This document shows, piece after piece, positions 1 through 64,000 of a stretch of 64,000 nucleotides of DNA. The position numbers and the translations under genes are program-made. Origin of the DNA: an uncultured Bdellovibrionales bacterium (lineage in GTDB: Bacteria > Bdellovibrionota > UBA1018 > CAIPTA01). The stretch covers positions 385,184 to 449,183 of the forward strand of contig CAZKBU010000001.1 in the NCBI GenBank assembly GCA_964551325.1, in the 5' to 3' direction. The notes under the pieces were generated by a model. That model was given only the letters and a program-made list of their open reading frames with translations, searched no databases and was not told the origin of the DNA. Within the stretch, counting starts at the first letter, position 1; every line of letters starts with the position of its first letter.

Positions 1-870
1 AGCCACAGCTTCATGCACATCTACGCCATTGAGTCTCGGGCTTATCCGCTTTGGGCTTCGCTGAGCGTGGTGCACTTTCTGTTGTTTTGGCGCTCGGTTA
101 CGGCCGGCCTCTCTCGCCGCGAGTGGTGGGGCTACGGAATTGTTTGCGCCCTGCTTGCCCTCACCACCTATGCCTCTCTGATTCAGATCGGATCAGGGCT
201 TGGGCTATTGGTATTTTCGAAACTGATTCGCAAAGAGCGAGTGGAATGGGCGCAAGCCGTCGCGATAGGCGCGGTCACGGTCTTCCTCATCGGCTACTAC
301 CTTCTGAGGATGGACAAGGCGAACTTCTCGCCTCCCACCTGGGAGATGTATTTCGAGTCGGTGAAGGAGCTTCTCGCCAAGAGCTTCCATCACTCCCGAT
401 TCACAGGCGTCTATGTAACGGGACCCCTGCTTCTCTTCCTGGTGCCCTGGTGGCGCCGCCACACTCGCGGCGTTGTGGAAACCTGGTGCTTTGTGTGGCT
501 TCACTTGGCCTCTACCTTGATGCTTTTTCTTGCTTCCCGAGCAGCCAACGGAATCTGGGGCAGCCGCTACGTAACTTATCTCATCCCATCCCTCACCTGG
601 TGTTACTTCCTGGGGATCTCGCAGCTTTCGGCCTGGCTCGCTACGCGAAGCCCTCGCCTAAAGATCGCTCATCTCCTGCTCGTTCTTGCGTTGTTTGAAA
701 TGGGGACGCGCGCCTGGAAAATCGGGAAGAATGTTCCAGAAGATCTTTCGCGGTTTAGCAAAAGAAACTCCATTAGTCTTACCACCGTGCCAGGATGCGA
801 TGAGCGACTCCCCCATGATCCTGAGCCATTTGAGCGCCTCAACAACCTGTGCCGAGGAATTTCCGAATGA
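1..870 (+). CDS. Polytopic membrane protein, 5'-partial (reading frame is open to the window edge). Possibly a fragment of a GT-C type glycosyltransferase.
   Basis: ORF 13..870 has no in-frame stop upstream to position 1. It carries multiple hydrophobic helices and sits immediately upstream of the GT2/GT-C glycosylation genes. Confidence 0.4.
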   Translation, partial: SHSFMHIYAIESRAYPLWASLSVVHFLLFWRSVTAGLSRREWWGYGIVCALLALTTYASLIQIGSGLGLLVFSKLIRKERVEWAQAVAIGAVTVFLIGYYLLRMDKANFSPPTWEMYFESVKELLAKSFHHSRFTGVYVTGPLLLFLVPWWRRHTRGVVETWCFVWLHLASTLMLFLASRAANGIWGSRYVTYLIPSLTWCYFLGISQLSAWLATRSPRLKIAHLLLVLALFEMGTRAWKIGKNVPEDLSRFSKRNSISLTTVPGCDERLPHDPEPFERLNNLCRGISE

Positions 871-1817
871 TTTCCCGAATTCGCCTTGTGCTCCCCACTT
901 ATAACGATGGCCCATCGCTGGAAGCTCTCTTGAAGAGAATCGATCTGGTAGCGGAAAAAATGAAGAATGAGGAAATTCACGTCACCGTGGTCAACGATGC
1001 ATCCACCGAGACCGTGCAACCCAAAGGCGTGTGGTCGCATCTACGCAGCGTAGAAGTGGTGGACCTCGTAGCAAATTTCGGACATCAACGGGCTCTCGCC
1101 TGCGGAATGGGTTTAGCTGCCACGAGAAATGACTTCGACGCCCTCATTTTAATGGATGGCGACGGCGAGGATCTTCCGGAAGATATTCCGCTTTTGGTTT
1201 CGGCTCATGTTTCGAACCCCCACAAGATTGTGGTCGCCCGCAGGACCAAGCGCTCCGAGGGCCTTAGCTTTCGCCTGAGCTACTTTGTGTACAAGTGGAT
1301 CTTCCGTCTGGCCACGGGGCGAAAAATCAACTTCGGAAATTTCATGTTGATTCCCGCCGCCATGGCAGACCAGCTCCTGCATTCCCAGCACACAGGGAGC
1401 CACATCGCCGCGGCCGTGACCCGCCTCCGCACTCCCATTCACTCTGTTGGCGTGGCCCGAGGACACAGAATCGACGGACGCTCTCAGATGAATTACGTCT
1501 CCCTCGTGCTTCACGGGCTCAGCGCCATCAGCGTATTTTCTGAAACCGTTCTTACGCGTGCGCTTCTATTTCTCGGATCGCTCGCCGGACTGGGCGCCTT
1601 AGCGATGCTCGTGGTCGCAGGAATTAGGGCTCTAACGGATCTCGCAGTTCCCGGTTGGGCCACCTACGTTTCCCTGGCCCTTCTCGCCCTGATTTTTCAG
1701 GCCTTAATGGGCGCCCTGTTTCTTACGTTCCTCAGTCTCGCACTTCGGCAAATTCCAGCGTGGATTCCAGCTCTTCACGCAAACGGAGCCATCAAGGGCC
1801 AGCGGCGCCTGAAGTAA
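849..1817 (+). CDS. GT2 family polyprenyl-phosphate glycosyltransferase (GtrB/ArnC/DPM1-like).
   Basis: N-terminal LVLPTYND and a DGDGED (DXD) motif are typical of GT2. The C-terminal pair of TM helices is typical of GtrB/ArnC-like bactoprenol-sugar synthases. The start could be the internal Met at 867. Confidence 0.8.
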   Translation: MPRNFRMISRIRLVLPTYNDGPSLEALLKRIDLVAEKMKNEEIHVTVVNDASTETVQPKGVWSHLRSVEVVDLVANFGHQRALACGMGLAATRNDFDALILMDGDGEDLPEDIPLLVSAHVSNPHKIVVARRTKRSEGLSFRLSYFVYKWIFRLATGRKINFGNFMLIPAAMADQLLHSQHTGSHIAAAVTRLRTPIHSVGVARGHRIDGRSQMNYVSLVLHGLSAISVFSETVLTRALLFLGSLAGLGALAMLVVAGIRALTDLAVPGWATYVSLALLALIFQALMGALFLTFLSLALRQIPAWIPALHANGAIKGQRRLK

Positions 1818-3294
1818 GCCAGTACACCACGTATCCGTTCCACTCTTCCCGCTGGAGCCGGGGCAAACGCTTTCGTTCCACTGTTTCCATGTGGCCGTGA
1901 AGCGGAGTGCCCACACGAGTGATCCAAAATGGGCGCGTACCCACATTCCAAAAATCTGCAATGCGGTGGGGTGCCGTCTTCACCACCTCGTCGAAAACGA
2001 TTCTTTGCGGCATCCGGGCAAACACCTGATGAACCCAGTCGTCGTCGGTGTAGAAATGGGTCGAGCCCTGAAACCAGTCACGGGATTTGATTCTTTGCCA
2101 AAGCTCTTGATGAGGCGGGCGGTTCCAGTCGCCGAAGCTGCGGATGATTTTCATGGGCAGAAGCGCAACCATTGCCGCCAGCACGAGACCGAGCGCCGTC
2201 TTTGCATGAGCCGCCTCCACTTTATCGGCCAATCGTTGCAACGCCATCGCCTGGAGAAAAATCAGAAAGAGATAAGTGGAGCCGATGTAACGATCATCAA
2301 GAGGAGTTACGGCGAACATCAGTGTTAATAGATAAATCACGGAGAAATGCCCAAGTAGCCCGGCCACCGCAAACCAAGGCTTTACGCGCCCCCCAATTAG
2401 AGGCCACAGCGAGAAAGCGGAAACGGCGGCAAGAAACCAAACACTACCCAAACCCCAGCGTTGGAGCGTGTGTTCAAACGGTGTCCACAACCGATCCCAC
2501 AGAAAAAACGTGGGCTGATAGTGCCCGGCGTTTTTTCCAGTCATCAGTCGGTTTCGAATCATCCACAGAATTACCGGCGCGATTCCCACGAATCCCGTGA
2601 GCACGAGCCGTAGCCCGGCGCCGATCCAGCCACGCTCCTTCGCGAATTTCCACAAAGGGAAAAGAAAAAACACCGCATTGGCCAATCCGTTCCATCGAAC
2701 CGAGGACACAAGAAAAAGAAGGATCCATGCCGTCCACGCGTCTCTGCGGTTCCAGCCGCGATCCCGCAGGTCGAAACATTTGATAAACACCCCCAACGAA
2801 AGCGCGGTGAACAGCGTTTCCGTGAGCAAGGAAGGGAACATGTAGACGTAGGTGGGAAACACACACAAAAAAAGCAGCACCCCAAGACGAACCAGCGCAC
2901 TCAGGCCAAGCCGAAGCCCCGCCTCCCGCACCATCCAACAGAACAGAATGATCGCTACCGATTGGGCCACCATGGCGCTCGCCATCGAATCGCGAATAAA
3001 AAAGTAAAATGCGGCCAAATAAAGGGCGAATCCTGGGGGATAGATCGCATAGATCTCCCGCTCCGGCAGGTAGGAATAGGAAGGCCAGTTAGTCCAGATA
3101 AAGAGCGTACCGTGATCCACGAGATTCATCGCGGCGGTGAGATATTGGGCCGAATCCGGAGAGATAATGAAAATGTCTACCCAGCGCGATACGAGAAATG
3201 CGCAACCCAGCCCGAATCCCGCGAGCTCCAGAAATTTTTCGTGGCGCTGGAACCACTCCACCAGCCTCTGCCAGCGAACCGCGTAGGAATTCAT
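1792..3294 (-). CDS. GT-C superfamily glycosyltransferase (ArnT/PMT-like, GT39/GT83 family), a 500 aa polytopic membrane protein.
   Basis: About 11 TM helices with the N-terminal loop pattern of ArnT/PMT-family lipid-linked sugar transferases. It lies next to the GT2 polyprenyl-P-sugar synthase. Confidence 0.7.
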   Translation of the reverse strand: MNSYAVRWQRLVEWFQRHEKFLELAGFGLGCAFLVSRWVDIFIISPDSAQYLTAAMNLVDHGTLFIWTNWPSYSYLPEREIYAIYPPGFALYLAAFYFFIRDSMASAMVAQSVAIILFCWMVREAGLRLGLSALVRLGVLLFLCVFPTYVYMFPSLLTETLFTALSLGVFIKCFDLRDRGWNRRDAWTAWILLFLVSSVRWNGLANAVFFLFPLWKFAKERGWIGAGLRLVLTGFVGIAPVILWMIRNRLMTGKNAGHYQPTFFLWDRLWTPFEHTLQRWGLGSVWFLAAVSAFSLWPLIGGRVKPWFAVAGLLGHFSVIYLLTLMFAVTPLDDRYIGSTYLFLIFLQAMALQRLADKVEAAHAKTALGLVLAAMVALLPMKIIRSFGDWNRPPHQELWQRIKSRDWFQGSTHFYTDDDWVHQVFARMPQRIVFDEVVKTAPHRIADFWNVGTRPFWITRVGTPLHGHMETVERKRLPRLQREEWNGYVVYWLTSGAAGP

Positions 3295-3899
3295 TCGACC
3301 TTGAGAATTTGGATCAAACCATTGAGAAGATGAATCTGGCGGTAACAGTCGAAAACCGCCTCGTGTCGAGTGCCTTCGATTTTCGGTCCCAGCTTCTCCG
3401 CTTCCTTGAGAAGTTTGTTGATCTCATTATGACCCTTCACGTTCGCCGCCAACTGCAGGGCGCCGCTGATTTCGTAAACGCGATAATGGCAATCGCCTAC
3501 CAGCTTGTCATTTTCGTAACGAGCGGGAACGATGTAGCCGTGGTGGGCGAGAAACGGAATGTCGAAAATCCCGGCGTTCCATCCTGCGAAAAAAATATTC
3601 GGAGGACGCGAACCGCCATCGGCACAAAACTGAAGAATACGCGCCCTCACCTCGTCCGACGAAAGGCGTGGCTCCTTGTTGCATCGCTCATAGATCTCCT
3701 TCATATGATCCTGAGCGAACTTGGTGGTGGGTTTTCTCGACGTCCCCTGAAAAAGACTGAACTCTCGGCCCGCCTCCCACTTTCCGTCCTTGAATTTCAT
3801 CTCCACCAAAGCGATCTGCAGCACCTCCTCGTGCGCCGGGTCAATTCCGGTGGTCTCGATGTCGAGCATGAACATACTGTTGGGAATCGGAGCTGCCAT
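3291..3899 (-). CDS. DEDDh-family 3'-5' exonuclease (DnaQ-like domain protein).
   Basis: The MLDIETTG Exo I motif is near the N-terminus and a later H-x4-D motif is present. Length is 202 aa. Confidence 0.7.
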   Translation of the reverse strand: MAAPIPNSMFMLDIETTGIDPAHEEVLQIALVEMKFKDGKWEAGREFSLFQGTSRKPTTKFAQDHMKEIYERCNKEPRLSSDEVRARILQFCADGGSRPPNIFFAGWNAGIFDIPFLAHHGYIVPARYENDKLVGDCHYRVYEISGALQLAANVKGHNEINKLLKEAEKLGPKIEGTRHEAVFDCYRQIHLLNGLIQILKVE

Positions 3900-3962
3900 G
3901 GGAATGGTTATAGCGAAGGGTCACAGATTGAGCAAAGCAACCGCGCCAGATATAACCCTTGA

Positions 3963-4724
3963 ATGCCCCAATCGACCGTACCCTTCGAACTTTCCGCCCT
4001 GGCCGAGGCCCATAACTACAATGGATGGATCCGCGACCTGGTGATGCCTCACATTGGGCGGCGCATCCTTGAACTCGGGGCCGGGATCGGAAACATGAGC
4101 GCTCACCTTCCGGCCCGGGAACTCCTCGTGCTTTCCGAGGCCGACACCTCGCTCCTGAGAATGTTGAAAGAAACGGTGGAAGCCTCTTTTGGAATGGCCG
4201 CCGTGAACGACGGGCGAGTGCGCGTGGCCCCCCTCGACCTCGCACACCCAGTGAGCAGCCAACTTCAGGGATGCGACTTCGACACCGTGGTGAGCTTCAA
4301 TGTTTTTGAACACATCGCCGACGATGTGACCGCGATGAAAGAGGTTGTGGAATTGTTGCGAGCCTCGAAAGCTCCCGGCCCAAAACGAATCCTCACCTTC
4401 GTGCCCGCTCACCAGTGGGCCTTCGGCACTCTCGACGAAGTGTTCGGGCACCACCGCCGCTATTCGAAGAAATCGTTTCTTGAGGTTTTGCGGAAGGCCG
4501 GGGTGCGGCCGGAAAATGTGAAGTGCGCCCGCTATTTCAACGCAGTAAGCGTGCCGGGCTGGATCGTCACCACGAAAATTCTGCGACGCCGGAAATTTGA
4601 TCCGGTTCCTTTGAAAACCTTCAACGCGCTGGTGCCCGTGCTGCGCCCGGTAGACAACTTCCTGACCGAAAAATTAGGCCTTCCCCTGGGTCAAAGCCTG
4701 TTCGTCGTGGCCACGGTGGAATGA
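3963..4724 (+). CDS. Class I SAM-dependent methyltransferase.
   Basis: ILELGAGIGN glycine-rich motif I and a downstream acidic motif II-like segment. Length is 253 aa. Confidence 0.65.
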   Translation: MPQSTVPFELSALAEAHNYNGWIRDLVMPHIGRRILELGAGIGNMSAHLPARELLVLSEADTSLLRMLKETVEASFGMAAVNDGRVRVAPLDLAHPVSSQLQGCDFDTVVSFNVFEHIADDVTAMKEVVELLRASKAPGPKRILTFVPAHQWAFGTLDEVFGHHRRYSKKSFLEVLRKAGVRPENVKCARYFNAVSVPGWIVTTKILRRRKFDPVPLKTFNALVPVLRPVDNFLTEKLGLPLGQSLFVVATVE

Positions 4725-5950
4725 AAAATCCGCTGAATCTCGCTCTGATTCTTCTCTCTCTCGGCACGGTGCTGTTCGTTGCCCTCTTACGCCCCCACGG
4801 CTTTCAGTGGGACCTCTTGGTTTTCTATCGCGCGGGGCTTGCGTGGCGCAATGGCCTAAACCCTTACGACTTTCAACAGCTGATCACCGCAGGGCTTATC
4901 GATCGTCCCGCTGAATTTCTCACCTTCACTTATCTTCCCTTTCTGGCGGCGGTCTTTGCCCCACTTTCATTCGTATCCTTTTCCGTGGCGGCGGCGCTTT
5001 GGATCGCGATCAAAGGTCTGTTTTTCGCCCTCTTCTGGAAATCGGCTACGGTGTTTCATCGATTCGACCGATCATCGACCCTGGATCTTTGCGTGCTAGT
5101 GCTCGGTTTCAACTCCGCACTTTTCTCCGATCTACTTTCCGGAAACACTTCGATCATTCTCTGGGCGCTTCTCTGGTGGGCCATTCGGCTAATATGGAGC
5201 GAGAAATTCTGGACGAGTGCTTTCTTGATAGGGTGCGCAGCCACTGTGAAGCTGCAACCAATTCTGCTATTGGCACTTCTTATTTTTGTGCCGAAAAAGC
5301 CAAAGTGGGGACCCGCCATAGGTGGCGTCACGGCCTTCGTTTTGGTGATCATGGCAAACGCGCTGCTCTGGCCGGAAATGTTCCAGTTGTTCCTGCATGA
5401 AGTTCGGCAACGCGCGGCCCTCGAAAGAGGAATTTTAGCTCCTTCCCTTTTCGCACTCTGTTCCGACGCGTTTGACCAATGGAAAAACATCTCCGTAGTG
5501 CCAGAAGCTTGGAAACAACTCAGTGGATGGTTTCCCGTAGCTCTATATGCAGTTTTTTCGTTACCCATTGCGGGGCTCACAGTTCATCGCCTCCGCCGGT
5601 CTCAGACTTTGGAAACGTCTCCGCACTTGGGTGTGGCGTTAGTCCTCCTCGGTTGGATTTTGTTGGTTCCCCGCCTCAAGTCCTACGACTTCGTCCTTCT
5701 GCTTCCGGTGGCAGCCTGGGTTTTGAAAAATTCCGTTGGCACCGCCAGGCACCTTCTCGCTGCTTTGATTCTGATCCCGGTGCTGATCCCTATTGTGCAG
5801 GGACCCGTGGAGATTTTTTCGGTAGCCCAGCTCGGAGTGACCAAGAAACTTTTCTATCTCATCTATAGTTACCTCCCCTGGTTTGCCGCCCTTGGCCTTT
5901 GGTGGCAGCTCATTCGAGCGGAACGTGATTTCAATAAGTTACCCGGCTAG
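4721..5950 (+). CDS. Polytopic membrane protein, DUF2029/GT87-like putative polyprenyl-P-sugar dependent glycosyltransferase.
   Basis: 409 aa with about 10 TM helices and a topology reminiscent of GT87/DUF2029 mannosyltransferases. A 4-nt overlap with the upstream methyltransferase suggests an operon. Confidence 0.45.
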   Translation: MKNPLNLALILLSLGTVLFVALLRPHGFQWDLLVFYRAGLAWRNGLNPYDFQQLITAGLIDRPAEFLTFTYLPFLAAVFAPLSFVSFSVAAALWIAIKGLFFALFWKSATVFHRFDRSSTLDLCVLVLGFNSALFSDLLSGNTSIILWALLWWAIRLIWSEKFWTSAFLIGCAATVKLQPILLLALLIFVPKKPKWGPAIGGVTAFVLVIMANALLWPEMFQLFLHEVRQRAALERGILAPSLFALCSDAFDQWKNISVVPEAWKQLSGWFPVALYAVFSLPIAGLTVHRLRRSQTLETSPHLGVALVLLGWILLVPRLKSYDFVLLLPVAAWVLKNSVGTARHLLAALILIPVLIPIVQGPVEIFSVAQLGVTKKLFYLIYSYLPWFAALGLWWQLIRAERDFNKLPG

Positions 5951-6147
5951 CGCCTCACCCCTTCCCCCTCCCGAACGCTCAAGTCGGCCAGGTTTAACAG
6001 GAGCATTTGCCAAACCCCGTGCCACCGGCCGAGAGATCTACACTGGTCTTATATGCCTGAAATCACGCTGTTTTTTCGTGTGTCAGCCGGATCTACAGGG
6101 CCGAAGCGTAAAGATTTTCGACAGTAACAGTGTAAAGCAATTGAGTA

Positions 6148-6176
6148 TTTACAAGGGGTTCGCACCGCGTTAAAAC
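6148..6176 (+). promoter_or_regulatory. Candidate sigma70-type promoter (TTTACA-N17-TAAAAC) for the small peptide gene.
   Basis: Read directly from the sequence: TTTACA at 6148-6153, a 17-nt spacer and TAAAAC at 6171-6176. It lies about 77 nt upstream of the ATG at 6253. Confidence 0.3.
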
Positions 6177-6252
6177 TGGCCCCGCTGTTGCGATACCTCT
6201 TTGCAAACAAAGCGGTACGTAAGCAGCAAACAAAGTAAGAAGGACCCAACCC

Positions 6253-6381
6253 ATGAAGAAGATCATCACCGCTGTAATGGTACTCGCTGGAATCTGGTTC
6301 GCCGCTAACTACACCGTGAAGGTGGAAATCTCCGCTAACCAAGCGCAGGCAGATTGCGGAGAAGAAAACGGCTGCCGATAA
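6253..6381 (+). CDS. Small 42 aa peptide MKKIITAVMVLAGIWFAANYTVKVEISANQAQADCGEENGCR. It has an N-terminal hydrophobic (signal or TM-like) segment and a C-terminal C-x5-C motif.
   Basis: Hand-translated because it is below the ORF-track length cutoff. AAGGA Shine-Dalgarno sequence 8 nt upstream of the ATG. The stop lies 1 nt from the stop of the convergent cyclase gene. A paralogue exists at 45375..45500. Confidence 0.5.
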   Translation: MKKIITAVMVLAGIWFAANYTVKVEISANQAQADCGEENGCR

Positions 6382-6382
6382 G

Positions 6383-8434
6383 TTAGGCGGAAATTTTTCC
6401 GGTCTTTACTTGGCCGGATAGTTCGAAAAAGAAAAGGTCTCGGGTGCCCACATCGCGCACCGAGGCCTTTTCTCTTTTAAGAAGCTCAAATCTTCCCTTG
6501 GCCCCAAAGACGAGTTTCTCTTCCAGCACAAGCACAGATTTTGACTTCTCGCAGAGAGCCTTTTCACATTCCAAAATTCGCGCCACATCTTTAAACCCGG
6601 TTTCTCCCGGCGCATCTTCAAAATCCTCGAAGCGCTTTCCAGAAACGGTTTTATAGATGGGATGAATGCCGCCCGCTACGAGGGCTGCCCGAAAATGAAT
6701 GGGCGCGCCGGATTCCTTTTCAAATTCCACGCCCATCTTTTCCATCGCCTGGAGCGCATCGAGCGCCTTAGTCAACACCTGCGCCGACTCACCGGGGAAA
6801 AATCCAAAAAACGAATCACCGCCACTCGAAATGTGCTCACCGCCATGGGCCTTCATCACCCCGGTGGCCGCCTCACACCAGCGAGTGGGAAGTTTTGTGG
6901 CGAGGCCTTTTTCGGCGCTCACATCATAGAGCCTGCTCGAAGCTTTCAAATCCACATGAAGCAAAATTCCTTGGAACACGCGCTGCTCTTTAGCCATCGG
7001 ATCGTGAAAGCGGGAGCCCACCAAAGTTTCTTGCACGAAATCGAATTCGCGATAGTCGCGAAAGATAAAGGCGCCCAAGATGGCAACCAGCAAAAACTGC
7101 AGAGGCCGGTGATAAACTGCCTGCAATCCGATCAAACCATTTCCAAGGAGCCCAGTTTGAATCAAATACATTCCGAAAATAAACCCCAACACAACCCCAA
7201 ATTGCACCGTCCGCTTGGCTCGCAATTCCATCTTGCGGTCACCACCCCGACCCAATGCCAGGCGCTTTACAAATTCTGCTTGTGAAAAGCACGCCAGCGC
7301 ACCTACAAAATACATGAAAGGCACAAGCCACTTCGCTAACTGAGCGCTCAGGAAAAAGAAATCGCTCCCCTGTGTGGCCGATCGATAGGCCACCGTGAAG
7401 GCGATGAGCCCCACACCAAAGACCCAATAAACTGTATCTTTCCTCGCTCGGGCATAAGCAAGACCAAGAACCGCACCCAAAACTCCTTCTGAAAACCTGA
7501 GCCCGAGATCCGTGAGGTAGAAATCCGAAATCGACATCGTCCACTTCACCACGCCCCAATGCATGATCTGAATCGCGCACAAGCAAAGCGCAAACAAGCT
7601 AAACGCCAGATACTCCGCCCGATCGGGTACGCTCGCCCACAAAAACAAGAACACTGCGAAAACCACCAGACCCGTGATCCCAAAGGCCAAGGGCCGCGCA
7701 ATCGTGGTGGTCACCCACAAGTTTCTAAAATCCTTCGCACCCTGCTGAGAAAACACTCCAGTGGGATAGGGCGCACCCACCGCCAGCGGCCACGCGGATC
7801 CCAAAGTATGCGTAACCTCCACCGCCACGAGCACACCGCTCGCGCGAGCCCAGTCGGCAGGAGTCAAAGCAAAAGAAACAGGAAGGAAATCATTCCCGTC
7901 ACCAGAACGGCGAATGTCCCCGTTCACGTAAATCCGATAGGTCGCATTGATGTGACCCACCACCACGTCCCAGGCCTCGCCACCAAACGGTCCGCGCCAG
8001 CGCGATCCGTCGAGCCAATAGCCCGCCCAGAAGCGTGTGCCCTGGGCGGCACGGGCGCGCATTGTGAAATCCTTATCCGCCAACGAAGCCTTGGCCGTTC
8101 GCAGCGGCGAACTCACGGGTGAAGCGTAACAACTCGCGCCACCGCCACACTCCGGTCCGCCATCCCAAACCACCATCCAATCGGCGCGGGGGATCTCCAA
8201 AGCCGGCCGCGACGCGAATGCCTCTTCAAAAAACTTTTTGATCGGCGCGGTGAATCCGAGCGCGATCACCGCCACTAAAAAAAACAGCATGGCAAAATCC
8301 ACCATGCGGCCGCGGCGCACGTATTCCCGCCAGTCCACGCCCTTGGGCCGAGCCAATAGCTCACCGATTCGATAGAGGGGCTCGCGTACAAATCGAAAGA
8401 AATTCATGCCTCTTCTCATCGGAATTCCGAGCAT
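6383..8434 (-). CDS. 7TM-DISM receptor fused to a class III adenylate/guanylate cyclase domain.
   Basis: N-terminal TM helix, an extracellular domain of about 200 aa, a 7-TM block, then a C-terminal cyclase-like domain (HVD..., GGDSF, RAALVAGG). The ORF-track start at 8647 would overlap the nitroreductase gene, so a Met near 8434/8419/8407 is the more likely start. Confidence 0.7.
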   Translation of the reverse strand: MLGIPMRRGMNFFRFVREPLYRIGELLARPKGVDWREYVRRGRMVDFAMLFFLVAVIALGFTAPIKKFFEEAFASRPALEIPRADWMVVWDGGPECGGGASCYASPVSSPLRTAKASLADKDFTMRARAAQGTRFWAGYWLDGSRWRGPFGGEAWDVVVGHINATYRIYVNGDIRRSGDGNDFLPVSFALTPADWARASGVLVAVEVTHTLGSAWPLAVGAPYPTGVFSQQGAKDFRNLWVTTTIARPLAFGITGLVVFAVFLFLWASVPDRAEYLAFSLFALCLCAIQIMHWGVVKWTMSISDFYLTDLGLRFSEGVLGAVLGLAYARARKDTVYWVFGVGLIAFTVAYRSATQGSDFFFLSAQLAKWLVPFMYFVGALACFSQAEFVKRLALGRGGDRKMELRAKRTVQFGVVLGFIFGMYLIQTGLLGNGLIGLQAVYHRPLQFLLVAILGAFIFRDYREFDFVQETLVGSRFHDPMAKEQRVFQGILLHVDLKASSRLYDVSAEKGLATKLPTRWCEAATGVMKAHGGEHISSGGDSFFGFFPGESAQVLTKALDALQAMEKMGVEFEKESGAPIHFRAALVAGGIHPIYKTVSGKRFEDFEDAPGETGFKDVARILECEKALCEKSKSVLVLEEKLVFGAKGRFELLKREKASVRDVGTRDLFFFELSGQVKTGKISA

Positions 8435-8517
8435 CCGACTCAAATCTTGCCTCAATTCTTTCCGAAGAAACCCGACTGATCTACACGGGTCCGTGACCCT
8501 CGTGGTATAAACGCGCC

Positions 8518-9111
8518 ATGGCCGCCGACCAACGCTCGATTTACGACCTGATTCGCTCCCGTCGCAGCATCCGCAGCTACGTGCAGGGAAAGCCCATTCC
8601 CCCGGAAATGCTCGATCGCGTGCTCGAAGCGGGTCTCTGGGCCGCATCGGGTAAGAATCAGCAGAACTGGCGATTCTTTGTTCTCTCCGGCCGGAAGAGA
8701 GACGAATACCTCTCCCTCTCCCAGAAGAGCTGGCTCTCGATCAAAGACAATCTCGAAAAACGCCTCAAGCCGAGTCTCTACAAATTCACGGAGCGTTTCT
8801 TTTTCACCATGGGCGATGCACCGGTGGTGGTCATTGCGTTCGCCGATCTCAACGATCAGGACCATCCGCAAACCCAGATGGGGAATGTGTATCTCGCCGT
8901 GGACAACATGGTGCTCGCCGCTCAAAGCGAGGGCCTCGGGAGTTGCATTCTTGGAAGTCCGCTGGAGATCGAGAGCGACGTGCGCAAGTTCCTCGGCGTC
9001 ACCCAGCGGAACTGGAAGCTGATCTGCGGACTCACGGTCGGCTGGCCGAACCATGAGCCACCGACGCCTAGCCGACAGACAGAAGGCCGGATCATTCGCC
9101 TCGCGGACTAA
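8518..9111 (+). CDS. Nitroreductase family protein.
   Basis: RSIRSY motif, 197 aa, typical NfsB/NfnB-like fold signature. Confidence 0.8.
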   Translation: MAADQRSIYDLIRSRRSIRSYVQGKPIPPEMLDRVLEAGLWAASGKNQQNWRFFVLSGRKRDEYLSLSQKSWLSIKDNLEKRLKPSLYKFTERFFFTMGDAPVVVIAFADLNDQDHPQTQMGNVYLAVDNMVLAAQSEGLGSCILGSPLEIESDVRKFLGVTQRNWKLICGLTVGWPNHEPPTPSRQTEGRIIRLAD

Positions 9112-9219
9112 GACAAGACCGCGAGCAATACCCGCCACCGTGTATCGGCTCGTCCTACACTTCTCCCTCACCTTGGCATCGGCCGCTTCCGATGAGAAAA
9201 AGGGGAGAGGCCGAAGCTC

Positions 9220-10020
9220 GTGCAACACTCAGAATCAATTCAGCCACGTTATGTGAAGTTCCTGGGCTACGCCCTGCTTAGCTTTCCGGGCACCTACATC
9301 CTCGTGCTTGCCACCTTCTACAACCTCAGCCTTTCGAAAATGGCTTGGATGTTTTTCACGTGGCCCTACATCGTGCATTCGCTTTTTGCTCTGGGAACCG
9401 GCCTAGCGCTGCTGCACATGAAACCATTTGCCTGGCATCTCTATGTGACCCACTCAGTGTTCGTGCTTTTCGAACAGGTTCATGTCGCCTACCGATATGC
9501 GGAGCGCCCGAACGTGGAGATTCCCGTGGCACTGGCCACTCTTACCACCCTGGGACTGCTTTGGTTTCTCCGGCGCGAACTGCGCGTGCCCTACTTCAGC
9601 CCGCGAATCGCCTGGTGGGAGAGCGATCCCCGCTACAAAATCAGCGTCCCCACCCAGATGACCAGCGCCGACCACCTCTACCAAGGCGAAATCATGGACG
9701 TGAGCGCCTCCGGCTGTTTCATCAAGGTGAAGGCATCGTTCAAGATCGATCAAACCCTGAACGTTAAATTTTCTCTCTTCGACCGTCAGTTTGCCTGTCA
9801 GGGCAAAGTGGTTTGGCGCACCGATGGCGGCGTGACCCATCCCAAGGGCATCGGCGTGAAGTTTATGGCCCTGGAAAAACCCGTGGAATCGGATCTGCGC
9901 GCCACCGTGAAGAAACTTCGAAACCTCTCGATGAAGTACCGAGAAATGCGCAAGGAAGAGAAAGCGTCCCAGATTGAGCGCAAGGTGGAAGCACTTCTCA
10001 ATGGCCGCAAGAGCGGTTGA
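9220..10020 (+). CDS. PilZ domain membrane protein (c-di-GMP binding predicted).
   Basis: Four N-terminal TM helices, then RRELR (RxxxR) and DVSASG (DxSxxG) PilZ motifs. Confidence 0.7.
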   Translation: MQHSESIQPRYVKFLGYALLSFPGTYILVLATFYNLSLSKMAWMFFTWPYIVHSLFALGTGLALLHMKPFAWHLYVTHSVFVLFEQVHVAYRYAERPNVEIPVALATLTTLGLLWFLRRELRVPYFSPRIAWWESDPRYKISVPTQMTSADHLYQGEIMDVSASGCFIKVKASFKIDQTLNVKFSLFDRQFACQGKVVWRTDGGVTHPKGIGVKFMALEKPVESDLRATVKKLRNLSMKYREMRKEEKASQIERKVEALLNGRKSG

Positions 10021-10053
10021 ACTATCTCCCCGTCTTCGTTACGATCCTCCTAG

Positions 10054-10821
10054 ATGCAAAAACTCATTCGATTCACCGGGTTTGGCCTCGTTTGCTGTGC
10101 GTTGATTCTTTCCGGCTGCGCCGGATCCAAGGCAGCTCGCCAAAAAGAAAAAATGGGAGAAGTTTATCTCTCCAACGGCACTCAGATGCTGATGGAGGGC
10201 GACTCCGCCCAGGCGATTACCACGCTCACCATGGCCACAAGGCATCTTCCAAAATCGCACGAAGCCTGGAACAACCTCGGTCTAGCCTTTGCAACGCAAC
10301 AGGACTGGAAGCGCGCAGAAACGGCCTGGAAGAAGGCGATACAGCTGAATCCTGGTTTCAGTGATGCTCGCGTGAATCTAGGTTCTTTTCACTTACAAAA
10401 CGGCAAGATTCGCGAAGCCGAAAAAGAGTTCCGGACAGTACTGGAAGATGTGGCCTACTTAAAAATGTTCCAAGTTCGATACAATCTTGGTCTGGTTTAT
10501 CTGAAAAAAGGAAATACGTTGGGCGCGGAAAACGAATTTATGAGTGCCGCGAGACTCGACCCCACCTACTGCCCCACATGGGCCCAACTCGGCATGCTCC
10601 AAAAGAGCAAAGGAGAATACCGTGAGGCGGAAACCTCATTCCGTAATGCAGTGAAGGGCACTTGCTTCTCCGATGTGGCTTCGCACTTCGAAATCGCTTC
10701 TTTACACATAAAAATCGGAGACATGGAGAAGGCCCGTTCCAAGTATTTGGAGATCATTCAATTTTTCCCCGACTCTGAGTTTGCCCGGAAGGCGGAGCAA
10801 AACCTTGCCCTCATGAATTGA
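10054..10821 (+). CDS. pilF: TPR-repeat lipoprotein, PilF/PilW/Tgl-like type IV pilus secretin assembly factor.
   Basis: Lipobox LILSGC. About 250 aa of TPR repeats. Located immediately upstream of a RodZ-like gene, as in the conserved pilF-rodZ neighbourhood. Confidence 0.55.
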   Translation: MQKLIRFTGFGLVCCALILSGCAGSKAARQKEKMGEVYLSNGTQMLMEGDSAQAITTLTMATRHLPKSHEAWNNLGLAFATQQDWKRAETAWKKAIQLNPGFSDARVNLGSFHLQNGKIREAEKEFRTVLEDVAYLKMFQVRYNLGLVYLKKGNTLGAENEFMSAARLDPTYCPTWAQLGMLQKSKGEYREAETSFRNAVKGTCFSDVASHFEIASLHIKIGDMEKARSKYLEIIQFFPDSEFARKAEQNLALMN

Positions 10822-10828
10822 AAGAAAA

Positions 10829-11752
10829 ATGGAACAACCGCACGAGACCCTCGGAAATTATATCAAGAGTGAACGCGTTAAGCGGAGCATCTCCCTAGAG
10901 CAGATCTCCTACGCCACTCGCATCAGTATGAAGATGCTCAGAGCCCTGGAAGACGATGACCATGGCTCGCTTCCGGCGCCCGCCTTCGTGCGCGGATACC
11001 TCCAGGCCTACGCCAAGTATGTGAGCGTGGACCCTCAGGATCTCATGCTGCGCTACCAGCATCACCTGGCCACAGCTTCCAACGTGAAGCGTTCCGCGCT
11101 TCGGTCGCACTACCTGTATGTAAAAGAACGCTACCAAGAAAAACGGCAGCTGCTTTTGATCGTTTCGCTCGTGGGGGCCTTGATCGTCAGCGCCGGAACT
11201 TATTTTGTGCTGAAGGGAAAACGCGAACGCCGCAAGGCCGCCGCTCAAGTGGCCGCGCTCACGCCGGCTCCCACGCCAGGTGATGCTGTATCTACCCCGG
11301 TGGTGGCGCCCCCCGCCGTGAAAGCAGAGGCCACCAAACCCGTGGAAACCAAGACCGACGGGAAGGCCGAAGTGAAGACCGAGACCAAACAGGCCACGCC
11401 ACCAGCCCCCACTCCCGCTGCGGAGCCCGACAACACCCCCAAGACCTACAATCTTTCACTCACCGCCACCGAAGACGTTTGGCTGCGCTTTCAGGCCGAC
11501 ACAGGTGAAATCAAAGACTTGATGCTTCGCAAGGAAAAGACCATCTGGGTTCGAGCCCATAAGGTTATCAAGATCTTCTCCGGCAACCTGGGCGCCATTA
11601 AGGCCAACTTCAATGGCCAAGAAATGAAGAGCCTGATGACCGCCGATCGCAGCAAAAGCGTTGTGCTGCCTAGCAGCGAAGCCGCCAACCACCCGCTTCC
11701 GCTCTTTCCCCCACAAGCGCACGATCCCAAGCCAGAAGAAAAGAAGGACTAA
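10829..11752 (+). CDS. rodZ: RodZ-like cytoskeleton protein (HTH-XRE domain, TM, Pro/Thr-rich linker, DUF4115).
   Basis: N-terminal HTH (ISLEQISYATRIS), a single TM, a P/T/A-rich spacer and a C-terminal DUF4115-like domain (LRFQADTGEIKDLMLRKEKTIWVRA). Confidence 0.65.
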   Translation: MEQPHETLGNYIKSERVKRSISLEQISYATRISMKMLRALEDDDHGSLPAPAFVRGYLQAYAKYVSVDPQDLMLRYQHHLATASNVKRSALRSHYLYVKERYQEKRQLLLIVSLVGALIVSAGTYFVLKGKRERRKAAAQVAALTPAPTPGDAVSTPVVAPPAVKAEATKPVETKTDGKAEVKTETKQATPPAPTPAAEPDNTPKTYNLSLTATEDVWLRFQADTGEIKDLMLRKEKTIWVRAHKVIKIFSGNLGAIKANFNGQEMKSLMTADRSKSVVLPSSEAANHPLPLFPPQAHDPKPEEKKD

Positions 11753-11840
11753 CGGCGCGGCGCGCATGCCCCCCCCCAAAGGGCCCTAACTTTTTCTTAC
11801 ACGCCATCAAGACGGCTTGACACCCATTTCTTACACACAG

Positions 11841-11972
11841 TTATCCACATCTTGTAAGAACTTATCCACACCGCTAACACGCTGAAATCATTGGGGAAAT
11901 ATTTTCTGCGGCGCGCTTGTCCACACTGACCTCCGCAAGTGCCAGGCTTATCCACAAATCCCGTTGATCCAC
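11841..11972 (+). promoter_or_regulatory. DnaA-box cluster: three perfect TTATCCACA boxes, two near-perfect boxes, and TTCTTACA repeats.
   Basis: Perfect TTATCCACA at 11841-11849, 11862-11870 and 11948-11956. TTGTCCACA at 11917-11925 and TTGATCCAC at 11964-11972. All are in the 350-bp convergent intergenic region between rodZ and the LptF/G gene. Confidence 0.5.
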
Positions 11973-12106
11973 GAGCGGTATTTACACGGCATTGTCAAAG
12001 ATTTGTCAGGATTCTTGTTTACCCAGAAGCCCCTGGAACGGCGGCCTTTCCGAGGAATTTAAACTTGGTCGATTTATAAACCAGCCCCAATGATCAGCTC
12101 AGACCC

Positions 12107-13297
12107 CTACCGCGACACTCTTCGCAGCATCACCACGCCCACCACAAGCAAAAGCACATTTGCAGCCCACATCGCCAGTGGCGGCGAGACTTTCCCGGCG
12201 TCGGCCATGGAGTACCCGGCCTGAAACAAGCCCCAGTAGCCCAGCAACACGAGTAAACAAATGAGGAACGAGTTGGATCGCACCGAACGAGTCTTCACCA
12301 CGCCAAACGCCACGCCGAGAATGGCAAATAGAACGCACGCCACAGACAGGACGATTCTCTTCCAGTATTCGATTCGATAGTCCTGCAGTTCTTTCGACTC
12401 CCACGCCACCAACCCATCTTTAGTCGCCTGCTTTTCTTGATGACGCTTGATCCCCTCCACGAGAGCATTCATGTCCATCGTCTTCGGCTGCTCCACTCCG
12501 ACTACCTTAGCCGTCTCGATCGGCAGGAAGATGTCGAACTGGGAAAATTCCGTCATCTCATACACTCCGGTACCCTGATTGCCCCTATGGAGAGCGCCGT
12601 CGAAGAGGCGCATCACGAGGCCTGGGATACCACGGGTGTCCTGGAAGTTAGGAAGTATGCGCCCAGTCTTGGCCACAACCGTAACAGGCGGAGACTCCTT
12701 ACTGCGCTCGTCGTATATCAACACGCGCTCCATCGAGCTGTCCTTGGAGTTGACCTTGTCGGCATACAACACGAGATCAAAAAAACCTTCCGTGAAAGTT
12801 CCCTCGTGAATCGTGGCGATCGCCTTCGTGTTGGAAATCCGAAAGAGTTCGTAACGAAAGCTTCGCGACCCGAACGGCACGAAATAGGCGTTGGCCGCCA
12901 TGTTCACCACCATCACCACCACACCGAGCAAAAGCACGGGCACCAGGAGCGAGTTCACCGACATCCCGGCCGCTCGCATCGCCATCACCTCCGCATCGGC
13001 CGACAGCCGCCCAAATCCAAGCAACACCGCCAGGAGGAACGCGATCGGAATAATCACCGGCACAAATGTGAGCGAGAGATACCCCATCAGCGACAGGATC
13101 GAGAAGCCACTTACGTTGTGAATCACGAAGAAGTCCGCCAAACGGACAACCTGGAACATCAAAAGCACGAACAAAAAGAACGCGGCCGCCCCCAGGAAGG
13201 GCCGCGAAACCTCAGACACTATATAGCGATAGATCGTCCACGGGATGGGACGTCCAATCCATTTCGGCAACAATGCTTTAAGCCCTTTAGTAGGCAT
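12107..13297 (-). CDS. LPS export ABC transporter permease, LptF/LptG (YjgP/YjgQ) family.
   Basis: 396 aa. N-terminal TM triplet, a periplasmic beta-jellyroll region and C-terminal TM helices. The IYRYI motif is present. Confidence 0.8.
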   Translation of the reverse strand: MPTKGLKALLPKWIGRPIPWTIYRYIVSEVSRPFLGAAAFFLFVLLMFQVVRLADFFVIHNVSGFSILSLMGYLSLTFVPVIIPIAFLLAVLLGFGRLSADAEVMAMRAAGMSVNSLLVPVLLLGVVVMVVNMAANAYFVPFGSRSFRYELFRISNTKAIATIHEGTFTEGFFDLVLYADKVNSKDSSMERVLIYDERSKESPPVTVVAKTGRILPNFQDTRGIPGLVMRLFDGALHRGNQGTGVYEMTEFSQFDIFLPIETAKVVGVEQPKTMDMNALVEGIKRHQEKQATKDGLVAWESKELQDYRIEYWKRIVLSVACVLFAILGVAFGVVKTRSVRSNSFLICLLVLLGYWGLFQAGYSMADAGKVSPPLAMWAANVLLLVVGVVMLRRVSR

Positions 13298-14687
13298 TCT
13301 TATTCACGAATCCTTTTAGAGGAGTGAGGAACAAGATCTTCAGATCAAAGAACAGCGTCCAGTTGCGAATGTAGTAGAGGTCGAACTCGATTCGCTTTTC
13401 CAGGCTCGTGTCGCCCCGCCAGCCGTTGATCTGGGCCCAGCCCGTGATCCCCGCCTTCACTTTGTGGCGCAACATGTAGGCCGGAATGTTGTGGCGAAAC
13501 TTGCCCACGAACTCCGGGCGCTCCGGCCTCGGCCCCACCAGGCTCATGTCGCCCACGAGAACGTTCCAGAACTGCGGCAACTCGTCGAGGCTCGTCGAGC
13601 GAAGAAACGACCCGATCGGCGTGCGGCGATCGTCGTTCTTCACGGCCCACACAGCGCCAGTTTCCCTCTCCGCGTCCACCTTCATGGAGCGAAATTTCCA
13701 CATTTTGAAGGTAGACCCATCCACGCTCATTCGTTCCTGCCCGTAGAAAATCGGGCCACGGCTCGTGAGCTTCACCAAAATCGCCACCGTAAGCAGTAGA
13801 GGGGAAAACATCAGTAACGCCAATCCCGCTCCCGCCACATCCAGAGCGCGCTTCAAGGCCCGCCCCCATCCGCTGATCGGAGTCTCGTTCAGGGCAAACA
13901 CGGGCACGCCGTCGAAGTCTTCCACACTGCAGCCCACTACTATGTAATCGTAGACGTCGGGCACAAGCTGCACGCGCAACATGGTGTCGCCGAGCGACTG
14001 AAGCAACTCCTCCTGAAGAGCGGAGTCGCTCCGAGGAAGGGCGATGATCACTTCGTCGAGCCCGGAAATGGCGGCGATCTTTTTGCCCAACTCCCGATAA
14101 GGGCCCAACACCGGCGCGGGCAGTGCGGCGTTCGCCTTTCCATCCAAGGTGAAGAACCCCAGCACCCGAATGCCCAGCTCAGGCATCCTTCGCATCCGGT
14201 CCACCATCGCCAAGGCGCTTTTTCCGTCGCCCACCAGCACCACGCTCGTAAGAGCTCGTCCGCGTCGCCGAAGGGCACGCAGTCCATTCCGCAGCCCCAG
14301 CCGAGTGCCCAGCACCCAAAGTCCCGAGATCACCGCAAAGTAGCCCACCACCACGCGGCTGAAGCGATACTCCGAAAACCCGTTGATGATCGTGCCGAAG
14401 ATCACAATCGCCACGAGATGGGCTCGTAAGGTGGCGCCCAGCTCGTTGGTGCGGCGCGTAATTTTAGATGAGTTGTAGAGCTGAAACCAAGAGAACGTAG
14501 CGACCCAAACTAGGAGCACTGGAATGGTCAAAGTGACGTAGCGCTCGAAGGGGGGGATGCCTTTTGTAACGGGTACAATCTGTGTATAAAAGCGCAGGTA
14601 ATACGCAAGAATCCAAGCGGCCACGAGACCGATGGCGTCGCTGACCACCAGCAGGCTGCCGAACACTTGGTAATACCGCTTTAACAC
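13287..14687 (-). CDS. Undecaprenyl-phosphate sugar phosphotransferase (WcaJ/WbaP-like bacterial sugar transferase).
   Basis: C-terminal catalytic domain (KMWKFRSM...DELPQFWNVLVGDMSLVGPRP) with N-terminal TM helices. Confidence 0.8.
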   Translation of the reverse strand: MLKRYYQVFGSLLVVSDAIGLVAAWILAYYLRFYTQIVPVTKGIPPFERYVTLTIPVLLVWVATFSWFQLYNSSKITRRTNELGATLRAHLVAIVIFGTIINGFSEYRFSRVVVGYFAVISGLWVLGTRLGLRNGLRALRRRGRALTSVVLVGDGKSALAMVDRMRRMPELGIRVLGFFTLDGKANAALPAPVLGPYRELGKKIAAISGLDEVIIALPRSDSALQEELLQSLGDTMLRVQLVPDVYDYIVVGCSVEDFDGVPVFALNETPISGWGRALKRALDVAGAGLALLMFSPLLLTVAILVKLTSRGPIFYGQERMSVDGSTFKMWKFRSMKVDAERETGAVWAVKNDDRRTPIGSFLRSTSLDELPQFWNVLVGDMSLVGPRPERPEFVGKFRHNIPAYMLRHKVKAGITGWAQINGWRGDTSLEKRIEFDLYYIRNWTLFFDLKILFLTPLKGFVNKNAY

Positions 14688-14737
14688 CTGCTTATTTTAG
14701 GTTTTTGGCCCACCAGCCGTCAACGAAAGGACCCAGA

Positions 14738-16243
14738 ATGAAAATCCATGTGAAAGTGAGTGCGTTCGAGGAAACCGATGAGAAGACCCACGTGATCGGC
14801 GTGTGGGAAGTACCCGGTAAAAAGGACTCCTTCACCTGTTCCCGCGAGGAATACACGGAAATTTTGGACCGTTTAGCCGCCGACGACGTGTTTAAGGCCA
14901 AAAAAGGTTCCCAGTACTTCGTGCGCTCGGTCGACGACTGCTGCCCCCACATCCTTTTCGTGGGCCTCGGCAATCCGGAAAAGGTGACCGGCGAGACCCT
15001 CCGCGAGGCCGGCGCCCATGTCGCCCATAAACTCGAAGGAGAAAAACTCTCGGAGGCCGCCCTCAATCTCGACACCTTCGACAACAAAAACCTTCACAAA
15101 GATCTCTCCATCGAAAAGATCGCCCACTCCCTCGCTCAGGGCGCGCTCTTTTCCCAATATTCCTTCGATCATTACAAGAGCGGCGACAAGAAGAAGCCAA
15201 AGCTCGAAACCATCACCTTCTACGTGGGCGGAAAAAAGGGTGTAGATAAGATTCAAAAGGCCGCGGCCGTGGCCGATGCAGAAAATCGCGCTCTCAAAAT
15301 CGCCCGCGATCTGTCCAACGAACCTGGCAGCCACCTTTATCCGATGGAGCTCGCCGCTCGCGCCCAAAAGCTGGCGAAAGAATACGGCATCACCTGCAAG
15401 ATCCTCGACAAAAAGACTCTCGAGAAAGAAAAGATGGGCGCCCTCCTCGGCGTAGGCCAGGGATCCATCAACCCACCCTGCCTGATCGTGCTGGAATACA
15501 AGCCGAAGAAAGCTAAGAAGACGATCGCCTTCGTGGGCAAGGCCGTGACCTTCGACTCCGGCGGTATCTCGCTTAAGCCGGGCCAAGGCATGGAAGAAAT
15601 GAAGCACGACATGAGCGGCGGCGCCGACGTGATCGCAGCCACGCTTCTTGCCGCCGAGCTGAAAGTGGACAACCACATCGTGTGCGTAGTGCCTGCGGCG
15701 GAAAACATGCCCGACGGAAACGCCATCGTGCCCTCCACGATCCTCACCACCCGCGCCGGAAAAACGATTGAAGTGCAGAACACCGACGCCGAAGGACGCC
15801 TCATCCTCTCCGACGCGATCGACTACGCGCAGGATTATGAGCCCGACGTGCTCATCGACGTGGCCACCCTCACGGGCGCCGTAGTGCTTGCGCTTTCCAG
15901 CGTAGCCGCCGGCATCATGGGTAACGACGACGGCGCGATGGCCAAGTGGAAAGCCGCTGCCGCCGAAACCGAAGAGCGCTATGTGGAGCTTCCTATTTTC
16001 CCCGAGTACGAGGAAGACATTAAGAGCAAGATCGCCGACATCAAAAACATCGGCGGCGAAAAAGGTGCCGGCTCCCAAAAGGGCGGCGCCTTCCTCAAGG
16101 CCTTCATCAAGAAAGACGTGAAGTGGATTCACGTGGATATTGCGGGAACAGCCTGGAGCTCAGGCAAGACCCCTTATCATCCGAAACACGGCGGCACGGG
16201 CCACACCGTACGTACGCTTACGCAATTTGCCGCGAACTACTGA
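14738..16243 (+). CDS. pepA: Leucyl aminopeptidase (M17 family).
   Basis: NTDAEGRL signature and M17 metal-binding residues. The start is chosen at MKIHV (AAAGGA Shine-Dalgarno sequence upstream). The ORF-track start is 14705. Confidence 0.85.
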
Positions 16244-16250
16244 GGGTTTT

Positions 16251-17558
16251 ATGGAAAAGATCGTCCGCATTTCCGACATCAGTCAATACGTGGATCAGGT
16301 GGTGACCATCCGCGGATGGCTCTACAACCACCGGTCTTCCGGCAAGATCCGGTTTCTCGAAATGCGCGACGGCTCCGCAGGCACGATTCAATGCGTGGTG
16401 GCTCAAGGAACCTGCGACGACGAAACCTTCCGCATCACGGGCGAGCTCACCCAAGAAAGCTCTCTCGTCGTTACCGGAAAGGCGAAAGCCCACCCGAAAC
16501 GCCAGGGCGTGTATGAGCTCGACGTTCACCACGTAAGCCTCGTGAACAAAGCGGAGGTCAACTACCCGATTTCCCACAAAGAGCACGGCGTGGAGTTTCT
16601 GATGGAACAGCGCCACCTCTGGCTCCGCACCCCACGACAGGTGGCCGTGATGCGCGTGCGCGCCAGCATCATCAAAGCAATTCGCGACTTCTTCGACAAT
16701 CGCGGCTTTGTGCTGATGGATGCTCCGATTCTCACTCCCTCGGCCTGCGAAGGCACGAGCACGCTTTTCGAAACGGAGTACTTTGAACAAAAGGCCTTCC
16801 TGACCCAGAGCGGGCAGCTCTACGGCGAAGTGGGGGCCATGGCCCTTGGAAAAACCTACGTGTTCGGCCCCACCTTCCGCGCCGAAAAATCCAAGACCCG
16901 CAAACACCTCACCGAATTCTGGATGGTGGAGCCGGAAGTGGCTTTCTGGAATATCGACGAAAACATGGACCTCGGCGAGGCCCTCGTGACCTCGATCATG
17001 AAAGACGTGCTTTCGCGCAACCGCGCGGAACTCGCAGTGCTCCAGCGCGATGTGGCCAAGCTCGAAGAAATCGCCAAGGGTGGTTTCCCTCGCGTGAGCT
17101 ACGACGACTGCATCAAGATGCTCAATGAGAACGGCCACCCGTTCCCCTGGGGCGAAGACTTCGGCGCCCCCGAGGAGACTAAGATCGGCGATCTTTTCGG
17201 CGGCAAACCCGTTTTCATCCACCGCTTCCCGAAGCAGATCAAAAGCTTCTACTTCAAAGTCGACCCCACCAATCCCAAAGTGGCACTCGGCTGCGACCTC
17301 ATCGCGCCGGAAGGCTACGGCGAGGTGATCGGCGGCGGAATGCGTGAAGAAGACTACGAGACACTGAAAAAGGCCGTAGTGGAGCACAAGCTGCCGATCG
17401 AAGACTACCAGTGGTACCTCGATCTACGCCGCTACGGCAGCGTACCTCACGGCGGCTTCGGCCTCGGCCTGGAGCGCACCGTAAGCTGGGTATGCGGACT
17501 CGACCACGTGCGCGAGACGATCGCCTTCCCGCGCATGCTGAACTACCTCCGCCCCTAA
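16251..17558 (+). CDS. asnS: Asparagine--tRNA ligase.
   Basis: N-terminal OB anticodon-binding domain and class II motifs including [21 protein letters not shown]. The start is taken at MEKIVRISD. Confidence 0.9.
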
Positions 17559-17571
17559 AGCGACAATCGCG

Positions 17572-18042
17572 ATGAGCCTCAACATCGTGCTCGTGGAGCC
17601 CCAGATCCCGCCCAACACGGGCAACGTGGGACGCCTATCGATCGCCGCCAAGTGTCGCTTACACCTGGTGGAACCTCTCGCATTCGACATTTCCGAAAAG
17701 GCCGTGCGCCGCGCCGGTCTCGATTACTGGAAGCACGTGGACCTAACGATCCATAAGAGCTGGAGCGAGTTCCGGTCCTCGCTCCCCACCGACGCACGCC
17801 TCTGGTTTTTCACGAAGTTTGCGAAGAAGTCGCTCTATGAAGCGGACTTTCGCGACGGCGACTGGCTGATCTTTGGCCGCGAAACGACGGGCCTTTCCGA
17901 GGAAATCCATAAGGGCGAAGACGACTCGCACTTCCTGCGCATCCCGATGCCCGGCAACGACATCGTGCGCAGCCTGAACCTCGCCGGCGCCGTGCACATC
18001 GCGCTCTATGAGGCCATGAGGCAGACGGGAGCGGTTCGGTAG
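17572..18042 (+). CDS. trmL: tRNA (cytidine/uridine-2'-O-)-methyltransferase TrmL (SpoU family).
   Basis: 156 aa. Near-collinear with E. coli TrmL (IVLVEPQIPPNTGN...RAGLDYW). Confidence 0.85.
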   Translation: MSLNIVLVEPQIPPNTGNVGRLSIAAKCRLHLVEPLAFDISEKAVRRAGLDYWKHVDLTIHKSWSEFRSSLPTDARLWFFTKFAKKSLYEADFRDGDWLIFGRETTGLSEEIHKGEDDSHFLRIPMPGNDIVRSLNLAGAVHIALYEAMRQTGAVR

Positions 18043-18153
18043 AAAGAAGAGGAGGGCGGCACCACCTTAACTCTTTGGTGGAATGCTGCCCTGGGCGCGC
18101 GAGAATCATCTTTGACTCGTCACCCCCAAAGCACTGACAATCAAGATCGAAAA

Positions 18154-18175
18154 GACAAAGGCTTAGGCCTTTGTC
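18154..18175. terminator. Hairpin GACAAAGGC-ttag-GCCTTTGTC that overlaps the stop codon of the convergent hypothetical gene.
   Basis: A 9-bp perfect stem read from the sequence. It lies between convergent trmL and the 429 aa hypothetical gene, and is flanked by A/T-rich runs. Confidence 0.4.
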
Positions 18176-19452
18176 TTAGTTGAAAATTCCATCAAATCAT
18201 CCAGCGCTTTCTTTAGAATGTCTTTACCAGAACTTTTGTGTTGCTCAAAGAAAGAGAAAATTTTCTCCGGGGGCACATTTTCAACTCTTCCCAGCCAGTC
18301 GATTACGCCAAAAAATCTCACGGCGGAGGATGTTTTAAACTCGTTAAAAAGTCTTGCAAATAATTCCAGACGCTCTAAGACGGTTCGGTCGGTAAGAGTT
18401 GCCGAACCAAATTCAAATTGCTCCAAGCCCTCATCGTCTACAGGACGATAGACATGGTAGACAAAGACATTTCGTCCCGATTCAATGGCTTCAAGTAGGC
18501 GCGCCTGAACCCACGGAGCGGAAAACTCAAAGCATGACAATACAGCATCAGCAGCGGCTATGAGTTCACCATTTAAGAGTCTATCGACCCTCTTCGCAGA
18601 AACTTTGCTACCAATGAGGAGAACCACTGGACCCCTGGCGGGAACAGACAGTCGCTTCTTGTATAGATCCAACACAAATTTTTCCACCGCTTCTGCTTCG
18701 CTCAACGAGCTTTTGTTCAGGGGATTTTTGGGCAAAGACTCTAAGAGTTCTCTTTCAATCTGCGCGAATTCTTGTGGCTTAACATTCCGGATAGTTTCGA
18801 AAAGCGCATTTATCTCGGCGCTTGACTCACGCTTCAGCGTGAATATTAGCTCCGAAAGTTCATCCTCAATTTTTTTGATTTCCTTCTTCTTTTCTTCACC
18901 TGAAATTGAGCTCGATTTGATTTGCTCAACCAACATGGCGCGATCTTTTTGGAACGACTTAATCAGAATATTGAGTTTTAATCGGTTCTCAGGAGCCAGC
19001 CTCGTTTCAATTCGTTCGCCTCGCCTTGCCGCATCTAAGTCTTCATTCATGAGATCCAAAATAGTCCCCTCTATTGTGAGACGCGGCTGCTCTATGGTGG
19101 GGTCAGAAGCAGATCGTGACTGCCCCTTTGCATTCTTTCTCAGAACCCCCACGCATGAACGACAAATATGGCCATCTTTCTCAGTTCGCACGCCTCCACA
19201 AGTGGGGCACGGGCCCAAACCGCCGACTGGGCTTTTTCCCGTCATTCTATCAAAAACAGCTCTAATTTCTGGTGTAAGCTCAGGTGAAGCGCCTTTCTTC
19301 TTTTTCAGACGCCTTACAAAGATCGTCCCAGCAAAAAATATAATTGCGCCTAAAAATGACCAGTTAGGTGCATGATCCCAGTCAACAACAAGACCTCCTA
19401 TTGCTCCGAATAGAGTTGCACCTAAAATTGCTACGCTCAGGGGGGATCTCAT
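18163..19452 (-). CDS. Hypothetical membrane-anchored protein with two N-terminal TM helices, a zinc ribbon (CPTCG...CRSC), a coiled coil and an uncharacterised C-terminal alpha/beta domain.
   Basis: Read from the translation. No recognisable catalytic motifs. Confidence 0.5.
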   Translation of the reverse strand: MRSPLSVAILGATLFGAIGGLVVDWDHAPNWSFLGAIIFFAGTIFVRRLKKKKGASPELTPEIRAVFDRMTGKSPVGGLGPCPTCGGVRTEKDGHICRSCVGVLRKNAKGQSRSASDPTIEQPRLTIEGTILDLMNEDLDAARRGERIETRLAPENRLKLNILIKSFQKDRAMLVEQIKSSSISGEEKKKEIKKIEDELSELIFTLKRESSAEINALFETIRNVKPQEFAQIERELLESLPKNPLNKSSLSEAEAVEKFVLDLYKKRLSVPARGPVVLLIGSKVSAKRVDRLLNGELIAAADAVLSCFEFSAPWVQARLLEAIESGRNVFVYHVYRPVDDEGLEQFEFGSATLTDRTVLERLELFARLFNEFKTSSAVRFFGVIDWLGRVENVPPEKIFSFFEQHKSSGKDILKKALDDLMEFSTKTKA

Positions 19453-19620
19453 AGAATATCTATCGGCCCTGAACAGGAAGGACTTCAGGGTAGACTAAAA
19501 ATCACTTTGAGAACTCACCTGCAGGCGTGTTGAGAAAGAACCAACCTGTCAGGATGGAAAACCTGCAAAGAAAGCTCGCGCGCCCTGATTCGCCTCGCGC
19601 CCCCTCCCCAGACCCACAAA

Positions 19621-19661
19621 CAAAAACGGCCTTCGGATCGCTCCGAAAGCCGTTTTCTTTT
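19621..19661 (-). terminator. Rho-independent terminator after rpsI (bidirectional hairpin with flanking A and T runs).
   Basis: AACGGCCTTCGGA-tcgc-TCCGAAAGCCGTT hairpin followed by TTTCTTTT. Confidence 0.5.
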
Positions 19662-19679
19662 GCCTTCCAGGCTCGAAGA

Positions 19680-20081
19680 TTAACGCTTCGAGAACTGGTA
19701 GCGGCGACGTGCGCCCGGACGTCCGGGCTTCTTGCGCTCCACCACGCGGGAGTCGCGGGTAAGGAGGCCTTCCTTCTTCAACACTGCGCGGGTGGCAGGG
19801 TCGATGGTTTGGATCGCGCGAGCCAGGGCGTGACGAACAGCGCCGGCCTGACCAGAAGGTCCACCGCCGCGTACGTTCACAAGAATGTCCCAGGTCTTCT
19901 CGTTGCTGGTGAGCACGAGAGGCTGCTGCACCACGAGGCGGCTGGTAATGCGGGTGAAGTAGTCCTCGAAAGGACGGCCATTCACCGTAATTACGCCAGT
20001 GCCCTTACGCAGGTACACGCGAGCTTGGGAGGTTTTACGCTTACCAATTTCGTGAGTCGTTTGAGCTGCCATATCAGCCAA
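19680..20081 (-). CDS. rpsI: 30S ribosomal protein S9.
   Basis: Full-length match, ending in RRRYQFSKR. Confidence 0.95.
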   Translation of the reverse strand: MADMAAQTTHEIGKRKTSQARVYLRKGTGVITVNGRPFEDYFTRITSRLVVQQPLVLTSNEKTWDILVNVRGGGPSGQAGAVRHALARAIQTIDPATRAVLKKEGLLTRDSRVVERKKPGRPGARRRYQFSKR

Positions 20082-20526
20082 TCACCTTTCCAGATGCGTT
20101 GATCTTAACCGCCTTAGGCTCTTGCACCGCATGTGGGTGCTTGTCGCCCGTATAGATCTTGAGCTTCATGATCTGACGGCGAGCCAGGTGGTTCTTGGGA
20201 AGCATTCCCTTCACAGCGATGCGGAGAATGTCGCCAGGTTTTTTGGCGAGCATTTCTTTTGCCGTGCGGGTCTTGATGCCGCCCACGAATCCCGTGTGGC
20301 GAATGTATACTTTGTCGTCCCACTTCTTGCCCGTGAGCTTCACCTTTTCGGCGTTGATCACGATTACATAGTCGCCGTTGTCGAGATGCGGAGAGTAAGT
20401 GGGCTTGTGTTTACCCATGAGGAACATAGCCACTTGCGAGGCCACGCGTCCTACCACTTGATCTTTTGCATCCACAACGAGCCAGCCGCGGGATATTTCT
20501 TTTTTCTTCGTAAATTGAGTCGTCAT
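20074..20526 (-). CDS. rplM: 50S ribosomal protein L13.
   Basis: Full-length L13 signature. Overlaps rpsI by 8 nt (operon). Confidence 0.95.
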   Translation of the reverse strand: MTTQFTKKKEISRGWLVVDAKDQVVGRVASQVAMFLMGKHKPTYSPHLDNGDYVIVINAEKVKLTGKKWDDKVYIRHTGFVGGIKTRTAKEMLAKKPGDILRIAVKGMLPKNHLARRQIMKLKIYTGDKHPHAVQEPKAVKINASGKVIG

Positions 20527-20709
20527 AGTTTTTTGGTTCCTAACTTTTTGCGAGGTTTAGGAGCTCGTGGAGAAGCCCCTAGGTATAGGGGAATTGGCCC
20601 GCACGGTCAAGAAAGAATCCCCTGGAATTTCAATTGTTTTGCTGCGGGCGGGGGTTCGCGCCCAATCGGGAAACTCCAGCAATTTCATGTTGTTAGGGAA
20701 TATTTCCGC

Positions 20710-23538
20710 TTAAAACGACCCGATGGAAAAGTGAAATCGCACACGGCTCGGATCAAGCACGGTGGTGTCGCCAACCGTTTCAGCGCTTTGCAGCTTCCAG
20801 GCGATATCGAGCACCACCGGACCCACAGGGGTGTTGTAGCGGAGGCCCCAGCCCATCGAACTGCGCAGAACAAAGGGACGAATCGCATCTACCGCGAGGT
20901 TTCCTGCGTCCAAAAATGCCGCCGCACCAAAGCTGCCCGAAATCGGAATCCGGAGCTCTCCCCGATAATTCACTAGGGTGAGGGAGCCGGAAATCGTCTT
21001 TTTGGTCTCCACCTCAATCGCATCCTCGTTGTAGCCGCGAATGGAGCCAATGCCGCCGAGCCGGAACAATTTAATGAAGGGGATCTCGAAGCCCTGCACG
21101 TTGGAGCGCTCAAATCCAAAATTGATGGCCCCGGCAAACACCACGTCGCCGAACAAATTGAAGTAGGCGGAATTGAATGTGGTGGTTTTGATGTAACCCA
21201 CATTTTCCCCCGAACCGAAAAAGCGGGACGCGGTCTCGAATCGATTCGTGGAAAGAACACCCTTGGTTGGATTGTAGCGGTCGTTACGCGAATCCACGAT
21301 GAAGCCCGGTGTAATGGAGCCGATGAAGACCACTTTTTCATCGTCGCGGGTGTAGGGAAGTTTTACGTCGGAAATTTTCGTTCTTTCATAGCTGTGCTCC
21401 ACAAATCCGGTGAGATACCTGTGGAGGGGACGCGAAAGTCCCGTCACAATTCGAGCGGTACCCGCATCGAAACTCGTAAATCGCCGCTTCAGAAGATTTA
21501 CCTGAGACGTCAGCGTCACGGGCCAGTTAGCCAGATACGGTTCCTTCACACCGAAGGAGATGTTGTATTCAGGAAAACTGTAGTCCTCGAGGCGTCGGTT
21601 GAAGATCGCGTCGGCAAAAACCGTGCGGTTCCAGCCGCCGAGATTGTTGTAAGCCACTCCCAAAGCCAAGCGAAGGCCCAAGTCGTTTCGATAACCCGGC
21701 GCCACTTCGAGCACTCCGGGCTCAGTCTCATCAATGAGAATAATTACGTCCTTCACGGTGGGATCATCGGGCCGATCAATCGGGCGGATGATCACCGAGC
21801 TGAAGAGATTGAGTTTGCGAAGATTTCCCTCGGCTTCATCCAGCAGAGGCCTTGTGAGAATATCGCCCGCAGTAAACGGCATTTCCCGCAGCACCACCCT
21901 CGCATGAGTTTTTTTGTTACCTCGAACCACCACATCGCCCACGCGGGAGACTGGCCCTTCTTCCACCTGCAAGTTCACCGTGACCGAGCCCTGATCGGCG
22001 GAATACACCACCAAAGACTCTGTGCCCTCGTTGAGAATTTTGAAATCCATGTGGCCAAGCGCATCGTAACGCTTTTTCAGCTGCACCAGCCCTTTCTCAA
22101 ACTCAAAGACATTGAACGGCTCTTCCGTCTTAAGTCCGAGCGCCGTCAGAAGCTCTCCTTCCCCGATCACTTTTGATCCGGAAACCGAGGCCTCTCGCAG
22201 GATCGTCTGGACTCCCTCGCTGAAAAGCACCGTGACGCGAGCTTCCGTGTGGTCCTGATTAAAATCGTTTCGAATGAATTCTACTTTTGCTGACAGGAAT
22301 CCCCGTCCTCGAAGATGATCCGTAAACAACTCTGCCGCCTGAGTGATTCCAGCTTCATGGTAAAAGCCCCTTTGGACGAGACGAGACGCCATTCCTTCAA
22401 AGGTCGCTCTGGCCTCTTCCTGAGAAAGAGAAAAAATCCCCTCAATGCGCAAATCCGCGATTCGAATTCTTTGGCCCTCTTCGATCAGAAAGCTGACTTG
22501 CCTGATTCCGCGAATCGGGTCCTCTTTTACCGACGACGAGACCTTTACGTTCGGGAATCCGGACGCGCGATAGACATCGAGGATTTTTCGCTTTACGGCG
22601 TCGAGGTAGTCTTGCCCCACGGCGATCTCTTTCACTTCGGAGACGAACTGCATGAGTTCCCGGTAGCTGAAAAGTTCATTGCCCCGGAATCCGAAGCGCA
22701 CTCTTGGGCCATAGTCGATTTTAACAAGCAGGATCACAGATTCGTCGGGCGCCACAGACGGCTCAACCACCGGCTCTTTAGCAAGCACAAACTCTCGGTC
22801 GCGCAGCCACTCCCTCACCCGTGTTTTTCCTTCGTCGACTTTCGAGCGCTGAAGGCGATCTCCCGTAGCCACGCCAAACGCGTCTCGTAATTCAGACTCG
22901 TATCTTCGGCGTATCACTGGGTCCTCGATTTCCTTCACCGGGGAAATCCGAACCTCTCCCACTACGCTGGCAGCCCCCTCCTCGATGTCGAAGCGAAGAT
23001 CGCCGTCGGGCCCGACGAACAGGTCCACTTTCACCCCGAGAAATCCGTTACCAAGATAGTGTTTTCGCAGGCGCTGACCAGCCTGCTCTAAAAGCCCCAC
23101 GTCGAGATCGGAGCCCTCTCGCAGTTCCACCACCGATAGAAGAGAGTTTTCTGAAAGCTGCTGATTCCCCTTGAACTGAACCGACTTCACTTTCTTTCTC
23201 GACTGATATTCCACCCAAACGTCCAGACCGTTTCCCTGTGTGGAGATGTAGTAAACTTCAACTCGGGAATCGCCTTGGTTTTCGTGGAACCACTGCAAAA
23301 TCCTTCGCACCTCACCCACCTCAAGGGGCCGGCCCTCCATCGCCTCGAATTTCTTCTTGAGACTCTCGGGGGGATTGTCTCGACCGAACCTCACCGCTCG
23401 CACCATTCGACGGGCGGCTCCCGCTTGAGCCTCCAGAAAGGCCCTCGAAGTGGGCGACACGTCAGCGGCCGCCCCCGCCGAGACGAGCAGTATTAAGAAG
23501 GATGTGAGGATCGGGTGAAATCTCACTTGAACCCCCAC
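20710..23538 (-). CDS. bamA: Outer membrane protein assembly factor BamA (Omp85 family), long form.
   Basis: Signal peptide, multiple POTRA-like repeats, and a C-terminal 16-strand barrel ending in RFHFSIGSF. Confidence 0.8.
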   Translation of the reverse strand: MGVQVRFHPILTSFLILLVSAGAAADVSPTSRAFLEAQAGAARRMVRAVRFGRDNPPESLKKKFEAMEGRPLEVGEVRRILQWFHENQGDSRVEVYYISTQGNGLDVWVEYQSRKKVKSVQFKGNQQLSENSLLSVVELREGSDLDVGLLEQAGQRLRKHYLGNGFLGVKVDLFVGPDGDLRFDIEEGAASVVGEVRISPVKEIEDPVIRRRYESELRDAFGVATGDRLQRSKVDEGKTRVREWLRDREFVLAKEPVVEPSVAPDESVILLVKIDYGPRVRFGFRGNELFSYRELMQFVSEVKEIAVGQDYLDAVKRKILDVYRASGFPNVKVSSSVKEDPIRGIRQVSFLIEEGQRIRIADLRIEGIFSLSQEEARATFEGMASRLVQRGFYHEAGITQAAELFTDHLRGRGFLSAKVEFIRNDFNQDHTEARVTVLFSEGVQTILREASVSGSKVIGEGELLTALGLKTEEPFNVFEFEKGLVQLKKRYDALGHMDFKILNEGTESLVVYSADQGSVTVNLQVEEGPVSRVGDVVVRGNKKTHARVVLREMPFTAGDILTRPLLDEAEGNLRKLNLFSSVIIRPIDRPDDPTVKDVIILIDETEPGVLEVAPGYRNDLGLRLALGVAYNNLGGWNRTVFADAIFNRRLEDYSFPEYNISFGVKEPYLANWPVTLTSQVNLLKRRFTSFDAGTARIVTGLSRPLHRYLTGFVEHSYERTKISDVKLPYTRDDEKVVFIGSITPGFIVDSRNDRYNPTKGVLSTNRFETASRFFGSGENVGYIKTTTFNSAYFNLFGDVVFAGAINFGFERSNVQGFEIPFIKLFRLGGIGSIRGYNEDAIEVETKKTISGSLTLVNYRGELRIPISGSFGAAAFLDAGNLAVDAIRPFVLRSSMGWGLRYNTPVGPVVLDIAWKLQSAETVGDTTVLDPSRVRFHFSIGSF

Positions 23539-26500
23539 CGGAACTTTACATCAGCGCCATAGGATCGCCTTGGTTCGTTGACCTGGATTCCAGGCTCTTG
23601 TTCATAAATTGCGCCCACGCTCGCCTTGCTTCCCACCCGGTAGTCCAGGGTGGCGTCGAGCTCATTTCCTCCTTGCGAGCTACCGAAGGCAGACCCCACT
23701 GAGGCGTCGAGATTCTTCATCACCTGAGTCTTCAAATAGACTTTCGGCGCCGCGGACCCTCCGGTGGTTCGCGGCCGAATGATGTTCGCCTCCGAATCCC
23801 GAATGGAGGGCGCTACAGATATTTTAAATCCGCGCTGCTGCAGGTCGCGGTTCAGCTTGAGCTGATCAAGAAGCAGCGAGCCCACCTCTGTGTAGGTGAG
23901 CGCGCTCTTGTCGTCGGGATTAATTTTTCTGGCCTCAGTGCCAGTGTATCCAAACGCCAAGAGAGAAAGGATGTCCTCCTGGGAGAGACTAGGACTGGAG
24001 GAAAGAGAGATTCTAGGACTCTCGGACGTACCCGCCGCAAAAATATTCACTTTATAGCCGTTCAGATTTGCCGTTCCGCCTACTGAAAACTGCGGGTCAA
24101 AGTACTCGGGATTCGGCATTCTCACCACGGCATGGTCGAGCGCAAAGGGAGTGTTTCGGAAGTTCAGCGTGCCCTTGACCAATTCGGCTCGCGCCGTCAC
24201 CTGCGGAAATTCAAAGTTATTCAACAGACTAACTTCGCCGCGAAACTCGGCGTTCAAGAGATCGTTTTCGATGACCACGCCTCGCTCGGCCAGCGCACGG
24301 ATCTTCAACTCGTAAATTGAACTTTTACGCCCCACGCTTTCCGGAAGGTACCGCGCGCCCCTCTGAGTCTTGCGGCCACCGAAATCAAAGTTCTTCTTCA
24401 TTAGGACTCTGCGCACCCGCGCCAACCCGCCGAACATATACGGCGGCTTTTCCCCGCTAAAACTAAGGCGCGCTTCATCGAATTCTGCAAAGTTCACCGG
24501 GAAGAAGCGAATCCGATTGTTGGTAAGAAAGATATCAATCCCCATTTCAGGGGCTCGGTCTAGGTGAAGCTTGATACCTCCTCCTAGGCGAGCCTCTCCG
24601 CCTCCGATGCGAGCATTTGTGTCTTCAAACTGAACGCTTTCGCCACGGAACACGAGCCGGCCATTGAGGTCTTCCACCGGAGCGTCGAGACCGTTGATTC
24701 GAAGCGTCCCCCCTTTGAATGCAATGCGACCTGAGCCGTTCACCTTTGCCGGAGAGCCCCCCAGATTCACGTCGATCCCGATCTGCCCACGGGCCTCCTC
24801 GATCAATGAAGTTACAAATTCTAACACTCGCAGCGAACCGTCGCCCTTCAGTCGCCAGTCGATTTTCGATCCGTCCAGGGCCGACGCGGTAGTGAGATTC
24901 AACTTTGTTTCGGTGCCCACAATCGAAGCGGATTGACTTCTGATCTCCCCGTCGATTCCAGCGATTTCCACGGGGTTCTCTAGTCCGATCGAAACCGATT
25001 CCTTTTCGGCCGCCAGCTCCCGAAGAGTCCCGCGCCCGAGACCGCGACGCAAATCTCCCGACGGCCATTTCATCTTGTAGTCGCCCGCAACCCAAAGATG
25101 GAGTCGCTCATCGGCACAAGTTTTCCGATTCAAAGCACAAAGAACCCAGTTGAGCTCCGGCCTCCGAAGGTGCGCAGCGAAGCTGGACTCTGCTCCCGCT
25201 TTTCTTGCCATTCGCCACTGCAAGGATACGTCTTTTTGCTCTGATTCCACTCCGATGGCCACAGCCTCGGCATCGGTTTTTATCTCGACCGCCATTGCCT
25301 GAACGGGCTTCGTCCGAACCACAAGATTTCTTAGATTGATTTGTGTTTGGCTTTTCAGCGCCTCCCACTTTCCCTGACCTGAGCTCTGAATCTCCCAAGT
25401 TCCCTCAAGTGGAAATCCAAGCCCCGCCACCCAATCCAGATCTCTCACTTTTCCGCGCGGGACCGATAGCTGGTATTTCATTTCGTCATTTCTGAAGTAT
25501 TGAATTTCTCCCACGAACTCAGAGTTGAATTTTCGGGCCCGCACATTTTGCGCAAAAATGGTTCCACGGTCCAGGCCCGCCCGCGCAGTGAGCTCTGATA
25601 CGTACTCGCCTTTGTAGAGGAGCCTGGACCCCCGGAGATCCGCTTTGATTTGGAGGCTGTCGATACCCTTATCGTAGCCACCGGTCACCCGCGCGATCCC
25701 GTCGATCTCCCCTGTCATCCCGTGAGGTATCCAGGAAATCTGCCTTAGCTGATAGGCGAATACTTTGAACAAATCGTCTGGTGCAGTTTTAACGAAGCGG
25801 GCAGTGAGGTCGATGTCGTCGTTGTTCCCGTCGATACTGACGCTCCCATTCACTTCGTAACGACTGTTGTTCATCTTTCCCAGCAAACGATCAAGGAACA
25901 CCAAAGAGTTTCTGTCGTCGATGGATACTTTTCCCTCCAACTCGCCAAAGTCGAAGTTCAGGAACTTTGCGTCCTTCTGCTTGAGATCGAAATCAAAGAA
26001 GATGTCGTCGCCTTTTCCATGGATATGGGCTTTGACCGCCCCGTTCCCCACAACAGGTAATCCGGAAATGTCTCCCAACTCACGACCAAGATCGACTTGG
26101 GGGGCGTCCCCAATAATGTTCCATCCGGAACCCTTCGATAGCCCACCATTTACTTGTAGTGTGCCGGACGGAAAGGTGAGGCTCGTGTCTTGAATCTGGA
26201 TGTCGCCGCCCTTTACCTTCACGGCCCCCTTTAGCTGAAAGGGATTCTTGGTTCCGATAATTTTTTTGTAGGGGCGCGATTTCCCGTAAACCTGATTGTT
26301 CAATTCAAATCCACTCACCCGCAGGTTCGGCAGCACCTGAATCTCCGTTACGTCCACGCCGTTTTTTGATTTTGCCAAGCCGATCCCCACGTCGACCGCG
26401 CCGTGGAAATCACCCTTAATCACGCTCACGTCTTTAAGGGCCTCACCTGCAAATTCAAGGTAGCTGGCGTTCTCCGCCTCCAAGCGGATTTTTAACTCCT

Positions 26501-27581
26501 GGGCTGGCAGAGGAAACGAAACTTCCAGTGGTGCCGCTAACCGAACAATGCCTCCACTTTTTTTCAGTTCCAAACTTCCCACTCGAAGAGTGCCTGCAGC
26601 CCACTTGGCCCCCGCCTGTACCTTCTCGATATTCCAAAGGCCATACTTCAATCCCGAAGCCTGCACAGAGCCTTCCACGTTGGGAGACCTCACACTTCCC
26701 GTAACTTTGAGGTCCGCAAGAAGATCCCCCTGAAGATCACCGGTGGGCCCCACAAACTCCGCCAGATCAGCCGCCGACCCACGCACAATCGCCTTCAGCG
26801 CCACCTTCAGATTTTCCGGCTCTCGGATGTTTCCCAACAAATTGCCCTCGATGTGAGCCGCCTCTGCCTTGCGCTGCAGGTCGAGCGAAGAAACTCGCAC
26901 CCCGGCCGGATCCATGTCGACATTCCCTTTAATCGCTTCCAGACGCTCTTTGGTCGTCCCATCCTCAAAAGCAACTCCCTCGAGATTTGCCACGGCCGAA
27001 AATCCACCCTGCTCCGGAGCAAGGCTCAACACACCGATCTTTTCTACGGCAACTTGAACGGGTGCCTTTCCTCTACGCTCCGCCACAACTTTCACGGATG
27101 ACTCTCGAAGCTCCAGCTGCTGCACCAAAAACTGGAGCGACTTGTCGACCTTGACCAGAATTGGATTGAAGAGAAGATCAAATGGATCAGCATCTGAATC
27201 TCCAGATCCAGGAGGAACGCGAAGACTGACCTCCCCCGACTGCACAAATACCTTGTTGATCGTCACTCCGCGGCTGAACGCCTGGAGCATCTTGAAGGTA
27301 ATTCCTAGTCGACCCACTTTAGCGAACGAGCCCACACGAAGACCCGCAATGTTTTGCGAGCGCTCGACTTGAATGCTTACGTTCACAAGAGAAACACTGG
27401 GCGGTAGAATTCCCACGGTCAGTCGGTCGAAATCCAACTTCACTCCAGAGTCTTCGGGGAACTGTCTTTTGATCTGGTCCTTCAGGATGTTGGCGAATTT
27501 TTCCGATTGGATATAGCCAATGGCGAGCCCAGTGCTGAGAGCAACCACGAGCGCAAATATCCAGAAGATTCTTCTTCCCAT
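23523..27581 (-). CDS. tamB: TamB-like translocation and assembly module protein (AsmA family, DUF490 C-terminus).
   Basis: 1352 aa. N-terminal signal anchor, a long beta-rich repetitive body and a C-terminal DUF490-like segment. Encoded directly upstream of and overlapping bamA. Confidence 0.7.
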   Translation of the reverse strand: MGRRIFWIFALVVALSTGLAIGYIQSEKFANILKDQIKRQFPEDSGVKLDFDRLTVGILPPSVSLVNVSIQVERSQNIAGLRVGSFAKVGRLGITFKMLQAFSRGVTINKVFVQSGEVSLRVPPGSGDSDADPFDLLFNPILVKVDKSLQFLVQQLELRESSVKVVAERRGKAPVQVAVEKIGVLSLAPEQGGFSAVANLEGVAFEDGTTKERLEAIKGNVDMDPAGVRVSSLDLQRKAEAAHIEGNLLGNIREPENLKVALKAIVRGSAADLAEFVGPTGDLQGDLLADLKVTGSVRSPNVEGSVQASGLKYGLWNIEKVQAGAKWAAGTLRVGSLELKKSGGIVRLAAPLEVSFPLPAQELKIRLEAENASYLEFAGEALKDVSVIKGDFHGAVDVGIGLAKSKNGVDVTEIQVLPNLRVSGFELNNQVYGKSRPYKKIIGTKNPFQLKGAVKVKGGDIQIQDTSLTFPSGTLQVNGGLSKGSGWNIIGDAPQVDLGRELGDISGLPVVGNGAVKAHIHGKGDDIFFDFDLKQKDAKFLNFDFGELEGKVSIDDRNSLVFLDRLLGKMNNSRYEVNGSVSIDGNNDDIDLTARFVKTAPDDLFKVFAYQLRQISWIPHGMTGEIDGIARVTGGYDKGIDSLQIKADLRGSRLLYKGEYVSELTARAGLDRGTIFAQNVRARKFNSEFVGEIQYFRNDEMKYQLSVPRGKVRDLDWVAGLGFPLEGTWEIQSSGQGKWEALKSQTQINLRNLVVRTKPVQAMAVEIKTDAEAVAIGVESEQKDVSLQWRMARKAGAESSFAAHLRRPELNWVLCALNRKTCADERLHLWVAGDYKMKWPSGDLRRGLGRGTLRELAAEKESVSIGLENPVEIAGIDGEIRSQSASIVGTETKLNLTTASALDGSKIDWRLKGDGSLRVLEFVTSLIEEARGQIGIDVNLGGSPAKVNGSGRIAFKGGTLRINGLDAPVEDLNGRLVFRGESVQFEDTNARIGGGEARLGGGIKLHLDRAPEMGIDIFLTNNRIRFFPVNFAEFDEARLSFSGEKPPYMFGGLARVRRVLMKKNFDFGGRKTQRGARYLPESVGRKSSIYELKIRALAERGVVIENDLLNAEFRGEVSLLNNFEFPQVTARAELVKGTLNFRNTPFALDHAVVRMPNPEYFDPQFSVGGTANLNGYKVNIFAAGTSESPRISLSSSPSLSQEDILSLLAFGYTGTEARKINPDDKSALTYTEVGSLLLDQLKLNRDLQQRGFKISVAPSIRDSEANIIRPRTTGGSAAPKVYLKTQVMKNLDASVGSAFGSSQGGNELDATLDYRVGSKASVGAIYEQEPGIQVNEPRRSYGADVKFRWGFK

Positions 27582-27584
27582 CGT

Positions 27585-30389
27585 CTACTGAACCTTGCTT
27601 CTCACGTTTCGAAAATCAGGATCAATTCGCGCCACTTCAAGGAAGCACTCCCGTGATTCTTCCTTTCTCTGCATTCGCTCTAGGCTTTCCCCCAGAGAAA
27701 ACAGCAAGGGCACTTTTTCTAAATCCGAGAGCGTTGCATCGCCAGCCAGTCGACGAAGCAAAGCAACGGCGCCAGGCAAATCGCCTCGCCTCTTTTTGCT
27801 TTCCGCCAATAGACCACCCGCTTTGATGCGGTCGTCGCGGGTTCCGTTGGCGCGAACATGGGTCCAGACGGTTTCAGCCTCGCCATGCATTCCCATTTCG
27901 AGAAAGCCGATTCCTAACTCAAGAAGGGCCGACGGATCATTCGTTTTAATGAGTGTCGCGAGATCCACATGAAGTTTCCCCGACTCATCTTCAATGTCGA
28001 GGTGGAAGTCGGCCACGAGCCTGTCCACGATGTCGCCGATCGACTCACCGCTGGGCAAATCGGAGCTCGCCCTGGTGTATAGACCCTCGGGAAGTTCTCG
28101 GGCTCTGGCCTCTCGCAGTTTTTCTCTGACGACGGCTGGATCAGCTCCAATCGCCAGCGCCTGGCGATAAAACTTCCTGGCGAAATGAAATTTTCCTGCC
28201 GCTAACTGTTGGTCCCCCCTCAGCAGGACTTCTTGCGGCGTCAGCGGAGGGATCTCCTCCTTGGGCGGCGCAACCGGCTCGCTTGGCGACGTAGATAATT
28301 CAGCGCCCTCCACCGAGGTGACCGTTGTGGGAACCGCCTGAGTGGGCTCAGCTAGCCGAGTTTCTTCGCCGCCACCGCCACCATCCACCGACATTGCCGT
28401 TGCCACCGTGAGACCGTCGGACTCGATCATTCCCGTGGCCTGAGCCAACAAATCCTCACCAAGATCGGGGCCCTCACCCTTGGGCGATTCTGTCGCCTTG
28501 GTGGCCTCAAAATTAAATCCGCGCTCTTGGCCCGCCATTACTGCGCCTAGGGGCGAGGTAAATTCAGTTTCTCTTATGGACTCAAGGAGCGATGACTCGT
28601 CACCCGACGGCTGAGCAGCCACGCTCGCAGTTGCTTCTTCCTGCGGTGGCTCCGACGAGGGCTCCATCGGCGCATCCTCTGCCAAGGCTTCTTGCAGCAC
28701 GTCCGTACTGGTAGCGGGCTCTTCGATTTTTTGTTCCGGCTCGGGCGAGGGCACACCAAGGGCACCGCTCATAAATTCCTTCAATGCCTCCGACCCGAAA
28801 GTGAGGCCCGTTTCTTTCGCATCGTCGGATGACGGGGCAACGTCTTCGCTCTCGCCCGAGTCGACCTGAGCCAACATTTCCTTTAACTTCGCCGGGTCGA
28901 TGATCTGGGTGGCCTCTTCGCGCTCCACTCCGTCATCAGACGGGCCCACATCAGGCGTTGGCGGCTCTTCTGCCTCTAAGGGCTCATGCGACGGAGCTGA
29001 AGGAACCGGCGCCACTGGCGCTTTCCTCTCCCACGCTGGCTCTTTTTTTAAGGAGGCAATTAAATCTAATGGGGAAAGAGCCGGTTCTTCCGCGGGTGGG
29101 GGCGGCGCTACAGGCTCCGGAGCTGCGGCCTCGGATTCCGTCGGCGCCTCCTCTTCTGCCGGAACACTAGCGGGCTTCTCTGGCTCTGGAACGGGTGCAG
29201 CCTTTTCATCCTGTCGAGCCTGAATTTTTTTTGCCTCACCGGAACTGAGAATCAACTCTCCAGCGCCTTCGTCGCCGCCGCCAAGCTCAACTTCTCCCGG
29301 AAGAGCAACTCCCTCAGAGTCATTCGAAGGCGCAGATGTAGCTTCATTTTTTGGGGCCACCTCAACTGCCGCGACACTCTCGGCGGGAGCGGCTGGCGGC
29401 TTTTCGGAACTTTCGGCCTCAACCTGTTTCCCGAGAATCGCATTTAGAAATGTGTCCGCGCTGTGCTCGTCGGAACCGCCCCCTTCTGAAAATGAAATCC
29501 ATCCATTTTTTTCTTCGAATGCCGCGATCTGCTTGTTCAAAATCGGTGACGGCACCTGTCGATCTGAAATCACACGCTCCTTCACGTAGCGATATACGAA
29601 TAGGCTCTCGTTCAGCTTCTGTTGCTCCGCAAGAATCCGAGCAAAGAGCAAACTGGCAAGCGTAAAATCCGGGTCTCGGCGAATCGCCTCTCGAAGATAC
29701 GAATAGCAACCGGGCAAATCTGCACGACGGTAACATCCCCATGCCACCGCATAGGCCGCTTTGGCATCGCGAGGAAACCAAGGAATCAGGCTCTTGATCG
29801 AATCAAACACTTCGGGAGACAGTTCCGTTGGGTCCCCGCCGGTTTCAAACACTTCGGAGGTCAGCCCAGGAGGCCCCAGCAACGCCACCAGGAGATGGAT
29901 CAATTTCTGCTCCGCGAGAGCTATGCCCATGATCTCCACCCAGGCGGCACGAAACTTTTGTTCCTTTGGAGCCACACGAACCAGGAGTGGAAACACATTC
30001 AATGCATCGAAGTATTTTTTTCGAGGCAGGTAGATTGCCAGAACTTTTTGAGCCGTATTCGCGGCCTCACTAAATTTCCCCGATGCCTCGCACTGGGCCG
30101 CATACTCTTCGAGCAAGCCAACGTTTTCCGGTTCCCGCTCGAGCGCCTGCTTGAGAATCGCAACGGCAAGCTGTGGCTTGCCCGCTTTGGCCACTCTTTT
30201 GGCATAACCCAAGAGTGTTGCGATGGATGCCGCCATGTCGCCGTCCGCAGCGTAGGCGGCGGCAAGTTTAGTTACGTAGGTTTGATTATTGGGCTCGCTC
30301 GCAACAAGACTCTTGAAAGCCTGAATGGCTTCCGCGACCTTACCCTTTTCAAGAAGCTTATCCGCTTCTGCCAGCTTCTGCGCAGACAT
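27585..30389 (-). CDS. Large TPR-repeat protein with a central acidic Pro/Ala/Glu-rich low-complexity region of about 400 aa.
   Basis: TPR-like helices at both ends. The middle is strongly acidic and disordered. The stop overlaps the tamB start (ATGA). Confidence 0.6.
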   Translation of the reverse strand: MSAQKLAEADKLLEKGKVAEAIQAFKSLVASEPNNQTYVTKLAAAYAADGDMAASIATLLGYAKRVAKAGKPQLAVAILKQALEREPENVGLLEEYAAQCEASGKFSEAANTAQKVLAIYLPRKKYFDALNVFPLLVRVAPKEQKFRAAWVEIMGIALAEQKLIHLLVALLGPPGLTSEVFETGGDPTELSPEVFDSIKSLIPWFPRDAKAAYAVAWGCYRRADLPGCYSYLREAIRRDPDFTLASLLFARILAEQQKLNESLFVYRYVKERVISDRQVPSPILNKQIAAFEEKNGWISFSEGGGSDEHSADTFLNAILGKQVEAESSEKPPAAPAESVAAVEVAPKNEATSAPSNDSEGVALPGEVELGGGDEGAGELILSSGEAKKIQARQDEKAAPVPEPEKPASVPAEEEAPTESEAAAPEPVAPPPPAEEPALSPLDLIASLKKEPAWERKAPVAPVPSAPSHEPLEAEEPPTPDVGPSDDGVEREEATQIIDPAKLKEMLAQVDSGESEDVAPSSDDAKETGLTFGSEALKEFMSGALGVPSPEPEQKIEEPATSTDVLQEALAEDAPMEPSSEPPQEEATASVAAQPSGDESSLLESIRETEFTSPLGAVMAGQERGFNFEATKATESPKGEGPDLGEDLLAQATGMIESDGLTVATAMSVDGGGGGEETRLAEPTQAVPTTVTSVEGAELSTSPSEPVAPPKEEIPPLTPQEVLLRGDQQLAAGKFHFARKFYRQALAIGADPAVVREKLREARARELPEGLYTRASSDLPSGESIGDIVDRLVADFHLDIEDESGKLHVDLATLIKTNDPSALLELGIGFLEMGMHGEAETVWTHVRANGTRDDRIKAGGLLAESKKRRGDLPGAVALLRRLAGDATLSDLEKVPLLFSLGESLERMQRKEESRECFLEVARIDPDFRNVRSKVQ

Positions 30390-30453
30390 GGGCCTCCTAC
30401 CCGCAACACCACACAGGGCGCGTCAAATGCACCCATTTCTGCTGACTATAATT

Positions 30454-31812
30454 TTAGCGTTTCTGCGCGAGGAAGGCTTCCAAAAACTTTGTATCGTATT
30501 GATTGTTTTGGAAGTTTTGGTCGACCAAAACCTTTTCGTAGAATGCTTTATTGGTCTTGATTCCACCCACGCGAAGCTCGTCGAGGGCTCTCAGCATCTT
30601 CTTCACACACAGTTCCCTGTTTTCCTCATGCACAATTAGCTTTCCGAGCAGGGAGTCGTAGTGTGGAACTACCGTGTATTGATCGTAAAGAAAGCAGTCG
30701 AATCGAACTCCGAACCCACCGGGAACGTGTAAGCCTTCCACCTTTCCCGGGGACGGGCGAAACGTTTCCGGATCTTCGGCGTTAATTCTACACTCCATCG
30801 CGTGCCCGCTGAGCTTCACATCCTTTTGCGTGAACCCCAAATCACCGCCAGCGGCTATTCGAAGCTGAAGCTTCACGATGTCGATACCTGTTATCATTTC
30901 AGTAACTGGGTGCTCTACCTGCACTCGTGTGTTCATTTCCATGAAGTAGAAACTTTTTCGGTCCGCATCGAGGAGAAATTCCACGGTGCCGACATTCCAG
31001 TAACCAACTTCCTTCACGAGACGAAGCGCGGCCTCTCCCATCGCTTTCCGTGTATCGTCGGAAATAACTGGGCACGGCGCCTCTTCGATTAACTTTTGAT
31101 GGCGCCTCTGAACGGTACAATCCCGCTCCCCGAGATGAACCATGTTTCCATGGTGATCGGCCGCCACCTGAATCTCCACATGCCGAGGGCTCTGGCAGTA
31201 CCGCTCGATGTATACCGAATTATTTCCAAAAGCCGCCCCCGCCTCGCTGCGCACACGATCAAAGGCACTCACGAGCGTTTCGTGAGAATGAATGATCTGA
31301 ATTCCTCTTCCGCCGCCTCCCGCACTCGCCTTTAGGATCACAGGGTAACCGATTCGCTTGGCCTCTTTTTCCGCCTCCGCCAACGACTCTACCGGCCCCG
31401 GAGATCCTGGCAGCAATGGAAGTCCCGCCTTCACGGCGGTTTTTCGTGCGGCCACTTTATCGCCAAGAAGCGCGATACTTTCTGCCCGAGGCCCAATAAA
31501 AGTGATATTGCACTCGCCACAAATGCGCGCAAATTCCGCATTTTCCGAAAGGAAGCCGTAGCCGGGATGGATTGCGTCGGCTCCTGTAACCTCCGCCGCC
31601 GCGATCACCATCGGAATATTCAGGTAAGACTGCTTGGAGGGAGGAGGGCCGATGCACACTGCCTCGTCTGCAAGCTTCACATGAAGCGAATGTTCATCTG
31701 CCGTGGAATATACCGCCACGGTCTCGAGGCCCAGGTCCTTACACGCGCGTATCACTCGAAGAGCGATCTCCCCGCGGTTGGCCACTAGCACTTTACGGAT
31801 CTTATCGGCCAC
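30454..31812 (-). CDS. accC: Acetyl-CoA carboxylase biotin carboxylase subunit.
   Basis: Full-length ATP-grasp biotin carboxylase (VLVANRGEIA...). Confidence 0.95.
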   Translation of the reverse strand: MADKIRKVLVANRGEIALRVIRACKDLGLETVAVYSTADEHSLHVKLADEAVCIGPPPSKQSYLNIPMVIAAAEVTGADAIHPGYGFLSENAEFARICGECNITFIGPRAESIALLGDKVAARKTAVKAGLPLLPGSPGPVESLAEAEKEAKRIGYPVILKASAGGGGRGIQIIHSHETLVSAFDRVRSEAGAAFGNNSVYIERYCQSPRHVEIQVAADHHGNMVHLGERDCTVQRRHQKLIEEAPCPVISDDTRKAMGEAALRLVKEVGYWNVGTVEFLLDADRKSFYFMEMNTRVQVEHPVTEMITGIDIVKLQLRIAAGGDLGFTQKDVKLSGHAMECRINAEDPETFRPSPGKVEGLHVPGGFGVRFDCFLYDQYTVVPHYDSLLGKLIVHEENRELCVKKMLRALDELRVGGIKTNKAFYEKVLVDQNFQNNQYDTKFLEAFLAQKR

Positions 31813-31821
31813 AGGGCCTCC

Positions 31822-32289
31822 TCAGGGCTCGATTTGGAACAGGGGCTGACCGTATTGAACCGGCTGACCGTCTTTCGCCAAAACTGCAACGACTTTTCCG
31901 GCGAACTCTGCCTCGATCTCGTTCATGATTTTCATCGCTTCTACGATGCAAAGAACGTCGCCCTTCTTCACTCGAGCGCCCACTTCCACATACTTCGGAG
32001 CACTCGGCGCTGGCGAAGCATAAAAAGTTCCCACAAACGGAGAAAGCACCTCTTTGTGGCGCGCGCTCACAGGCTCGGCTTTGGGGGCCTCAACACTCGG
32101 ACCGGAAGACGTAACCGGAGACGGAGCATTCCCCACCTGGGCCGAGGGCGCCATCGTCACAAACTGAGTCGTGGGTGTCTCCACGGATTTGCGAATACGA
32201 ATGCGCTCCTTGTTCTTTTCCCACTCGAGCTCCGCAATCTCGCTCTTTTCAACAATACGGATGATCTTTTCAAGTTCCTTGAGAAGCAT
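31822..32289 (-). CDS. accB: Biotin carboxyl carrier protein.
   Basis: EAMKIMN biotinyl-lysine motif. Length is 155 aa. Confidence 0.9.
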   Translation of the reverse strand: MLLKELEKIIRIVEKSEIAELEWEKNKERIRIRKSVETPTTQFVTMAPSAQVGNAPSPVTSSGPSVEAPKAEPVSARHKEVLSPFVGTFYASPAPSAPKYVEVGARVKKGDVLCIVEAMKIMNEIEAEFAGKVVAVLAKDGQPVQYGQPLFQIEP

Positions 32290-32855
32290 CAGTTCGTCAC
32301 CTTTTCAATGTAGGACCCATCCCGCGTATCCACGCGAATCTTATCGCCTTCGTTGAGATGCAGAGGCACCTGCACAATAGCGCCGGTCTCCAAAGTTGCG
32401 GGCTTCGATCCACCGGTTACGGTATCGCCGCGAATTCCAGGCATCGTGGAGGTGATTGTCAGCACCACGTGGAAAGGAACCTCTACCGTGATCGGCCTTC
32501 CATTATAAAAAAGAATTGAAGCGCTGATTCCCTCTTGGAGCCAGTTTTTGGTTTCTCCAAGTTGTTGGTCGCTAAAGGCGATCTGCTCGTAGTTTTTGTT
32601 ATCCATGAAGTGAGCGCCTTCATTATCGGTATACATGTATTGCATTTCACGCTGCTCAACATCCGGCGTGTCGACCTTTTCACCTGATCGAAAGTTTTTC
32701 TCGATCGTGTTTTGGGTGAGAAGATTCTTCATCTTGGTGCGGGTGAAGGCTGCGCCTTTTCCCGGGGACACATGCTGAAAGTCCACAATTACGTAGGGAG
32801 AACCTTCCACTTCAATCTTGAGACCTTTGCGGAATTGGGAAGTATCGTAAGGCAC
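32289..32855 (-). CDS. efp: Elongation factor P.
   Basis: Full EF-P homology beginning around PYDTSQFRKGLKIEVEG. A likely GTG start follows an AGGTGG Shine-Dalgarno sequence, so the ORF-track 5' extension to 33002 is probably not translated. Confidence 0.85.
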   Translation of the reverse strand: MPYDTSQFRKGLKIEVEGSPYVIVDFQHVSPGKGAAFTRTKMKNLLTQNTIEKNFRSGEKVDTPDVEQREMQYMYTDNEGAHFMDNKNYEQIAFSDQQLGETKNWLQEGISASILFYNGRPITVEVPFHVVLTITSTMPGIRGDTVTGGSKPATLETGAIVQVPLHLNEGDKIRVDTRDGSYIEKVTN

Positions 32856-32886
32856 GATGGGCCACCTTTCATTTGAACCGAGGTGT

Positions 32887-33747
32887 TCAGGAGGAACGAC
32901 GGACAGCGGCAAGAAACCGCTCGAGCCGGCGTATCTTTTCCTTTTTGCTCGACCCTGCGGTTTTAGCGGAAAGGCCAGGATTAGACAACCTGCTTTGTTC
33001 ATTGAGTTTTCGCAGCGCTTCTCGGGCCCACTGATCTAGCGGGTTCTGGTGCACAAGCAACTCAAGGACCTTTCGCGCTTTGGCTTCTAAACCCTGACGC
33101 ATGTAAAGCTCAGCAATAGTGCGGGTGGCGAAAGTGGGCTCGGAATCGCTCTGTACGGCAGGCACAGCAGGTGCCGGTTCGGGTTCTACCGGAAAAGAAA
33201 CGCCCCCAGTAGGCTCAGCGGGCGCCCAAAGATTCGCGACGGGCGAAACCTGAAACCCAGAAACCTCTTCCGCGGGACCCCTCGAGGCCGCGTCCACACT
33301 GGCTCGAATGGCAAAACGGCTGTCGGCCACCGGGCCAAAGAGGAAGTCCTCCAACTTTTCCAGCGCACGCACCGACTCCGTGTCCTGAGGATACCGACTG
33401 ACAATTCCCGTAAGCTCGTCCATCGCGGGCTTGTGCTGATTCAGCAACAAGAAGATCTCCGCTCTAAGTTTGCGTGCCTTTAGGTTCTCCGGCGCCTCTT
33501 CCAGAATCAGATCCAGATCCGAAAGCGCGTCAGCGAAGCGCCGCAGCTCCGCCTTGCATTGAGCGGCGATCACACGAGCCGAAATCAGGCCAGGATGAAA
33601 TCGAAGCCCGTCGTCCAGCACGCGCAACGCCTCCTGGGAACGACCACTCAGACGCAGCTCTTCCGCTACAGCCGCAAACGACAACGACCCAGGCCGCGAC
33701 TGCAGCAAGCGGATTTTCTCTTCTAAATTGATGACGCCCGGCTCCAT
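32887..33747 (-). CDS. TPR-repeat protein encoded immediately downstream of pilQ.
   Basis: N-terminal TPR helices and a Pro/Ala-rich C-terminal half. No signal peptide. Confidence 0.55.
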   Translation of the reverse strand: MEPGVINLEEKIRLLQSRPGSLSFAAVAEELRLSGRSQEALRVLDDGLRFHPGLISARVIAAQCKAELRRFADALSDLDLILEEAPENLKARKLRAEIFLLLNQHKPAMDELTGIVSRYPQDTESVRALEKLEDFLFGPVADSRFAIRASVDAASRGPAEEVSGFQVSPVANLWAPAEPTGGVSFPVEPEPAPAVPAVQSDSEPTFATRTIAELYMRQGLEAKARKVLELLVHQNPLDQWAREALRKLNEQSRLSNPGLSAKTAGSSKKEKIRRLERFLAAVRRSS

Positions 33748-33813
33748 CGCCCCTTTTATATCCCGACCCCACCCCCCAGAAAAGAGAGATGTTTGGCCTT
33801 AGATATCAAATGC

Positions 33814-35811
33814 TTACATCTTCGGTGCGCCCGACTCTCCCGGCTCAAGAATCTGTGGGGTCACAAATACCATTAGCTCGTTCTTTAACCACGTATCACG
33901 CTTAACGTTAAAGAGCGGCCCCAAAAAAGGAAGATCCTTAAGGAGAGGAACGCCATCATCTTCGTTTGACTGTTCAAAGCGGTAAACCCCACCCAGAACA
34001 AGAGTCGATCCGCTCTCCACCAGAACCTGTGTCTCTATCTTTTTCTCTGCAATGTCTCGAGCCTGGTTGGGGCTGGAGTTGGAGATATCAAGGTCCATCA
34101 GGACCGCCCCACTGTTTGTAACTTGTGGGGTTACACCCAGCTTCACACCGGCAACCACTTGCTTGATCTCCGTGCCTCCATTTGTCGTGGAAACAACAAA
34201 GTTGAGCGTAGTTCCGTCAATTACCTGTGCCTTTTGTTTGTTATTCACAACAAGCCGAGGCGATGCCACCGTCTTCGAAAGCCCGCTGGTCTCACCCAGC
34301 TGCAATCGAAGATTTAAATTTCCATGCTGACCGGCACCAAGTTGAAAACCGACACCCATCCCCTCAGACCGCGACGACACCACGAATCCTGCCGGCGCCC
34401 CGGCGCCAAGCGTAGTTGAGGCTCCGTTTACTGCTGCGCCAATTCCCTGCCTTCCGCTGCTGCGATTAGACGCCTTACCGGACCACTGAACACCAAGATC
34501 CTTGGCCCAGCCTTCCTCGGCAACCACAATTTTTGAATCGATCAACACCTGAGGAAGCGGAACATCCAACTCCTTCACAAGGCGGCGTATGCGCTCAACC
34601 GCTTCTTTTGTGTTGGTGACAACGAGAGAGTTCGAACGCTCATCGACTTCGATTTTTCCTCGCACGAACGAGGGCTTAATCTTAACCTCTTGGTCATCCT
34701 CTTTCTGAAGCTCCACGGATATTTTTCCCAGGTCAGCTTTTTGCCCAACCGCCTCAGCCTTCGCAATTCGATTCTGAATTTCCGCCACCTGTCTGTCGAG
34801 ATCGAGCTTTTCTCTCTCCTTTTTGACACGCTCGTCTTCGCCCTTGTTTTCTTTTTCCTCATATTTGTAGAGCAGTTTATCAATCATCGTCTGGAGGTCT
34901 TTTGCTTTTGCAAAACTAACCGGAATGATCGCCATAATTGTTGGCTCCAGCTCATCGGAAAGCACTTTTTTCTGCACGATCTTCACCAGCTTGGAACGAC
35001 GCTCCTCCTCCCGCTTCCGGTACTCCTCTCCTGTTACAATATGAATAACGTTCCCAACCGCATCCGCACGCAAGCGGTGCTGCTGCAACACGATGTCGAG
35101 CAGCTGGTCCCATGGAACATCCTTCAATGAAACCGAGATAGTGCCGCTGATTTCCGTAGAGGTGACAATATTCAGTCCACTGGTCTCGCCTACGAGCTTG
35201 AAGATACTGTGGATGTCGGCGTCTTTTGCCTCAAAGCTCACCCGTGAACCCTTATAGGTGCGTTTATCCACTTCGGTATCAAGCGTTTCAACAAGCTGCT
35301 TAGCCACCTTAGTGCTCTCACTGTAGGTCGGAGCGGCGTCTTTGGTTGAAATCTCGTCTCCAATCATCACCACATCACGAGACTTCTTGGCGGAAGGTTT
35401 TGCTGCTACTGCGGGAACACCAGTTGGCTTCACTGCTGCCAGACTAAGAATGAATCTCCCGCTTGCATTTCTATGCACAACCGAAGTTTTTCCGCGAAGC
35501 TGGATTACAAGCTTAACTTTGGGGTCCTTGGTTCCTGCATTGTATGGCGTAACCTGAACCACCGGAGACTCCGCCGATGAGGAGTCAATCGTCCGAGTAA
35601 GGCGCGCTGGCAGCTGAATCCCTGAAGCCTCTACCACCACCTGATCAAAATCTTTTAACTCACGCACCTGGAACGCTGCCGAAGACTGGTGATTGAGCTC
35701 AATGGTGGCCACACCTCCCGACGCAGTCATTTTCAGATCTTTTGCCAGCACTGTCGCGCTCGCATCCACCGACATCAAAGCTAAAAGCAAAAGTACCATT
35801 CGCTTGCCCAT
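33814..35811 (-). CDS. pilQ: Type IV pilus secretin PilQ.
   Basis: Signal peptide, AMIN-like N-terminus and secretin C-terminal signature (VLGGVYRF...VPLLKDLPFLGPLF...ELMVFVTP). Confidence 0.9.
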   Translation of the reverse strand: MGKRMVLLLLALMSVDASATVLAKDLKMTASGGVATIELNHQSSAAFQVRELKDFDQVVVEASGIQLPARLTRTIDSSSAESPVVQVTPYNAGTKDPKVKLVIQLRGKTSVVHRNASGRFILSLAAVKPTGVPAVAAKPSAKKSRDVVMIGDEISTKDAAPTYSESTKVAKQLVETLDTEVDKRTYKGSRVSFEAKDADIHSIFKLVGETSGLNIVTSTEISGTISVSLKDVPWDQLLDIVLQQHRLRADAVGNVIHIVTGEEYRKREEERRSKLVKIVQKKVLSDELEPTIMAIIPVSFAKAKDLQTMIDKLLYKYEEKENKGEDERVKKEREKLDLDRQVAEIQNRIAKAEAVGQKADLGKISVELQKEDDQEVKIKPSFVRGKIEVDERSNSLVVTNTKEAVERIRRLVKELDVPLPQVLIDSKIVVAEEGWAKDLGVQWSGKASNRSSGRQGIGAAVNGASTTLGAGAPAGFVVSSRSEGMGVGFQLGAGQHGNLNLRLQLGETSGLSKTVASPRLVVNNKQKAQVIDGTTLNFVVSTTNGGTEIKQVVAGVKLGVTPQVTNSGAVLMDLDISNSSPNQARDIAEKKIETQVLVESGSTLVLGGVYRFEQSNEDDGVPLLKDLPFLGPLFNVKRDTWLKNELMVFVTPQILEPGESGAPKM

Positions 35812-36326
35812 TACCTGCCTCCTGCTGCCTGCGTGCCACCCACTGGCAACACCACGGTGGTGTGATCCACCACCCCTGTCCTAGACCGGGTCTTTTGAAC
35901 CACAGTCACCCCAACTTGTTCGATCTTTGCGATGATTCCACCACGGTTTCCCAATCGGTCATTTTCTCGGACGATCATGACTCGCCCTGCATTATCGGGA
36001 ATCCGCACCAATGCCCGATTGTAAACATCACCCAACAACACCGCCTGAACCTTGTAGTCTTTAATCTCATAGCGCTCGAGATCCGTTTGCTGACGAGTGC
36101 CGCCCTCTGTGTCTTGGCTGCGCCACGAATCAATAATGGACTGATACGGCGGAGCTGGCCTGTTAAATGGATCTTTCCGAGAAAGCACCCCGGGCACCGT
36201 AGACAGTTGCTGGAGAAACTGTTCAATGGTGAGGTCCGCGGGACGCTTCTCATCCGAAGGGGCCTCAGCGCTCAAGACGCCAGAGGGAATCACTAAAAAT
36301 GCCAACAGGATAAAGCCCCGAATCAC
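35811..36326 (-). CDS. pilP: Type IV pilus assembly protein PilP.
   Basis: Position in pilMNOPQ. Signal peptide/lipoprotein-like N-terminus and a RKDPF motif. Confidence 0.75.
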   Translation of the reverse strand: MIRGFILLAFLVIPSGVLSAEAPSDEKRPADLTIEQFLQQLSTVPGVLSRKDPFNRPAPPYQSIIDSWRSQDTEGGTRQQTDLERYEIKDYKVQAVLLGDVYNRALVRIPDNAGRVMIVRENDRLGNRGGIIAKIEQVGVTVVQKTRSRTGVVDHTTVVLPVGGTQAAGGR

Positions 36327-36970
36327 TTTGGCGCCCCCCCCATGTAGCGATATGTAACAACGCGGAGACTCGATCGAATTCCTGGATACGCCTGCTTTCC
36401 GCCACCCATCTTGCTCGAAGCAAACGCGCCGTCTTCACCACCCAGGGTTACGGAGGCGCGCTCTGAGTCACGATTCACGGTAAAGCTGGATACATCCACC
36501 AGGCGCTTCATGTTTGCCATGCGATCAAGGAAAATGAAGATCTGGAGGAAAGTTCCTCGAATTTCCAAATTGAAGCCCAATGACGCGTACAGATCCTGCG
36601 GAGTTTCTTTTTGGTCGGGCTTAATTTCTACGATTTCGAGCTCCAGCTGTTTTGCCTCGCGCAAAAGATCGGAGAGCAAATCAGGAAGATAAAACTGCTT
36701 TGGCAGAGCTCCCTGCACTGCCTGGAGTTGCTTTACTTTGTCCTGATATTTTTTCTTTCTCGACTCGAATTCCTTTTCGAAATTCTTTGCCTCTTGAACT
36801 TTTTCCTGCAGCTTCACCACTTCTTTTTCCTGCTGCGAAATACCGTTTTCCAGATTTTCGATCTGGGAGACGTCAAGGGTGAAGTAGCAGTATGCCGCGT
36901 AAACCACCAAGATCGCGCCGGCGGTATTCCAGTTAAGCTTTTGGAGCAGTGGCAACAGCTTCTGAAACAT
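36323..36970 (-). CDS. pilO: Type IV pilus assembly protein PilO.
   Basis: Single N-terminal TM plus a coiled coil and the PilO fold pattern. Operon position. Confidence 0.75.
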   Translation of the reverse strand: MFQKLLPLLQKLNWNTAGAILVVYAAYCYFTLDVSQIENLENGISQQEKEVVKLQEKVQEAKNFEKEFESRKKKYQDKVKQLQAVQGALPKQFYLPDLLSDLLREAKQLELEIVEIKPDQKETPQDLYASLGFNLEIRGTFLQIFIFLDRMANMKRLVDVSSFTVNRDSERASVTLGGEDGAFASSKMGGGKQAYPGIRSSLRVVTYRYMGGAPK

Positions 36971-36972
36971 GA

Positions 36973-37725
36973 CTAACCACTCCCTCCCGGTGCAGCTGGC
37001 TTAGCGGCTGTGGGCTTTGTGGGCTCCGCGGCAGGTGCCGAAGGCGCAGAAGTTGTCGGGGCCGTAGCGGCCGGCGTCTGCGACACGTTGTTCACCATGA
37101 ATTCTAATTGAAACGATTTGGTCTTTTGGTCTGCGACCGGTATTCCGGCAATCGGCCGATCCTTGGTGGCGTCGGCTTTGATACCCCTCAACGTGACTGC
37201 GCTGAATCGCGTGTTCTCAGAGAGCGCCCGCACGAAATCATTTACCGTGAAATACTCCCATGCGGCACCATCGACCGTGAAAACTCTGTCTTTGTATTTC
37301 AAAACCTCTACCCAGGCGTTGGTGGGCATCAACTCTAGTACGGAGTTCAGAGATCGAAATGCCAGATCACGATTCAGAGAAAGGGCCTGAATCGTGGTTA
37401 ATTGTTTATCAACTTCCGCCTCTTCTTTTTGTAGGGCCTCCATCTTCTGGCGCACACCCTTTAAATTCCCGAGCTCCTTTCGGAAGGTTTCAGCGCGGGC
37501 CGAAACCTCGTTGAGGCGCGCCTGAAGCTCCTCCACTTTCATCTCAAGCCAATAATCTGGTACCGCACCGATGACGTACATACCCACGAGTAACACAGCG
37601 AGAATTTTCCCGGTTGGGCGCAACTCTTCCAGCTGTCCCGAGGTGATGCCTGCTTTTTCAAGCAGTTTGTCGAGTCCAAACGGTACCTGCTTTTTCTTTT
37701 TTCCAAGGAGGTTGACCCTTAACAT
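36973..37725 (-). CDS. pilN: Type IV pilus assembly protein PilN.
   Basis: MLRVNLLG start (AGGAGG Shine-Dalgarno sequence upstream), a single TM, and an extended Pro/Ala/Thr-rich C-terminal tail. Confidence 0.8.
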   Translation of the reverse strand: MLRVNLLGKKKKQVPFGLDKLLEKAGITSGQLEELRPTGKILAVLLVGMYVIGAVPDYWLEMKVEELQARLNEVSARAETFRKELGNLKGVRQKMEALQKEEAEVDKQLTTIQALSLNRDLAFRSLNSVLELMPTNAWVEVLKYKDRVFTVDGAAWEYFTVNDFVRALSENTRFSAVTLRGIKADATKDRPIAGIPVADQKTKSFQLEFMVNNVSQTPAATAPTTSAPSAPAAEPTKPTAAKPAAPGGSG

Positions 37726-37729
37726 CGGC

Positions 37730-38785
37730 TCATTCCTCCTGCCCGCGAAACGCGAGCCCCATGGGAACAACGGCCGAAGCCGATATCGCGGCCATCAACT
37801 CTTCTGAAAATGCTCCGTCGGCAACTTCCACCCGATTGAAGGGATTCAGATAGTCCACGGGCAAGCCCAACATTTCCTGAAGAATCGTCAGCAAGTTGGG
37901 GATTCGGCTCGAACCGCCGCAAATATAGATGGAAGCAATAGGAAGCTGCGTGGGCGACGCCGCGTAGAAGTCGAGGCTTCGACGCACTTCCACGGCGATG
38001 TTTTCAGTAACGGTTGCAAAAACCTCCGCCACTTCGTCGGGGATCTGGCCCGACGCTGCCGCATCCACTTTCATGGCCTCCGCGTCGGAGAAACCGACGC
38101 CCACCTTGTTTTGAATCTCTTGGGTGAGGTTCTTGCCGCCAACAGCAACATCACGAGTGAAAAGCGAGCTCTTTGCGTCCACAATGTTGATCTTTGTTAG
38201 ACTGGCCCCCACATCCACCAGCACCACGCTGCTATCCGGTGGAACGTCGTAGTTCAGCCAAAACACATTGGCCATGGCGAAAACGTCCACATCAAGGACT
38301 TCCGGCTGAATCCCTGCGTCTCGAAGCGTTCCAAGGCGCTTTTCAATAAAATCTTTTTTAGCAGCCACGAGCAGGATATCCATTTTCCCGTCGCCGTTGT
38401 CTTCCCTCACCACTTCAAAATCGAGGCTAATTTCAGCCATCGGAAACGGAATGTACTGCTCAGCTTCCCAGTAGACCTGGTCTTCCAGCTCTGTTGGCTT
38501 TGTGATCGGAATGTTGATGTGTTTGATGATTACGGAGGCGCCAGAAACAGAGGTGGCGGCCAATTTTGCCTTGGTTCCGCTCTCTTTAACTACGGTCTTA
38601 ATCGCTTCCACGATGGCGCCATGGTTCACCACCTCGCCGTCCACGATCGTGTCTTCCGGAAGTGGGGCCACGGCAAAGCGCTTCACAACCCAACCGTTGC
38701 GCTTTCCTTCAGCTTCCACCAACTTTACGGAACTCGACCCGATGTCAATGCCGACAAGAGGCTTAGCTCCCAGCCCAAAAAGCAT
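37730..38785 (-). CDS. pilM: Type IV pilus assembly ATPase-like protein PilM (actin-like).
   Basis: GIDIGSSSVKLV phosphate-1 motif. Length is 351 aa. Confidence 0.9.
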   Translation of the reverse strand: MLFGLGAKPLVGIDIGSSSVKLVEAEGKRNGWVVKRFAVAPLPEDTIVDGEVVNHGAIVEAIKTVVKESGTKAKLAATSVSGASVIIKHINIPITKPTELEDQVYWEAEQYIPFPMAEISLDFEVVREDNGDGKMDILLVAAKKDFIEKRLGTLRDAGIQPEVLDVDVFAMANVFWLNYDVPPDSSVVLVDVGASLTKINIVDAKSSLFTRDVAVGGKNLTQEIQNKVGVGFSDAEAMKVDAAASGQIPDEVAEVFATVTENIAVEVRRSLDFYAASPTQLPIASIYICGGSSRIPNLLTILQEMLGLPVDYLNPFNRVEVADGAFSEELMAAISASAVVPMGLAFRGQEE

Positions 38786-38893
38786 GCTTCCCCTCCCATG
38801 GGAAAGACCGTCAAAAATCCTTTTTCTTAGCGTACTTAACTAATTCTAACCTTGCGCCGGATAGCGTCAAGCTTATGGGAGGAAAAGAGTCGA

Positions 38894-39640
38894 TCAAAAA
38901 TCCGAGTCGTCGTCGCCGAAATCTCTTTCTCGACGCGCCCCGTCAGAAACAGCTTCCGCCTCTTCGTCGGCAGGAGCGTCCTCTTCCGGCGCCTCAAGTT
39001 CGAGATCGATCACAACCTTGGCCCAGTCCTTCTCCGAGGCCAAGTCCTGGCGAATTACCTCAAGGTACTTGTCCGGGTACTTGCTAACGAGCTCTTCAAC
39101 GTAGTTATTCAACTGACCCGAGGCGAGAATGGCTTCTTTTCGCTTAATACGACGCCAGTTCTTAATGTAGTGCAGGCGACAGTACCCGGCGATTAAAGCC
39201 TCGTGATCACAGCCCGGCTCTCGACAGCGCTTCTTTTGGGGCGCCGCAGCACTCTTCTCTTTTACATTCTTGAGCACCGGATGGCTCGGTGGGATTACCA
39301 CCTCCACCACAGGTCCCGACTTACCGCCCTTGCCCTTAGCTGGTTTCGCCGCCACAACTGGCGCCTTTGCAGCGACTGCCAGGGCCTTTTTACCCTTTTC
39401 GGCAACCGGCTTCGCAGCGGCGGGCTTCGCAGCGGCAAGCTTCGCTGCAACAGGCTTCACAGCAACTTTGAGATCTGGCTTCTTCTTTTCAGGCTTCTTT
39501 GGCGCGCTCGCCTTAACCTTCGGAGCCTTTTTGGGGCCCGTCAACGCCTTCACGGCCTTCTTAAGGACCTTTTTTAGGGGAGAGGCAGGAGCCTTCTTTG
39601 CCGGTTTAGACGGCTTTTTCGCGGGTTTCTTTTTAGGCAT
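38894..39640 (-). CDS. Histone H1-like Lys/Ala/Pro-rich basic protein with a C-terminal Cys/His-containing domain and an acidic tail.
   Basis: N-terminal KKPAKK/AAKP repeats of about 130 aa. The C-x4-C-x10-C-x2-H segment is CREPGCDHEALIAGYCRLH. It ends in a D/E-rich tail. Located directly upstream of pilM. Confidence 0.55.
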   Translation of the reverse strand: MPKKKPAKKPSKPAKKAPASPLKKVLKKAVKALTGPKKAPKVKASAPKKPEKKKPDLKVAVKPVAAKLAAAKPAAAKPVAEKGKKALAVAAKAPVVAAKPAKGKGGKSGPVVEVVIPPSHPVLKNVKEKSAAAPQKKRCREPGCDHEALIAGYCRLHYIKNWRRIKRKEAILASGQLNNYVEELVSKYPDKYLEVIRQDLASEKDWAKVVIDLELEAPEEDAPADEEAEAVSDGARRERDFGDDDSDF

Positions 39641-39696
39641 GAAAATGAATCCTTTTTGCGGGGATACGCTTGGAAAACGGGGAAGTCAACTGCGCT

Positions 39697-40038
39697 TCAG
39701 AGATCACAAAGTGCGGAAGGCTTGTAGCTCATCCGGCAGGGCCAGGCGTTCCCGCTGGGAGGAAGCGGGTGCTCGTCGTTATCGAGCTTTTTCGTGCCTC
39801 CACCATGGTGGAAAAGGCGACAATGCATTTCGTAAGTTTCCCTGCTCCAAGGCAGCTTTTGCCACTGGAAAAACCGGTAGCCTTTATCGAGGAACTTCAC
39901 GAGCTCATCGTGCAAGTTCTCGTCGGAACGACCCACGTAGTGAATCGACTGCCCGTCCCGAGAAAGCTGAAACACGCCAATGATGGCCTTCGGAACCTCA
40001 GAGAGGTGGTGTTTATTGAACTCTGTCCAATGGGTCAT
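39697..40038 (-). CDS. Small hypothetical protein with a GIY-YIG-like motif (GVF-x8-IHYVGRSDENLHDEL).
   Basis: 113 aa ORF. The motif resembles the GIY-YIG N-terminal half. Its 5' end overlaps the proposed pcnB start by about 9 nt, and it is antisense to the long ORF-track 5' extension of pcnB. Confidence 0.3.
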   Translation of the reverse strand: MTHWTEFNKHHLSEVPKAIIGVFQLSRDGQSIHYVGRSDENLHDELVKFLDKGYRFFQWQKLPWSRETYEMHCRLFHHGGGTKKLDNDEHPLPPSGNAWPCRMSYKPSALCDL

Positions 40039-42399
40039 GCGAATGAATATAGCGAAATCCTAAAGAATTCCAAGAGGATTCACCTTTACTTGCCGTGGCC
40101 AGCACCAAAGTGTTACGAAGGAGTAGGTCGCGAAGAAACAGGATGTGCGACCCACTTCTCCTCCGGCGATGGGCTGGAGAAGAGAAGGACCCAGCGATGC
40201 GCTCCCCTTGTCTTGTGCGCCGCCAGTCTGAGTCAAACCGAGAAAAACACTGAAACCGCCCCCCGCATCCAGGGCCCAAAAAGGATCCATTTCGTGATCG
40301 ATAAAACAGCCATCGACAACAACGCCCTTCACTACTATCGCAAACTGAAGGAGGCCGGATTTGCTGCCTATTTCGTGGGCGGCAGCGTAAGAGACCTCCT
40401 CTTGGGTAAACAGCCCAAAGATTTCGACATCGCCACCAACGCAACTCCTCAGCAGATTCGCCGAGTTACTGGCGGAAGAATTATCGGACGCCGCTTTCGG
40501 CACGTGATGCTGGAGCGCGACGGCGGCCGTTATGAGATCGTGACATTTCGAGGCCCCGTGGTGGGAATTGAAGCCGACGAGCCCGAAGAGGTTCAAGCCA
40601 GCGAAGGCGAGGCGCCTCAACCGCAAGACGAAGGCGACCGTCGCCGCAAGTTCCCCGACTTGAATCAGTTTGGAACCGCTGAGCAAGATGCCTTGCGCCG
40701 TGATTTCACCGTCAATGCCCTTTTCTACGATCCCGATGCCGACGAGCTGGTGGACTACGTAGAGGGGAAAATCGACGTAGAACGTCGAGTCCTCCGCACG
40801 ATTGGCGAGCCTGCCGCGAGAATGGAAGAGGACCCGATCCGAATTCTTCGAGCCGTGCGCCATCGCGTGAAACTCGGTCTTCACTACGATCCGGCTCTGG
40901 AATCGGCCATGAAGGAAAAGGCGCCATGCCTGGAAAACACTTCAAAGGATCGCATCCGCGAAGAATTTCTGAAGGTGTGCAACGACCAATCCCTCGGCGC
41001 ATTTCTAACCGAATTGAGAACCGTGGGAATTCTCGCAAACGCCGCTCCGTGGTTTAAGGACCTAACCGACGAAGAATGGCATCAAGGTGAGCGCCTCTGG
41101 GACGCTTTCTCCGCCATGCCCCCAATCGGTGGCAGACCGAGCCCGGAAATGGGTGTGGCCCTTATTTTTGCGCCCCTTGTGAAATCACTCGTGCTCGATC
41201 CCTATCGGTCTACGATTAGTCCGGAAGATCGGAACCAATTCCCCGACATGAAATTCTTCCTGAGTGCTGAGTCGCTGCGCGATCATATGCTCCGCCAGCT
41301 GCGGATCTCGCGCGCTCAAACAGACCACATCGTGCGAACCCTGTTCTACTGGAGCCGCATGACGACTCTTTGGATCGAGAACGGCCCTCCGCGCCGCCTG
41401 ATCGGAAAACTATTTCACCATCCTCCGGCCGTATTGGCTGCGAAAATGGCCCGCCTTAGCCTCCACCTGGATGGTCGTGATGTGCCTCAGTGGATGAACG
41501 ATTTGGCCGACTATGTGTCGACTCAGCGCAGACAGCGCGATCAAGAACACGGCGACGAGCGCCGTCCCCCTCGACGAGACGACCGCCGAGACGACCGAAG
41601 AGATGATCGCGGCGAGCCCCGAAAATCCGCAGCTCCAGAAATCGAAGACTCTGACGCGGGCGAAGAAGTGGAAGAGCGACCCCAGGGCATGCGTTTGCCT
41701 CCTCCCACGGAACCTATGGTTTGGAATGGGCCGTTGCACGCGCCCGTGCTGCGCCCCACATTTCCGAGCGAAACCACCACGCGCTGGGCGCGCAAGGATC
41801 AAAGTATCCGGGCATTCCGTCCATCAGGAATTCCCAATCAACCCATCGACTACGCCACCCTGAAATCTCATCTGGTTTCGAACTACAAGCCGGAACTTGA
41901 AGTTGCGGGCGGAAATGAACCAAACGGTGACGGCGGACGCCGTCGCGACCGAAATGATCGCGGAGAAGGAGGTCGACGAGGTCGCGGACGTGATCGTGGC
42001 CGTAACCGTCATCACCGAGATCGCGACAGAGATCAGCGCGACTCCTCCGCGCCTGTCGCTCAGTCGGCCGAGGGCGGGAATGGACCTGCGGAGAGGCCCG
42101 ATCCCATCGACGAGGATTCTATTGGTAACACCCTTCGCCCGGGCGAAAGACATGCGGCCTTGGGTGCCAACGCGAACACCTTTCACGAAAGTCACGACGA
42201 CGACATTGACGACAACATCGGCAACCGAATCGATGCACCAATCCCGCGAGCCGGACATTTCACCTCCGGCGAACAGCCGGTGGTGATGACCCACCACATG
42301 ATCCAGCAGCGCCGTAGCGGCGGTGGCGGTGGCGGTGGAGGGAGCGGAGGCGGCGGCCGACGTCGCCGAAGAGGCGGAAGGAACCGTCGTCGCGACTAA
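40030..42399 (+). CDS. pcnB: Poly(A) polymerase I (PcnB-like nucleotidyltransferase) with a C-terminal Arg/Asp/Glu/Gly-rich low-complexity extension of about 400 aa.
   Basis: GGSVRD and DFD nucleotidyltransferase head motifs align with E. coli PcnB. The tail contains RRDD repeats and a G8-SG4 run followed by an Arg cluster. The start is uncertain: the ORF track begins at 39670, and the ATG at 40030 is proposed here. Confidence 0.7.
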   Translation: MGHANEYSEILKNSKRIHLYLPWPAPKCYEGVGREETGCATHFSSGDGLEKRRTQRCAPLVLCAASLSQTEKNTETAPRIQGPKRIHFVIDKTAIDNNALHYYRKLKEAGFAAYFVGGSVRDLLLGKQPKDFDIATNATPQQIRRVTGGRIIGRRFRHVMLERDGGRYEIVTFRGPVVGIEADEPEEVQASEGEAPQPQDEGDRRRKFPDLNQFGTAEQDALRRDFTVNALFYDPDADELVDYVEGKIDVERRVLRTIGEPAARMEEDPIRILRAVRHRVKLGLHYDPALESAMKEKAPCLENTSKDRIREEFLKVCNDQSLGAFLTELRTVGILANAAPWFKDLTDEEWHQGERLWDAFSAMPPIGGRPSPEMGVALIFAPLVKSLVLDPYRSTISPEDRNQFPDMKFFLSAESLRDHMLRQLRISRAQTDHIVRTLFYWSRMTTLWIENGPPRRLIGKLFHHPPAVLAAKMARLSLHLDGRDVPQWMNDLADYVSTQRRQRDQEHGDERRPPRRDDRRDDRRDDRGEPRKSAAPEIEDSDAGEEVEERPQGMRLPPPTEPMVWNGPLHAPVLRPTFPSETTTRWARKDQSIRAFRPSGIPNQPIDYATLKSHLVSNYKPELEVAGGNEPNGDGGRRRDRNDRGEGGRRGRGRDRGRNRHHRDRDRDQRDSSAPVAQSAEGGNGPAERPDPIDEDSIGNTLRPGERHAALGANANTFHESHDDDIDDNIGNRIDAPIPRAGHFTSGEQPVVMTHHMIQQRRSGGGGGGGGSGGGGRRRRRGGRNRRRD

Positions 42400-42402
42400 A
42401 TT

Positions 42403-43605
42403 ATGAACGCCCCGCTTTCCCGTCAGATCTTGATTCGTATTTCAGGCACTGATGCGCCGGGAATCACGGCAGCCATTACCAAAACTATCGACGATGCCGG
42501 CGCCAAGCTCCTCGACATCGAGCAGGCTGTAACCCACGGCTTACTAAGCCTCATGGTTTTGATTGAGGAAGGCTCGGTCACGGCCCCCGCCCTTGAAGCC
42601 ACCATCAGATCGAGACTCGAGCCTTTCAAGCTAGACACGCAAGTCTCCGTGCTGGAAGGCACCTGGGAAGTGGCGGATCCAGCTCAGCGTTTCGTTTGCA
42701 CCGTGCTCGCAGAAGAGATCCCGGCAAAATTCGTTTCCGACGTGAGCTCCTCCCTGGCGCAAGCCGGCACCAACATCGACAGCATTCGAAAACTTTCGTC
42801 GGGCGGCCTCTCCACTTTGGAGTTGGTTTGCAGCTCGCGCGCGCGCTTGAATCTTCCAGTAATGAAAGAACGCCTTCTTTCGATTTCTTCTCGTTATCCC
42901 GGCGTGGACTTGGCCGTTCAAAGAGAAAATCTCTACCGGCGCTCAAAGCGCGTTGTGGTTTTTGATATGGACTCCACCCTGATCCAGGGCGAGGTCATCG
43001 ATGAGCTGGCGGAGCTTCTTGGAAAAAAAGCGGAAGTTTCGACCCTCACTCGCAAGGCCATGGAGGGGGAAATGGATTTTCAGGAGTCCCTTATTCGCCG
43101 AGTGAGCCTCTTGAAGGGTCTTACTCGCGCGGACCTCGACAAGGTGTATGCAAAGATGAAGCTCAGCCCTGGGGCCGATGTGCTTATCAAGGTTTTGAAG
43201 CGCCTTGGTTTCCGAATCGGCATTATCAGCGGCGGATTCACTTATTTCGTGGATCGTCTTCGCCAGGACTTAGGAGTTCACTACAGCTACGCGAACGTGC
43301 TCGAATGGGATGGCGACGAGATCACCGGTCGAGTTACGGGCCTGATCGTAGACGCCAGAAGAAAAGCGGATCTCATGGAGCTTCTCGCTCAACAAGAGGG
43401 GGTGCTTCTCGACCAGGTGATTGCCGTGGGCGATGGAGCGAATGATCTGCAGATGCTCAAAAAGGCCGGCCTTGGAATCGCCTATAACGCGAAACCGATC
43501 ACAAAAACCATGGTCGGCACTTCGATTACCAAGAAACGCATGGACTCGATTCTCTATCTTTTGGGAATCACCGACGCCGACATCGCTGAAATGGGAATTC
43601 GCTGA
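42403..43605 (+). CDS. serB: Phosphoserine phosphatase SerB with an N-terminal ACT regulatory domain pair.
   Basis: HAD motif VVVFDMDSTLI and C-terminal GDGANDL. Confidence 0.85.
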   Translation: MNAPLSRQILIRISGTDAPGITAAITKTIDDAGAKLLDIEQAVTHGLLSLMVLIEEGSVTAPALEATIRSRLEPFKLDTQVSVLEGTWEVADPAQRFVCTVLAEEIPAKFVSDVSSSLAQAGTNIDSIRKLSSGGLSTLELVCSSRARLNLPVMKERLLSISSRYPGVDLAVQRENLYRRSKRVVVFDMDSTLIQGEVIDELAELLGKKAEVSTLTRKAMEGEMDFQESLIRRVSLLKGLTRADLDKVYAKMKLSPGADVLIKVLKRLGFRIGIISGGFTYFVDRLRQDLGVHYSYANVLEWDGDEITGRVTGLIVDARRKADLMELLAQQEGVLLDQVIAVGDGANDLQMLKKAGLGIAYNAKPITKTMVGTSITKKRMDSILYLLGITDADIAEMGIR

Positions 43606-43617
43606 GCGGCGATCGGC

Positions 43618-44547
43618 TCAGGACAAAGCCAGCATCCGGTCAATTGGAGCCAAAGCTTTTCGTCGAAGAGTCTCGTCGATGAAAATTTCTGGGCTCAGTG
43701 TTTCGAGCGCCTTCGCTACTTTTTCTAACGTATTCCTCTTCATGAACGGACACTCATTGCATGCACAATTTGCGTCGGGTGGCGCCGGGATATAGGTCTT
43801 CGCCGGATTCGTCTTTTGCATCTGATGCAAAATTCCAGGCTCGGTAACCACGATAAACTTTTGAGCCGAACTTCTCTGGCTGTACTGAAGGAGGGCGGTC
43901 GTGGAGCCGATGTAGTGGGCCAGACGCAAAACCGGCTCTTCGCATTCCGGGTGAGCGACCACTTCGGCGTCGGGATGCATCGTCATCAATTCAAGAAGCT
44001 TCCGCTCCGAAAACGTTTCATGAACAACACAGCTTCCTTCCCAAAGAACCATCTCACGCCCGGTTAGCTTCATCACCCAGCGCCCCAAGTTCTTGTCGGG
44101 AGCGAAAATAATTTTTCGATCAGCGGGAATACTTTGCACAATCTTCACTGCGTTGCTGCTGGTGCAAATGTAGTCGCTCTCCGCCTTCACCTCAGCGGAA
44201 CAGTTGATATAGCTCACCACCACATGATCCGGATGACGCTGCTTGAACTCACGAAACGCACCGGCGGGACAGCCGTCGGCCAGAGAGCAACTTGCTTCCA
44301 TGTCGGGAATCACCACCCTGCGGGAGGGGTTTAGTATCTTGGCGGTTTCTGCCATGAAATGGACACCCGCGAACACGATTACTTGGGCGGTCGTCTTGGC
44401 CGCCTGTTGCGATAACTGCAGGCTGTCGCCGATGAAATCAGCTACGTCCTGAATGTCGGGGTTTTGATAATAGTGCGCCAAGACAACGGCATTTCGCTCC
44501 CTCTTCAGGCGGGCGATTTTTTGAAAGAGGTCTTCTCCGGACTTCAT
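43618..44547 (-). CDS. nadA: Quinolinate synthase A.
   Basis: NadA signature (VLAHYYQ...VHFMAET) and three Cys ligands for the 4Fe-4S cluster. Confidence 0.9.
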
Positions 44548-44560
44548 GCCCCGGGAAATA

Positions 44561-45124
44561 TCACAAATAGACCTTCACGCCGCAGACTTTGTGGATGTCC
44601 TTTAGAGTCGGGTTTCGTGTCACTAAATAGGCGCCGTGATCCAGGGCCATTTGAACCAGTTCGGCGTCCACGGTCGACACATTTCGTCCCTTGCCATAGA
44701 GGTGTGATTTCAAGGTGGCCACTCTTTTCCAGCGCCCCCCGTCGGCGGGGATTTTGGGGATTCGGAATAAAATGGCGTCGACGTCCTTAAGAACCGGCCC
44801 CAAGTCGGCATCAGCGGATAGTTCGGCGGCCACCATGTCGGGGACCCGCAGTGCGCCCGCGAGAAGCGCGAAATCGAGCACGGGGATTTCTTCTTTGGAT
44901 AAAAGCCAGTTTCGCAGAGCGGAAGTGTCGGCGAAGATCACCATGCTCTCCGGCGCTTTCCTCTGGAGCCGTGCCAGGATGTTTCTCGCCTCCAGGCGGA
45001 AAATGTGGTCGAGGCCCTCCACGAGAGTTTCGGTGATTCCCTCACGGGTCGACGCTTGGGCCGCTGCCAGAAGGGACTCGGGAAGGTTGGCCGTGATGCG
45101 CTTAATTGTGCCCTGGGATTCCAT
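44561..45124 (-). CDS. PIN-domain protein (VapC-like) with an N-terminal extension of about 55 aa resembling a ribbon-helix-helix antitoxin.
   Basis: PIN acidic residues (VIFADTSAL ... [25 protein letters not shown]). N-terminal segment [13 protein letters not shown]... Confidence 0.55.
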
Positions 45125-45191
45125 CTGTGGGGGCGAGTGGTAGCACGGTGCCCGAAAATATGCACTCGCGTCATTATCAAATTCTTAGGCA

Positions 45192-45211
45192 GTATTGATT
45201 TGGATCAATAC
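45192..45211. promoter_or_regulatory. Perfect 20-bp palindrome GTATTGAT-TTGG-ATCAATAC matching the CRP/FNR-family box TTGAT-N4-ATCAA.
   Basis: Read from the sequence. It sits in the divergent region between the PIN gene and small peptide gene 2. Confidence 0.35.
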
Positions 45212-45374
45212 ATTTGGGCCCAACCATCTAAAATCACTGGTGAAAAAACGACACCCCTCCCCGCTGCGCGGCATAATTCTGGCATGGCTCGCAAAGGATA
45301 CATCTTTGATTTCAAATGGTTACGTACGGTCCAGACCTTGCGACATTAGCCCCTGAACCCATCACGGAGGTCCC

Positions 45375-45500
45375 ATGAAAAAGGTACTTACGGTTCTGGC
45401 CCTAGCACTCACGATCGGCACCGCCGCCTACGGACTGGCTCAGTCTGTGGACGCTGGCGCCGTGACGGCGCAGGCCTGCCAAGGTTCTACCTATTGTGAG
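45375..45500 (+). CDS. Small 41 aa peptide MKKVLTVLALALTIGTAAYGLAQSVDAGAVTAQACQGSTYCE. It has a signal-peptide-like N-terminus and a C-terminal C-x5-C motif.
   Basis: Hand-translated. GGAGG Shine-Dalgarno sequence 5 nt upstream of the ATG. Followed by an intrinsic terminator. Paralogue of the peptide at 6253..6381. Convergent with the second receptor cyclase gene. Confidence 0.5.
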
Positions 45501-45520
45501 TGAAGACTTTCATTAGGATT

Positions 45521-45554
45521 GAGGGGGGCCTCGAAAGGGGTCCCTCTTTTTTTT
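45521..45554 (+). terminator. Rho-independent terminator (GC-rich hairpin plus a T8 run) after small peptide gene 2.
   Basis: GAGGGGGGCCTCGAAAGGGGTCCCTC followed by TTTTTTTT. Confidence 0.5.
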
Positions 45555-47430
45555 ACGCCGCTCGAAGCACGGAGCGGGACAAACGCAAAATTCGCGCGCG
45601 GAATTTCTGGCCCTTCACCAAGTACGGAATGGGCTCTGAAACCGTCATCCCCGCGGGCACTTCCACGGACTCATCCACCAACACGGTCCCCGCCTCGGCA
45701 GCCGACTGCAAACGAGCCGCCCGATTGATCGGCTCCCCTAAGAAACTAAACTCTGCGCTCTTAAAGTGGCAGGTCACAGATCCGCTCGCTACGCCCACGC
45801 GGAATCGCAGACGCTCATCAAAGAGGGAAAGATCGGCAATCCGAGAGGCCGCATAGAGAGCGTCTTCCTCCTGACCCAACCCCCAGCGATAGACAGATCC
45901 ATCACCCGTATCGGAGATCTTTTCCCCGCCCAAGGAGGTCACGATGGGCTGCAAGGAATCTTTCAGAACCTGATTTAAGCGATCGCGCTCTTCCGCTTTG
46001 GCCACGGCCAATTGTTTGGTGTAGCCCACGGCATCCACCACCACGATCACCGCATCCGACTTCACCAGAGCGTGCTGGGCTCCAGACGCGGCCAGCCGAG
46101 CCACGTCGCCCGGAAGCATTTCTTTTGAACGCAAATACACGCCTTGCAGCCCACGGAAGTCCGCCACCATCAATGCGCCGAGGGCCGTGAAAATTCCCGC
46201 GTCGAGAAGTTCAGGATAGCGCACCACCAAGAACTGAAAGAACGCTCCCGCGTTGGCGGTTTTATGAAAGAACGCCACACCCAAACACAGCGCCAACACT
46301 CCCAATTGTGCCGCTCGGTGGCGCACACCAACCACGAATCCCAGGTGAATGGCTACGGCAGAAACCACCACCATTGCGGGAAGGAGCGCCACCCAGGGCA
46401 TCCAGCGATAGGAGGCTTGGAAAAGCGGAATCCACTTCGATTCGCCAGCAATCACGCCCGCTATCAAGGGCACTAAGAAAAGGAATGCGGACCATGCGGC
46501 CGCAAATCCCAATCCCCGTCGATTGAACCGCAGCATTTCCGCCACGAAAAGCGGCACCATTGCGGTGGCGAGCACTTCGAAGAAAAAGATCGCGCTGTTT
46601 CGGAACAGGTAATCTTCATAAAAGGGATTTAAGCGCCAGTATCCAAATGCGGAAAGCCCGCTCGCCAAGGTGTAGCCGGCGAACCATAGGTACTCCCGAC
46701 GAAGCGGCATGAACACGAAGAGCGCCGCAAAGATCAAAAACAGTGAGAGCTTGAAAGCCACCGGTAACAACGGTTTAGCAATAGTTTGAAACTGATAGTC
46801 ACGCTCTTGATTTAGAAGGATTCGTGAGCGGCCTACTTGTACGGGGTTGAAGTGCACTATTCCTCTATACGGACTCGCCGAACGTCCAACTTGAACGACG
46901 AGATCCAGCTCCCCGCCCCGACCCAAATGCAACGGCTGCAAACGATGAAGCGCAAAGGCCACTTCTCCCCCGGACCCCACGAGTTCCCCGTTGATCCATA
47001 CCGCATGGGGGCCCTTGATGCTTCCAAGAGAAAGCGACAAGTCCTCGCCGAGCAAATTTTCCGGCACGCGCACGCGAGTGCGGTACCAAATCTCATCGGG
47101 CAGATCTCGTGCCGCCAAAGGCTTCGGCACTTCCACGCGTGACGACTTTTCCCAGCCGCGGCCGACCGCTCGGCAAGGCAGCGCACGTCCGGCGACCGTG
47201 CAAGTTTCAGAGGCACCAGCGGAAAATTCCCACTCCCCCTCCAGGCGCAAGCCCGAGGGGTCCACGAATCGTGCCGGATCCACGTACCAACGTGCGGCGA
47301 AAATCGTAACTGCCACCAAACCCAAAGCGACCAGACCTAGCGCCACACGCGGCGCCAGACCCAATGGACGCGGACCATGACGACTCACGGTTTCAACAAC
47401 GGCAGCCAGTTTGCGAAGGGTCTTTCCCAT
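45553..47430 (-). CDS. 7TM-DISM receptor fused to a class III adenylate/guanylate cyclase (paralogue of 6383..8434).
   Basis: N-terminal TM helix, an extracellular domain, a 7-TM block, and a cyclase domain with DAVGYT and SDTGDGSVYRW motifs. Confidence 0.75.
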   Translation of the reverse strand: MGKTLRKLAAVVETVSRHGPRPLGLAPRVALGLVALGLVAVTIFAARWYVDPARFVDPSGLRLEGEWEFSAGASETCTVAGRALPCRAVGRGWEKSSRVEVPKPLAARDLPDEIWYRTRVRVPENLLGEDLSLSLGSIKGPHAVWINGELVGSGGEVAFALHRLQPLHLGRGGELDLVVQVGRSASPYRGIVHFNPVQVGRSRILLNQERDYQFQTIAKPLLPVAFKLSLFLIFAALFVFMPLRREYLWFAGYTLASGLSAFGYWRLNPFYEDYLFRNSAIFFFEVLATAMVPLFVAEMLRFNRRGLGFAAAWSAFLFLVPLIAGVIAGESKWIPLFQASYRWMPWVALLPAMVVVSAVAIHLGFVVGVRHRAAQLGVLALCLGVAFFHKTANAGAFFQFLVVRYPELLDAGIFTALGALMVADFRGLQGVYLRSKEMLPGDVARLAASGAQHALVKSDAVIVVVDAVGYTKQLAVAKAEERDRLNQVLKDSLQPIVTSLGGEKISDTGDGSVYRWGLGQEEDALYAASRIADLSLFDERLRFRVGVASGSVTCHFKSAEFSFLGEPINRAARLQSAAEAGTVLVDESVEVPAGMTVSEPIPYLVKGQKFRARILRLSRSVLRAA

Positions 47431-47463
47431 CGCTCACTCATCGGAATATTGAGGGGAGAAAAA

Positions 47464-47868
47464 AAGTGGTGGTGGAACTGTAAGCCGGATTCTGTACCTG
47501 GTTTCCCAGGCGACAATCATTCCTCTAGGCCACCCGTTACCGTGTGGCTCCAGCGATACTACCCGCACACTTTGGGCGAGCAGCCCTCAGTCGTGTGCCT
47601 ATTTGATCTTGCTCCTAGCGGGGTTTACCGAGCCGCACGAATTACTTCGCACGCTGGTGGTCTCTTACACCACCGTTTCACCCTTACCTGATCCCCGTGA
47701 GGGGCCATCGGCGGTTTGCTCTCTGTTGCACTTTCCGTAACCGGAAACGAACTCACGTGTAATTCGTTTTCAATCCCTGGCCGTTAGCCAGCGCCACGCT
47801 CTATGGAGTCCGGACTTTCCTCCCCCCGGTCGAGCCGGGCGGCGATTGTCCATTCCACCACCAGGTGT
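47464..47868 (-). ncRNA. rnpB: RNase P RNA (bacterial type A).
   Basis: The reverse complement contains GGAGGAAAGUCCGGACUCC, AGUGCAACAGAGAGCAAACCGCCGAUGGCC and GGGGAUCAGGUAAGGGUGAAACGGUGG. P1 is formed by GGUGGUGGAA/UUCCACCACC, followed by a U7 run. Confidence 0.85.
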
Positions 47869-47872
47869 GCTT

Positions 47873-48349
47873 CTACCTCAGAGCGGGGATCGGGGGCAAT
47901 GTAAGAGGTCGTGCGTCGGGTGCGGCCTTAGGGGCAGCCAGCCAATAGCGCGAAACTGCTCGGTTTTCCTGAAAAGCCATGTCGGAGGTGCCGTCGCCCC
48001 GGCGGCGAATTTCCATCCCGAGGCCGCTGCCCAGAAACACGCTCGCGAAGCTGTCGCCAACCAGGAAATTTTTCTCAAAGGTCAGGAGGAGAGACTTTCG
48101 ATTGGTGAAAGCACCCAGCACTCCCACTTCATCTTTCACGGGAATCCAGTCGTCGGGCATTTTTCCTTCGCCGTATTTAGTCCAAATATTCTCGAGCGTG
48201 TCCACATCGAGCAGGAACCACTCTTTTCGCATCGGACCGGCGGGTTCCTGCTGGGAAAGAATTTCGTGCCATCCCTTGAACGAGTCCATTCGTCCGGCAA
48301 AGGCGTCGCCACAAATCAAAAATAAAAAAATCCACAACCACTTAGACAT
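47873..48349 (-). CDS. Hypothetical secreted protein (signal peptide MSKWLWIFLFLICGDAFA).
   Basis: 158 aa ORF. The overlapping plus-strand ORF is judged less likely. Confidence 0.4.
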   Translation of the reverse strand: MSKWLWIFLFLICGDAFAGRMDSFKGWHEILSQQEPAGPMRKEWFLLDVDTLENIWTKYGEGKMPDDWIPVKDEVGVLGAFTNRKSLLLTFEKNFLVGDSFASVFLGSGLGMEIRRRGDGTSDMAFQENRAVSRYWLAAPKAAPDARPLTLPPIPALR

Positions 48350-48836
48350 CCATATCCTCCCAGCGACGAACTCCTTTCGCCGCTCGCTTTGCCAGATCGC
48401 GCGCCGATGAATGTTCGCCGGTTCCCACGATCTTAGACAGCCGAATGGCCGCCCACGTTTCTTTGATCTTATTCTCCCACGCTCTGAGCTCCGGATCTCG
48501 GGATTTCGTCACACGGTTTTCCAGAAAATCCAGGGAAAATCCCGGAGGAAGGTTGAGATGAACCTTTTCGGATTTGAGACGGGCCGCCTGCTCCAATCCC
48601 CAGAACACGGCCTCCAGGAACACTTCTATCCGCCCGGCGTTTCCACGGAATCGAAGGGCGCTCACCAGATCCCGACCCCTCTTGTCGACCAACACCACGG
48701 CCCATCCGAGTCGAGCGGGCTTTCCTTCGCTCGCCACCGACACGTGAATAGTGCACTCTGGTAGAAATTCACTCATCGGATCTATCATAGCGGAGCCGGA
48801 GGATATTTCGACATGGCAAAAGGCAAGAACGGACAA
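48342..48836 (-). CDS. RNase H-like fold protein with apparently non-canonical catalytic positions.
   Basis: GWAVVL plus EVFLEAV...VHLNL segments mimic the RNase HI layout, but the conserved Asp positions are replaced. Confidence 0.4.
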   Translation of the reverse strand: MSVLAFCHVEISSGSAMIDPMSEFLPECTIHVSVASEGKPARLGWAVVLVDKRGRDLVSALRFRGNAGRIEVFLEAVFWGLEQAARLKSEKVHLNLPPGFSLDFLENRVTKSRDPELRAWENKIKETWAAIRLSKIVGTGEHSSARDLAKRAAKGVRRWEDMDV

Positions 48837-49625
48837 AAGAAGATCGCCATCATTACCGGAGCCTCCGCGGGCCTGGGCAAGGAGTTCGCGCTTCAGGTGG
48901 AAAAGGAGTTCTTTCTCGACGAGATCTGGCTGATCGCGCGGCGGGCGGAGCCCATGAAGGAGCTCGCGGAAAAATTCACGAAGAGCAAGGGTATCTGCTT
49001 GTCCTTTGATCTAACCAACGAGGGCGACATGCTGGCCCTGCAGAAGCGCCTCTCCGACGAAAATCCCGAAATCGTGACGCTTGTGAACAACGCGGGCTAC
49101 GGGAAGATCGGGCCATTTGAAAAGCTAGGGCTCGGCGAACAGCTGGCGATGATCGACCTCAACGTGCGGTCCCTCACGGAGCTAACCCATGTGGCGCTTC
49201 CCTTCATGAAAAGCGGTGGGTCGATTCTTCAGGTGGCGTCCAGCATCGCGTTCTGTCCGGCGCCGAACTTCGCCGTCTATGCGGCCACGAAGGCCTATGT
49301 ACTCAGCCTTACAGAGGCGCTGAACTTCGAGCTGAAGGAGCGCGGCGTTCACGTGATGGCCGTCTGCCCGGGGCCGGTGGAGACCGAATTTTTCGCCGTC
49401 GCCCAAAAGAACGAGTTCATGAAAGACAAAGTTCCCGACGCCGTACCTTTCAATAAAGCGCTGATGGCTCACCCGAAGGACGTGGTGGAGCGAGCCATGA
49501 AGGATCTCCGGGCGAAGAAAGTGCGTTCGGTCTATGGTCTTCCGATCAAGCTGTTCGTAAACTCGATGAAGATTATGCCGAAGCAGCTCGCCATGCGGGT
49601 GATGGCCAAGCGCCGAATGGAGTGA
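48813..49625 (+). CDS. Short-chain dehydrogenase/reductase (SDR) family oxidoreductase.
   Basis: TGASAGLG cofactor motif, and S...Y-x3-K (YAATKAY) catalytic motif. Confidence 0.85.
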   Translation: MAKGKNGQKKIAIITGASAGLGKEFALQVEKEFFLDEIWLIARRAEPMKELAEKFTKSKGICLSFDLTNEGDMLALQKRLSDENPEIVTLVNNAGYGKIGPFEKLGLGEQLAMIDLNVRSLTELTHVALPFMKSGGSILQVASSIAFCPAPNFAVYAATKAYVLSLTEALNFELKERGVHVMAVCPGPVETEFFAVAQKNEFMKDKVPDAVPFNKALMAHPKDVVERAMKDLRAKKVRSVYGLPIKLFVNSMKIMPKQLAMRVMAKRRME

Positions 49626-50368
49626 AAATGAAAGTTCTACTCGCCCTGTTGTTAGCCACCACTTTCGCCCTGCCGGTTGCGGCCGACGGGATACGAGGCG
49701 TTCCTATTTTCGGCAAGTGGATTCCTGATCCCGACGGCGAGGGACATATTTCCGTAGGTGAAATCTCCGAACTGCGTGACATCGACACCAACGAGCTCGT
49801 CGGTTACGTGTTCCATCGGGATTTTCGCTCCTACTACATCGATCTCAATGAAGGTCAGCCGCATATCGAAGCCTGGGATTTCCCCTTGTCCTGCCAGTCT
49901 TTGCAGAATCCCGACGGCAAGGAATGCTTTGATTCGAAACTTGCGCGCGTAACTTTTGTTCCTTATCTCGGTGACCGCTTTCTTGGAGAACTGAAGGTGT
50001 CGATCGATCAGGAGCGAAACCTGTTCCGCGCCACGGTTAACGGCGAAACTTTCCTGGAAGTTGAAGGCGAAGGCATGACCATCACTGGCGGCGTGGTGAA
50101 GGAAGACCTTCAGCGCATGCCGGAAGAGCTGGTGGATCCGGCCGTGACCTGCGCCGACGGCATCACCTGCGTGCGCGCCCTGGTGTTTGGACGATTGGCC
50201 CACGATCAGCCTCGGCTCAGCGATAAGGCTCAGATTTTGGTACGCGATGGACGCACCGCGCATGTAGGAAGCCTCAAAGTGTTCAAGCCCAAGGCCTCCC
50301 TGAATGGGTCGCCGCACCGCTTCAAAACCGAGCAAGATCTTCTGGTAGGGCTCGGATTCGGTCTTTAA
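49622..50368 (+). CDS. Hypothetical secreted protein (signal peptide, several Cys residues).
   Basis: MKMKVLLALLLATTFALPVAA signal. No recognisable domain. Confidence 0.5.
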   Translation: MKMKVLLALLLATTFALPVAADGIRGVPIFGKWIPDPDGEGHISVGEISELRDIDTNELVGYVFHRDFRSYYIDLNEGQPHIEAWDFPLSCQSLQNPDGKECFDSKLARVTFVPYLGDRFLGELKVSIDQERNLFRATVNGETFLEVEGEGMTITGGVVKEDLQRMPEELVDPAVTCADGITCVRALVFGRLAHDQPRLSDKAQILVRDGRTAHVGSLKVFKPKASLNGSPHRFKTEQDLLVGLGFGL

Positions 50369-50393
50369 GCCCCGCCTCTGCTATAGTTCCGGC

Positions 50394-51311
50394 ATGCTGC
50401 AGAATAAAAATATTCGGATCATCGGTGTGCCGAGCGACTTGGGCGCGAGCCGTCGCGGCGTGGATATGGGTCCATCGGCCCTTCGTATCGCCAATCTTGG
50501 CACCAAATTGAAATCATTAGGCTATCAGGTGGAAGACATCGGTAACGTGCCGGTGGCCGTGCGCGAGTCACTTTCGCAAACTGATCCCAAAGTGCGCTTT
50601 CTTCCGGAAATTATTTCGTTCACCAAGGAAATCAAGGATCGCGTTTACCAGTCGCTGAAAGACGGACGCATGCCGCTCGTGATCGGCGGCGACCACTCCT
50701 TGGCCGTGGGTTCGCTGGCCGGGGTCTCCAAGTTTTATGCCGAGAAAAAGGCCCGGGTGGGCGTGATTTGGATCGATGCTCACGCCGACATCAACGTGCC
50801 GGAAACGAGCCTCTCCGGAAACATTCACGGAATGCCCCTCGCCCATGCCCTCGGCGTGGGAAACAAACAACTCCTGGCCGTAGGTGATCAAACGCCGATG
50901 GTGGAGCCGTCGCGCACCGTGCTCATTGGAATTCGCGATCTCGATCAGGGCGAAAAAGACACGATTCGTGAACTGGGCGTGCGCGCCTTCACCATGCGCG
51001 ACATCGATGAGCTCGGCATGAGAAACGTGCTTCAGGAAGCGATTCGCATCGCCACCAACGGAACCGCTGGATTCCATCTCTCCTTCGACGTGGACAGCAT
51101 GGATCCGACCGTGGCCCCGGGCGTGGGAACTCCCGTTCGCGGAGGAACCACCTACCGCGAGGGACACCTCGCGATGGAGATTCTCCACGACTCAGGAAAA
51201 ATGCTTTCGATGGACGTGGCCGAGGTTAACCCCGTGCTCGACATCTCCAACCAAACCGCCGACCTCGCCGTGGAGATCGTGCTGAGCGCGTTCGGTAAGA
51301 GAATTCTCTAA
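50394..51311 (+). CDS. rocF: Arginase/agmatinase family enzyme (probable arginase).
   Basis: GGDHS, DAHAD and SFDVDSMDP manganese-binding motifs. Confidence 0.85.
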   Translation: MLQNKNIRIIGVPSDLGASRRGVDMGPSALRIANLGTKLKSLGYQVEDIGNVPVAVRESLSQTDPKVRFLPEIISFTKEIKDRVYQSLKDGRMPLVIGGDHSLAVGSLAGVSKFYAEKKARVGVIWIDAHADINVPETSLSGNIHGMPLAHALGVGNKQLLAVGDQTPMVEPSRTVLIGIRDLDQGEKDTIRELGVRAFTMRDIDELGMRNVLQEAIRIATNGTAGFHLSFDVDSMDPTVAPGVGTPVRGGTTYREGHLAMEILHDSGKMLSMDVAEVNPVLDISNQTADLAVEIVLSAFGKRIL

Positions 51312-51317
51312 AAGTTA

Positions 51318-51722
51318 CTACTGCTGCTGCTCGGTGGCCGATTCCGCCGCGGGCGCCGCATCCTGAGTGTCGGCTTTTTCGCCGCGCTTACGATCATTGT
51401 TCTTCAGACGCTGAATCCGGTTGCTCTGGCGATCCTGCATCTTTTCAATTCGCGCCTTCTCCTGATCGGTAACCTCGCCGTCGGCCTCAGCCCGGCGCTC
51501 CGCGCGATTCACGCGCCGCTGGCCCTGTCGCAAACTGCGGGCCTCACCGCGAGTAAGCTCACCGCTTCGGGCGCCCTGGCGAATGCGCGCACCCTGGCGC
51601 GCCTGACGACGGTCTTCCCGTGCCGCGTCCACATCAAACGCGGCCAACGCAGCCACGATTCCCACAAAAACCATAATCAGCTTCGAACCCATGAGCACTC
51701 TCCCATAATCCGTTTGTTTCAC
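51318..51722 (-). CDS. Secreted basic repeat protein, possibly of the Spy/CpxP (LTxxQ) family.
   Basis: Signal-like MGSKLIMVFVGIVAALAA segment, then Arg/Gln/Glu-rich helical repeats with LT/VTxxE motifs. The start is probably the internal Met. Confidence 0.4.
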   Translation of the reverse strand: MKQTDYGRVLMGSKLIMVFVGIVAALAAFDVDAAREDRRQARQGARIRQGARSGELTRGEARSLRQGQRRVNRAERRAEADGEVTDQEKARIEKMQDRQSNRIQRLKNNDRKRGEKADTQDAAPAAESATEQQQ

Positions 51723-51803
51723 TCTAGGGCTCTATATCGGCATGCTCTCCGAAATACTTGTACACGGTGACACAACGCCCCCAGCCATGTTAGATCGGCT
51801 GCC

Positions 51804-52058
51804 ATGAAACAGCCCTCGGCCAAAGAACTTCTCGACGCGAACTACACCTGGCCCACCACTTACACCTTTAAGTTCATCATGCCGGAAACAGAGCTCGCGA
51901 CTTTTCGCGGACTGTTCGCGGGCCACGAGTTCGAAATTCGCCGCTCGGAGAAGGGAAAGTACGTAGCGCTCAATCTCACACTCATGATGGAGTCGAGCGA
52001 CGCGGTGCTGGCCGTTTACACCAAGGTTGGAATTATTAAGGGATTGATCGCCCTTTGA
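51804..52058 (+). CDS. DUF493/YbeD (UPF0250) family protein.
   Basis: ELLDANYTWPTTYTFKFIM aligns with the E. coli YbeD N-terminus. Length is 84 aa. Confidence 0.65.
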   Translation: MKQPSAKELLDANYTWPTTYTFKFIMPETELATFRGLFAGHEFEIRRSEKGKYVALNLTLMMESSDAVLAVYTKVGIIKGLIAL

Positions 52059-52527
52059 GCCGCTGCTCCGCTTCGATCTGCTCTTTCACGGAGCGCCGCA
52101 AACGGTCCCTCTCCTCAAGAAGAGCCACTCGATCCGAGGCCTCTATTCTTTGAAGTGCCAGCACCCGGGTAAACTCAGGCGCCAACTGAGCCCTCACACC
52201 AACTCTACGAATGAGCCCCGACCCCACCCATTTCTCGAGCAACACCTCAGGTTTTCCATCGGAACTTAGCACCGCCTCTAAGAACGCCCCTGCGGCCACG
52301 GCGGGAAAAAGTTTTTCCGCCATCGAAACCGCGGCTTTGCCTAAAACCGCCCGAAGCTCGGATTCAAATTCCGCGCGGGCGCGATCAACGTCGCCCGAAG
52401 CCACAACGGACACAAAGGCGCTCGACTCCCAAGGAACATTGCCTCCCACCGTCGGCGCTTTCCCCTCGTTAAACAGGGAAAGTATCGCGATGAGAACAGG
52501 GCCGATAATATCGAGAAGAACTAGCAC
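52036..52527 (-). CDS. Hypothetical protein.
   Basis: 163 aa ORF with an N-terminal hydrophobic segment. No recognised motifs. Confidence 0.35.
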   Translation of the reverse strand: MLVLLDIIGPVLIAILSLFNEGKAPTVGGNVPWESSAFVSVVASGDVDRARAEFESELRAVLGKAAVSMAEKLFPAVAAGAFLEAVLSSDGKPEVLLEKWVGSGLIRRVGVRAQLAPEFTRVLALQRIEASDRVALLEERDRLRRSVKEQIEAEQRLKGRSIP

Positions 52528-52536
52528 GCAGAGACT

Positions 52537-52788
52537 CTACCAAACCTGGCCTGGACACTTCTGCTGAAACTGCTGTTTTCGAAGCGTACTCGCGCAGTTG
52601 TTGTTCTGAGATCCGTCTTTAAGCGTGGCGCAAACTTTGGCGGTCAACTCTTCCTGAGACTCGGCTTCAAAATCCTTTTTTCCGGTGCTGCAACCGTTTT
52701 CCGTGAGCTGATAGGAATCCTTGAACTCCTGTTTTCCACAGCCCACCGCAGCCCCTAGAATCAAAGCCGAAATTAGAAATGTTTTCAT
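52537..52788 (-). CDS. Small Cys-rich lipoprotein (MKTFLISALILGAAVGCG lipobox).
   Basis: Start chosen at the internal Met. Six Cys residues in about 83 aa. Confidence 0.4.
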   Translation of the reverse strand: MKTFLISALILGAAVGCGKQEFKDSYQLTENGCSTGKKDFEAESQEELTAKVCATLKDGSQNNNCASTLRKQQFQQKCPGQVW

Positions 52789-52833
52789 GGCGAGGACCTT
52801 ACCTTCGCCCCCATCCCAGGGCAACATGGAGAA

Positions 52834-53220
52834 ATGAAACTATTTCTCCTTATTGTTTTGGCCCTTTCAGGATGCGCTTCACGCCCTCAACTCTACCCGA
52901 ACAAGAAACTCCAGGAAGCCGGTCGCGAGGTTGCGGACAGCGACGTAGCCGCCTGCGAAAAACTGGCCGACGACTACATGACCAGCGGCAAAGGAAAAGA
53001 TATCGCGTCCGGCGCGGGCAAGGGCGCGGCAGTAGGCGGGGTCACAGGGGCGGTGGCGGGAATTTTTACCGGCAATGCGGGGCGCGGAGCACTTTTTGGA
53101 GCGGCCGTTGGCGGTGCCGCCGGTGGAGCGTCCTCCGCCGTGAGTCCAGACGAGGTGAAACGCAACTATGTGAATCACTGCCTGGAAGAAAAGGGCTACA
53201 AGGTGATGGGCTGGAAGTGA
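52834..53220 (+). CDS. Glycine-zipper outer-membrane lipoprotein (SlyB/Pcp-like).
   Basis: Lipobox LALSGCAS and a GxxxG-rich glycine zipper (GAGKGAAVGGVTGAVAGIFTGNAG). Confidence 0.55.
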   Translation: MKLFLLIVLALSGCASRPQLYPNKKLQEAGREVADSDVAACEKLADDYMTSGKGKDIASGAGKGAAVGGVTGAVAGIFTGNAGRGALFGAAVGGAAGGASSAVSPDEVKRNYVNHCLEEKGYKVMGWK

Positions 53221-53811
53221 TTAGTGGGTGAGCTGAGCGCCCCAGGGGTGCTTTTCCGGGTATGCCTTCCCGAGTGCATCAGCTAGCCACTCGCGCTGCT
53301 GCCCCCATAGGTGAGGAACCGTGGACTCGAAATCCCGGGCGTCTTTTTCCAAGAATAGATTCGACTTAAAGAGAAGCTGCACTTCCGGACGAAGCAGCGG
53401 ATAGCCGTGGCGGAATTCGCCGATCGAACTGGCCTCAAGTTGAATCGAATGATTGCGGCGATAAATCCAACGACCGTCCATTTGATCGGCCAACATCACC
53501 TGCAGGCGCCAATGGGAGTCGCCCTTGCGACGGACCCAGAAATTCCAATGGTTCCGCTGAACGTCCTCGGGACCCGCTATCGGAATAAGTTGCCCGCGAT
53601 CGGCCAGGAAAAACTCGTGTCCCTCGAGGGCACGAAAAAGTCCGGGGAGATGCTCCCGAAACACGGTGATGTCGATGTCTTCGTGGAGGCGGGTCACGTG
53701 CCCGATCCAAAGATCAAGGCCCCATCCCCCGGAGATCCACCAGGGAAAGTCGGCGAACTCGAGCTGAGAAAGCAGCTCGTCGGGACTGTAGGGCTTCCAA
53801 CTTTCCTTCAT
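53221..53811 (-). CDS. Polymerase-beta-like nucleotidyltransferase family protein (aminoglycoside/lincosamide NTase-like).
   Basis: SGGWGLDLWIG...HEDIDITV motif (GG...DxD). Confidence 0.5.
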   Translation of the reverse strand: MKESWKPYSPDELLSQLEFADFPWWISGGWGLDLWIGHVTRLHEDIDITVFREHLPGLFRALEGHEFFLADRGQLIPIAGPEDVQRNHWNFWVRRKGDSHWRLQVMLADQMDGRWIYRRNHSIQLEASSIGEFRHGYPLLRPEVQLLFKSNLFLEKDARDFESTVPHLWGQQREWLADALGKAYPEKHPWGAQLTH

Positions 53812-53990
53812 GGGCGCAATCTACTCTCGCCTGGGAAGGGCGCCTAGCCACGTGGCGTTAGCCCCAATCTCGCCATCCCGGCGACCCCAAGCCCAACAAA
53901 ATGCCGCTCCGCATTGCGAAAGGGCCCTTTGGGGAGATAAGAACCTGTGCCTAACCCGGCAGTCCACCTTCGGAGCAAATATAAATAACC

Positions 53991-54347
53991 TCAATTTCTC
54001 TGATTCAATATTCCACGGATACCACTGGCCGCCCTTACGAGAAGTTCCTGACCTCTTCGCGTAACACTAAGAATTTTCTTTCGGGCATCCCTCGGATCAT
54101 CTGCTACGAAAATTGCTTCTTTTCGCTGTAGCCGCTTGAAGCTTTGAGTGAGGGTGCTCGGATGCATTCCCAGTGTATCGGCGAGCTGCTGTGGCGAGCA
54201 CCCCGGCATGTCCCGAAGCGCAACCAAAAGATGGTACTGCACCAGGCTTAGTCCGAAGCCAGCCTCAGCATCTTTATTTAAACAATGAAACTCCAAATTT
54301 TCCCGCACCAAACGGGACACTTCAATTTCCAACGTTTTGTTTTCCAT
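53991..54347 (-). CDS. MarR family transcriptional regulator.
   Basis: 118 aa winged-HTH protein (LSLVQYHLLVAL...). Confidence 0.8.
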   Translation of the reverse strand: MENKTLEIEVSRLVRENLEFHCLNKDAEAGFGLSLVQYHLLVALRDMPGCSPQQLADTLGMHPSTLTQSFKRLQRKEAIFVADDPRDARKKILSVTRRGQELLVRAASGIRGILNQRN

Positions 54348-55104
54348 TTTTCTCTGCCTTGATTAACACCTTAAGGACACGGTTTATCTCATTTTGTCGC
54401 TCTACAAAAAACTGAGCTTGAGACGCCTTCTTTTTTCCAACCCTTGCCGTGATGATCCGACTATCGGGAAGAGAAAAAACGTCCTCATCCGTGTCGTCGT
54501 CTCCAATATAAAATGCACACTTAAGATCCAACTTAATCATGGCCTCCAGTAATGCTACACCCTTGTGCGGCCCCCCGGCAGGAATCAAGTTCATTACGCT
54601 TTTTCCCAAGATTACTCTCGGTGGCGGCTGTAGTTTTTCGATTAATGCAAAGAGGGACAATTTCGCCTTCTTCTTATTTCTAGACTTCCGATAATGAAGC
54701 GCGAGGGAGTACGTCTTGTCCTCCACAAAGGTGCCTGGGTCTGATTTCAGCGCTCCCCAATTGCTTCTAATTTGATCTGCCCAACCGGCGCAAACGCCTT
54801 TGGCTTTGGCTATAGAGTCCTTATGAATACCAAGCCCCTCCACACCATGATTGCCGATCAAAAGATTTCCGTGGAGACTAACCCGCTGCTTTAAATCAGA
54901 CACCGATCGACCTGAAATGATGGCGGTTGGAGCCAGTTCGGCCAATTCATTTAGGAGCCGCATCGTTTCAGATGAAATTCCCGCATCCTCTGGCTTTGAA
55001 ACAATAGGAGCAAGCGTCCCATCGAAGTCAAACGCATATAGAGCTTTTGTAAAAGATAATGCTTCGAGCACCCGCAGACCCGGGACTGAAAAGAGATTCT
55101 TCAT
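54322..55104 (-). CDS. otsB: Trehalose-6-phosphate phosphatase (HAD-IIB).
   Basis: FDFDGTL motif I and C-terminal GDDDTDEDVF. Confidence 0.8.
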   Translation of the reverse strand: MKNLFSVPGLRVLEALSFTKALYAFDFDGTLAPIVSKPEDAGISSETMRLLNELAELAPTAIISGRSVSDLKQRVSLHGNLLIGNHGVEGLGIHKDSIAKAKGVCAGWADQIRSNWGALKSDPGTFVEDKTYSLALHYRKSRNKKKAKLSLFALIEKLQPPPRVILGKSVMNLIPAGGPHKGVALLEAMIKLDLKCAFYIGDDDTDEDVFSLPDSRIITARVGKKKASQAQFFVERQNEINRVLKVLIKAEKNGKQNVGN

Positions 55105-57350
55105 CCACTCGATCCTTCTTGCAAAGAAGATTCACTCAAGCGAATTCGCCCCATTAGTCTTTGCCTTTGTCTCATGCGAGCCGCATCCATTAGCATTCGG
55201 CCAGCCCACCGGTAGACGTTATATTCTTGAACCAACCCTCTCATGCTTCGCATCCGATCCCTTTGCTCACTTACTGGCATTGTGAGGGCAATATGGAGAG
55301 CAGTAGCACACTGATCAATATTATACGGATTTACCACAAGGGCCTCGGGAAGCTCACGAGCCGCGCCCGTAAATTGACTCAAGATCAATACGCCTTTTTC
55401 ATCGTCACGGGCGGCAATAAATTCCTTTGCCACGAGATTCATCCCGTCGTGAAGACTAGTGACCATGCATACATCAGCGGCTCGGTAATTTTCAAACACC
55501 TGATCCGGCTCGTGGTGCTCCACTTTAAGACATATAGGCGCATAGCCTGGGCCTCCAAATCGATCATTGATTCTCTCGGCCAACGCACGCACCTCGGCAT
55601 CAAAATTTTGATACTGCTCAATGCTAGAGCGGCTTGGCGCTGCAATTTGGATAAACGAGAATTTTCCAATCCATTCCGGAAAAAGCTCCAAAAGTCGCTC
55701 CACCGCCATAAACCGCTCGATGATACCCTTGGTGTAATCGAGCCGATCCACACCAATTCCGATTCGTCGGTCTTGAGCCATTGAATTTCTAGTCAAAACT
55801 TTTTCCCGGCATTCAGAATGGGAACTTTGATTTTTCAGCCAACGCGGGGGCCATTCGATTGAGATGGGATAGTTTTGTACTGCGGTAAGTTTTCCACCAA
55901 ATGAAATCGTAGAGTTTTCGCGATCGAGTCTGGCTTCCAAAAACCGGTCTACAGTGTCTACAAAGTTATTGCAGTGAAATTTCGTGTGAAACCCGACTAT
56001 GCTGCTTCCAAGTAGGCCCGAAAGGATCTCCTCCCTCCACGGACAAATTCCAAATGCCTCCGGATTGGGCCAAGGAATGTGCCAAAATGTTATGATAGTG
56101 GCGTTAGGCAGTTTTTCCCGAATCATCTTCGGCAAAAGCGCAAAGTGGTAGTCTTGCACTAAAATTACCGGATCGTCGGTCTTAGATTCTTCTACAACCA
56201 CTTTGGCAAATTTTTCATTTACCTCAACGTACTGCTTCCAATCCGAAGTTCGAAATGTGGGTCGAGTATGGGCAATATGACAAAGGGGCCAGAGTCCCTC
56301 ATTTGAAAATCCATAGTAATAGCCGGCCTCCTGTTCCTTAGTGAGCCACACGCGCCTAATCTGATAGGAAGGATTTTCCGGAGGCACACGAACATGATCA
56401 TTTTCATCAACAGAGTCTCGGTCCGCAGATCCTCCGCCATGCGCAATCCACGTTCCAGAACAAGCCCGCATGATCGGCTCTAAAGCTGTCACCAATCCAC
56501 TTGCGGGCATTTGAATCTCAATCTTATTTTCCTTTTTGATGTGGATATAGGGCTCCCGGTTCGACACAATCAAAACTTCGTCGCCAGCCAAATCCTCATT
56601 GAGAATTTTTTTGAGGGTTTTCGGCGCCCATGCAATTTGTCCCACGTCCTTCACACGTCGGTCTTGTTCGAGATCGCGAACCAAAGCCCGTAGGTCTCTT
56701 GCAAGTGGGCGCAACTCTGGCGAGTAGACCTGGGAGTGCGCTTTCAATAACCCCTCACCCTTAAGAAGGGCCCTCATACCTTTCACAAGACCCCTTTGGC
56801 TAAACTGAGCAATCGCTACTGTTACAAACGAAATCACGGCCGCCAAGGCGACAAAGAGATAGAAAACATACGCTTTTGTGTCGCGATTTCTGCGGTCGAT
56901 GAAACTCATGTCATGGACGAGCATCAGCCTTCCCAGTGTTACTCCATCGGCCCTGATCGGGTGAACGGCAACATGTAGGGATCCGGATTGTTGTGAGATA
57001 ATTTTACTTTTCCCATCGTCCAGAAAATATGAGGAGTCGCACCTCAATTGTTGCGGAAAAGTGTGCGTCTTATAAAGAAGGGAGTTGCCGGTGTCGCAAA
57101 ATCCAAGAGCAAAAAGTCTTTCGTCTTGAATGGCTCGATCAAAAAATTTTGAAACTTTTACGGAAGACCTCGCGCGAATCAACTCTACAAGGGGCTCATG
57201 TATCGTGTTGGTAATGAGCCCAGATCGAATATCCAAGTCGCGGATAGACCACTTGAGAGTCAGCGCACCGGCCAAGGGGACGATCCCGTATGCGATCAAT
57301 CCAAGAACAACGGCAAGCGGTAAAATAAATCGAAGCGCTAATTTCACCAA
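55101..57350 (-). CDS. otsA: Alpha,alpha-trehalose-phosphate synthase (GT20) with an N-terminal membrane anchor and linker extension of about 280 aa.
   Basis: GT20 core (GFSNEGLWPLCH..., IITFWHIPWP). N-terminal TM helices. Confidence 0.85.
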   Translation of the reverse strand: MVKLALRFILPLAVVLGLIAYGIVPLAGALTLKWSIRDLDIRSGLITNTIHEPLVELIRARSSVKVSKFFDRAIQDERLFALGFCDTGNSLLYKTHTFPQQLRCDSSYFLDDGKSKIISQQSGSLHVAVHPIRADGVTLGRLMLVHDMSFIDRRNRDTKAYVFYLFVALAAVISFVTVAIAQFSQRGLVKGMRALLKGEGLLKAHSQVYSPELRPLARDLRALVRDLEQDRRVKDVGQIAWAPKTLKKILNEDLAGDEVLIVSNREPYIHIKKENKIEIQMPASGLVTALEPIMRACSGTWIAHGGGSADRDSVDENDHVRVPPENPSYQIRRVWLTKEQEAGYYYGFSNEGLWPLCHIAHTRPTFRTSDWKQYVEVNEKFAKVVVEESKTDDPVILVQDYHFALLPKMIREKLPNATIITFWHIPWPNPEAFGICPWREEILSGLLGSSIVGFHTKFHCNNFVDTVDRFLEARLDRENSTISFGGKLTAVQNYPISIEWPPRWLKNQSSHSECREKVLTRNSMAQDRRIGIGVDRLDYTKGIIERFMAVERLLELFPEWIGKFSFIQIAAPSRSSIEQYQNFDAEVRALAERINDRFGGPGYAPICLKVEHHEPDQVFENYRAADVCMVTSLHDGMNLVAKEFIAARDDEKGVLILSQFTGAARELPEALVVNPYNIDQCATALHIALTMPVSEQRDRMRSMRGLVQEYNVYRWAGRMLMDAARMRQRQRLMGRIRLSESSLQEGSSG

Positions 57351-57372
57351 AGTACTGTATTCTCATTTTACT

Positions 57373-57384
57373 TTGATATCAAAT
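57373..57384. promoter_or_regulatory. Perfect palindrome TTTGATATCAAA in the 51-bp divergent otsA / GH15 promoter region. Candidate operator.
   Basis: Read from the sequence. Resembles TTTGATTTCAAA upstream of peptide gene 2. Confidence 0.35.
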
Positions 57385-57401
57385 TAAAGTACGATTTTTG
57401 G

Positions 57402-59171
57402 ATGTATCCGTATGGCTTAATCGGAAATTGCCAGATTTCTGCCCTCGTTTCGAAAGAAGGCTCAATTGATTGGCTCTGCCTTCCGCGCCCCGACAGCGAT
57501 CCAGTTTTTGGAAAAATTTTAGATGAAAATGGAGGCCACTTTTCAATCAGCCACGATGGCGACAGCGCCTTTTCAAGGCAATACTACCGCGAAAACACCA
57601 ACGTTCTTGTAACTGAAGTTGGCAAACCCGGCGGCGACTGTTTCAGAATCACCGATTTTTGCCCAAGATTTGAACAGTTTGGACGCGTATACCGTCCTAT
57701 GTCGATTTTCAGAATCGTAGAACCAATCTCTGGATCGCCCTCCATTAAAGTGTCTTGTAAGCCGGTATCCGGATGGAACAAACAAGATGTAAAATCTATT
57801 CGCGGAAATAGCCATCTTCGCTTTGAAATCAGAGGCGATAGCTTGCGATTAACCACGAACATGCCCCTCACATACCTTTATGAGGAAACCTCTTTTCAGC
57901 TCAAAGAAAAAATTTATTTTGGCCTTACGTGGAGCACTGCGATCGAGGAAGATCTCATTCAAGTTAGCGAACGCTTTCTTCAACAGACCATTCAATACTG
58001 GCGCACTTGGGTAAAACACTGTTCCATTCCCAGTCTCTTTCAGCAAGAAACAATTCGGTCGGCATTAGCATTGAAATTGCATTGCTACGAAGATACCGGG
58101 GCGATTCTCGCTGCGCTCACAACAAGTTTACCTGAGGAGCCGGGGTCCACTCGAAACTGGGACTATCGCTATTGCTGGCTTCGCGATGCTCATTTTGTCT
58201 TATCTGCATTTCATAATTTGGGGCACTTTGAAGAAATGGAAGGATTTTTGAAGTTCTTCCTTGGGGTAGCCCAAAAACAAGAGACCTCAAGAGAACGCCT
58301 CGCCCCCGTTTACACTCTCAGCCAGGGGCTACCAATGCCCGAAACAGAACACCCCAACTGGGGCGGCCACTCGGCGAGCACTCCGGTTCGAACCAACAAC
58401 CAGGCAGCGGAGCATATTCAAAATGACGTTTATGGAGAGATGGTTTTAACCCTCGCGCCCATCTATTTTGATGAACGTTTTTTTCATCTTCGAGATAAAG
58501 ACCACGAAGATTTGTTGGCCCACCTCGCAAAACTCTGTGATCGATCCATCTCTAAACCCGACGCTGGTCTTTGGGAGGTTCGTGATGGATGGCAGGAACA
58601 CAGTTTTACTAACTTAATGTGCTGGGCGGGCCTGGAACGAATATCTCGAATTCAAAATTTCAATTACTTAAAGAATACATCTTTCGATATTTTGGCAGCC
58701 CGTGATCGTGCCCATGCGGCCATTGTCGCAGCCACAAAAGAGGGGTCAATTCGAAATGGGCCCACGGATTCTAGCCTAGACTCCGCCCTTTCACTTTCTG
58801 CCATCCTGCGCCTTCCCAATAATACTTTGTGCCTAAAGACGATTCAGGACATCCGAAAAAATCTCGCCCTAGATTCGGACACTAATTTTTTTTATCGCTA
58901 CACACGCAAAGACGACTTTGGTAAGCCCCGTTCGGCCTTCTTAATCTGCTCTTTTTGGATAGCGCATGCACTGGCTCGACTGGGTGAAAAAGAAGAGGCC
59001 AAACGTGTTTTTGAAAATGCCCTAACCTCGGCTAATCATGTGGGGCTGCTTTCAGAGCATTATTTGCCGTCGAGCAAAACACAGCTCGGAAATTTCCCTC
59101 AGGCCTATTCTCATGTTGGTCTCATCAACGCCGCGTTTGCCATCAGCCCACCTTGGAGTGAGGTTTTATAG
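57402..59171 (+). CDS. Glycoside hydrolase family 15 (glucoamylase / trehalase-like).
   Basis: N-terminal YGLIGNCQISALVSKEGSIDWLC GH15 signature. Length is 589 aa. Confidence 0.85.
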   Translation: MYPYGLIGNCQISALVSKEGSIDWLCLPRPDSDPVFGKILDENGGHFSISHDGDSAFSRQYYRENTNVLVTEVGKPGGDCFRITDFCPRFEQFGRVYRPMSIFRIVEPISGSPSIKVSCKPVSGWNKQDVKSIRGNSHLRFEIRGDSLRLTTNMPLTYLYEETSFQLKEKIYFGLTWSTAIEEDLIQVSERFLQQTIQYWRTWVKHCSIPSLFQQETIRSALALKLHCYEDTGAILAALTTSLPEEPGSTRNWDYRYCWLRDAHFVLSAFHNLGHFEEMEGFLKFFLGVAQKQETSRERLAPVYTLSQGLPMPETEHPNWGGHSASTPVRTNNQAAEHIQNDVYGEMVLTLAPIYFDERFFHLRDKDHEDLLAHLAKLCDRSISKPDAGLWEVRDGWQEHSFTNLMCWAGLERISRIQNFNYLKNTSFDILAARDRAHAAIVAATKEGSIRNGPTDSSLDSALSLSAILRLPNNTLCLKTIQDIRKNLALDSDTNFFYRYTRKDDFGKPRSAFLICSFWIAHALARLGEKEEAKRVFENALTSANHVGLLSEHYLPSSKTQLGNFPQAYSHVGLINAAFAISPPWSEVL

Positions 59172-59250
59172 GCGTCGCTTTCGCCCCCGCATAACTGCTC
59201 AGCGTCCATCGGACGCCGCCACCGCCCCTGCGAATCCCGAATTGAGAGCC

Positions 59251-59286
59251 AAAAATAAAAAAGCCCGCCTATTGGCGAGCTTTTTT
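59251..59286. terminator. Bidirectional Rho-independent terminator (A-run, hairpin GCCCGCC-tatt-GGCGAGC, T-run).
   Basis: Read from the sequence, between GH15 (+) and tRNA-Glu (-). Confidence 0.5.
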
Positions 59287-59289
59287 AAA

Positions 59290-59369
59290 TGGCGTTCCCT
59301 GGGGGATTCGAACCCCCGTTACCTCCGTGAAAGGGAGGTGTCCTAGACCGGGCTAGACGAAGGGAACGC
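59290..59369 (-). tRNA. tRNA-Glu (anticodon TTC), with the CCA end encoded.
   Basis: Cloverleaf folded by hand. Near-identical to E. coli tRNA-Glu. Confidence 0.9.
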
Positions 59370-59391
59370 ACGACAAACAATTTCTTGGACT

Positions 59392-59469
59392 TGGTGAGCC
59401 CGGGCAGACTCGAACTGCCGACCCTCTCATTAAAAGTGAGATGCTCTAACCAACTGAGCTACGGGCCCC
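59392..59469 (-). tRNA. tRNA-Lys (anticodon TTT), with the CCA end encoded.
   Basis: Cloverleaf folded by hand. Anticodon loop CTTTTAA. Confidence 0.9.
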
Positions 59470-59544
59470 AATAAATCCGTTTCCAGATTTTCCAAGAGCT
59501 TCAGGAAATACCCGGGGGGCACGAGAAGGTCAAGACCGGAAAGG

Positions 59545-60564
59545 TCAGATTCCGAGTTCGGCCTGGCGATCGGCCAGCACCTTTTTTCCAAAATGTTCAA
59601 AGGCCTTACGCGTGGCCACACGGCCCCGCGGCGTTCGCTGAAGGAAGCCCTGCTGGAGCAGAAATGGCTCATAAACGTCCTCGATCGTCTGGGGCTCTTC
59701 GCCAATGGCGGAGGCCATGGTGTCGAGGCCAACGGGCCCGCCGTCGAACTTATCGATAATGGCGAGGAGAATGCGCTTGTCCATGGAGTCGAGACCCAGC
59801 TCGTCCACTTCGAGCGCCTTGAGCGATGCCTTGGCCAGGGCCTGATCCACCACCCCCGTGCCCGCCACCTCGGCAAAGTCCCTCATCCGACGCAAAAGGC
59901 GGTTGGCGATCCGGGGCGTACCGCGAGACCGACGAGCCAACTCCAGAGCCCCGGAGCCATCAAGCCGAACCCCCAGCCTTAACGCGCTGCGGCCCAAAAT
60001 GTCGGCCAGATCGTCGGCGCCATAGAAGTCGAGCACCATGGGAATACCGAAGCGATCCCGCAGGGGCGTAGAAAGGAGACCGGCCCGCGTGGTGGCTCCG
60101 ATCAAGGTGAACTTCGGAAGATCGATTCGCATGGTGCGGGCACCAGGTCCCTGGCCCAGAATGATGTCGAGCTTGAAGTCCTCGAGCGCGCTGTAGAGCA
60201 CCTCTTCCACGGCGATTGGTATGCGGTGAATCTCGTCGATGAAGAGCACGTCGTGGGGCTTTAGATTCGTGAGAATCGCCGCCAGGTCGCCTTTCTTGTC
60301 GAGAGACGGGCCGGCGATAGTGAATAGATCCGAACCCATCGCCCGCGCCACGAGATAGGCCAGCGTAGTTTTGCCAAGTCCCGGAGGACCCGAGAGAAGC
60401 ACGTGGTCCAGCGACTCGCCCCGCTTTTTTGCCGCCTCAATGTAGAGCGACAGCTGATCCTTAACCTTTTTTTGCCCCACAAACTCGCTGAAAGACTGCG
60501 GGCGAAGCCCCATCTCCATTTGCGAATCGCCGAGCTGCTCCGGATTCACGAGACGCTCCGTCAT
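59545..60564 (-). CDS. ruvB: Holliday junction branch migration ATPase RuvB.
   Basis: Walker [10 protein letters not shown] and the RuvB sensor region. The start is taken at MTERLVNPE, giving an ATGA overlap with the ruvA stop. Confidence 0.9.
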
Positions 60565-61232
60565 GCCATCCCCCGCAACGAACGCCCACCCATCAGCGAG
60601 CCGCCCGACAAGGCCTTCAGCGCGTACTTCAAGGCGGACTCGAGGTCTTTGCACTCATCCGGCCGGGCCAGCGCTTCTCTCACCGCCACCCGGGCATCAG
60701 CGTCTCTCCAGCCAAGCCCGAGAAGAGCCTGCTCCAGATCCGCCGCCCAAACCGAAGAGCCGCCCACCGCCGCAGCGGTCTTGCGGAACGTCCCCGAAAT
60801 CGCCACGGAGCCGCGCTCCTCCAAAAGCTTTTTCTCGCACTTCTCGCGAAGCTCAAGGATCAAACGTTCCGCTGTCTTTTTTCCTACGCCGGAAATTCCG
60901 TGCAATATGGCCTTATCCTCGGCCACGATCGCTTCCAAAACGGCACGGGCGTCGAGCGCCGACAAAATCGAAAGCGCCATCTTTGGACCCACACCGTTCG
61001 CCGTCATCAAAATCTCGAACACTTCCCGCTCCAGCCGGGTGAGGAATCCGTAGAGCGTGATCGCGTCTTCTCTCACGGCGGTATGAACTTGTAGTGTGAT
61101 CTCTTGCCCCTCTTCCGGAAGGCGAAAGAGGACAGTCTCCGGAACGAGCAAACCGTAGCCGGTTCCGGCCACGTCCACCACCACACGGTCTTTGGACTTT
61201 TCGATCAATTCTCCGCGCACTCGAGCGATCAT
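60561..61232 (-). CDS. ruvA: Holliday junction DNA helicase subunit RuvA.
   Basis: Full-length RuvA (MIARVRGEL...HhH motifs). Confidence 0.9.
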
Positions 61233-61251
61233 GCTTCGAGCCTATCGCAAT

Positions 61252-61785
61252 TCAGAGGTCGAGGCGAGGGCCGGAGGACTTCCGCAGAATCGCCGCCTTG
61301 TGCCGGTGCTGCGCGTGACAGATAGCAATCGCCAGGGCGTCAGAGGCGTCGTGGCGCGCCAAGTCGCCTTTGTCGGCCAAGGAGGCGCCCAGCAGGAGTT
61401 TCACCATGCGAAACACCTGGTCTTTATCGGAACGTCCACTCGACGTGACCGCCTGCTTAATCGTGGTCGGCGCATATTCGTGAATGGGGAGCCCCTTCAG
61501 CGCCGCCGCCGCGAGCGCCGCTCCGCGGGCCTGGCCGAGCTTGAGCGCGCTCTCCACGTTCTTTGCGAAAAAAACTTGTTCCGCGGCCACACAATCGGGC
61601 TGCCAGATTCGGATCGCCTCGTCGACGGCCTCGAAGATTCCCTTCAAACGAGAACTCCAGCCGAGCCCCTCTTCCGCTTCGATTCGCACCGCGGAATGGC
61701 CCACGCAATGGAGCGCGCTGCCTTTGGCTTCCACGCATCCCAGGCCGAGCCAGTTGGAGCCAGGATCGATGCCGAGAATTCTCAT
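61252..61785 (-). CDS. ruvC: Crossover junction endodeoxyribonuclease RuvC.
   Basis: MRILGIDPGS catalytic Asp and the RuvC fold signature. Confidence 0.9.
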   Translation of the reverse strand: MRILGIDPGSNWLGLGCVEAKGSALHCVGHSAVRIEAEEGLGWSSRLKGIFEAVDEAIRIWQPDCVAAEQVFFAKNVESALKLGQARGAALAAAALKGLPIHEYAPTTIKQAVTSSGRSDKDQVFRMVKLLLGASLADKGDLARHDASDALAIAICHAQHRHKAAILRKSSGPRLDL

Positions 61786-61871
61786 GGAGTCAGGTTATGG
61801 GGCTGGAGAGGGAAAGGCAAATGGTTGGCCCGGCATTTGAATAGGGGAAGAACCATTTCACAGGAGAAATC

Positions 61872-62099
61872 ATGAGCAATTTTCGAACACTGGATCTGGC
61901 GGAGGGAAATGCGAAATTTTCCTACAAAGATAAGAAAAGAATTTATCAAATCGCGATGGGGTCACTGAGAGAAACCCAAACGATACTGAAGCTGGCAAAT
62001 GTGGATAACGCTGCTGTGCTGAAGAGCGCCGATCATCTTGGAGCCAGTATTTATAAGCTCCTGAAGTCTCCAGAACCGGTCCAAAAACCCAACCACTAA
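61872..62099 (+). CDS. Truncated four-helix-bundle protein of the 23S rRNA intervening-sequence protein family (C-terminal half only).
   Basis: AEGNAKFSYKDKKRIYQIAMGSLRETQTILKLA matches the C-terminal AEG...GS.aEl.tql helices of this family, but only 75 aa are present. AGGAG Shine-Dalgarno sequence upstream. Confidence 0.45.
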   Translation: MSNFRTLDLAEGNAKFSYKDKKRIYQIAMGSLRETQTILKLANVDNAAVLKSADHLGASIYKLLKSPEPVQKPNH

Positions 62100-62109
62100 C
62101 CACAACCTG

Positions 62110-62154
62110 TATACCGTATACGGTATACAGTATTCTGTATTCAGTGCGCGCTAG
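62110..62154. repeat. Two perfect palindromes: CTGTATACCGTATACGGTATACAG (24 bp) and GCGCGCTAGCGCGC (14 bp).
   Basis: Read from the sequence. Located between convergent genes (the 4HB fragment and tRNA-Met). Confidence 0.3.
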
Positions 62155-62161
62155 CGCGCAT

Positions 62162-62238
62162 TGGTGGGCCCTGCTGGACTCGAACCAGCGACCAAGAGAT
62201 TATGAGTCTCCTGCTCTAACCGACTGAGCTAAGGGCCC
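62162..62238 (-). tRNA. tRNA-Met (anticodon CAT). Could alternatively be a tRNA-Ile2 lysidine substrate.
   Basis: Cloverleaf folded by hand. The G1-C72 pair argues against an initiator tRNA. Confidence 0.85.
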
Positions 62239-62266
62239 GTTCTCGGGTTTACCGAAAAAACAAAAA

Positions 62267-64000
62267 TCAGCTGCTTCCATCAACGAAGCTCTTGAGGAGC
62301 CGCGCGCGCGACGAGTGGCGAAGTTTGCGCAGAGCCTTGGCTTCGATCTGACGGATTCGTTCACGAGTAACGAAGAAGTCTTGTCCCACTTCCTCGAGGG
62401 TGTGGTCGCTTTTCTCCCCGATACCGAAACGCATGCGGAGCACCTTCTCTTCACGGGGAGTGAGGGTGGCGAGCACGCGGCGGGTTTGTTCGGAGAGGTT
62501 GATGTTGATCACGGCCTCAGCGGGGTTGATGATGTTTTTGTCCTCGATGAAGTCGCCCAGGTAGGAGTCGTCGTCCTCACCGATCGGGGTTTCGAGGGAG
62601 ATCGGCTCTTTCGCGATCTTCAGCACCTTGCGAACCTTGTCCACCGGCATGTCCATCTTCTCTGCGATCTCTTCCGGAGTAGCCTCCCGGCCGAGCTGCT
62701 GCACGAGCTGGCGCGATGTACGCACGAGCTTGTTGATGGTCTCGATCATGTGCACGGGAATACGGATCGTGCGGGCCTGGTCGGCAATCGCGCGCGTGAT
62801 GGCCTGGCGAATCCACCACGTGGCGTAGGTGGAGAACTTGTAGCCTCGGCGATATTCGAACTTATCTACAGCCTTCATGAGACCAATGTTTCCCTCTTGG
62901 ATGAGATCCAAGAACTGGAGTCCGCGGTTGGTGTATTTCTTGGCGATCGACACCACGAGACGAAGGTTCGCTTCCACGAGCTCGGCCTTTGCTTGGTCCG
63001 CTTTAATTTCACCACGCATGGCTTCGTTGTAGATGCCTCTGAGCACATCCAGATCCACGCCTGACTGGTGCTCAATCTCTTTCACGCGCGTGAAGCCTTG
63101 CTCGTAAGCCGACGACATTTGTTCAAACTTCAAGGGCGAAACATCTTGCGAACGGCAAAATGCGGCGCGGGCCGCATCGTCGCCGGAGCGATATTTTTCC
63201 ACGAGCTTCATGAAGTCGGCGTGGGTTTTCACGTCGTAGAACTTAAGGGTGCGCTCCTGCTCGCCTTTCACGGCCTCGAGATCCGTTACCGGCTTCTTAA
63301 TCGCTTCCAAGAGGTAATTGATCGTTTTTCGATTGAAGGAAATCTGAAGGAAGGCCTTGGTCACATCGGCCTTTTTCTTCGTCATGTCCTTTTCAATTTT
63401 CTGCTTATCTTTTTGCGACACTTTCGGGTCGAGATAGATGAGCTTCACTTTCTTGAAGTGGTCGAGTTGCTTTCGAAGCGCCTTCATCGACTCGGCCAAG
63501 CGGTTCTGGTGGGCCTGCTCGTCTTCCTCGGAAATTTCTTCGTCCACGCCGCGAATCATGTCTTTCACGCGCATCTCGCCCTTGGCCACTTTCTCGGCAA
63601 GCCCGAGAATGGCGTCCACTCCGAGCTGGCAGCTGATCAGGGCTGCCACGATTTCTTCTTCGCCACTTTCGATGCGCTTGGCGATTTCCACTTCGCCCTC
63701 ACGCGTAAGCAAGGAAACGGAACCCATCTTGCGGAGATAGAGCTTTACCGGATCAACAGATCGGGTGCCGAAATCTTCTTCGGCCTTTTCTTTTTCCTCG
63801 GCTTCTTCCTCTTCGCCCTCGCCTTCAGCGGCATTCTTGGCTTTCGCGGTCTCTTCCACGTCGATGTCGTTGTCGGAGAGGAACTCCATCACAGCATCCA
63901 CCTTCGCGGCCTCAATAACCTCGGAGGGAATAAGGTCGTTCACTTCTTCGAAAGTGAGAACTCCGCGCACTTTTCCCAGCTCCAGGAATTTCTTGATGAG
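62267..64000 (-). CDS. rpoD: RNA polymerase sigma factor RpoD (sigma-70), 5'-partial because the N-terminus lies beyond the window end.
   Basis: Regions 2-4 signatures ([51 protein letters not shown]). The frame is open to position 64000. Confidence 0.9.

Follow-up and report, generated by a model that had tools for sequence, protein, structure and literature searches.

A small peptide gene convergent with a GPCR-like membrane cyclase in a Bdellovibrionales genome: a candidate bacterial peptide-hormone/receptor pair

Known peptide and cyclase systems and their relation to locus 2

Peptides closed by a disulfide loop act on receptor guanylyl cyclases in animals: ANP, BNP and CNP act on GC-A and GC-B, and guanylin, uroguanylin and STa on GC-C. 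The last of these, the heat-stable enterotoxin of E. coli, is a Sec pre-pro-peptide whose Cys-rich part is C-terminal. Peptide signals with cognate receptors are a hallmark of Gram-positive bacteria. The 7TMR-DISM receptors, reportedly defined by Anantharaman and Aravind in 2003, include RetS, NicD and RgsP and are represented by the Pfam models PF07695 and PF07696. In membrane-anchored class III cyclases the polytopic domain is suspected of being a receptor (PMC4821796, PMC9433096, PMC11606603), and this role, together with the ligands, constitutes a long-standing question (PMC4821796, PMC12414865, PMC11606603). The 47-aa protein MgrB, in turn, inhibits PhoQ (PMC2789325, PMC8404706).

Here we describe a locus (locus 2), located in a 64,000-nt stretch of DNA from an uncultured Bdellovibrionales bacterium (the window), that by its sequence looks like a bacterial peptide-hormone/receptor pair. 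The peptide gene, pep2 (45375..45503 including the stop codon, plus strand), was previously unannotated, and in every R2-type lineage examined it is placed tail-to-tail with the gene of a GPCR-like membrane cyclase, which in the window is the convergent receptor R2 (45553..47430, minus strand). R2 and pep2 belong to no Pfam or NCBIfam family, the module is invisible to annotation at present, and it is not described in the literature searched on Bdellovibrio, peptides, cyclases, 7TMR-DISM and sigma-54.

The module resembles the animal receptor guanylyl cyclases in joining a short exported disulfide-loop peptide, extracytoplasmic binding and a cytoplasmic class III cyclase, all of them predicted here; GC-A structures appear among the fold matches to the modelled cyclase domain of R2. 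Nevertheless, the animal receptors have a single TM helix, a periplasmic-binding-protein-like ectodomain and a kinase-homology domain, whereas R2 has none of these and contains 1+7 TM helices and a sugar-binding-like beta-sandwich. Moreover, peptide and receptor genes lie side by side in one bacterium, and pep2 has no sequence relationship with the animal peptides. With AgrD/AgrB/AgrC/AgrA and ComC/ComD the module shares a conserved leader, a hypervariable mature part and a gene adjoining that of a membrane receptor, and, as in the Gram-positive specificity groups, peptide alleles are matched by variation in the extracytoplasmic loops of the receptor. It differs from them by its nucleotidyl cyclase output, Sec-type signal, sigma-54 promoter and diderm host, and by having neither a thiolactone nor an ABC exporter; an AgrB-like processing protein, a histidine-kinase receptor and a response regulator are absent from both loci of the window and from the related loci.

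The likeness to MgrB-PhoQ resides in the size (42 versus 47 aa), the N-terminal hydrophobic segment, the presumed target, a membrane sensor, and a predicted periplasmic C-terminal tail with a Cys pair, the two Cys of MgrB being functionally important (PMC2789325, PMC8404706). In contrast to MgrB, pep2 has a hypervariable C-terminus and a conserved signal-peptidase-like site, its presumed target is a cyclase and not a kinase, and its gene adjoins that of the presumed target. R2 shares with the 7TMR-DISM receptors an N-terminal TM or signal segment, an extracytoplasmic carbohydrate-binding-like jelly-roll, seven TM helices and a cytoplasmic output domain, but R2 and 15 of 16 relatives lack a Pfam match to that class; no 7TMR-DISM receptor with a genetically linked peptide partner was found in the literature searched. 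Finally, as in Rv1625c/Cya of M. tuberculosis and the mammalian ACs, a class III catalytic domain is fused directly to a polytopic membrane domain, and Rv1625c is among the best fold matches to the R2 model. Those cyclases are anchored by 6TM domains, and no natural peptide ligand is known for them, whereas R2 combines a 7TM bundle with an ectodomain and has a candidate ligand encoded next door.

The pep2 gene and its expression signals

The pep2 ORF translates exactly to MKKVLTVLALALTIGTAAYGLAQSVDAGAVTAQACQGSTYCE, of 42 aa. A GGAGG Shine-Dalgarno sequence (45366..45370, plus strand) is present as originally predicted, although its spacing to the ATG is 4 nt and not 5 nt; GGAGG/GGAG-like sites also precede most homologous peptide ORFs. 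The claim that this small ORF is a conserved protein-coding gene is borne out by its homologues, aligned in alignment A4, and by the peptide differences at codon positions 1, 2 and 3 (0.445/0.322/0.648), a coding-type pattern. The gene is already called in some assemblies.

Inspection of alignment A4 and hydropathy point to a Sec signal peptide at residues 1-18 (45375..45428, plus strand), composed of MKK, a hydrophobic core and small residues at −3/−1, and followed by the invariant Tyr19. The core comprises 12-15 residues after MKK in the peptides, and the nine R2-type peptides all carry A/G/S/T at −3 and A/G/S at −1 before Tyr19, hence presenting the charged n-region, h-region and small −3/−1 residues of Sec signals. 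Cleavage of pep2 would be expected before Tyr19. The C-terminal core C-QGSTY-C-E (45477..45500, plus strand) is delimited by the Cys pair in A4 and by the alleles found behind near-identical leaders. Its Cys codons (45477-45479 and 45495-45497) flank the hypervariable loop; the second Cys is an invariant column of A4 and the first is kept in at least 90%.

Several other identities of the peptide were considered and dropped. A bacterial lipoprotein would require a lipobox [LVI][ASTVI][GAS]C directly after the h-region, and there is none: the first Cys, at position 35, is preceded by A-Q-A and lies at least 15 residues past the hydrophobic core, while the LPAM_1 matches of the peptides are under the cut-off and cover the N-terminus only. 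A Flp/type IV pilin was discarded for lack of a G/xxxxEY motif, and a type I toxin since the partner is a receptor gene and not an antisense RNA. Scanning six peptides against Pfam and NCBIfam gave nothing beyond noise-level signal-peptide-like matches, and scanning the locus-2 region against Rfam gave no match at the gathering threshold. The N-terminus weakly resembles cittilin RiPP and Phr models (E 0.14-0.22, far under the cut-offs).

Upstream of the gene, a sigma-54 type promoter (CGGTCCAGACCTTGC, 45327..45341, plus strand) displays the −24 GG and −12 GC at the correct spacing. It agrees with the consensus (TGGCAC-N5-TTGC, with 10 nt separating the −24 GG from the −12 GC) at 6/8 positions, the lowest value in the peptide family. 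A TGGC-N7-TTGC-like element is located 46-76 nt upstream of the ATG in all 11 peptide loci (six perfect, three with 7/8 and two with 6/8), the chance of an 8/8 element being at most 0.003 per locus. The sigma-54 promoter of the peptide genes had not figured in the original prediction. Just 5′ of the −24 element, the IHF-like motif TTTCAAATGGTTAC (TCAA-N4-TTA; 45310..45323, plus strand) can be made out by eye, with the sigma-54 elements of the loci superimposed, in the window, L005, L007, L014 and L008. Further upstream, the perfect palindrome GTATTGAT-TTGG-ATCAATAC (45192..45211) is a candidate enhancer-binding-protein site for the peptide promoter, but may just as well serve as operator for the divergent PIN/antitoxin gene. 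With a different spacer it occurs at −178/−180 from the ATG in L001, L005 and L007, and it is unrecognisable in more distant peptide loci. The TTGAT-N4-ATCAA that it contains was rejected as a family-wide FNR/CRP-like cNMP feedback site, being perfect only in the window and those three loci. No gene for an enhancer-binding protein or AAA+ activator was detected among the window ORFs scanned, and neither a cNMP-binding regulator nor a processing enzyme was found within the window. A sigma-70-like ACGACA-18-CATAAT was set aside as being at chance level (one seen, 1.4 expected), the sigma-54 element being conserved instead. It reads as a perfect TTGACA in L005, and a second, sigma-70-like promoter for the peptide gene may exist.

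Downstream of pep2, the expected textbook intrinsic terminator was found (45521..45556, plus strand). It has a 12-bp stem with 7 G-C pairs and a GAAA loop (45521-45548), followed by a T8 run that reaches 45556 and overlaps the TAA stop of the convergent receptor ORF. It is the sole strong match in a 4-kb scan and is present in the MFE fold. Strict terminator-like sites lie 3′ of the peptide ORF in five loci (window, L001, L005, L008 and L024), and looser hairpins were seen by eye elsewhere. Having its own sigma-54 type promoter and its own terminator, pep2 is an independent transcription unit.

The receptor, its relatives and the paralogous locus

R2 (625 aa; AF2 mean pLDDT 81.9, with fold matches) consists of a cytoplasmic N-terminus, TM1, a periplasmic beta-sandwich resembling galactose-binding or GH2 sugar-binding domains (aa 55-201; 46828..47268), a GPCR-like seven-helix membrane bundle (aa 202-437; 46120..46827) and a class III nucleotidyl cyclase homology domain, or CHD (aa 450-617; 45580..46083), all on the minus strand. 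Structure comparison of the model indicates a CHD fold for the last domain, and D466, D510 (in GDG), N569 and R573 are invariant across 16 receptor sequences. They correspond to the two metal-binding Asp and the transition-state Asn/Arg of class III cyclases, all of them kept in R2. Fold matches and invariant catalytic residues thus agree with the original view of the pep2 neighbour as a receptor in the membrane that carries a class III cyclase domain. Its designation as a 7TMR-DISM cyclase holds for architecture and fold (extracytoplasmic jelly-roll, seven TM helices, cytoplasmic signalling domain) but not by Pfam. PF07695 and PF07696 gave no match to R2 at E<=10, the former matching just one of the 16 receptor relatives (E 9.7e-5) and the latter none, and Guanylate_cyc (PF00211) scored 21.4 bits, just under the gathering score of 21.9, while 14 of the 16 family members match it at E<=0.1 (best 6e-10). 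Class III cyclases canonically use Lys plus Asp/Thr for ATP and Glu plus Cys for GTP. On alignment with canonical distant homologues (K...T), the purine-specifying positions of R2 are Ser506 and Ser562, Ser506 replacing the canonical substrate Lys, with a Lys (K504) two residues earlier. Since R2 does not have the canonical purine-specifying pair, its product nucleotide is uncertain.

Receptor relatives were sampled from Bdellovibrionales and Bacteriovoracia MAGs. Each of the nine receptor lineages represented by DNA (window/L001/L005, L007, L008, L014/L020, L012, L013, L015, L024 and L025), among which receptor identity drops to about 30%, contains a convergent ORF of 40-43 aa at a distance of 1-50 nt from the stop codon of the receptor gene. 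The ORFs have in common MKK, a hydrophobic segment, the invariant Tyr, A-x-A and Cys-x3-6-Cys. This co-occurrence excludes random small ORFs lying beside independent duplicates. According to gene calls alone, the receptor of a tenth lineage (P0011) is directly followed by a convergent 71-aa gene; no partner peptide was found beside P0032 and P0033, two distant homologues that are about 700 aa long and differ in their sensor part. The R2-type loci are orthologues of one another and lie in a conserved gene order (SDR, two small genes, rnpB, receptor, peptide, PIN and NadA). Their adjacency could partly stem from inheritance, and only the paralogous locus 1 breaks synteny. Regarding the searches, genome contigs yielded no locus with a single-receptor query and two with the 16-sequence alignment; the metagenome scan gave two true loci, four further cyclase-only matches being disregarded. 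A word-indexed protein search found 2-4 relatives each for the peptide and both receptors, and an exhaustive HMMER search exposed the family.

At locus 1, pep1 (42 aa; 6253..6381, plus strand; core cassette at about 6352-6381) is preceded by a perfect sigma-54 element (TGGCCCCGCTGTTGC, 6177..6191, plus strand) and lies tail-to-tail, with a gap of 1 nt, with receptor R1 (6383..8407, minus strand; likely start MNFFRF at 8407, the ORF reaching 8647). The R1 and R2 receptors are related by hhalign (probability 97.6%, E 2.9e-12). When 868 window ORFs were searched with a profile built from eight non-window homologues, the top match was pep2 (E 4.9e-20), followed by pep1 (E 1e-3), so that the resemblance claimed for the two peptides is above chance. 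From these comparisons, locus 1 is a genuine but distant paralogue of locus 2, placed in an unrelated neighbourhood (GT87, methyltransferase, nitroreductase, PilZ). As the pair recurs there tail-to-tail and with a sigma-54 promoter, the unit was duplicated or kept as a pair. The cyclase-like domain of R1 lacks the catalytic Asn/Arg motif, and in pep1 the residue at −1 relative to the Tyr is Asn, which makes for a poor signal-peptidase site.

Allele differences are nearly confined to the loop in the six pep1 and three pep2 alleles. In pep2, QGSTYCE, QGSLACE and HGSSYCE follow near-identical leaders, and in pep1 a cassette of about 30 nt is swapped inside otherwise identical DNA. In R2, dS/dN and substitution clustering delimit a mosaic hypervariable block (aa 191-280; 46591..46860, minus strand) that spans the juxtamembrane segment, TM2-TM3 and the periplasmic TM3-TM4 loop, the last being homologous to the hot spot of variation in R1. 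Between the window and L001, whose loops differ, 17 of 30 receptor substitutions fall among the 96 outer-face residues (P 9e-8), and between L001 and L005, whose loops are identical, 2 of 26 do, the matched variation comprising two or three allele comparisons. In R2, dS is saturated in codons 191-267, and dN is 0.25-0.31 in codons 191-215 and 268-280. Recombination has made the variable block a mosaic in which dS is saturated, and its substitutions therefore do not count as independent. The invariant leader, the cassette-like loop and the co-varying receptor face suggest natural specificity groups, which would be useful for mapping the binding site and for studies of kin discrimination.

Proposed mechanism and competing explanations

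We tentatively propose that the adjacent receptor cyclase has the Sec-exported disulfide-loop peptide as its cognate ligand or modulator, a reading that we consider quite possible, if somewhat short of probable. In the model, the sigma-54 promoter would drive the peptide gene, silent until an enhancer-binding activator fires, and the transcript would stop at its own terminator. The 42-aa product would be exported by Sec and cut before Tyr19, and the resulting peptide of about 24 aa, periplasmic or extracellular, would close the C-terminal Cys35-Cys41 disulfide loop. Subsequent binding to the periplasmic face of the receptor, at the beta-sandwich and the outer loops of the GPCR-like 7TM bundle, would lead the cytoplasmic class III cyclase domain to alter cyclic-nucleotide synthesis, in one direction or the other. 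Loop sequence and receptor outer face would diversify together, giving rise to allelic specificity groups. A peptide of about 24 aa cannot pass the outer membrane via porins and no outer-membrane exporter was seen at the peptide loci; hence, an extracellular signal is a weaker proposal than a periplasmic one. We regard as doubtful the further step in which the Bdellovibrionota peptide would be a cell-cell or self-recognition signal that the GPCR-like 7TM receptor converts directly into a cyclic nucleotide; the pherotypes of loop and receptor face and the sigma-54 gated promoter could together complete an autoinduction circuit.

With the candidate ligand gene 50 nt from that of the receptor, a synthetic peptide of 8-24 residues and a cNMP assay would provide a direct test. 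If the ligand model were true, diderm, possibly predatory, Bdellovibrionota would use a different solution to peptide signalling. Were the peptide also a cell-cell or self-recognition signal, the pair would be a bacterial counterpart to animal peptide-hormone/receptor-cyclase signalling. No peptide system of this kind for quorum sensing or kin recognition would have preceded it in diderm bacteria, and no class III cyclase would earlier have had a natural ligand assigned to its membrane domain.

In its size and its predicted periplasmic Cys pair, pep2 recalls the 47-aa PhoQ inhibitor MgrB (PMC2789325, PMC8404706), and the product might, though we think it unlikely, be a small membrane protein of that kind. 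Its hydrophobic segment, which reaches about 20 residues at most, might stay uncleaved as an N-in/C-out anchor, with the 22-residue periplasmic Cys-pair tail docking in cis to modulate, probably inhibit, the cyclase under sigma-54 control, as a feedback or gating device and not a diffusible signal. The stretch V4-A23 can span the membrane with Tyr19 where an interfacial aromatic residue is expected, no outer-membrane exporter is present, and co-occurrence and matched variation suit such a protein equally. However, small −3/−1 residues with helix-breaking Gly/Ser upstream, in 9/9 R2-type peptides, are the pattern of a cleaved signal peptide, and no sequence match to the MgrB family was obtained (Pfam/NCBIfam models, E<=10). 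Furthermore, hypervariability of the C-terminal loop and its cassette-like replacement are typical of diffusible pherotype signals, and we know of no cis-acting small membrane regulator with such loop-confined hypervariability. It is still less probable that pep2 encodes an exported small protein unrelated to the cyclase (such as a small toxin, or a peptide involved in the envelope or in stress), its adjacency being synteny only. The wider synteny kept in all R2-type loci and the peptide's own promoter and terminator would agree with this, as would the fact that the receptor interaction is deduced from sequence, but the paralogous pair shows the tail-to-tail 1-50 nt layout in another gene context, its peptide is recognisably similar to pep2, loop variation coincides with that of the receptor outer face, and such a peptide is missing beside the distant receptor homologues that lack this type of sensor.

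A conserved leader with a hypervariable core is also the pattern of a RiPP or bacteriocin precursor, modified by enzymes and acting on other cells, and the faint similarity of the N-terminus to cittilin RiPP and Phr models points the same way. Such a precursor is very unlikely given that the leader is a Sec-type signal and not a RiPP leader, that the NCBIfam matches are at noise level, and that genes for a modifying enzyme, an ABC exporter or immunity are missing beside both loci, the locus-2 neighbours being PIN, NadA, rnpB and small hypothetical genes. That the ORF is untranslated, being a small RNA or a 3′ antisense region of the receptor transcript, is hardly credible. Close relatives do show unusual nucleotide conservation in this region, the fold z-score of which, −2.65, is due mostly to the terminator, and the convergent layout implies that the transcripts overlap at their 3′ ends. 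Nevertheless, Rfam gives no match even at E<=1, the Shine-Dalgarno sequences are conserved, and frame, length (40-43 aa), start context and motifs are kept despite a 65% third-position versus 32% second-position difference.

Peptide gene, promoter and receptor

The pep2 ORF (45375..45503, forward strand) encodes the 42-amino acid Cys-loop peptide MKKVLTVLALALTIGTAAYGLAQSVDAGAVTAQACQGSTYCE, as in the original prediction, and a GGAGG Shine-Dalgarno sequence (45366-45370, forward strand), also foreseen there, lies 4 nt before the ATG and not the 5 nt originally counted. The expected intrinsic terminator consists of a hairpin with a 12-bp G+C-rich stem (45521-45548, forward strand) and a T8 run after it. 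It is the only strong terminator-like site that the terminator scan detected in the surrounding 4 kb, and the hairpin also appears when the transcript is folded in silico. The T-run shares nucleotides with the stop codon of the receptor gene R2, whose 625-amino acid ORF (45553..47430, reverse strand) is indeed arranged tail-to-tail with pep2.

Alignment of the upstream regions revealed a sigma-54 type −24/−12 element (TGGC-N7-TTGC) 46-76 nt before the ATG in each peptide locus, a feature absent from the original prediction. At the eight consensus positions six of the 11 loci are perfect, three match at seven and two at six; in shuffled upstream regions a perfect match occurred in at most 0.3% of trials. 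The element of pep2 (45327-45341, forward strand; CGGTCCAGACCTTGC) is one of the two weakest, and that of pep1, the peptide gene of the paralogous locus 1 in the same window, is perfect (6177-6191, forward strand; TGGCCCCGCTGTTGC). Together with the terminator, the predicted promoter would give rise to an independent transcript of about 200 nt, in line with the independent transcription unit first proposed. A sigma-54 promoter should stay silent without an AAA+ enhancer-binding activator, and no gene for such an activator was found in the window. About 115 nt upstream of the pep2 element there is a perfect palindrome, GTATTGAT-N4-ATCAATAC (45192-45211), which is kept with a changed spacer in the related loci L001, L005 and L007 and is unrecognisable in distant loci; it could function as the binding site of the activator or, for the divergently oriented PIN-domain gene, as the operator. 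At three other loci (L012, L013 and L015) a conserved inverted repeat, GTCTCC-N4-6-GGAGAC, located 25-45 nt upstream of the sigma-54 element, stands in place of the TTTCAAATGGTTAC motif of the window clade, and may be the site of another regulator or a terminator lying upstream.

The same 42-amino acid ORF occupies the same place in close relatives among public assemblies. Receptor relatives were gathered by word-indexed search, exhaustive HMMER search and pattern scans of genomes and metagenomes, the HMMER search giving about 15 full-length clusters at 50% identity. Wherever the DNA was readable, a convergent ORF of 40-43 amino acids was located 1-50 nt from the receptor stop, so that the co-occurrence analysis suggested at the outset placed a peptide ORF beside the receptor in all nine lineages. 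These reach down to about 30% receptor identity; among them are one Bdellovibrionales and one Bacteriovoracia MAG, as well as the genome of an uncultured member of the Bdellovibrionales. Their peptides comprise ...AYGLAASVEAAAVTAQACHGSSYCE (L007), ...AYLLAQAVNAKSVTAQACPEGTSYCG (L008), ...SYLLSQSINSKGVTAQACQGSYYCQ (L014/L020), ...GYGVAQYVNANGVTAKACNSGCE (L012), ...SYFVAEQAGSTSVSAYACSGTSQCE (L013), ...AYFVAQYSNSASVTAQAGCSTPDCE (L015), ...AYALNLATEGKASQAYACGSHYC (L024) and ...AYFVAAQAGSKSVEASACASAAC (L025); in a tenth lineage, that of receptor homologue P0011, a convergent 71-amino acid gene is called directly after the receptor. The peptide alignment has invariant columns at M1, K2, K3, Tyr19, Ala32, Ala34 and the second Cys, and the first Cys is kept in at least 90% of the rows. 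Across lineages the ORFs differ at codon positions 1, 2 and 3 by 0.445, 0.322 and 0.648, whereas the 102 nt upstream show a uniform difference of about 0.72. By this coding signature the small ORF is a conserved gene. Neither the peptides nor the region matched any Pfam, NCBIfam or Rfam family.

According to hydropathy and to an AF2 model for which 16 homologues were used (mean pLDDT 81.9), R2 would start with a positively charged cytoplasmic N-terminus and TM1, followed by a beta-sandwich (residues 55-201), seven further helices with Arg/Lys-rich cytoplasmic loops (202-437) and an alpha/beta domain (450-617). This layout equals that of the 7TMR-DISM receptors, yet the Pfam 7TMR-DISM models do not match R2, and PF07695 is reached by only one of 16 family members, at 9.7e-5; hence, of the 7TMR-DISM cyclase label given originally, the overall plan stands and the Pfam assignment does not. 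The cyclase model PF00211 is matched by 14 of the 16 members, R2 of the window scoring 0.5 bit under the Pfam cut-off. Since D466, G509-D510-G511, R544, N569 and R573 are invariant across the family, the catalytic machinery is, judging from these residues, retained. The canonical substrate-specifying Lys position is occupied by Ser506 and the second specificity position by Ser562, so the product nucleotide is not assigned; it may be other than cAMP. The family carries a Lys two residues before Ser506 and an invariant Ser at the second position, the distant homologues having the usual Lys/Thr, and pyrimidine cyclases are among the fold matches of the domain. All the receptors of the R2 family (45553-45570, reverse strand, in R2; P0004-P0021 among the homologues), and R1, end in two small residues (AA, SA, VA, AS, VS or IS), reminiscent of C-terminal degradation tags.

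Paralogous locus and allelic variation

A six-frame regular-expression scan of the window found a single other ORF of the pep2 design, pep1 (6253..6381, forward strand), which encodes MKKIITAVMVLAGIWFAANYTVKVEISANQAQADCGEENGCR and lies tail-to-tail, at a distance of 1 nt, with a long ORF (6383..8647, reverse strand) that contains the receptor gene R1. R1 probably spans 6383-8407: relatives start at MNFFRF/MSFFRF, about 240 nt inside the long ORF, and the 80 or so codons before this point are probably untranslated, because they overlap the region of a divergent nitroreductase gene. The paralogy originally claimed for the two loci is upheld by both partners. BLAST gives R1 and R2 26% identity over 140 residues, and the R2-family profile aligns with R1 over 415 columns (probability 97.6%, E 2.9e-12), which begin at the end of the beta-sandwich, span the 7TM bundle and reach into the cyclase-like domain. 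When the 868 ORFs of the window were scored with a peptide profile made without the window sequences, pep2 came first (E 4.9e-20) and pep1 next (E 1e-3). The cyclase-like domain of R1 keeps both Asp motifs and the Arg and has no alignable GxxxNxAxRxE (Asn/Arg) segment in its C-terminal 120 or so residues; it may be inactive alone, and R1 could be a pseudo-cyclase or act as one half of a heterodimer.

The loci of R2 type are orthologues whose synteny extends beyond the pair (SDR, two small genes, rnpB, receptor, peptide, PIN, NadA), so their adjacency alone could be inherited. Locus 1, in turn, has retained both the tail-to-tail arrangement and a sigma-54 promoter amid unrelated genes, with a methyltransferase and GT87 on one side and a nitroreductase and PilZ on the other. 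From this paralogous pair in a different neighbourhood it follows that the peptide and its receptor move together. No partner peptide was found for distant homologues of about 700 amino acids, which have a canonical cyclase domain and a different context. Distant homologues of about 720-740 amino acids at L021/L022 and L023, built on the same plan (periplasmic domain, 7TM and cyclase) with a canonical cyclase domain, likewise occur without a partner peptide; in L021/L022 they follow a conserved 438-amino acid protein without Pfam family.

Within 90% clusters the alleles vary almost solely in the C-terminal core of the peptide. Pep1 cores (DCGEENGCR, DCGEENTCN, CAEENGCR, CADENMCK, CDENFCK, CAEENGCN) follow an invariant 33-residue leader; those of pep2 are QGSTYCE, QGSLACE and HGSSYCE. 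Between the window and L010 the pep1 core cassette of about 30 nt is wholly different (6352-6383 in the window, about 3660-3690 in L010), and the two are essentially identical over 155 nt before the ORF, the 99 nt of the leader and about 95 nt beyond the cassette. These flanks are much more conserved than the adjacent R1 gene, with 0.3-0.7 synonymous differences per site (pS) over most of its length. The pattern suggests that the loop was replaced by recombinational cassette exchange, or that the flanks are constrained at the nucleotide level.

The receptors vary as well. Of the 30 residues at which R2 of the window (TY loop) differs from that of L001 (LA loop), 17 are among the 96 that make up the juxtamembrane segment and the 7TM bundle's outer ends and loops, where 4.6 would be expected (P 9e-8). 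When L001 is compared with L005, which also has the LA loop, only two of these 96 residues differ; the differences here concentrate in the beta-sandwich (11 versus 5.8 expected), and the middle of the peptide also changes. Given that dS is saturated at R2 codons 191-267, this block is a recombination mosaic, and its substitutions are not independent. In R1, amino acid divergence is strongest in the homologous counterpart of the TM3-TM4 periplasmic loop and from TM7 through TM8. Coevolving specificity alleles of a ligand and its receptor would give such variation, which is seen here in few alleles.

Proposed mode of action

Taking into account the MKK n-region, the h-region of 12-15 residues and the small residues at −3/−1 before the invariant Tyr19, present in all R2-type peptides, we propose that the 42-amino acid peptide is exported via Sec. 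In the model, the cleaved peptide would form the Cys35-Cys41 disulfide in the periplasm, and the looped product would bind the receptor encoded next to it, on the periplasmic side, and alter its cyclic-nucleotide synthesis. Export, cleavage, oxidation and binding are inferred steps in this model. The main alternative is that the peptide stays uncleaved and, in the manner of MgrB (PMC2789325, PMC8404706), modulates the same receptor while anchored in the membrane. Such anchoring is favoured by how long the hydrophobic stretch is and by the lack of an outer-membrane export route, but the conserved −3/−1 pattern and the cassette-like hypervariable tip favour a processed signal. It is less likely that the peptide, despite travelling with the receptor, has a function unrelated to it, that the ORF encodes a RiPP precursor, or that this region, with its coding signature, is a non-coding RNA.

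The closest functional analogues of the module are the disulfide-loop peptides that activate receptor guanylyl cyclases in animals (natriuretic peptides, guanylin and the bacterial STa), the Gram-positive peptide pherotype systems and MgrB-PhoQ; the module belongs to none of them, and a literature search found no description of it. We regard it as a genetically linked pair of a putative peptide signal and its membrane receptor. The components have no precedent in bacteria: the receptor is a GPCR-like 7TM class III cyclase, the peptide has a Cys loop and would be exported by Sec, and the promoter is of the sigma-54 type. Whether the membrane domain of class III cyclases serves as a receptor is an open question in the field (PMC4821796, PMC12414865), for which the module offers a directly testable candidate ligand.

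Genomic surroundings of locus 2

A bacterial RNase P RNA (300 bits; 47465-47861, reverse strand), encoded on the strand of R2, ends 35 nt before the R2 start codon. In related loci a gene-free gap of 500-650 nt occupies the place where rnpB sits in the window, so the order of rnpB and receptor may be conserved, perhaps together with read-through. Upstream of rnpB and the receptor lie two small, overlapping hypothetical genes without Pfam family (47873-48349 and 48342-48836, reverse strand; 158 and 164 amino acids), which are also kept in L001, L012, L013 and L025. Divergent from pep2 is a 187-amino acid PIN-domain protein (44561-45124, reverse strand); as other lineages have at this position a separate gene of 66-82 amino acids and a PIN gene of about 130, resembling a VapBC pair, the ORF of the window may be a fusion or mis-extended. 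Housekeeping genes at 33814-35811 (reverse strand), 55101-59171 and 62267-63970 (reverse strand), namely those for a PilQ-type secretin with AMIN domain, a trehalose-6-phosphate synthase (GT20) beside a GH15/trehalase-like gene, and RpoD, fit a stretch of chromosome from a Bdellovibrionota-like bacterium.
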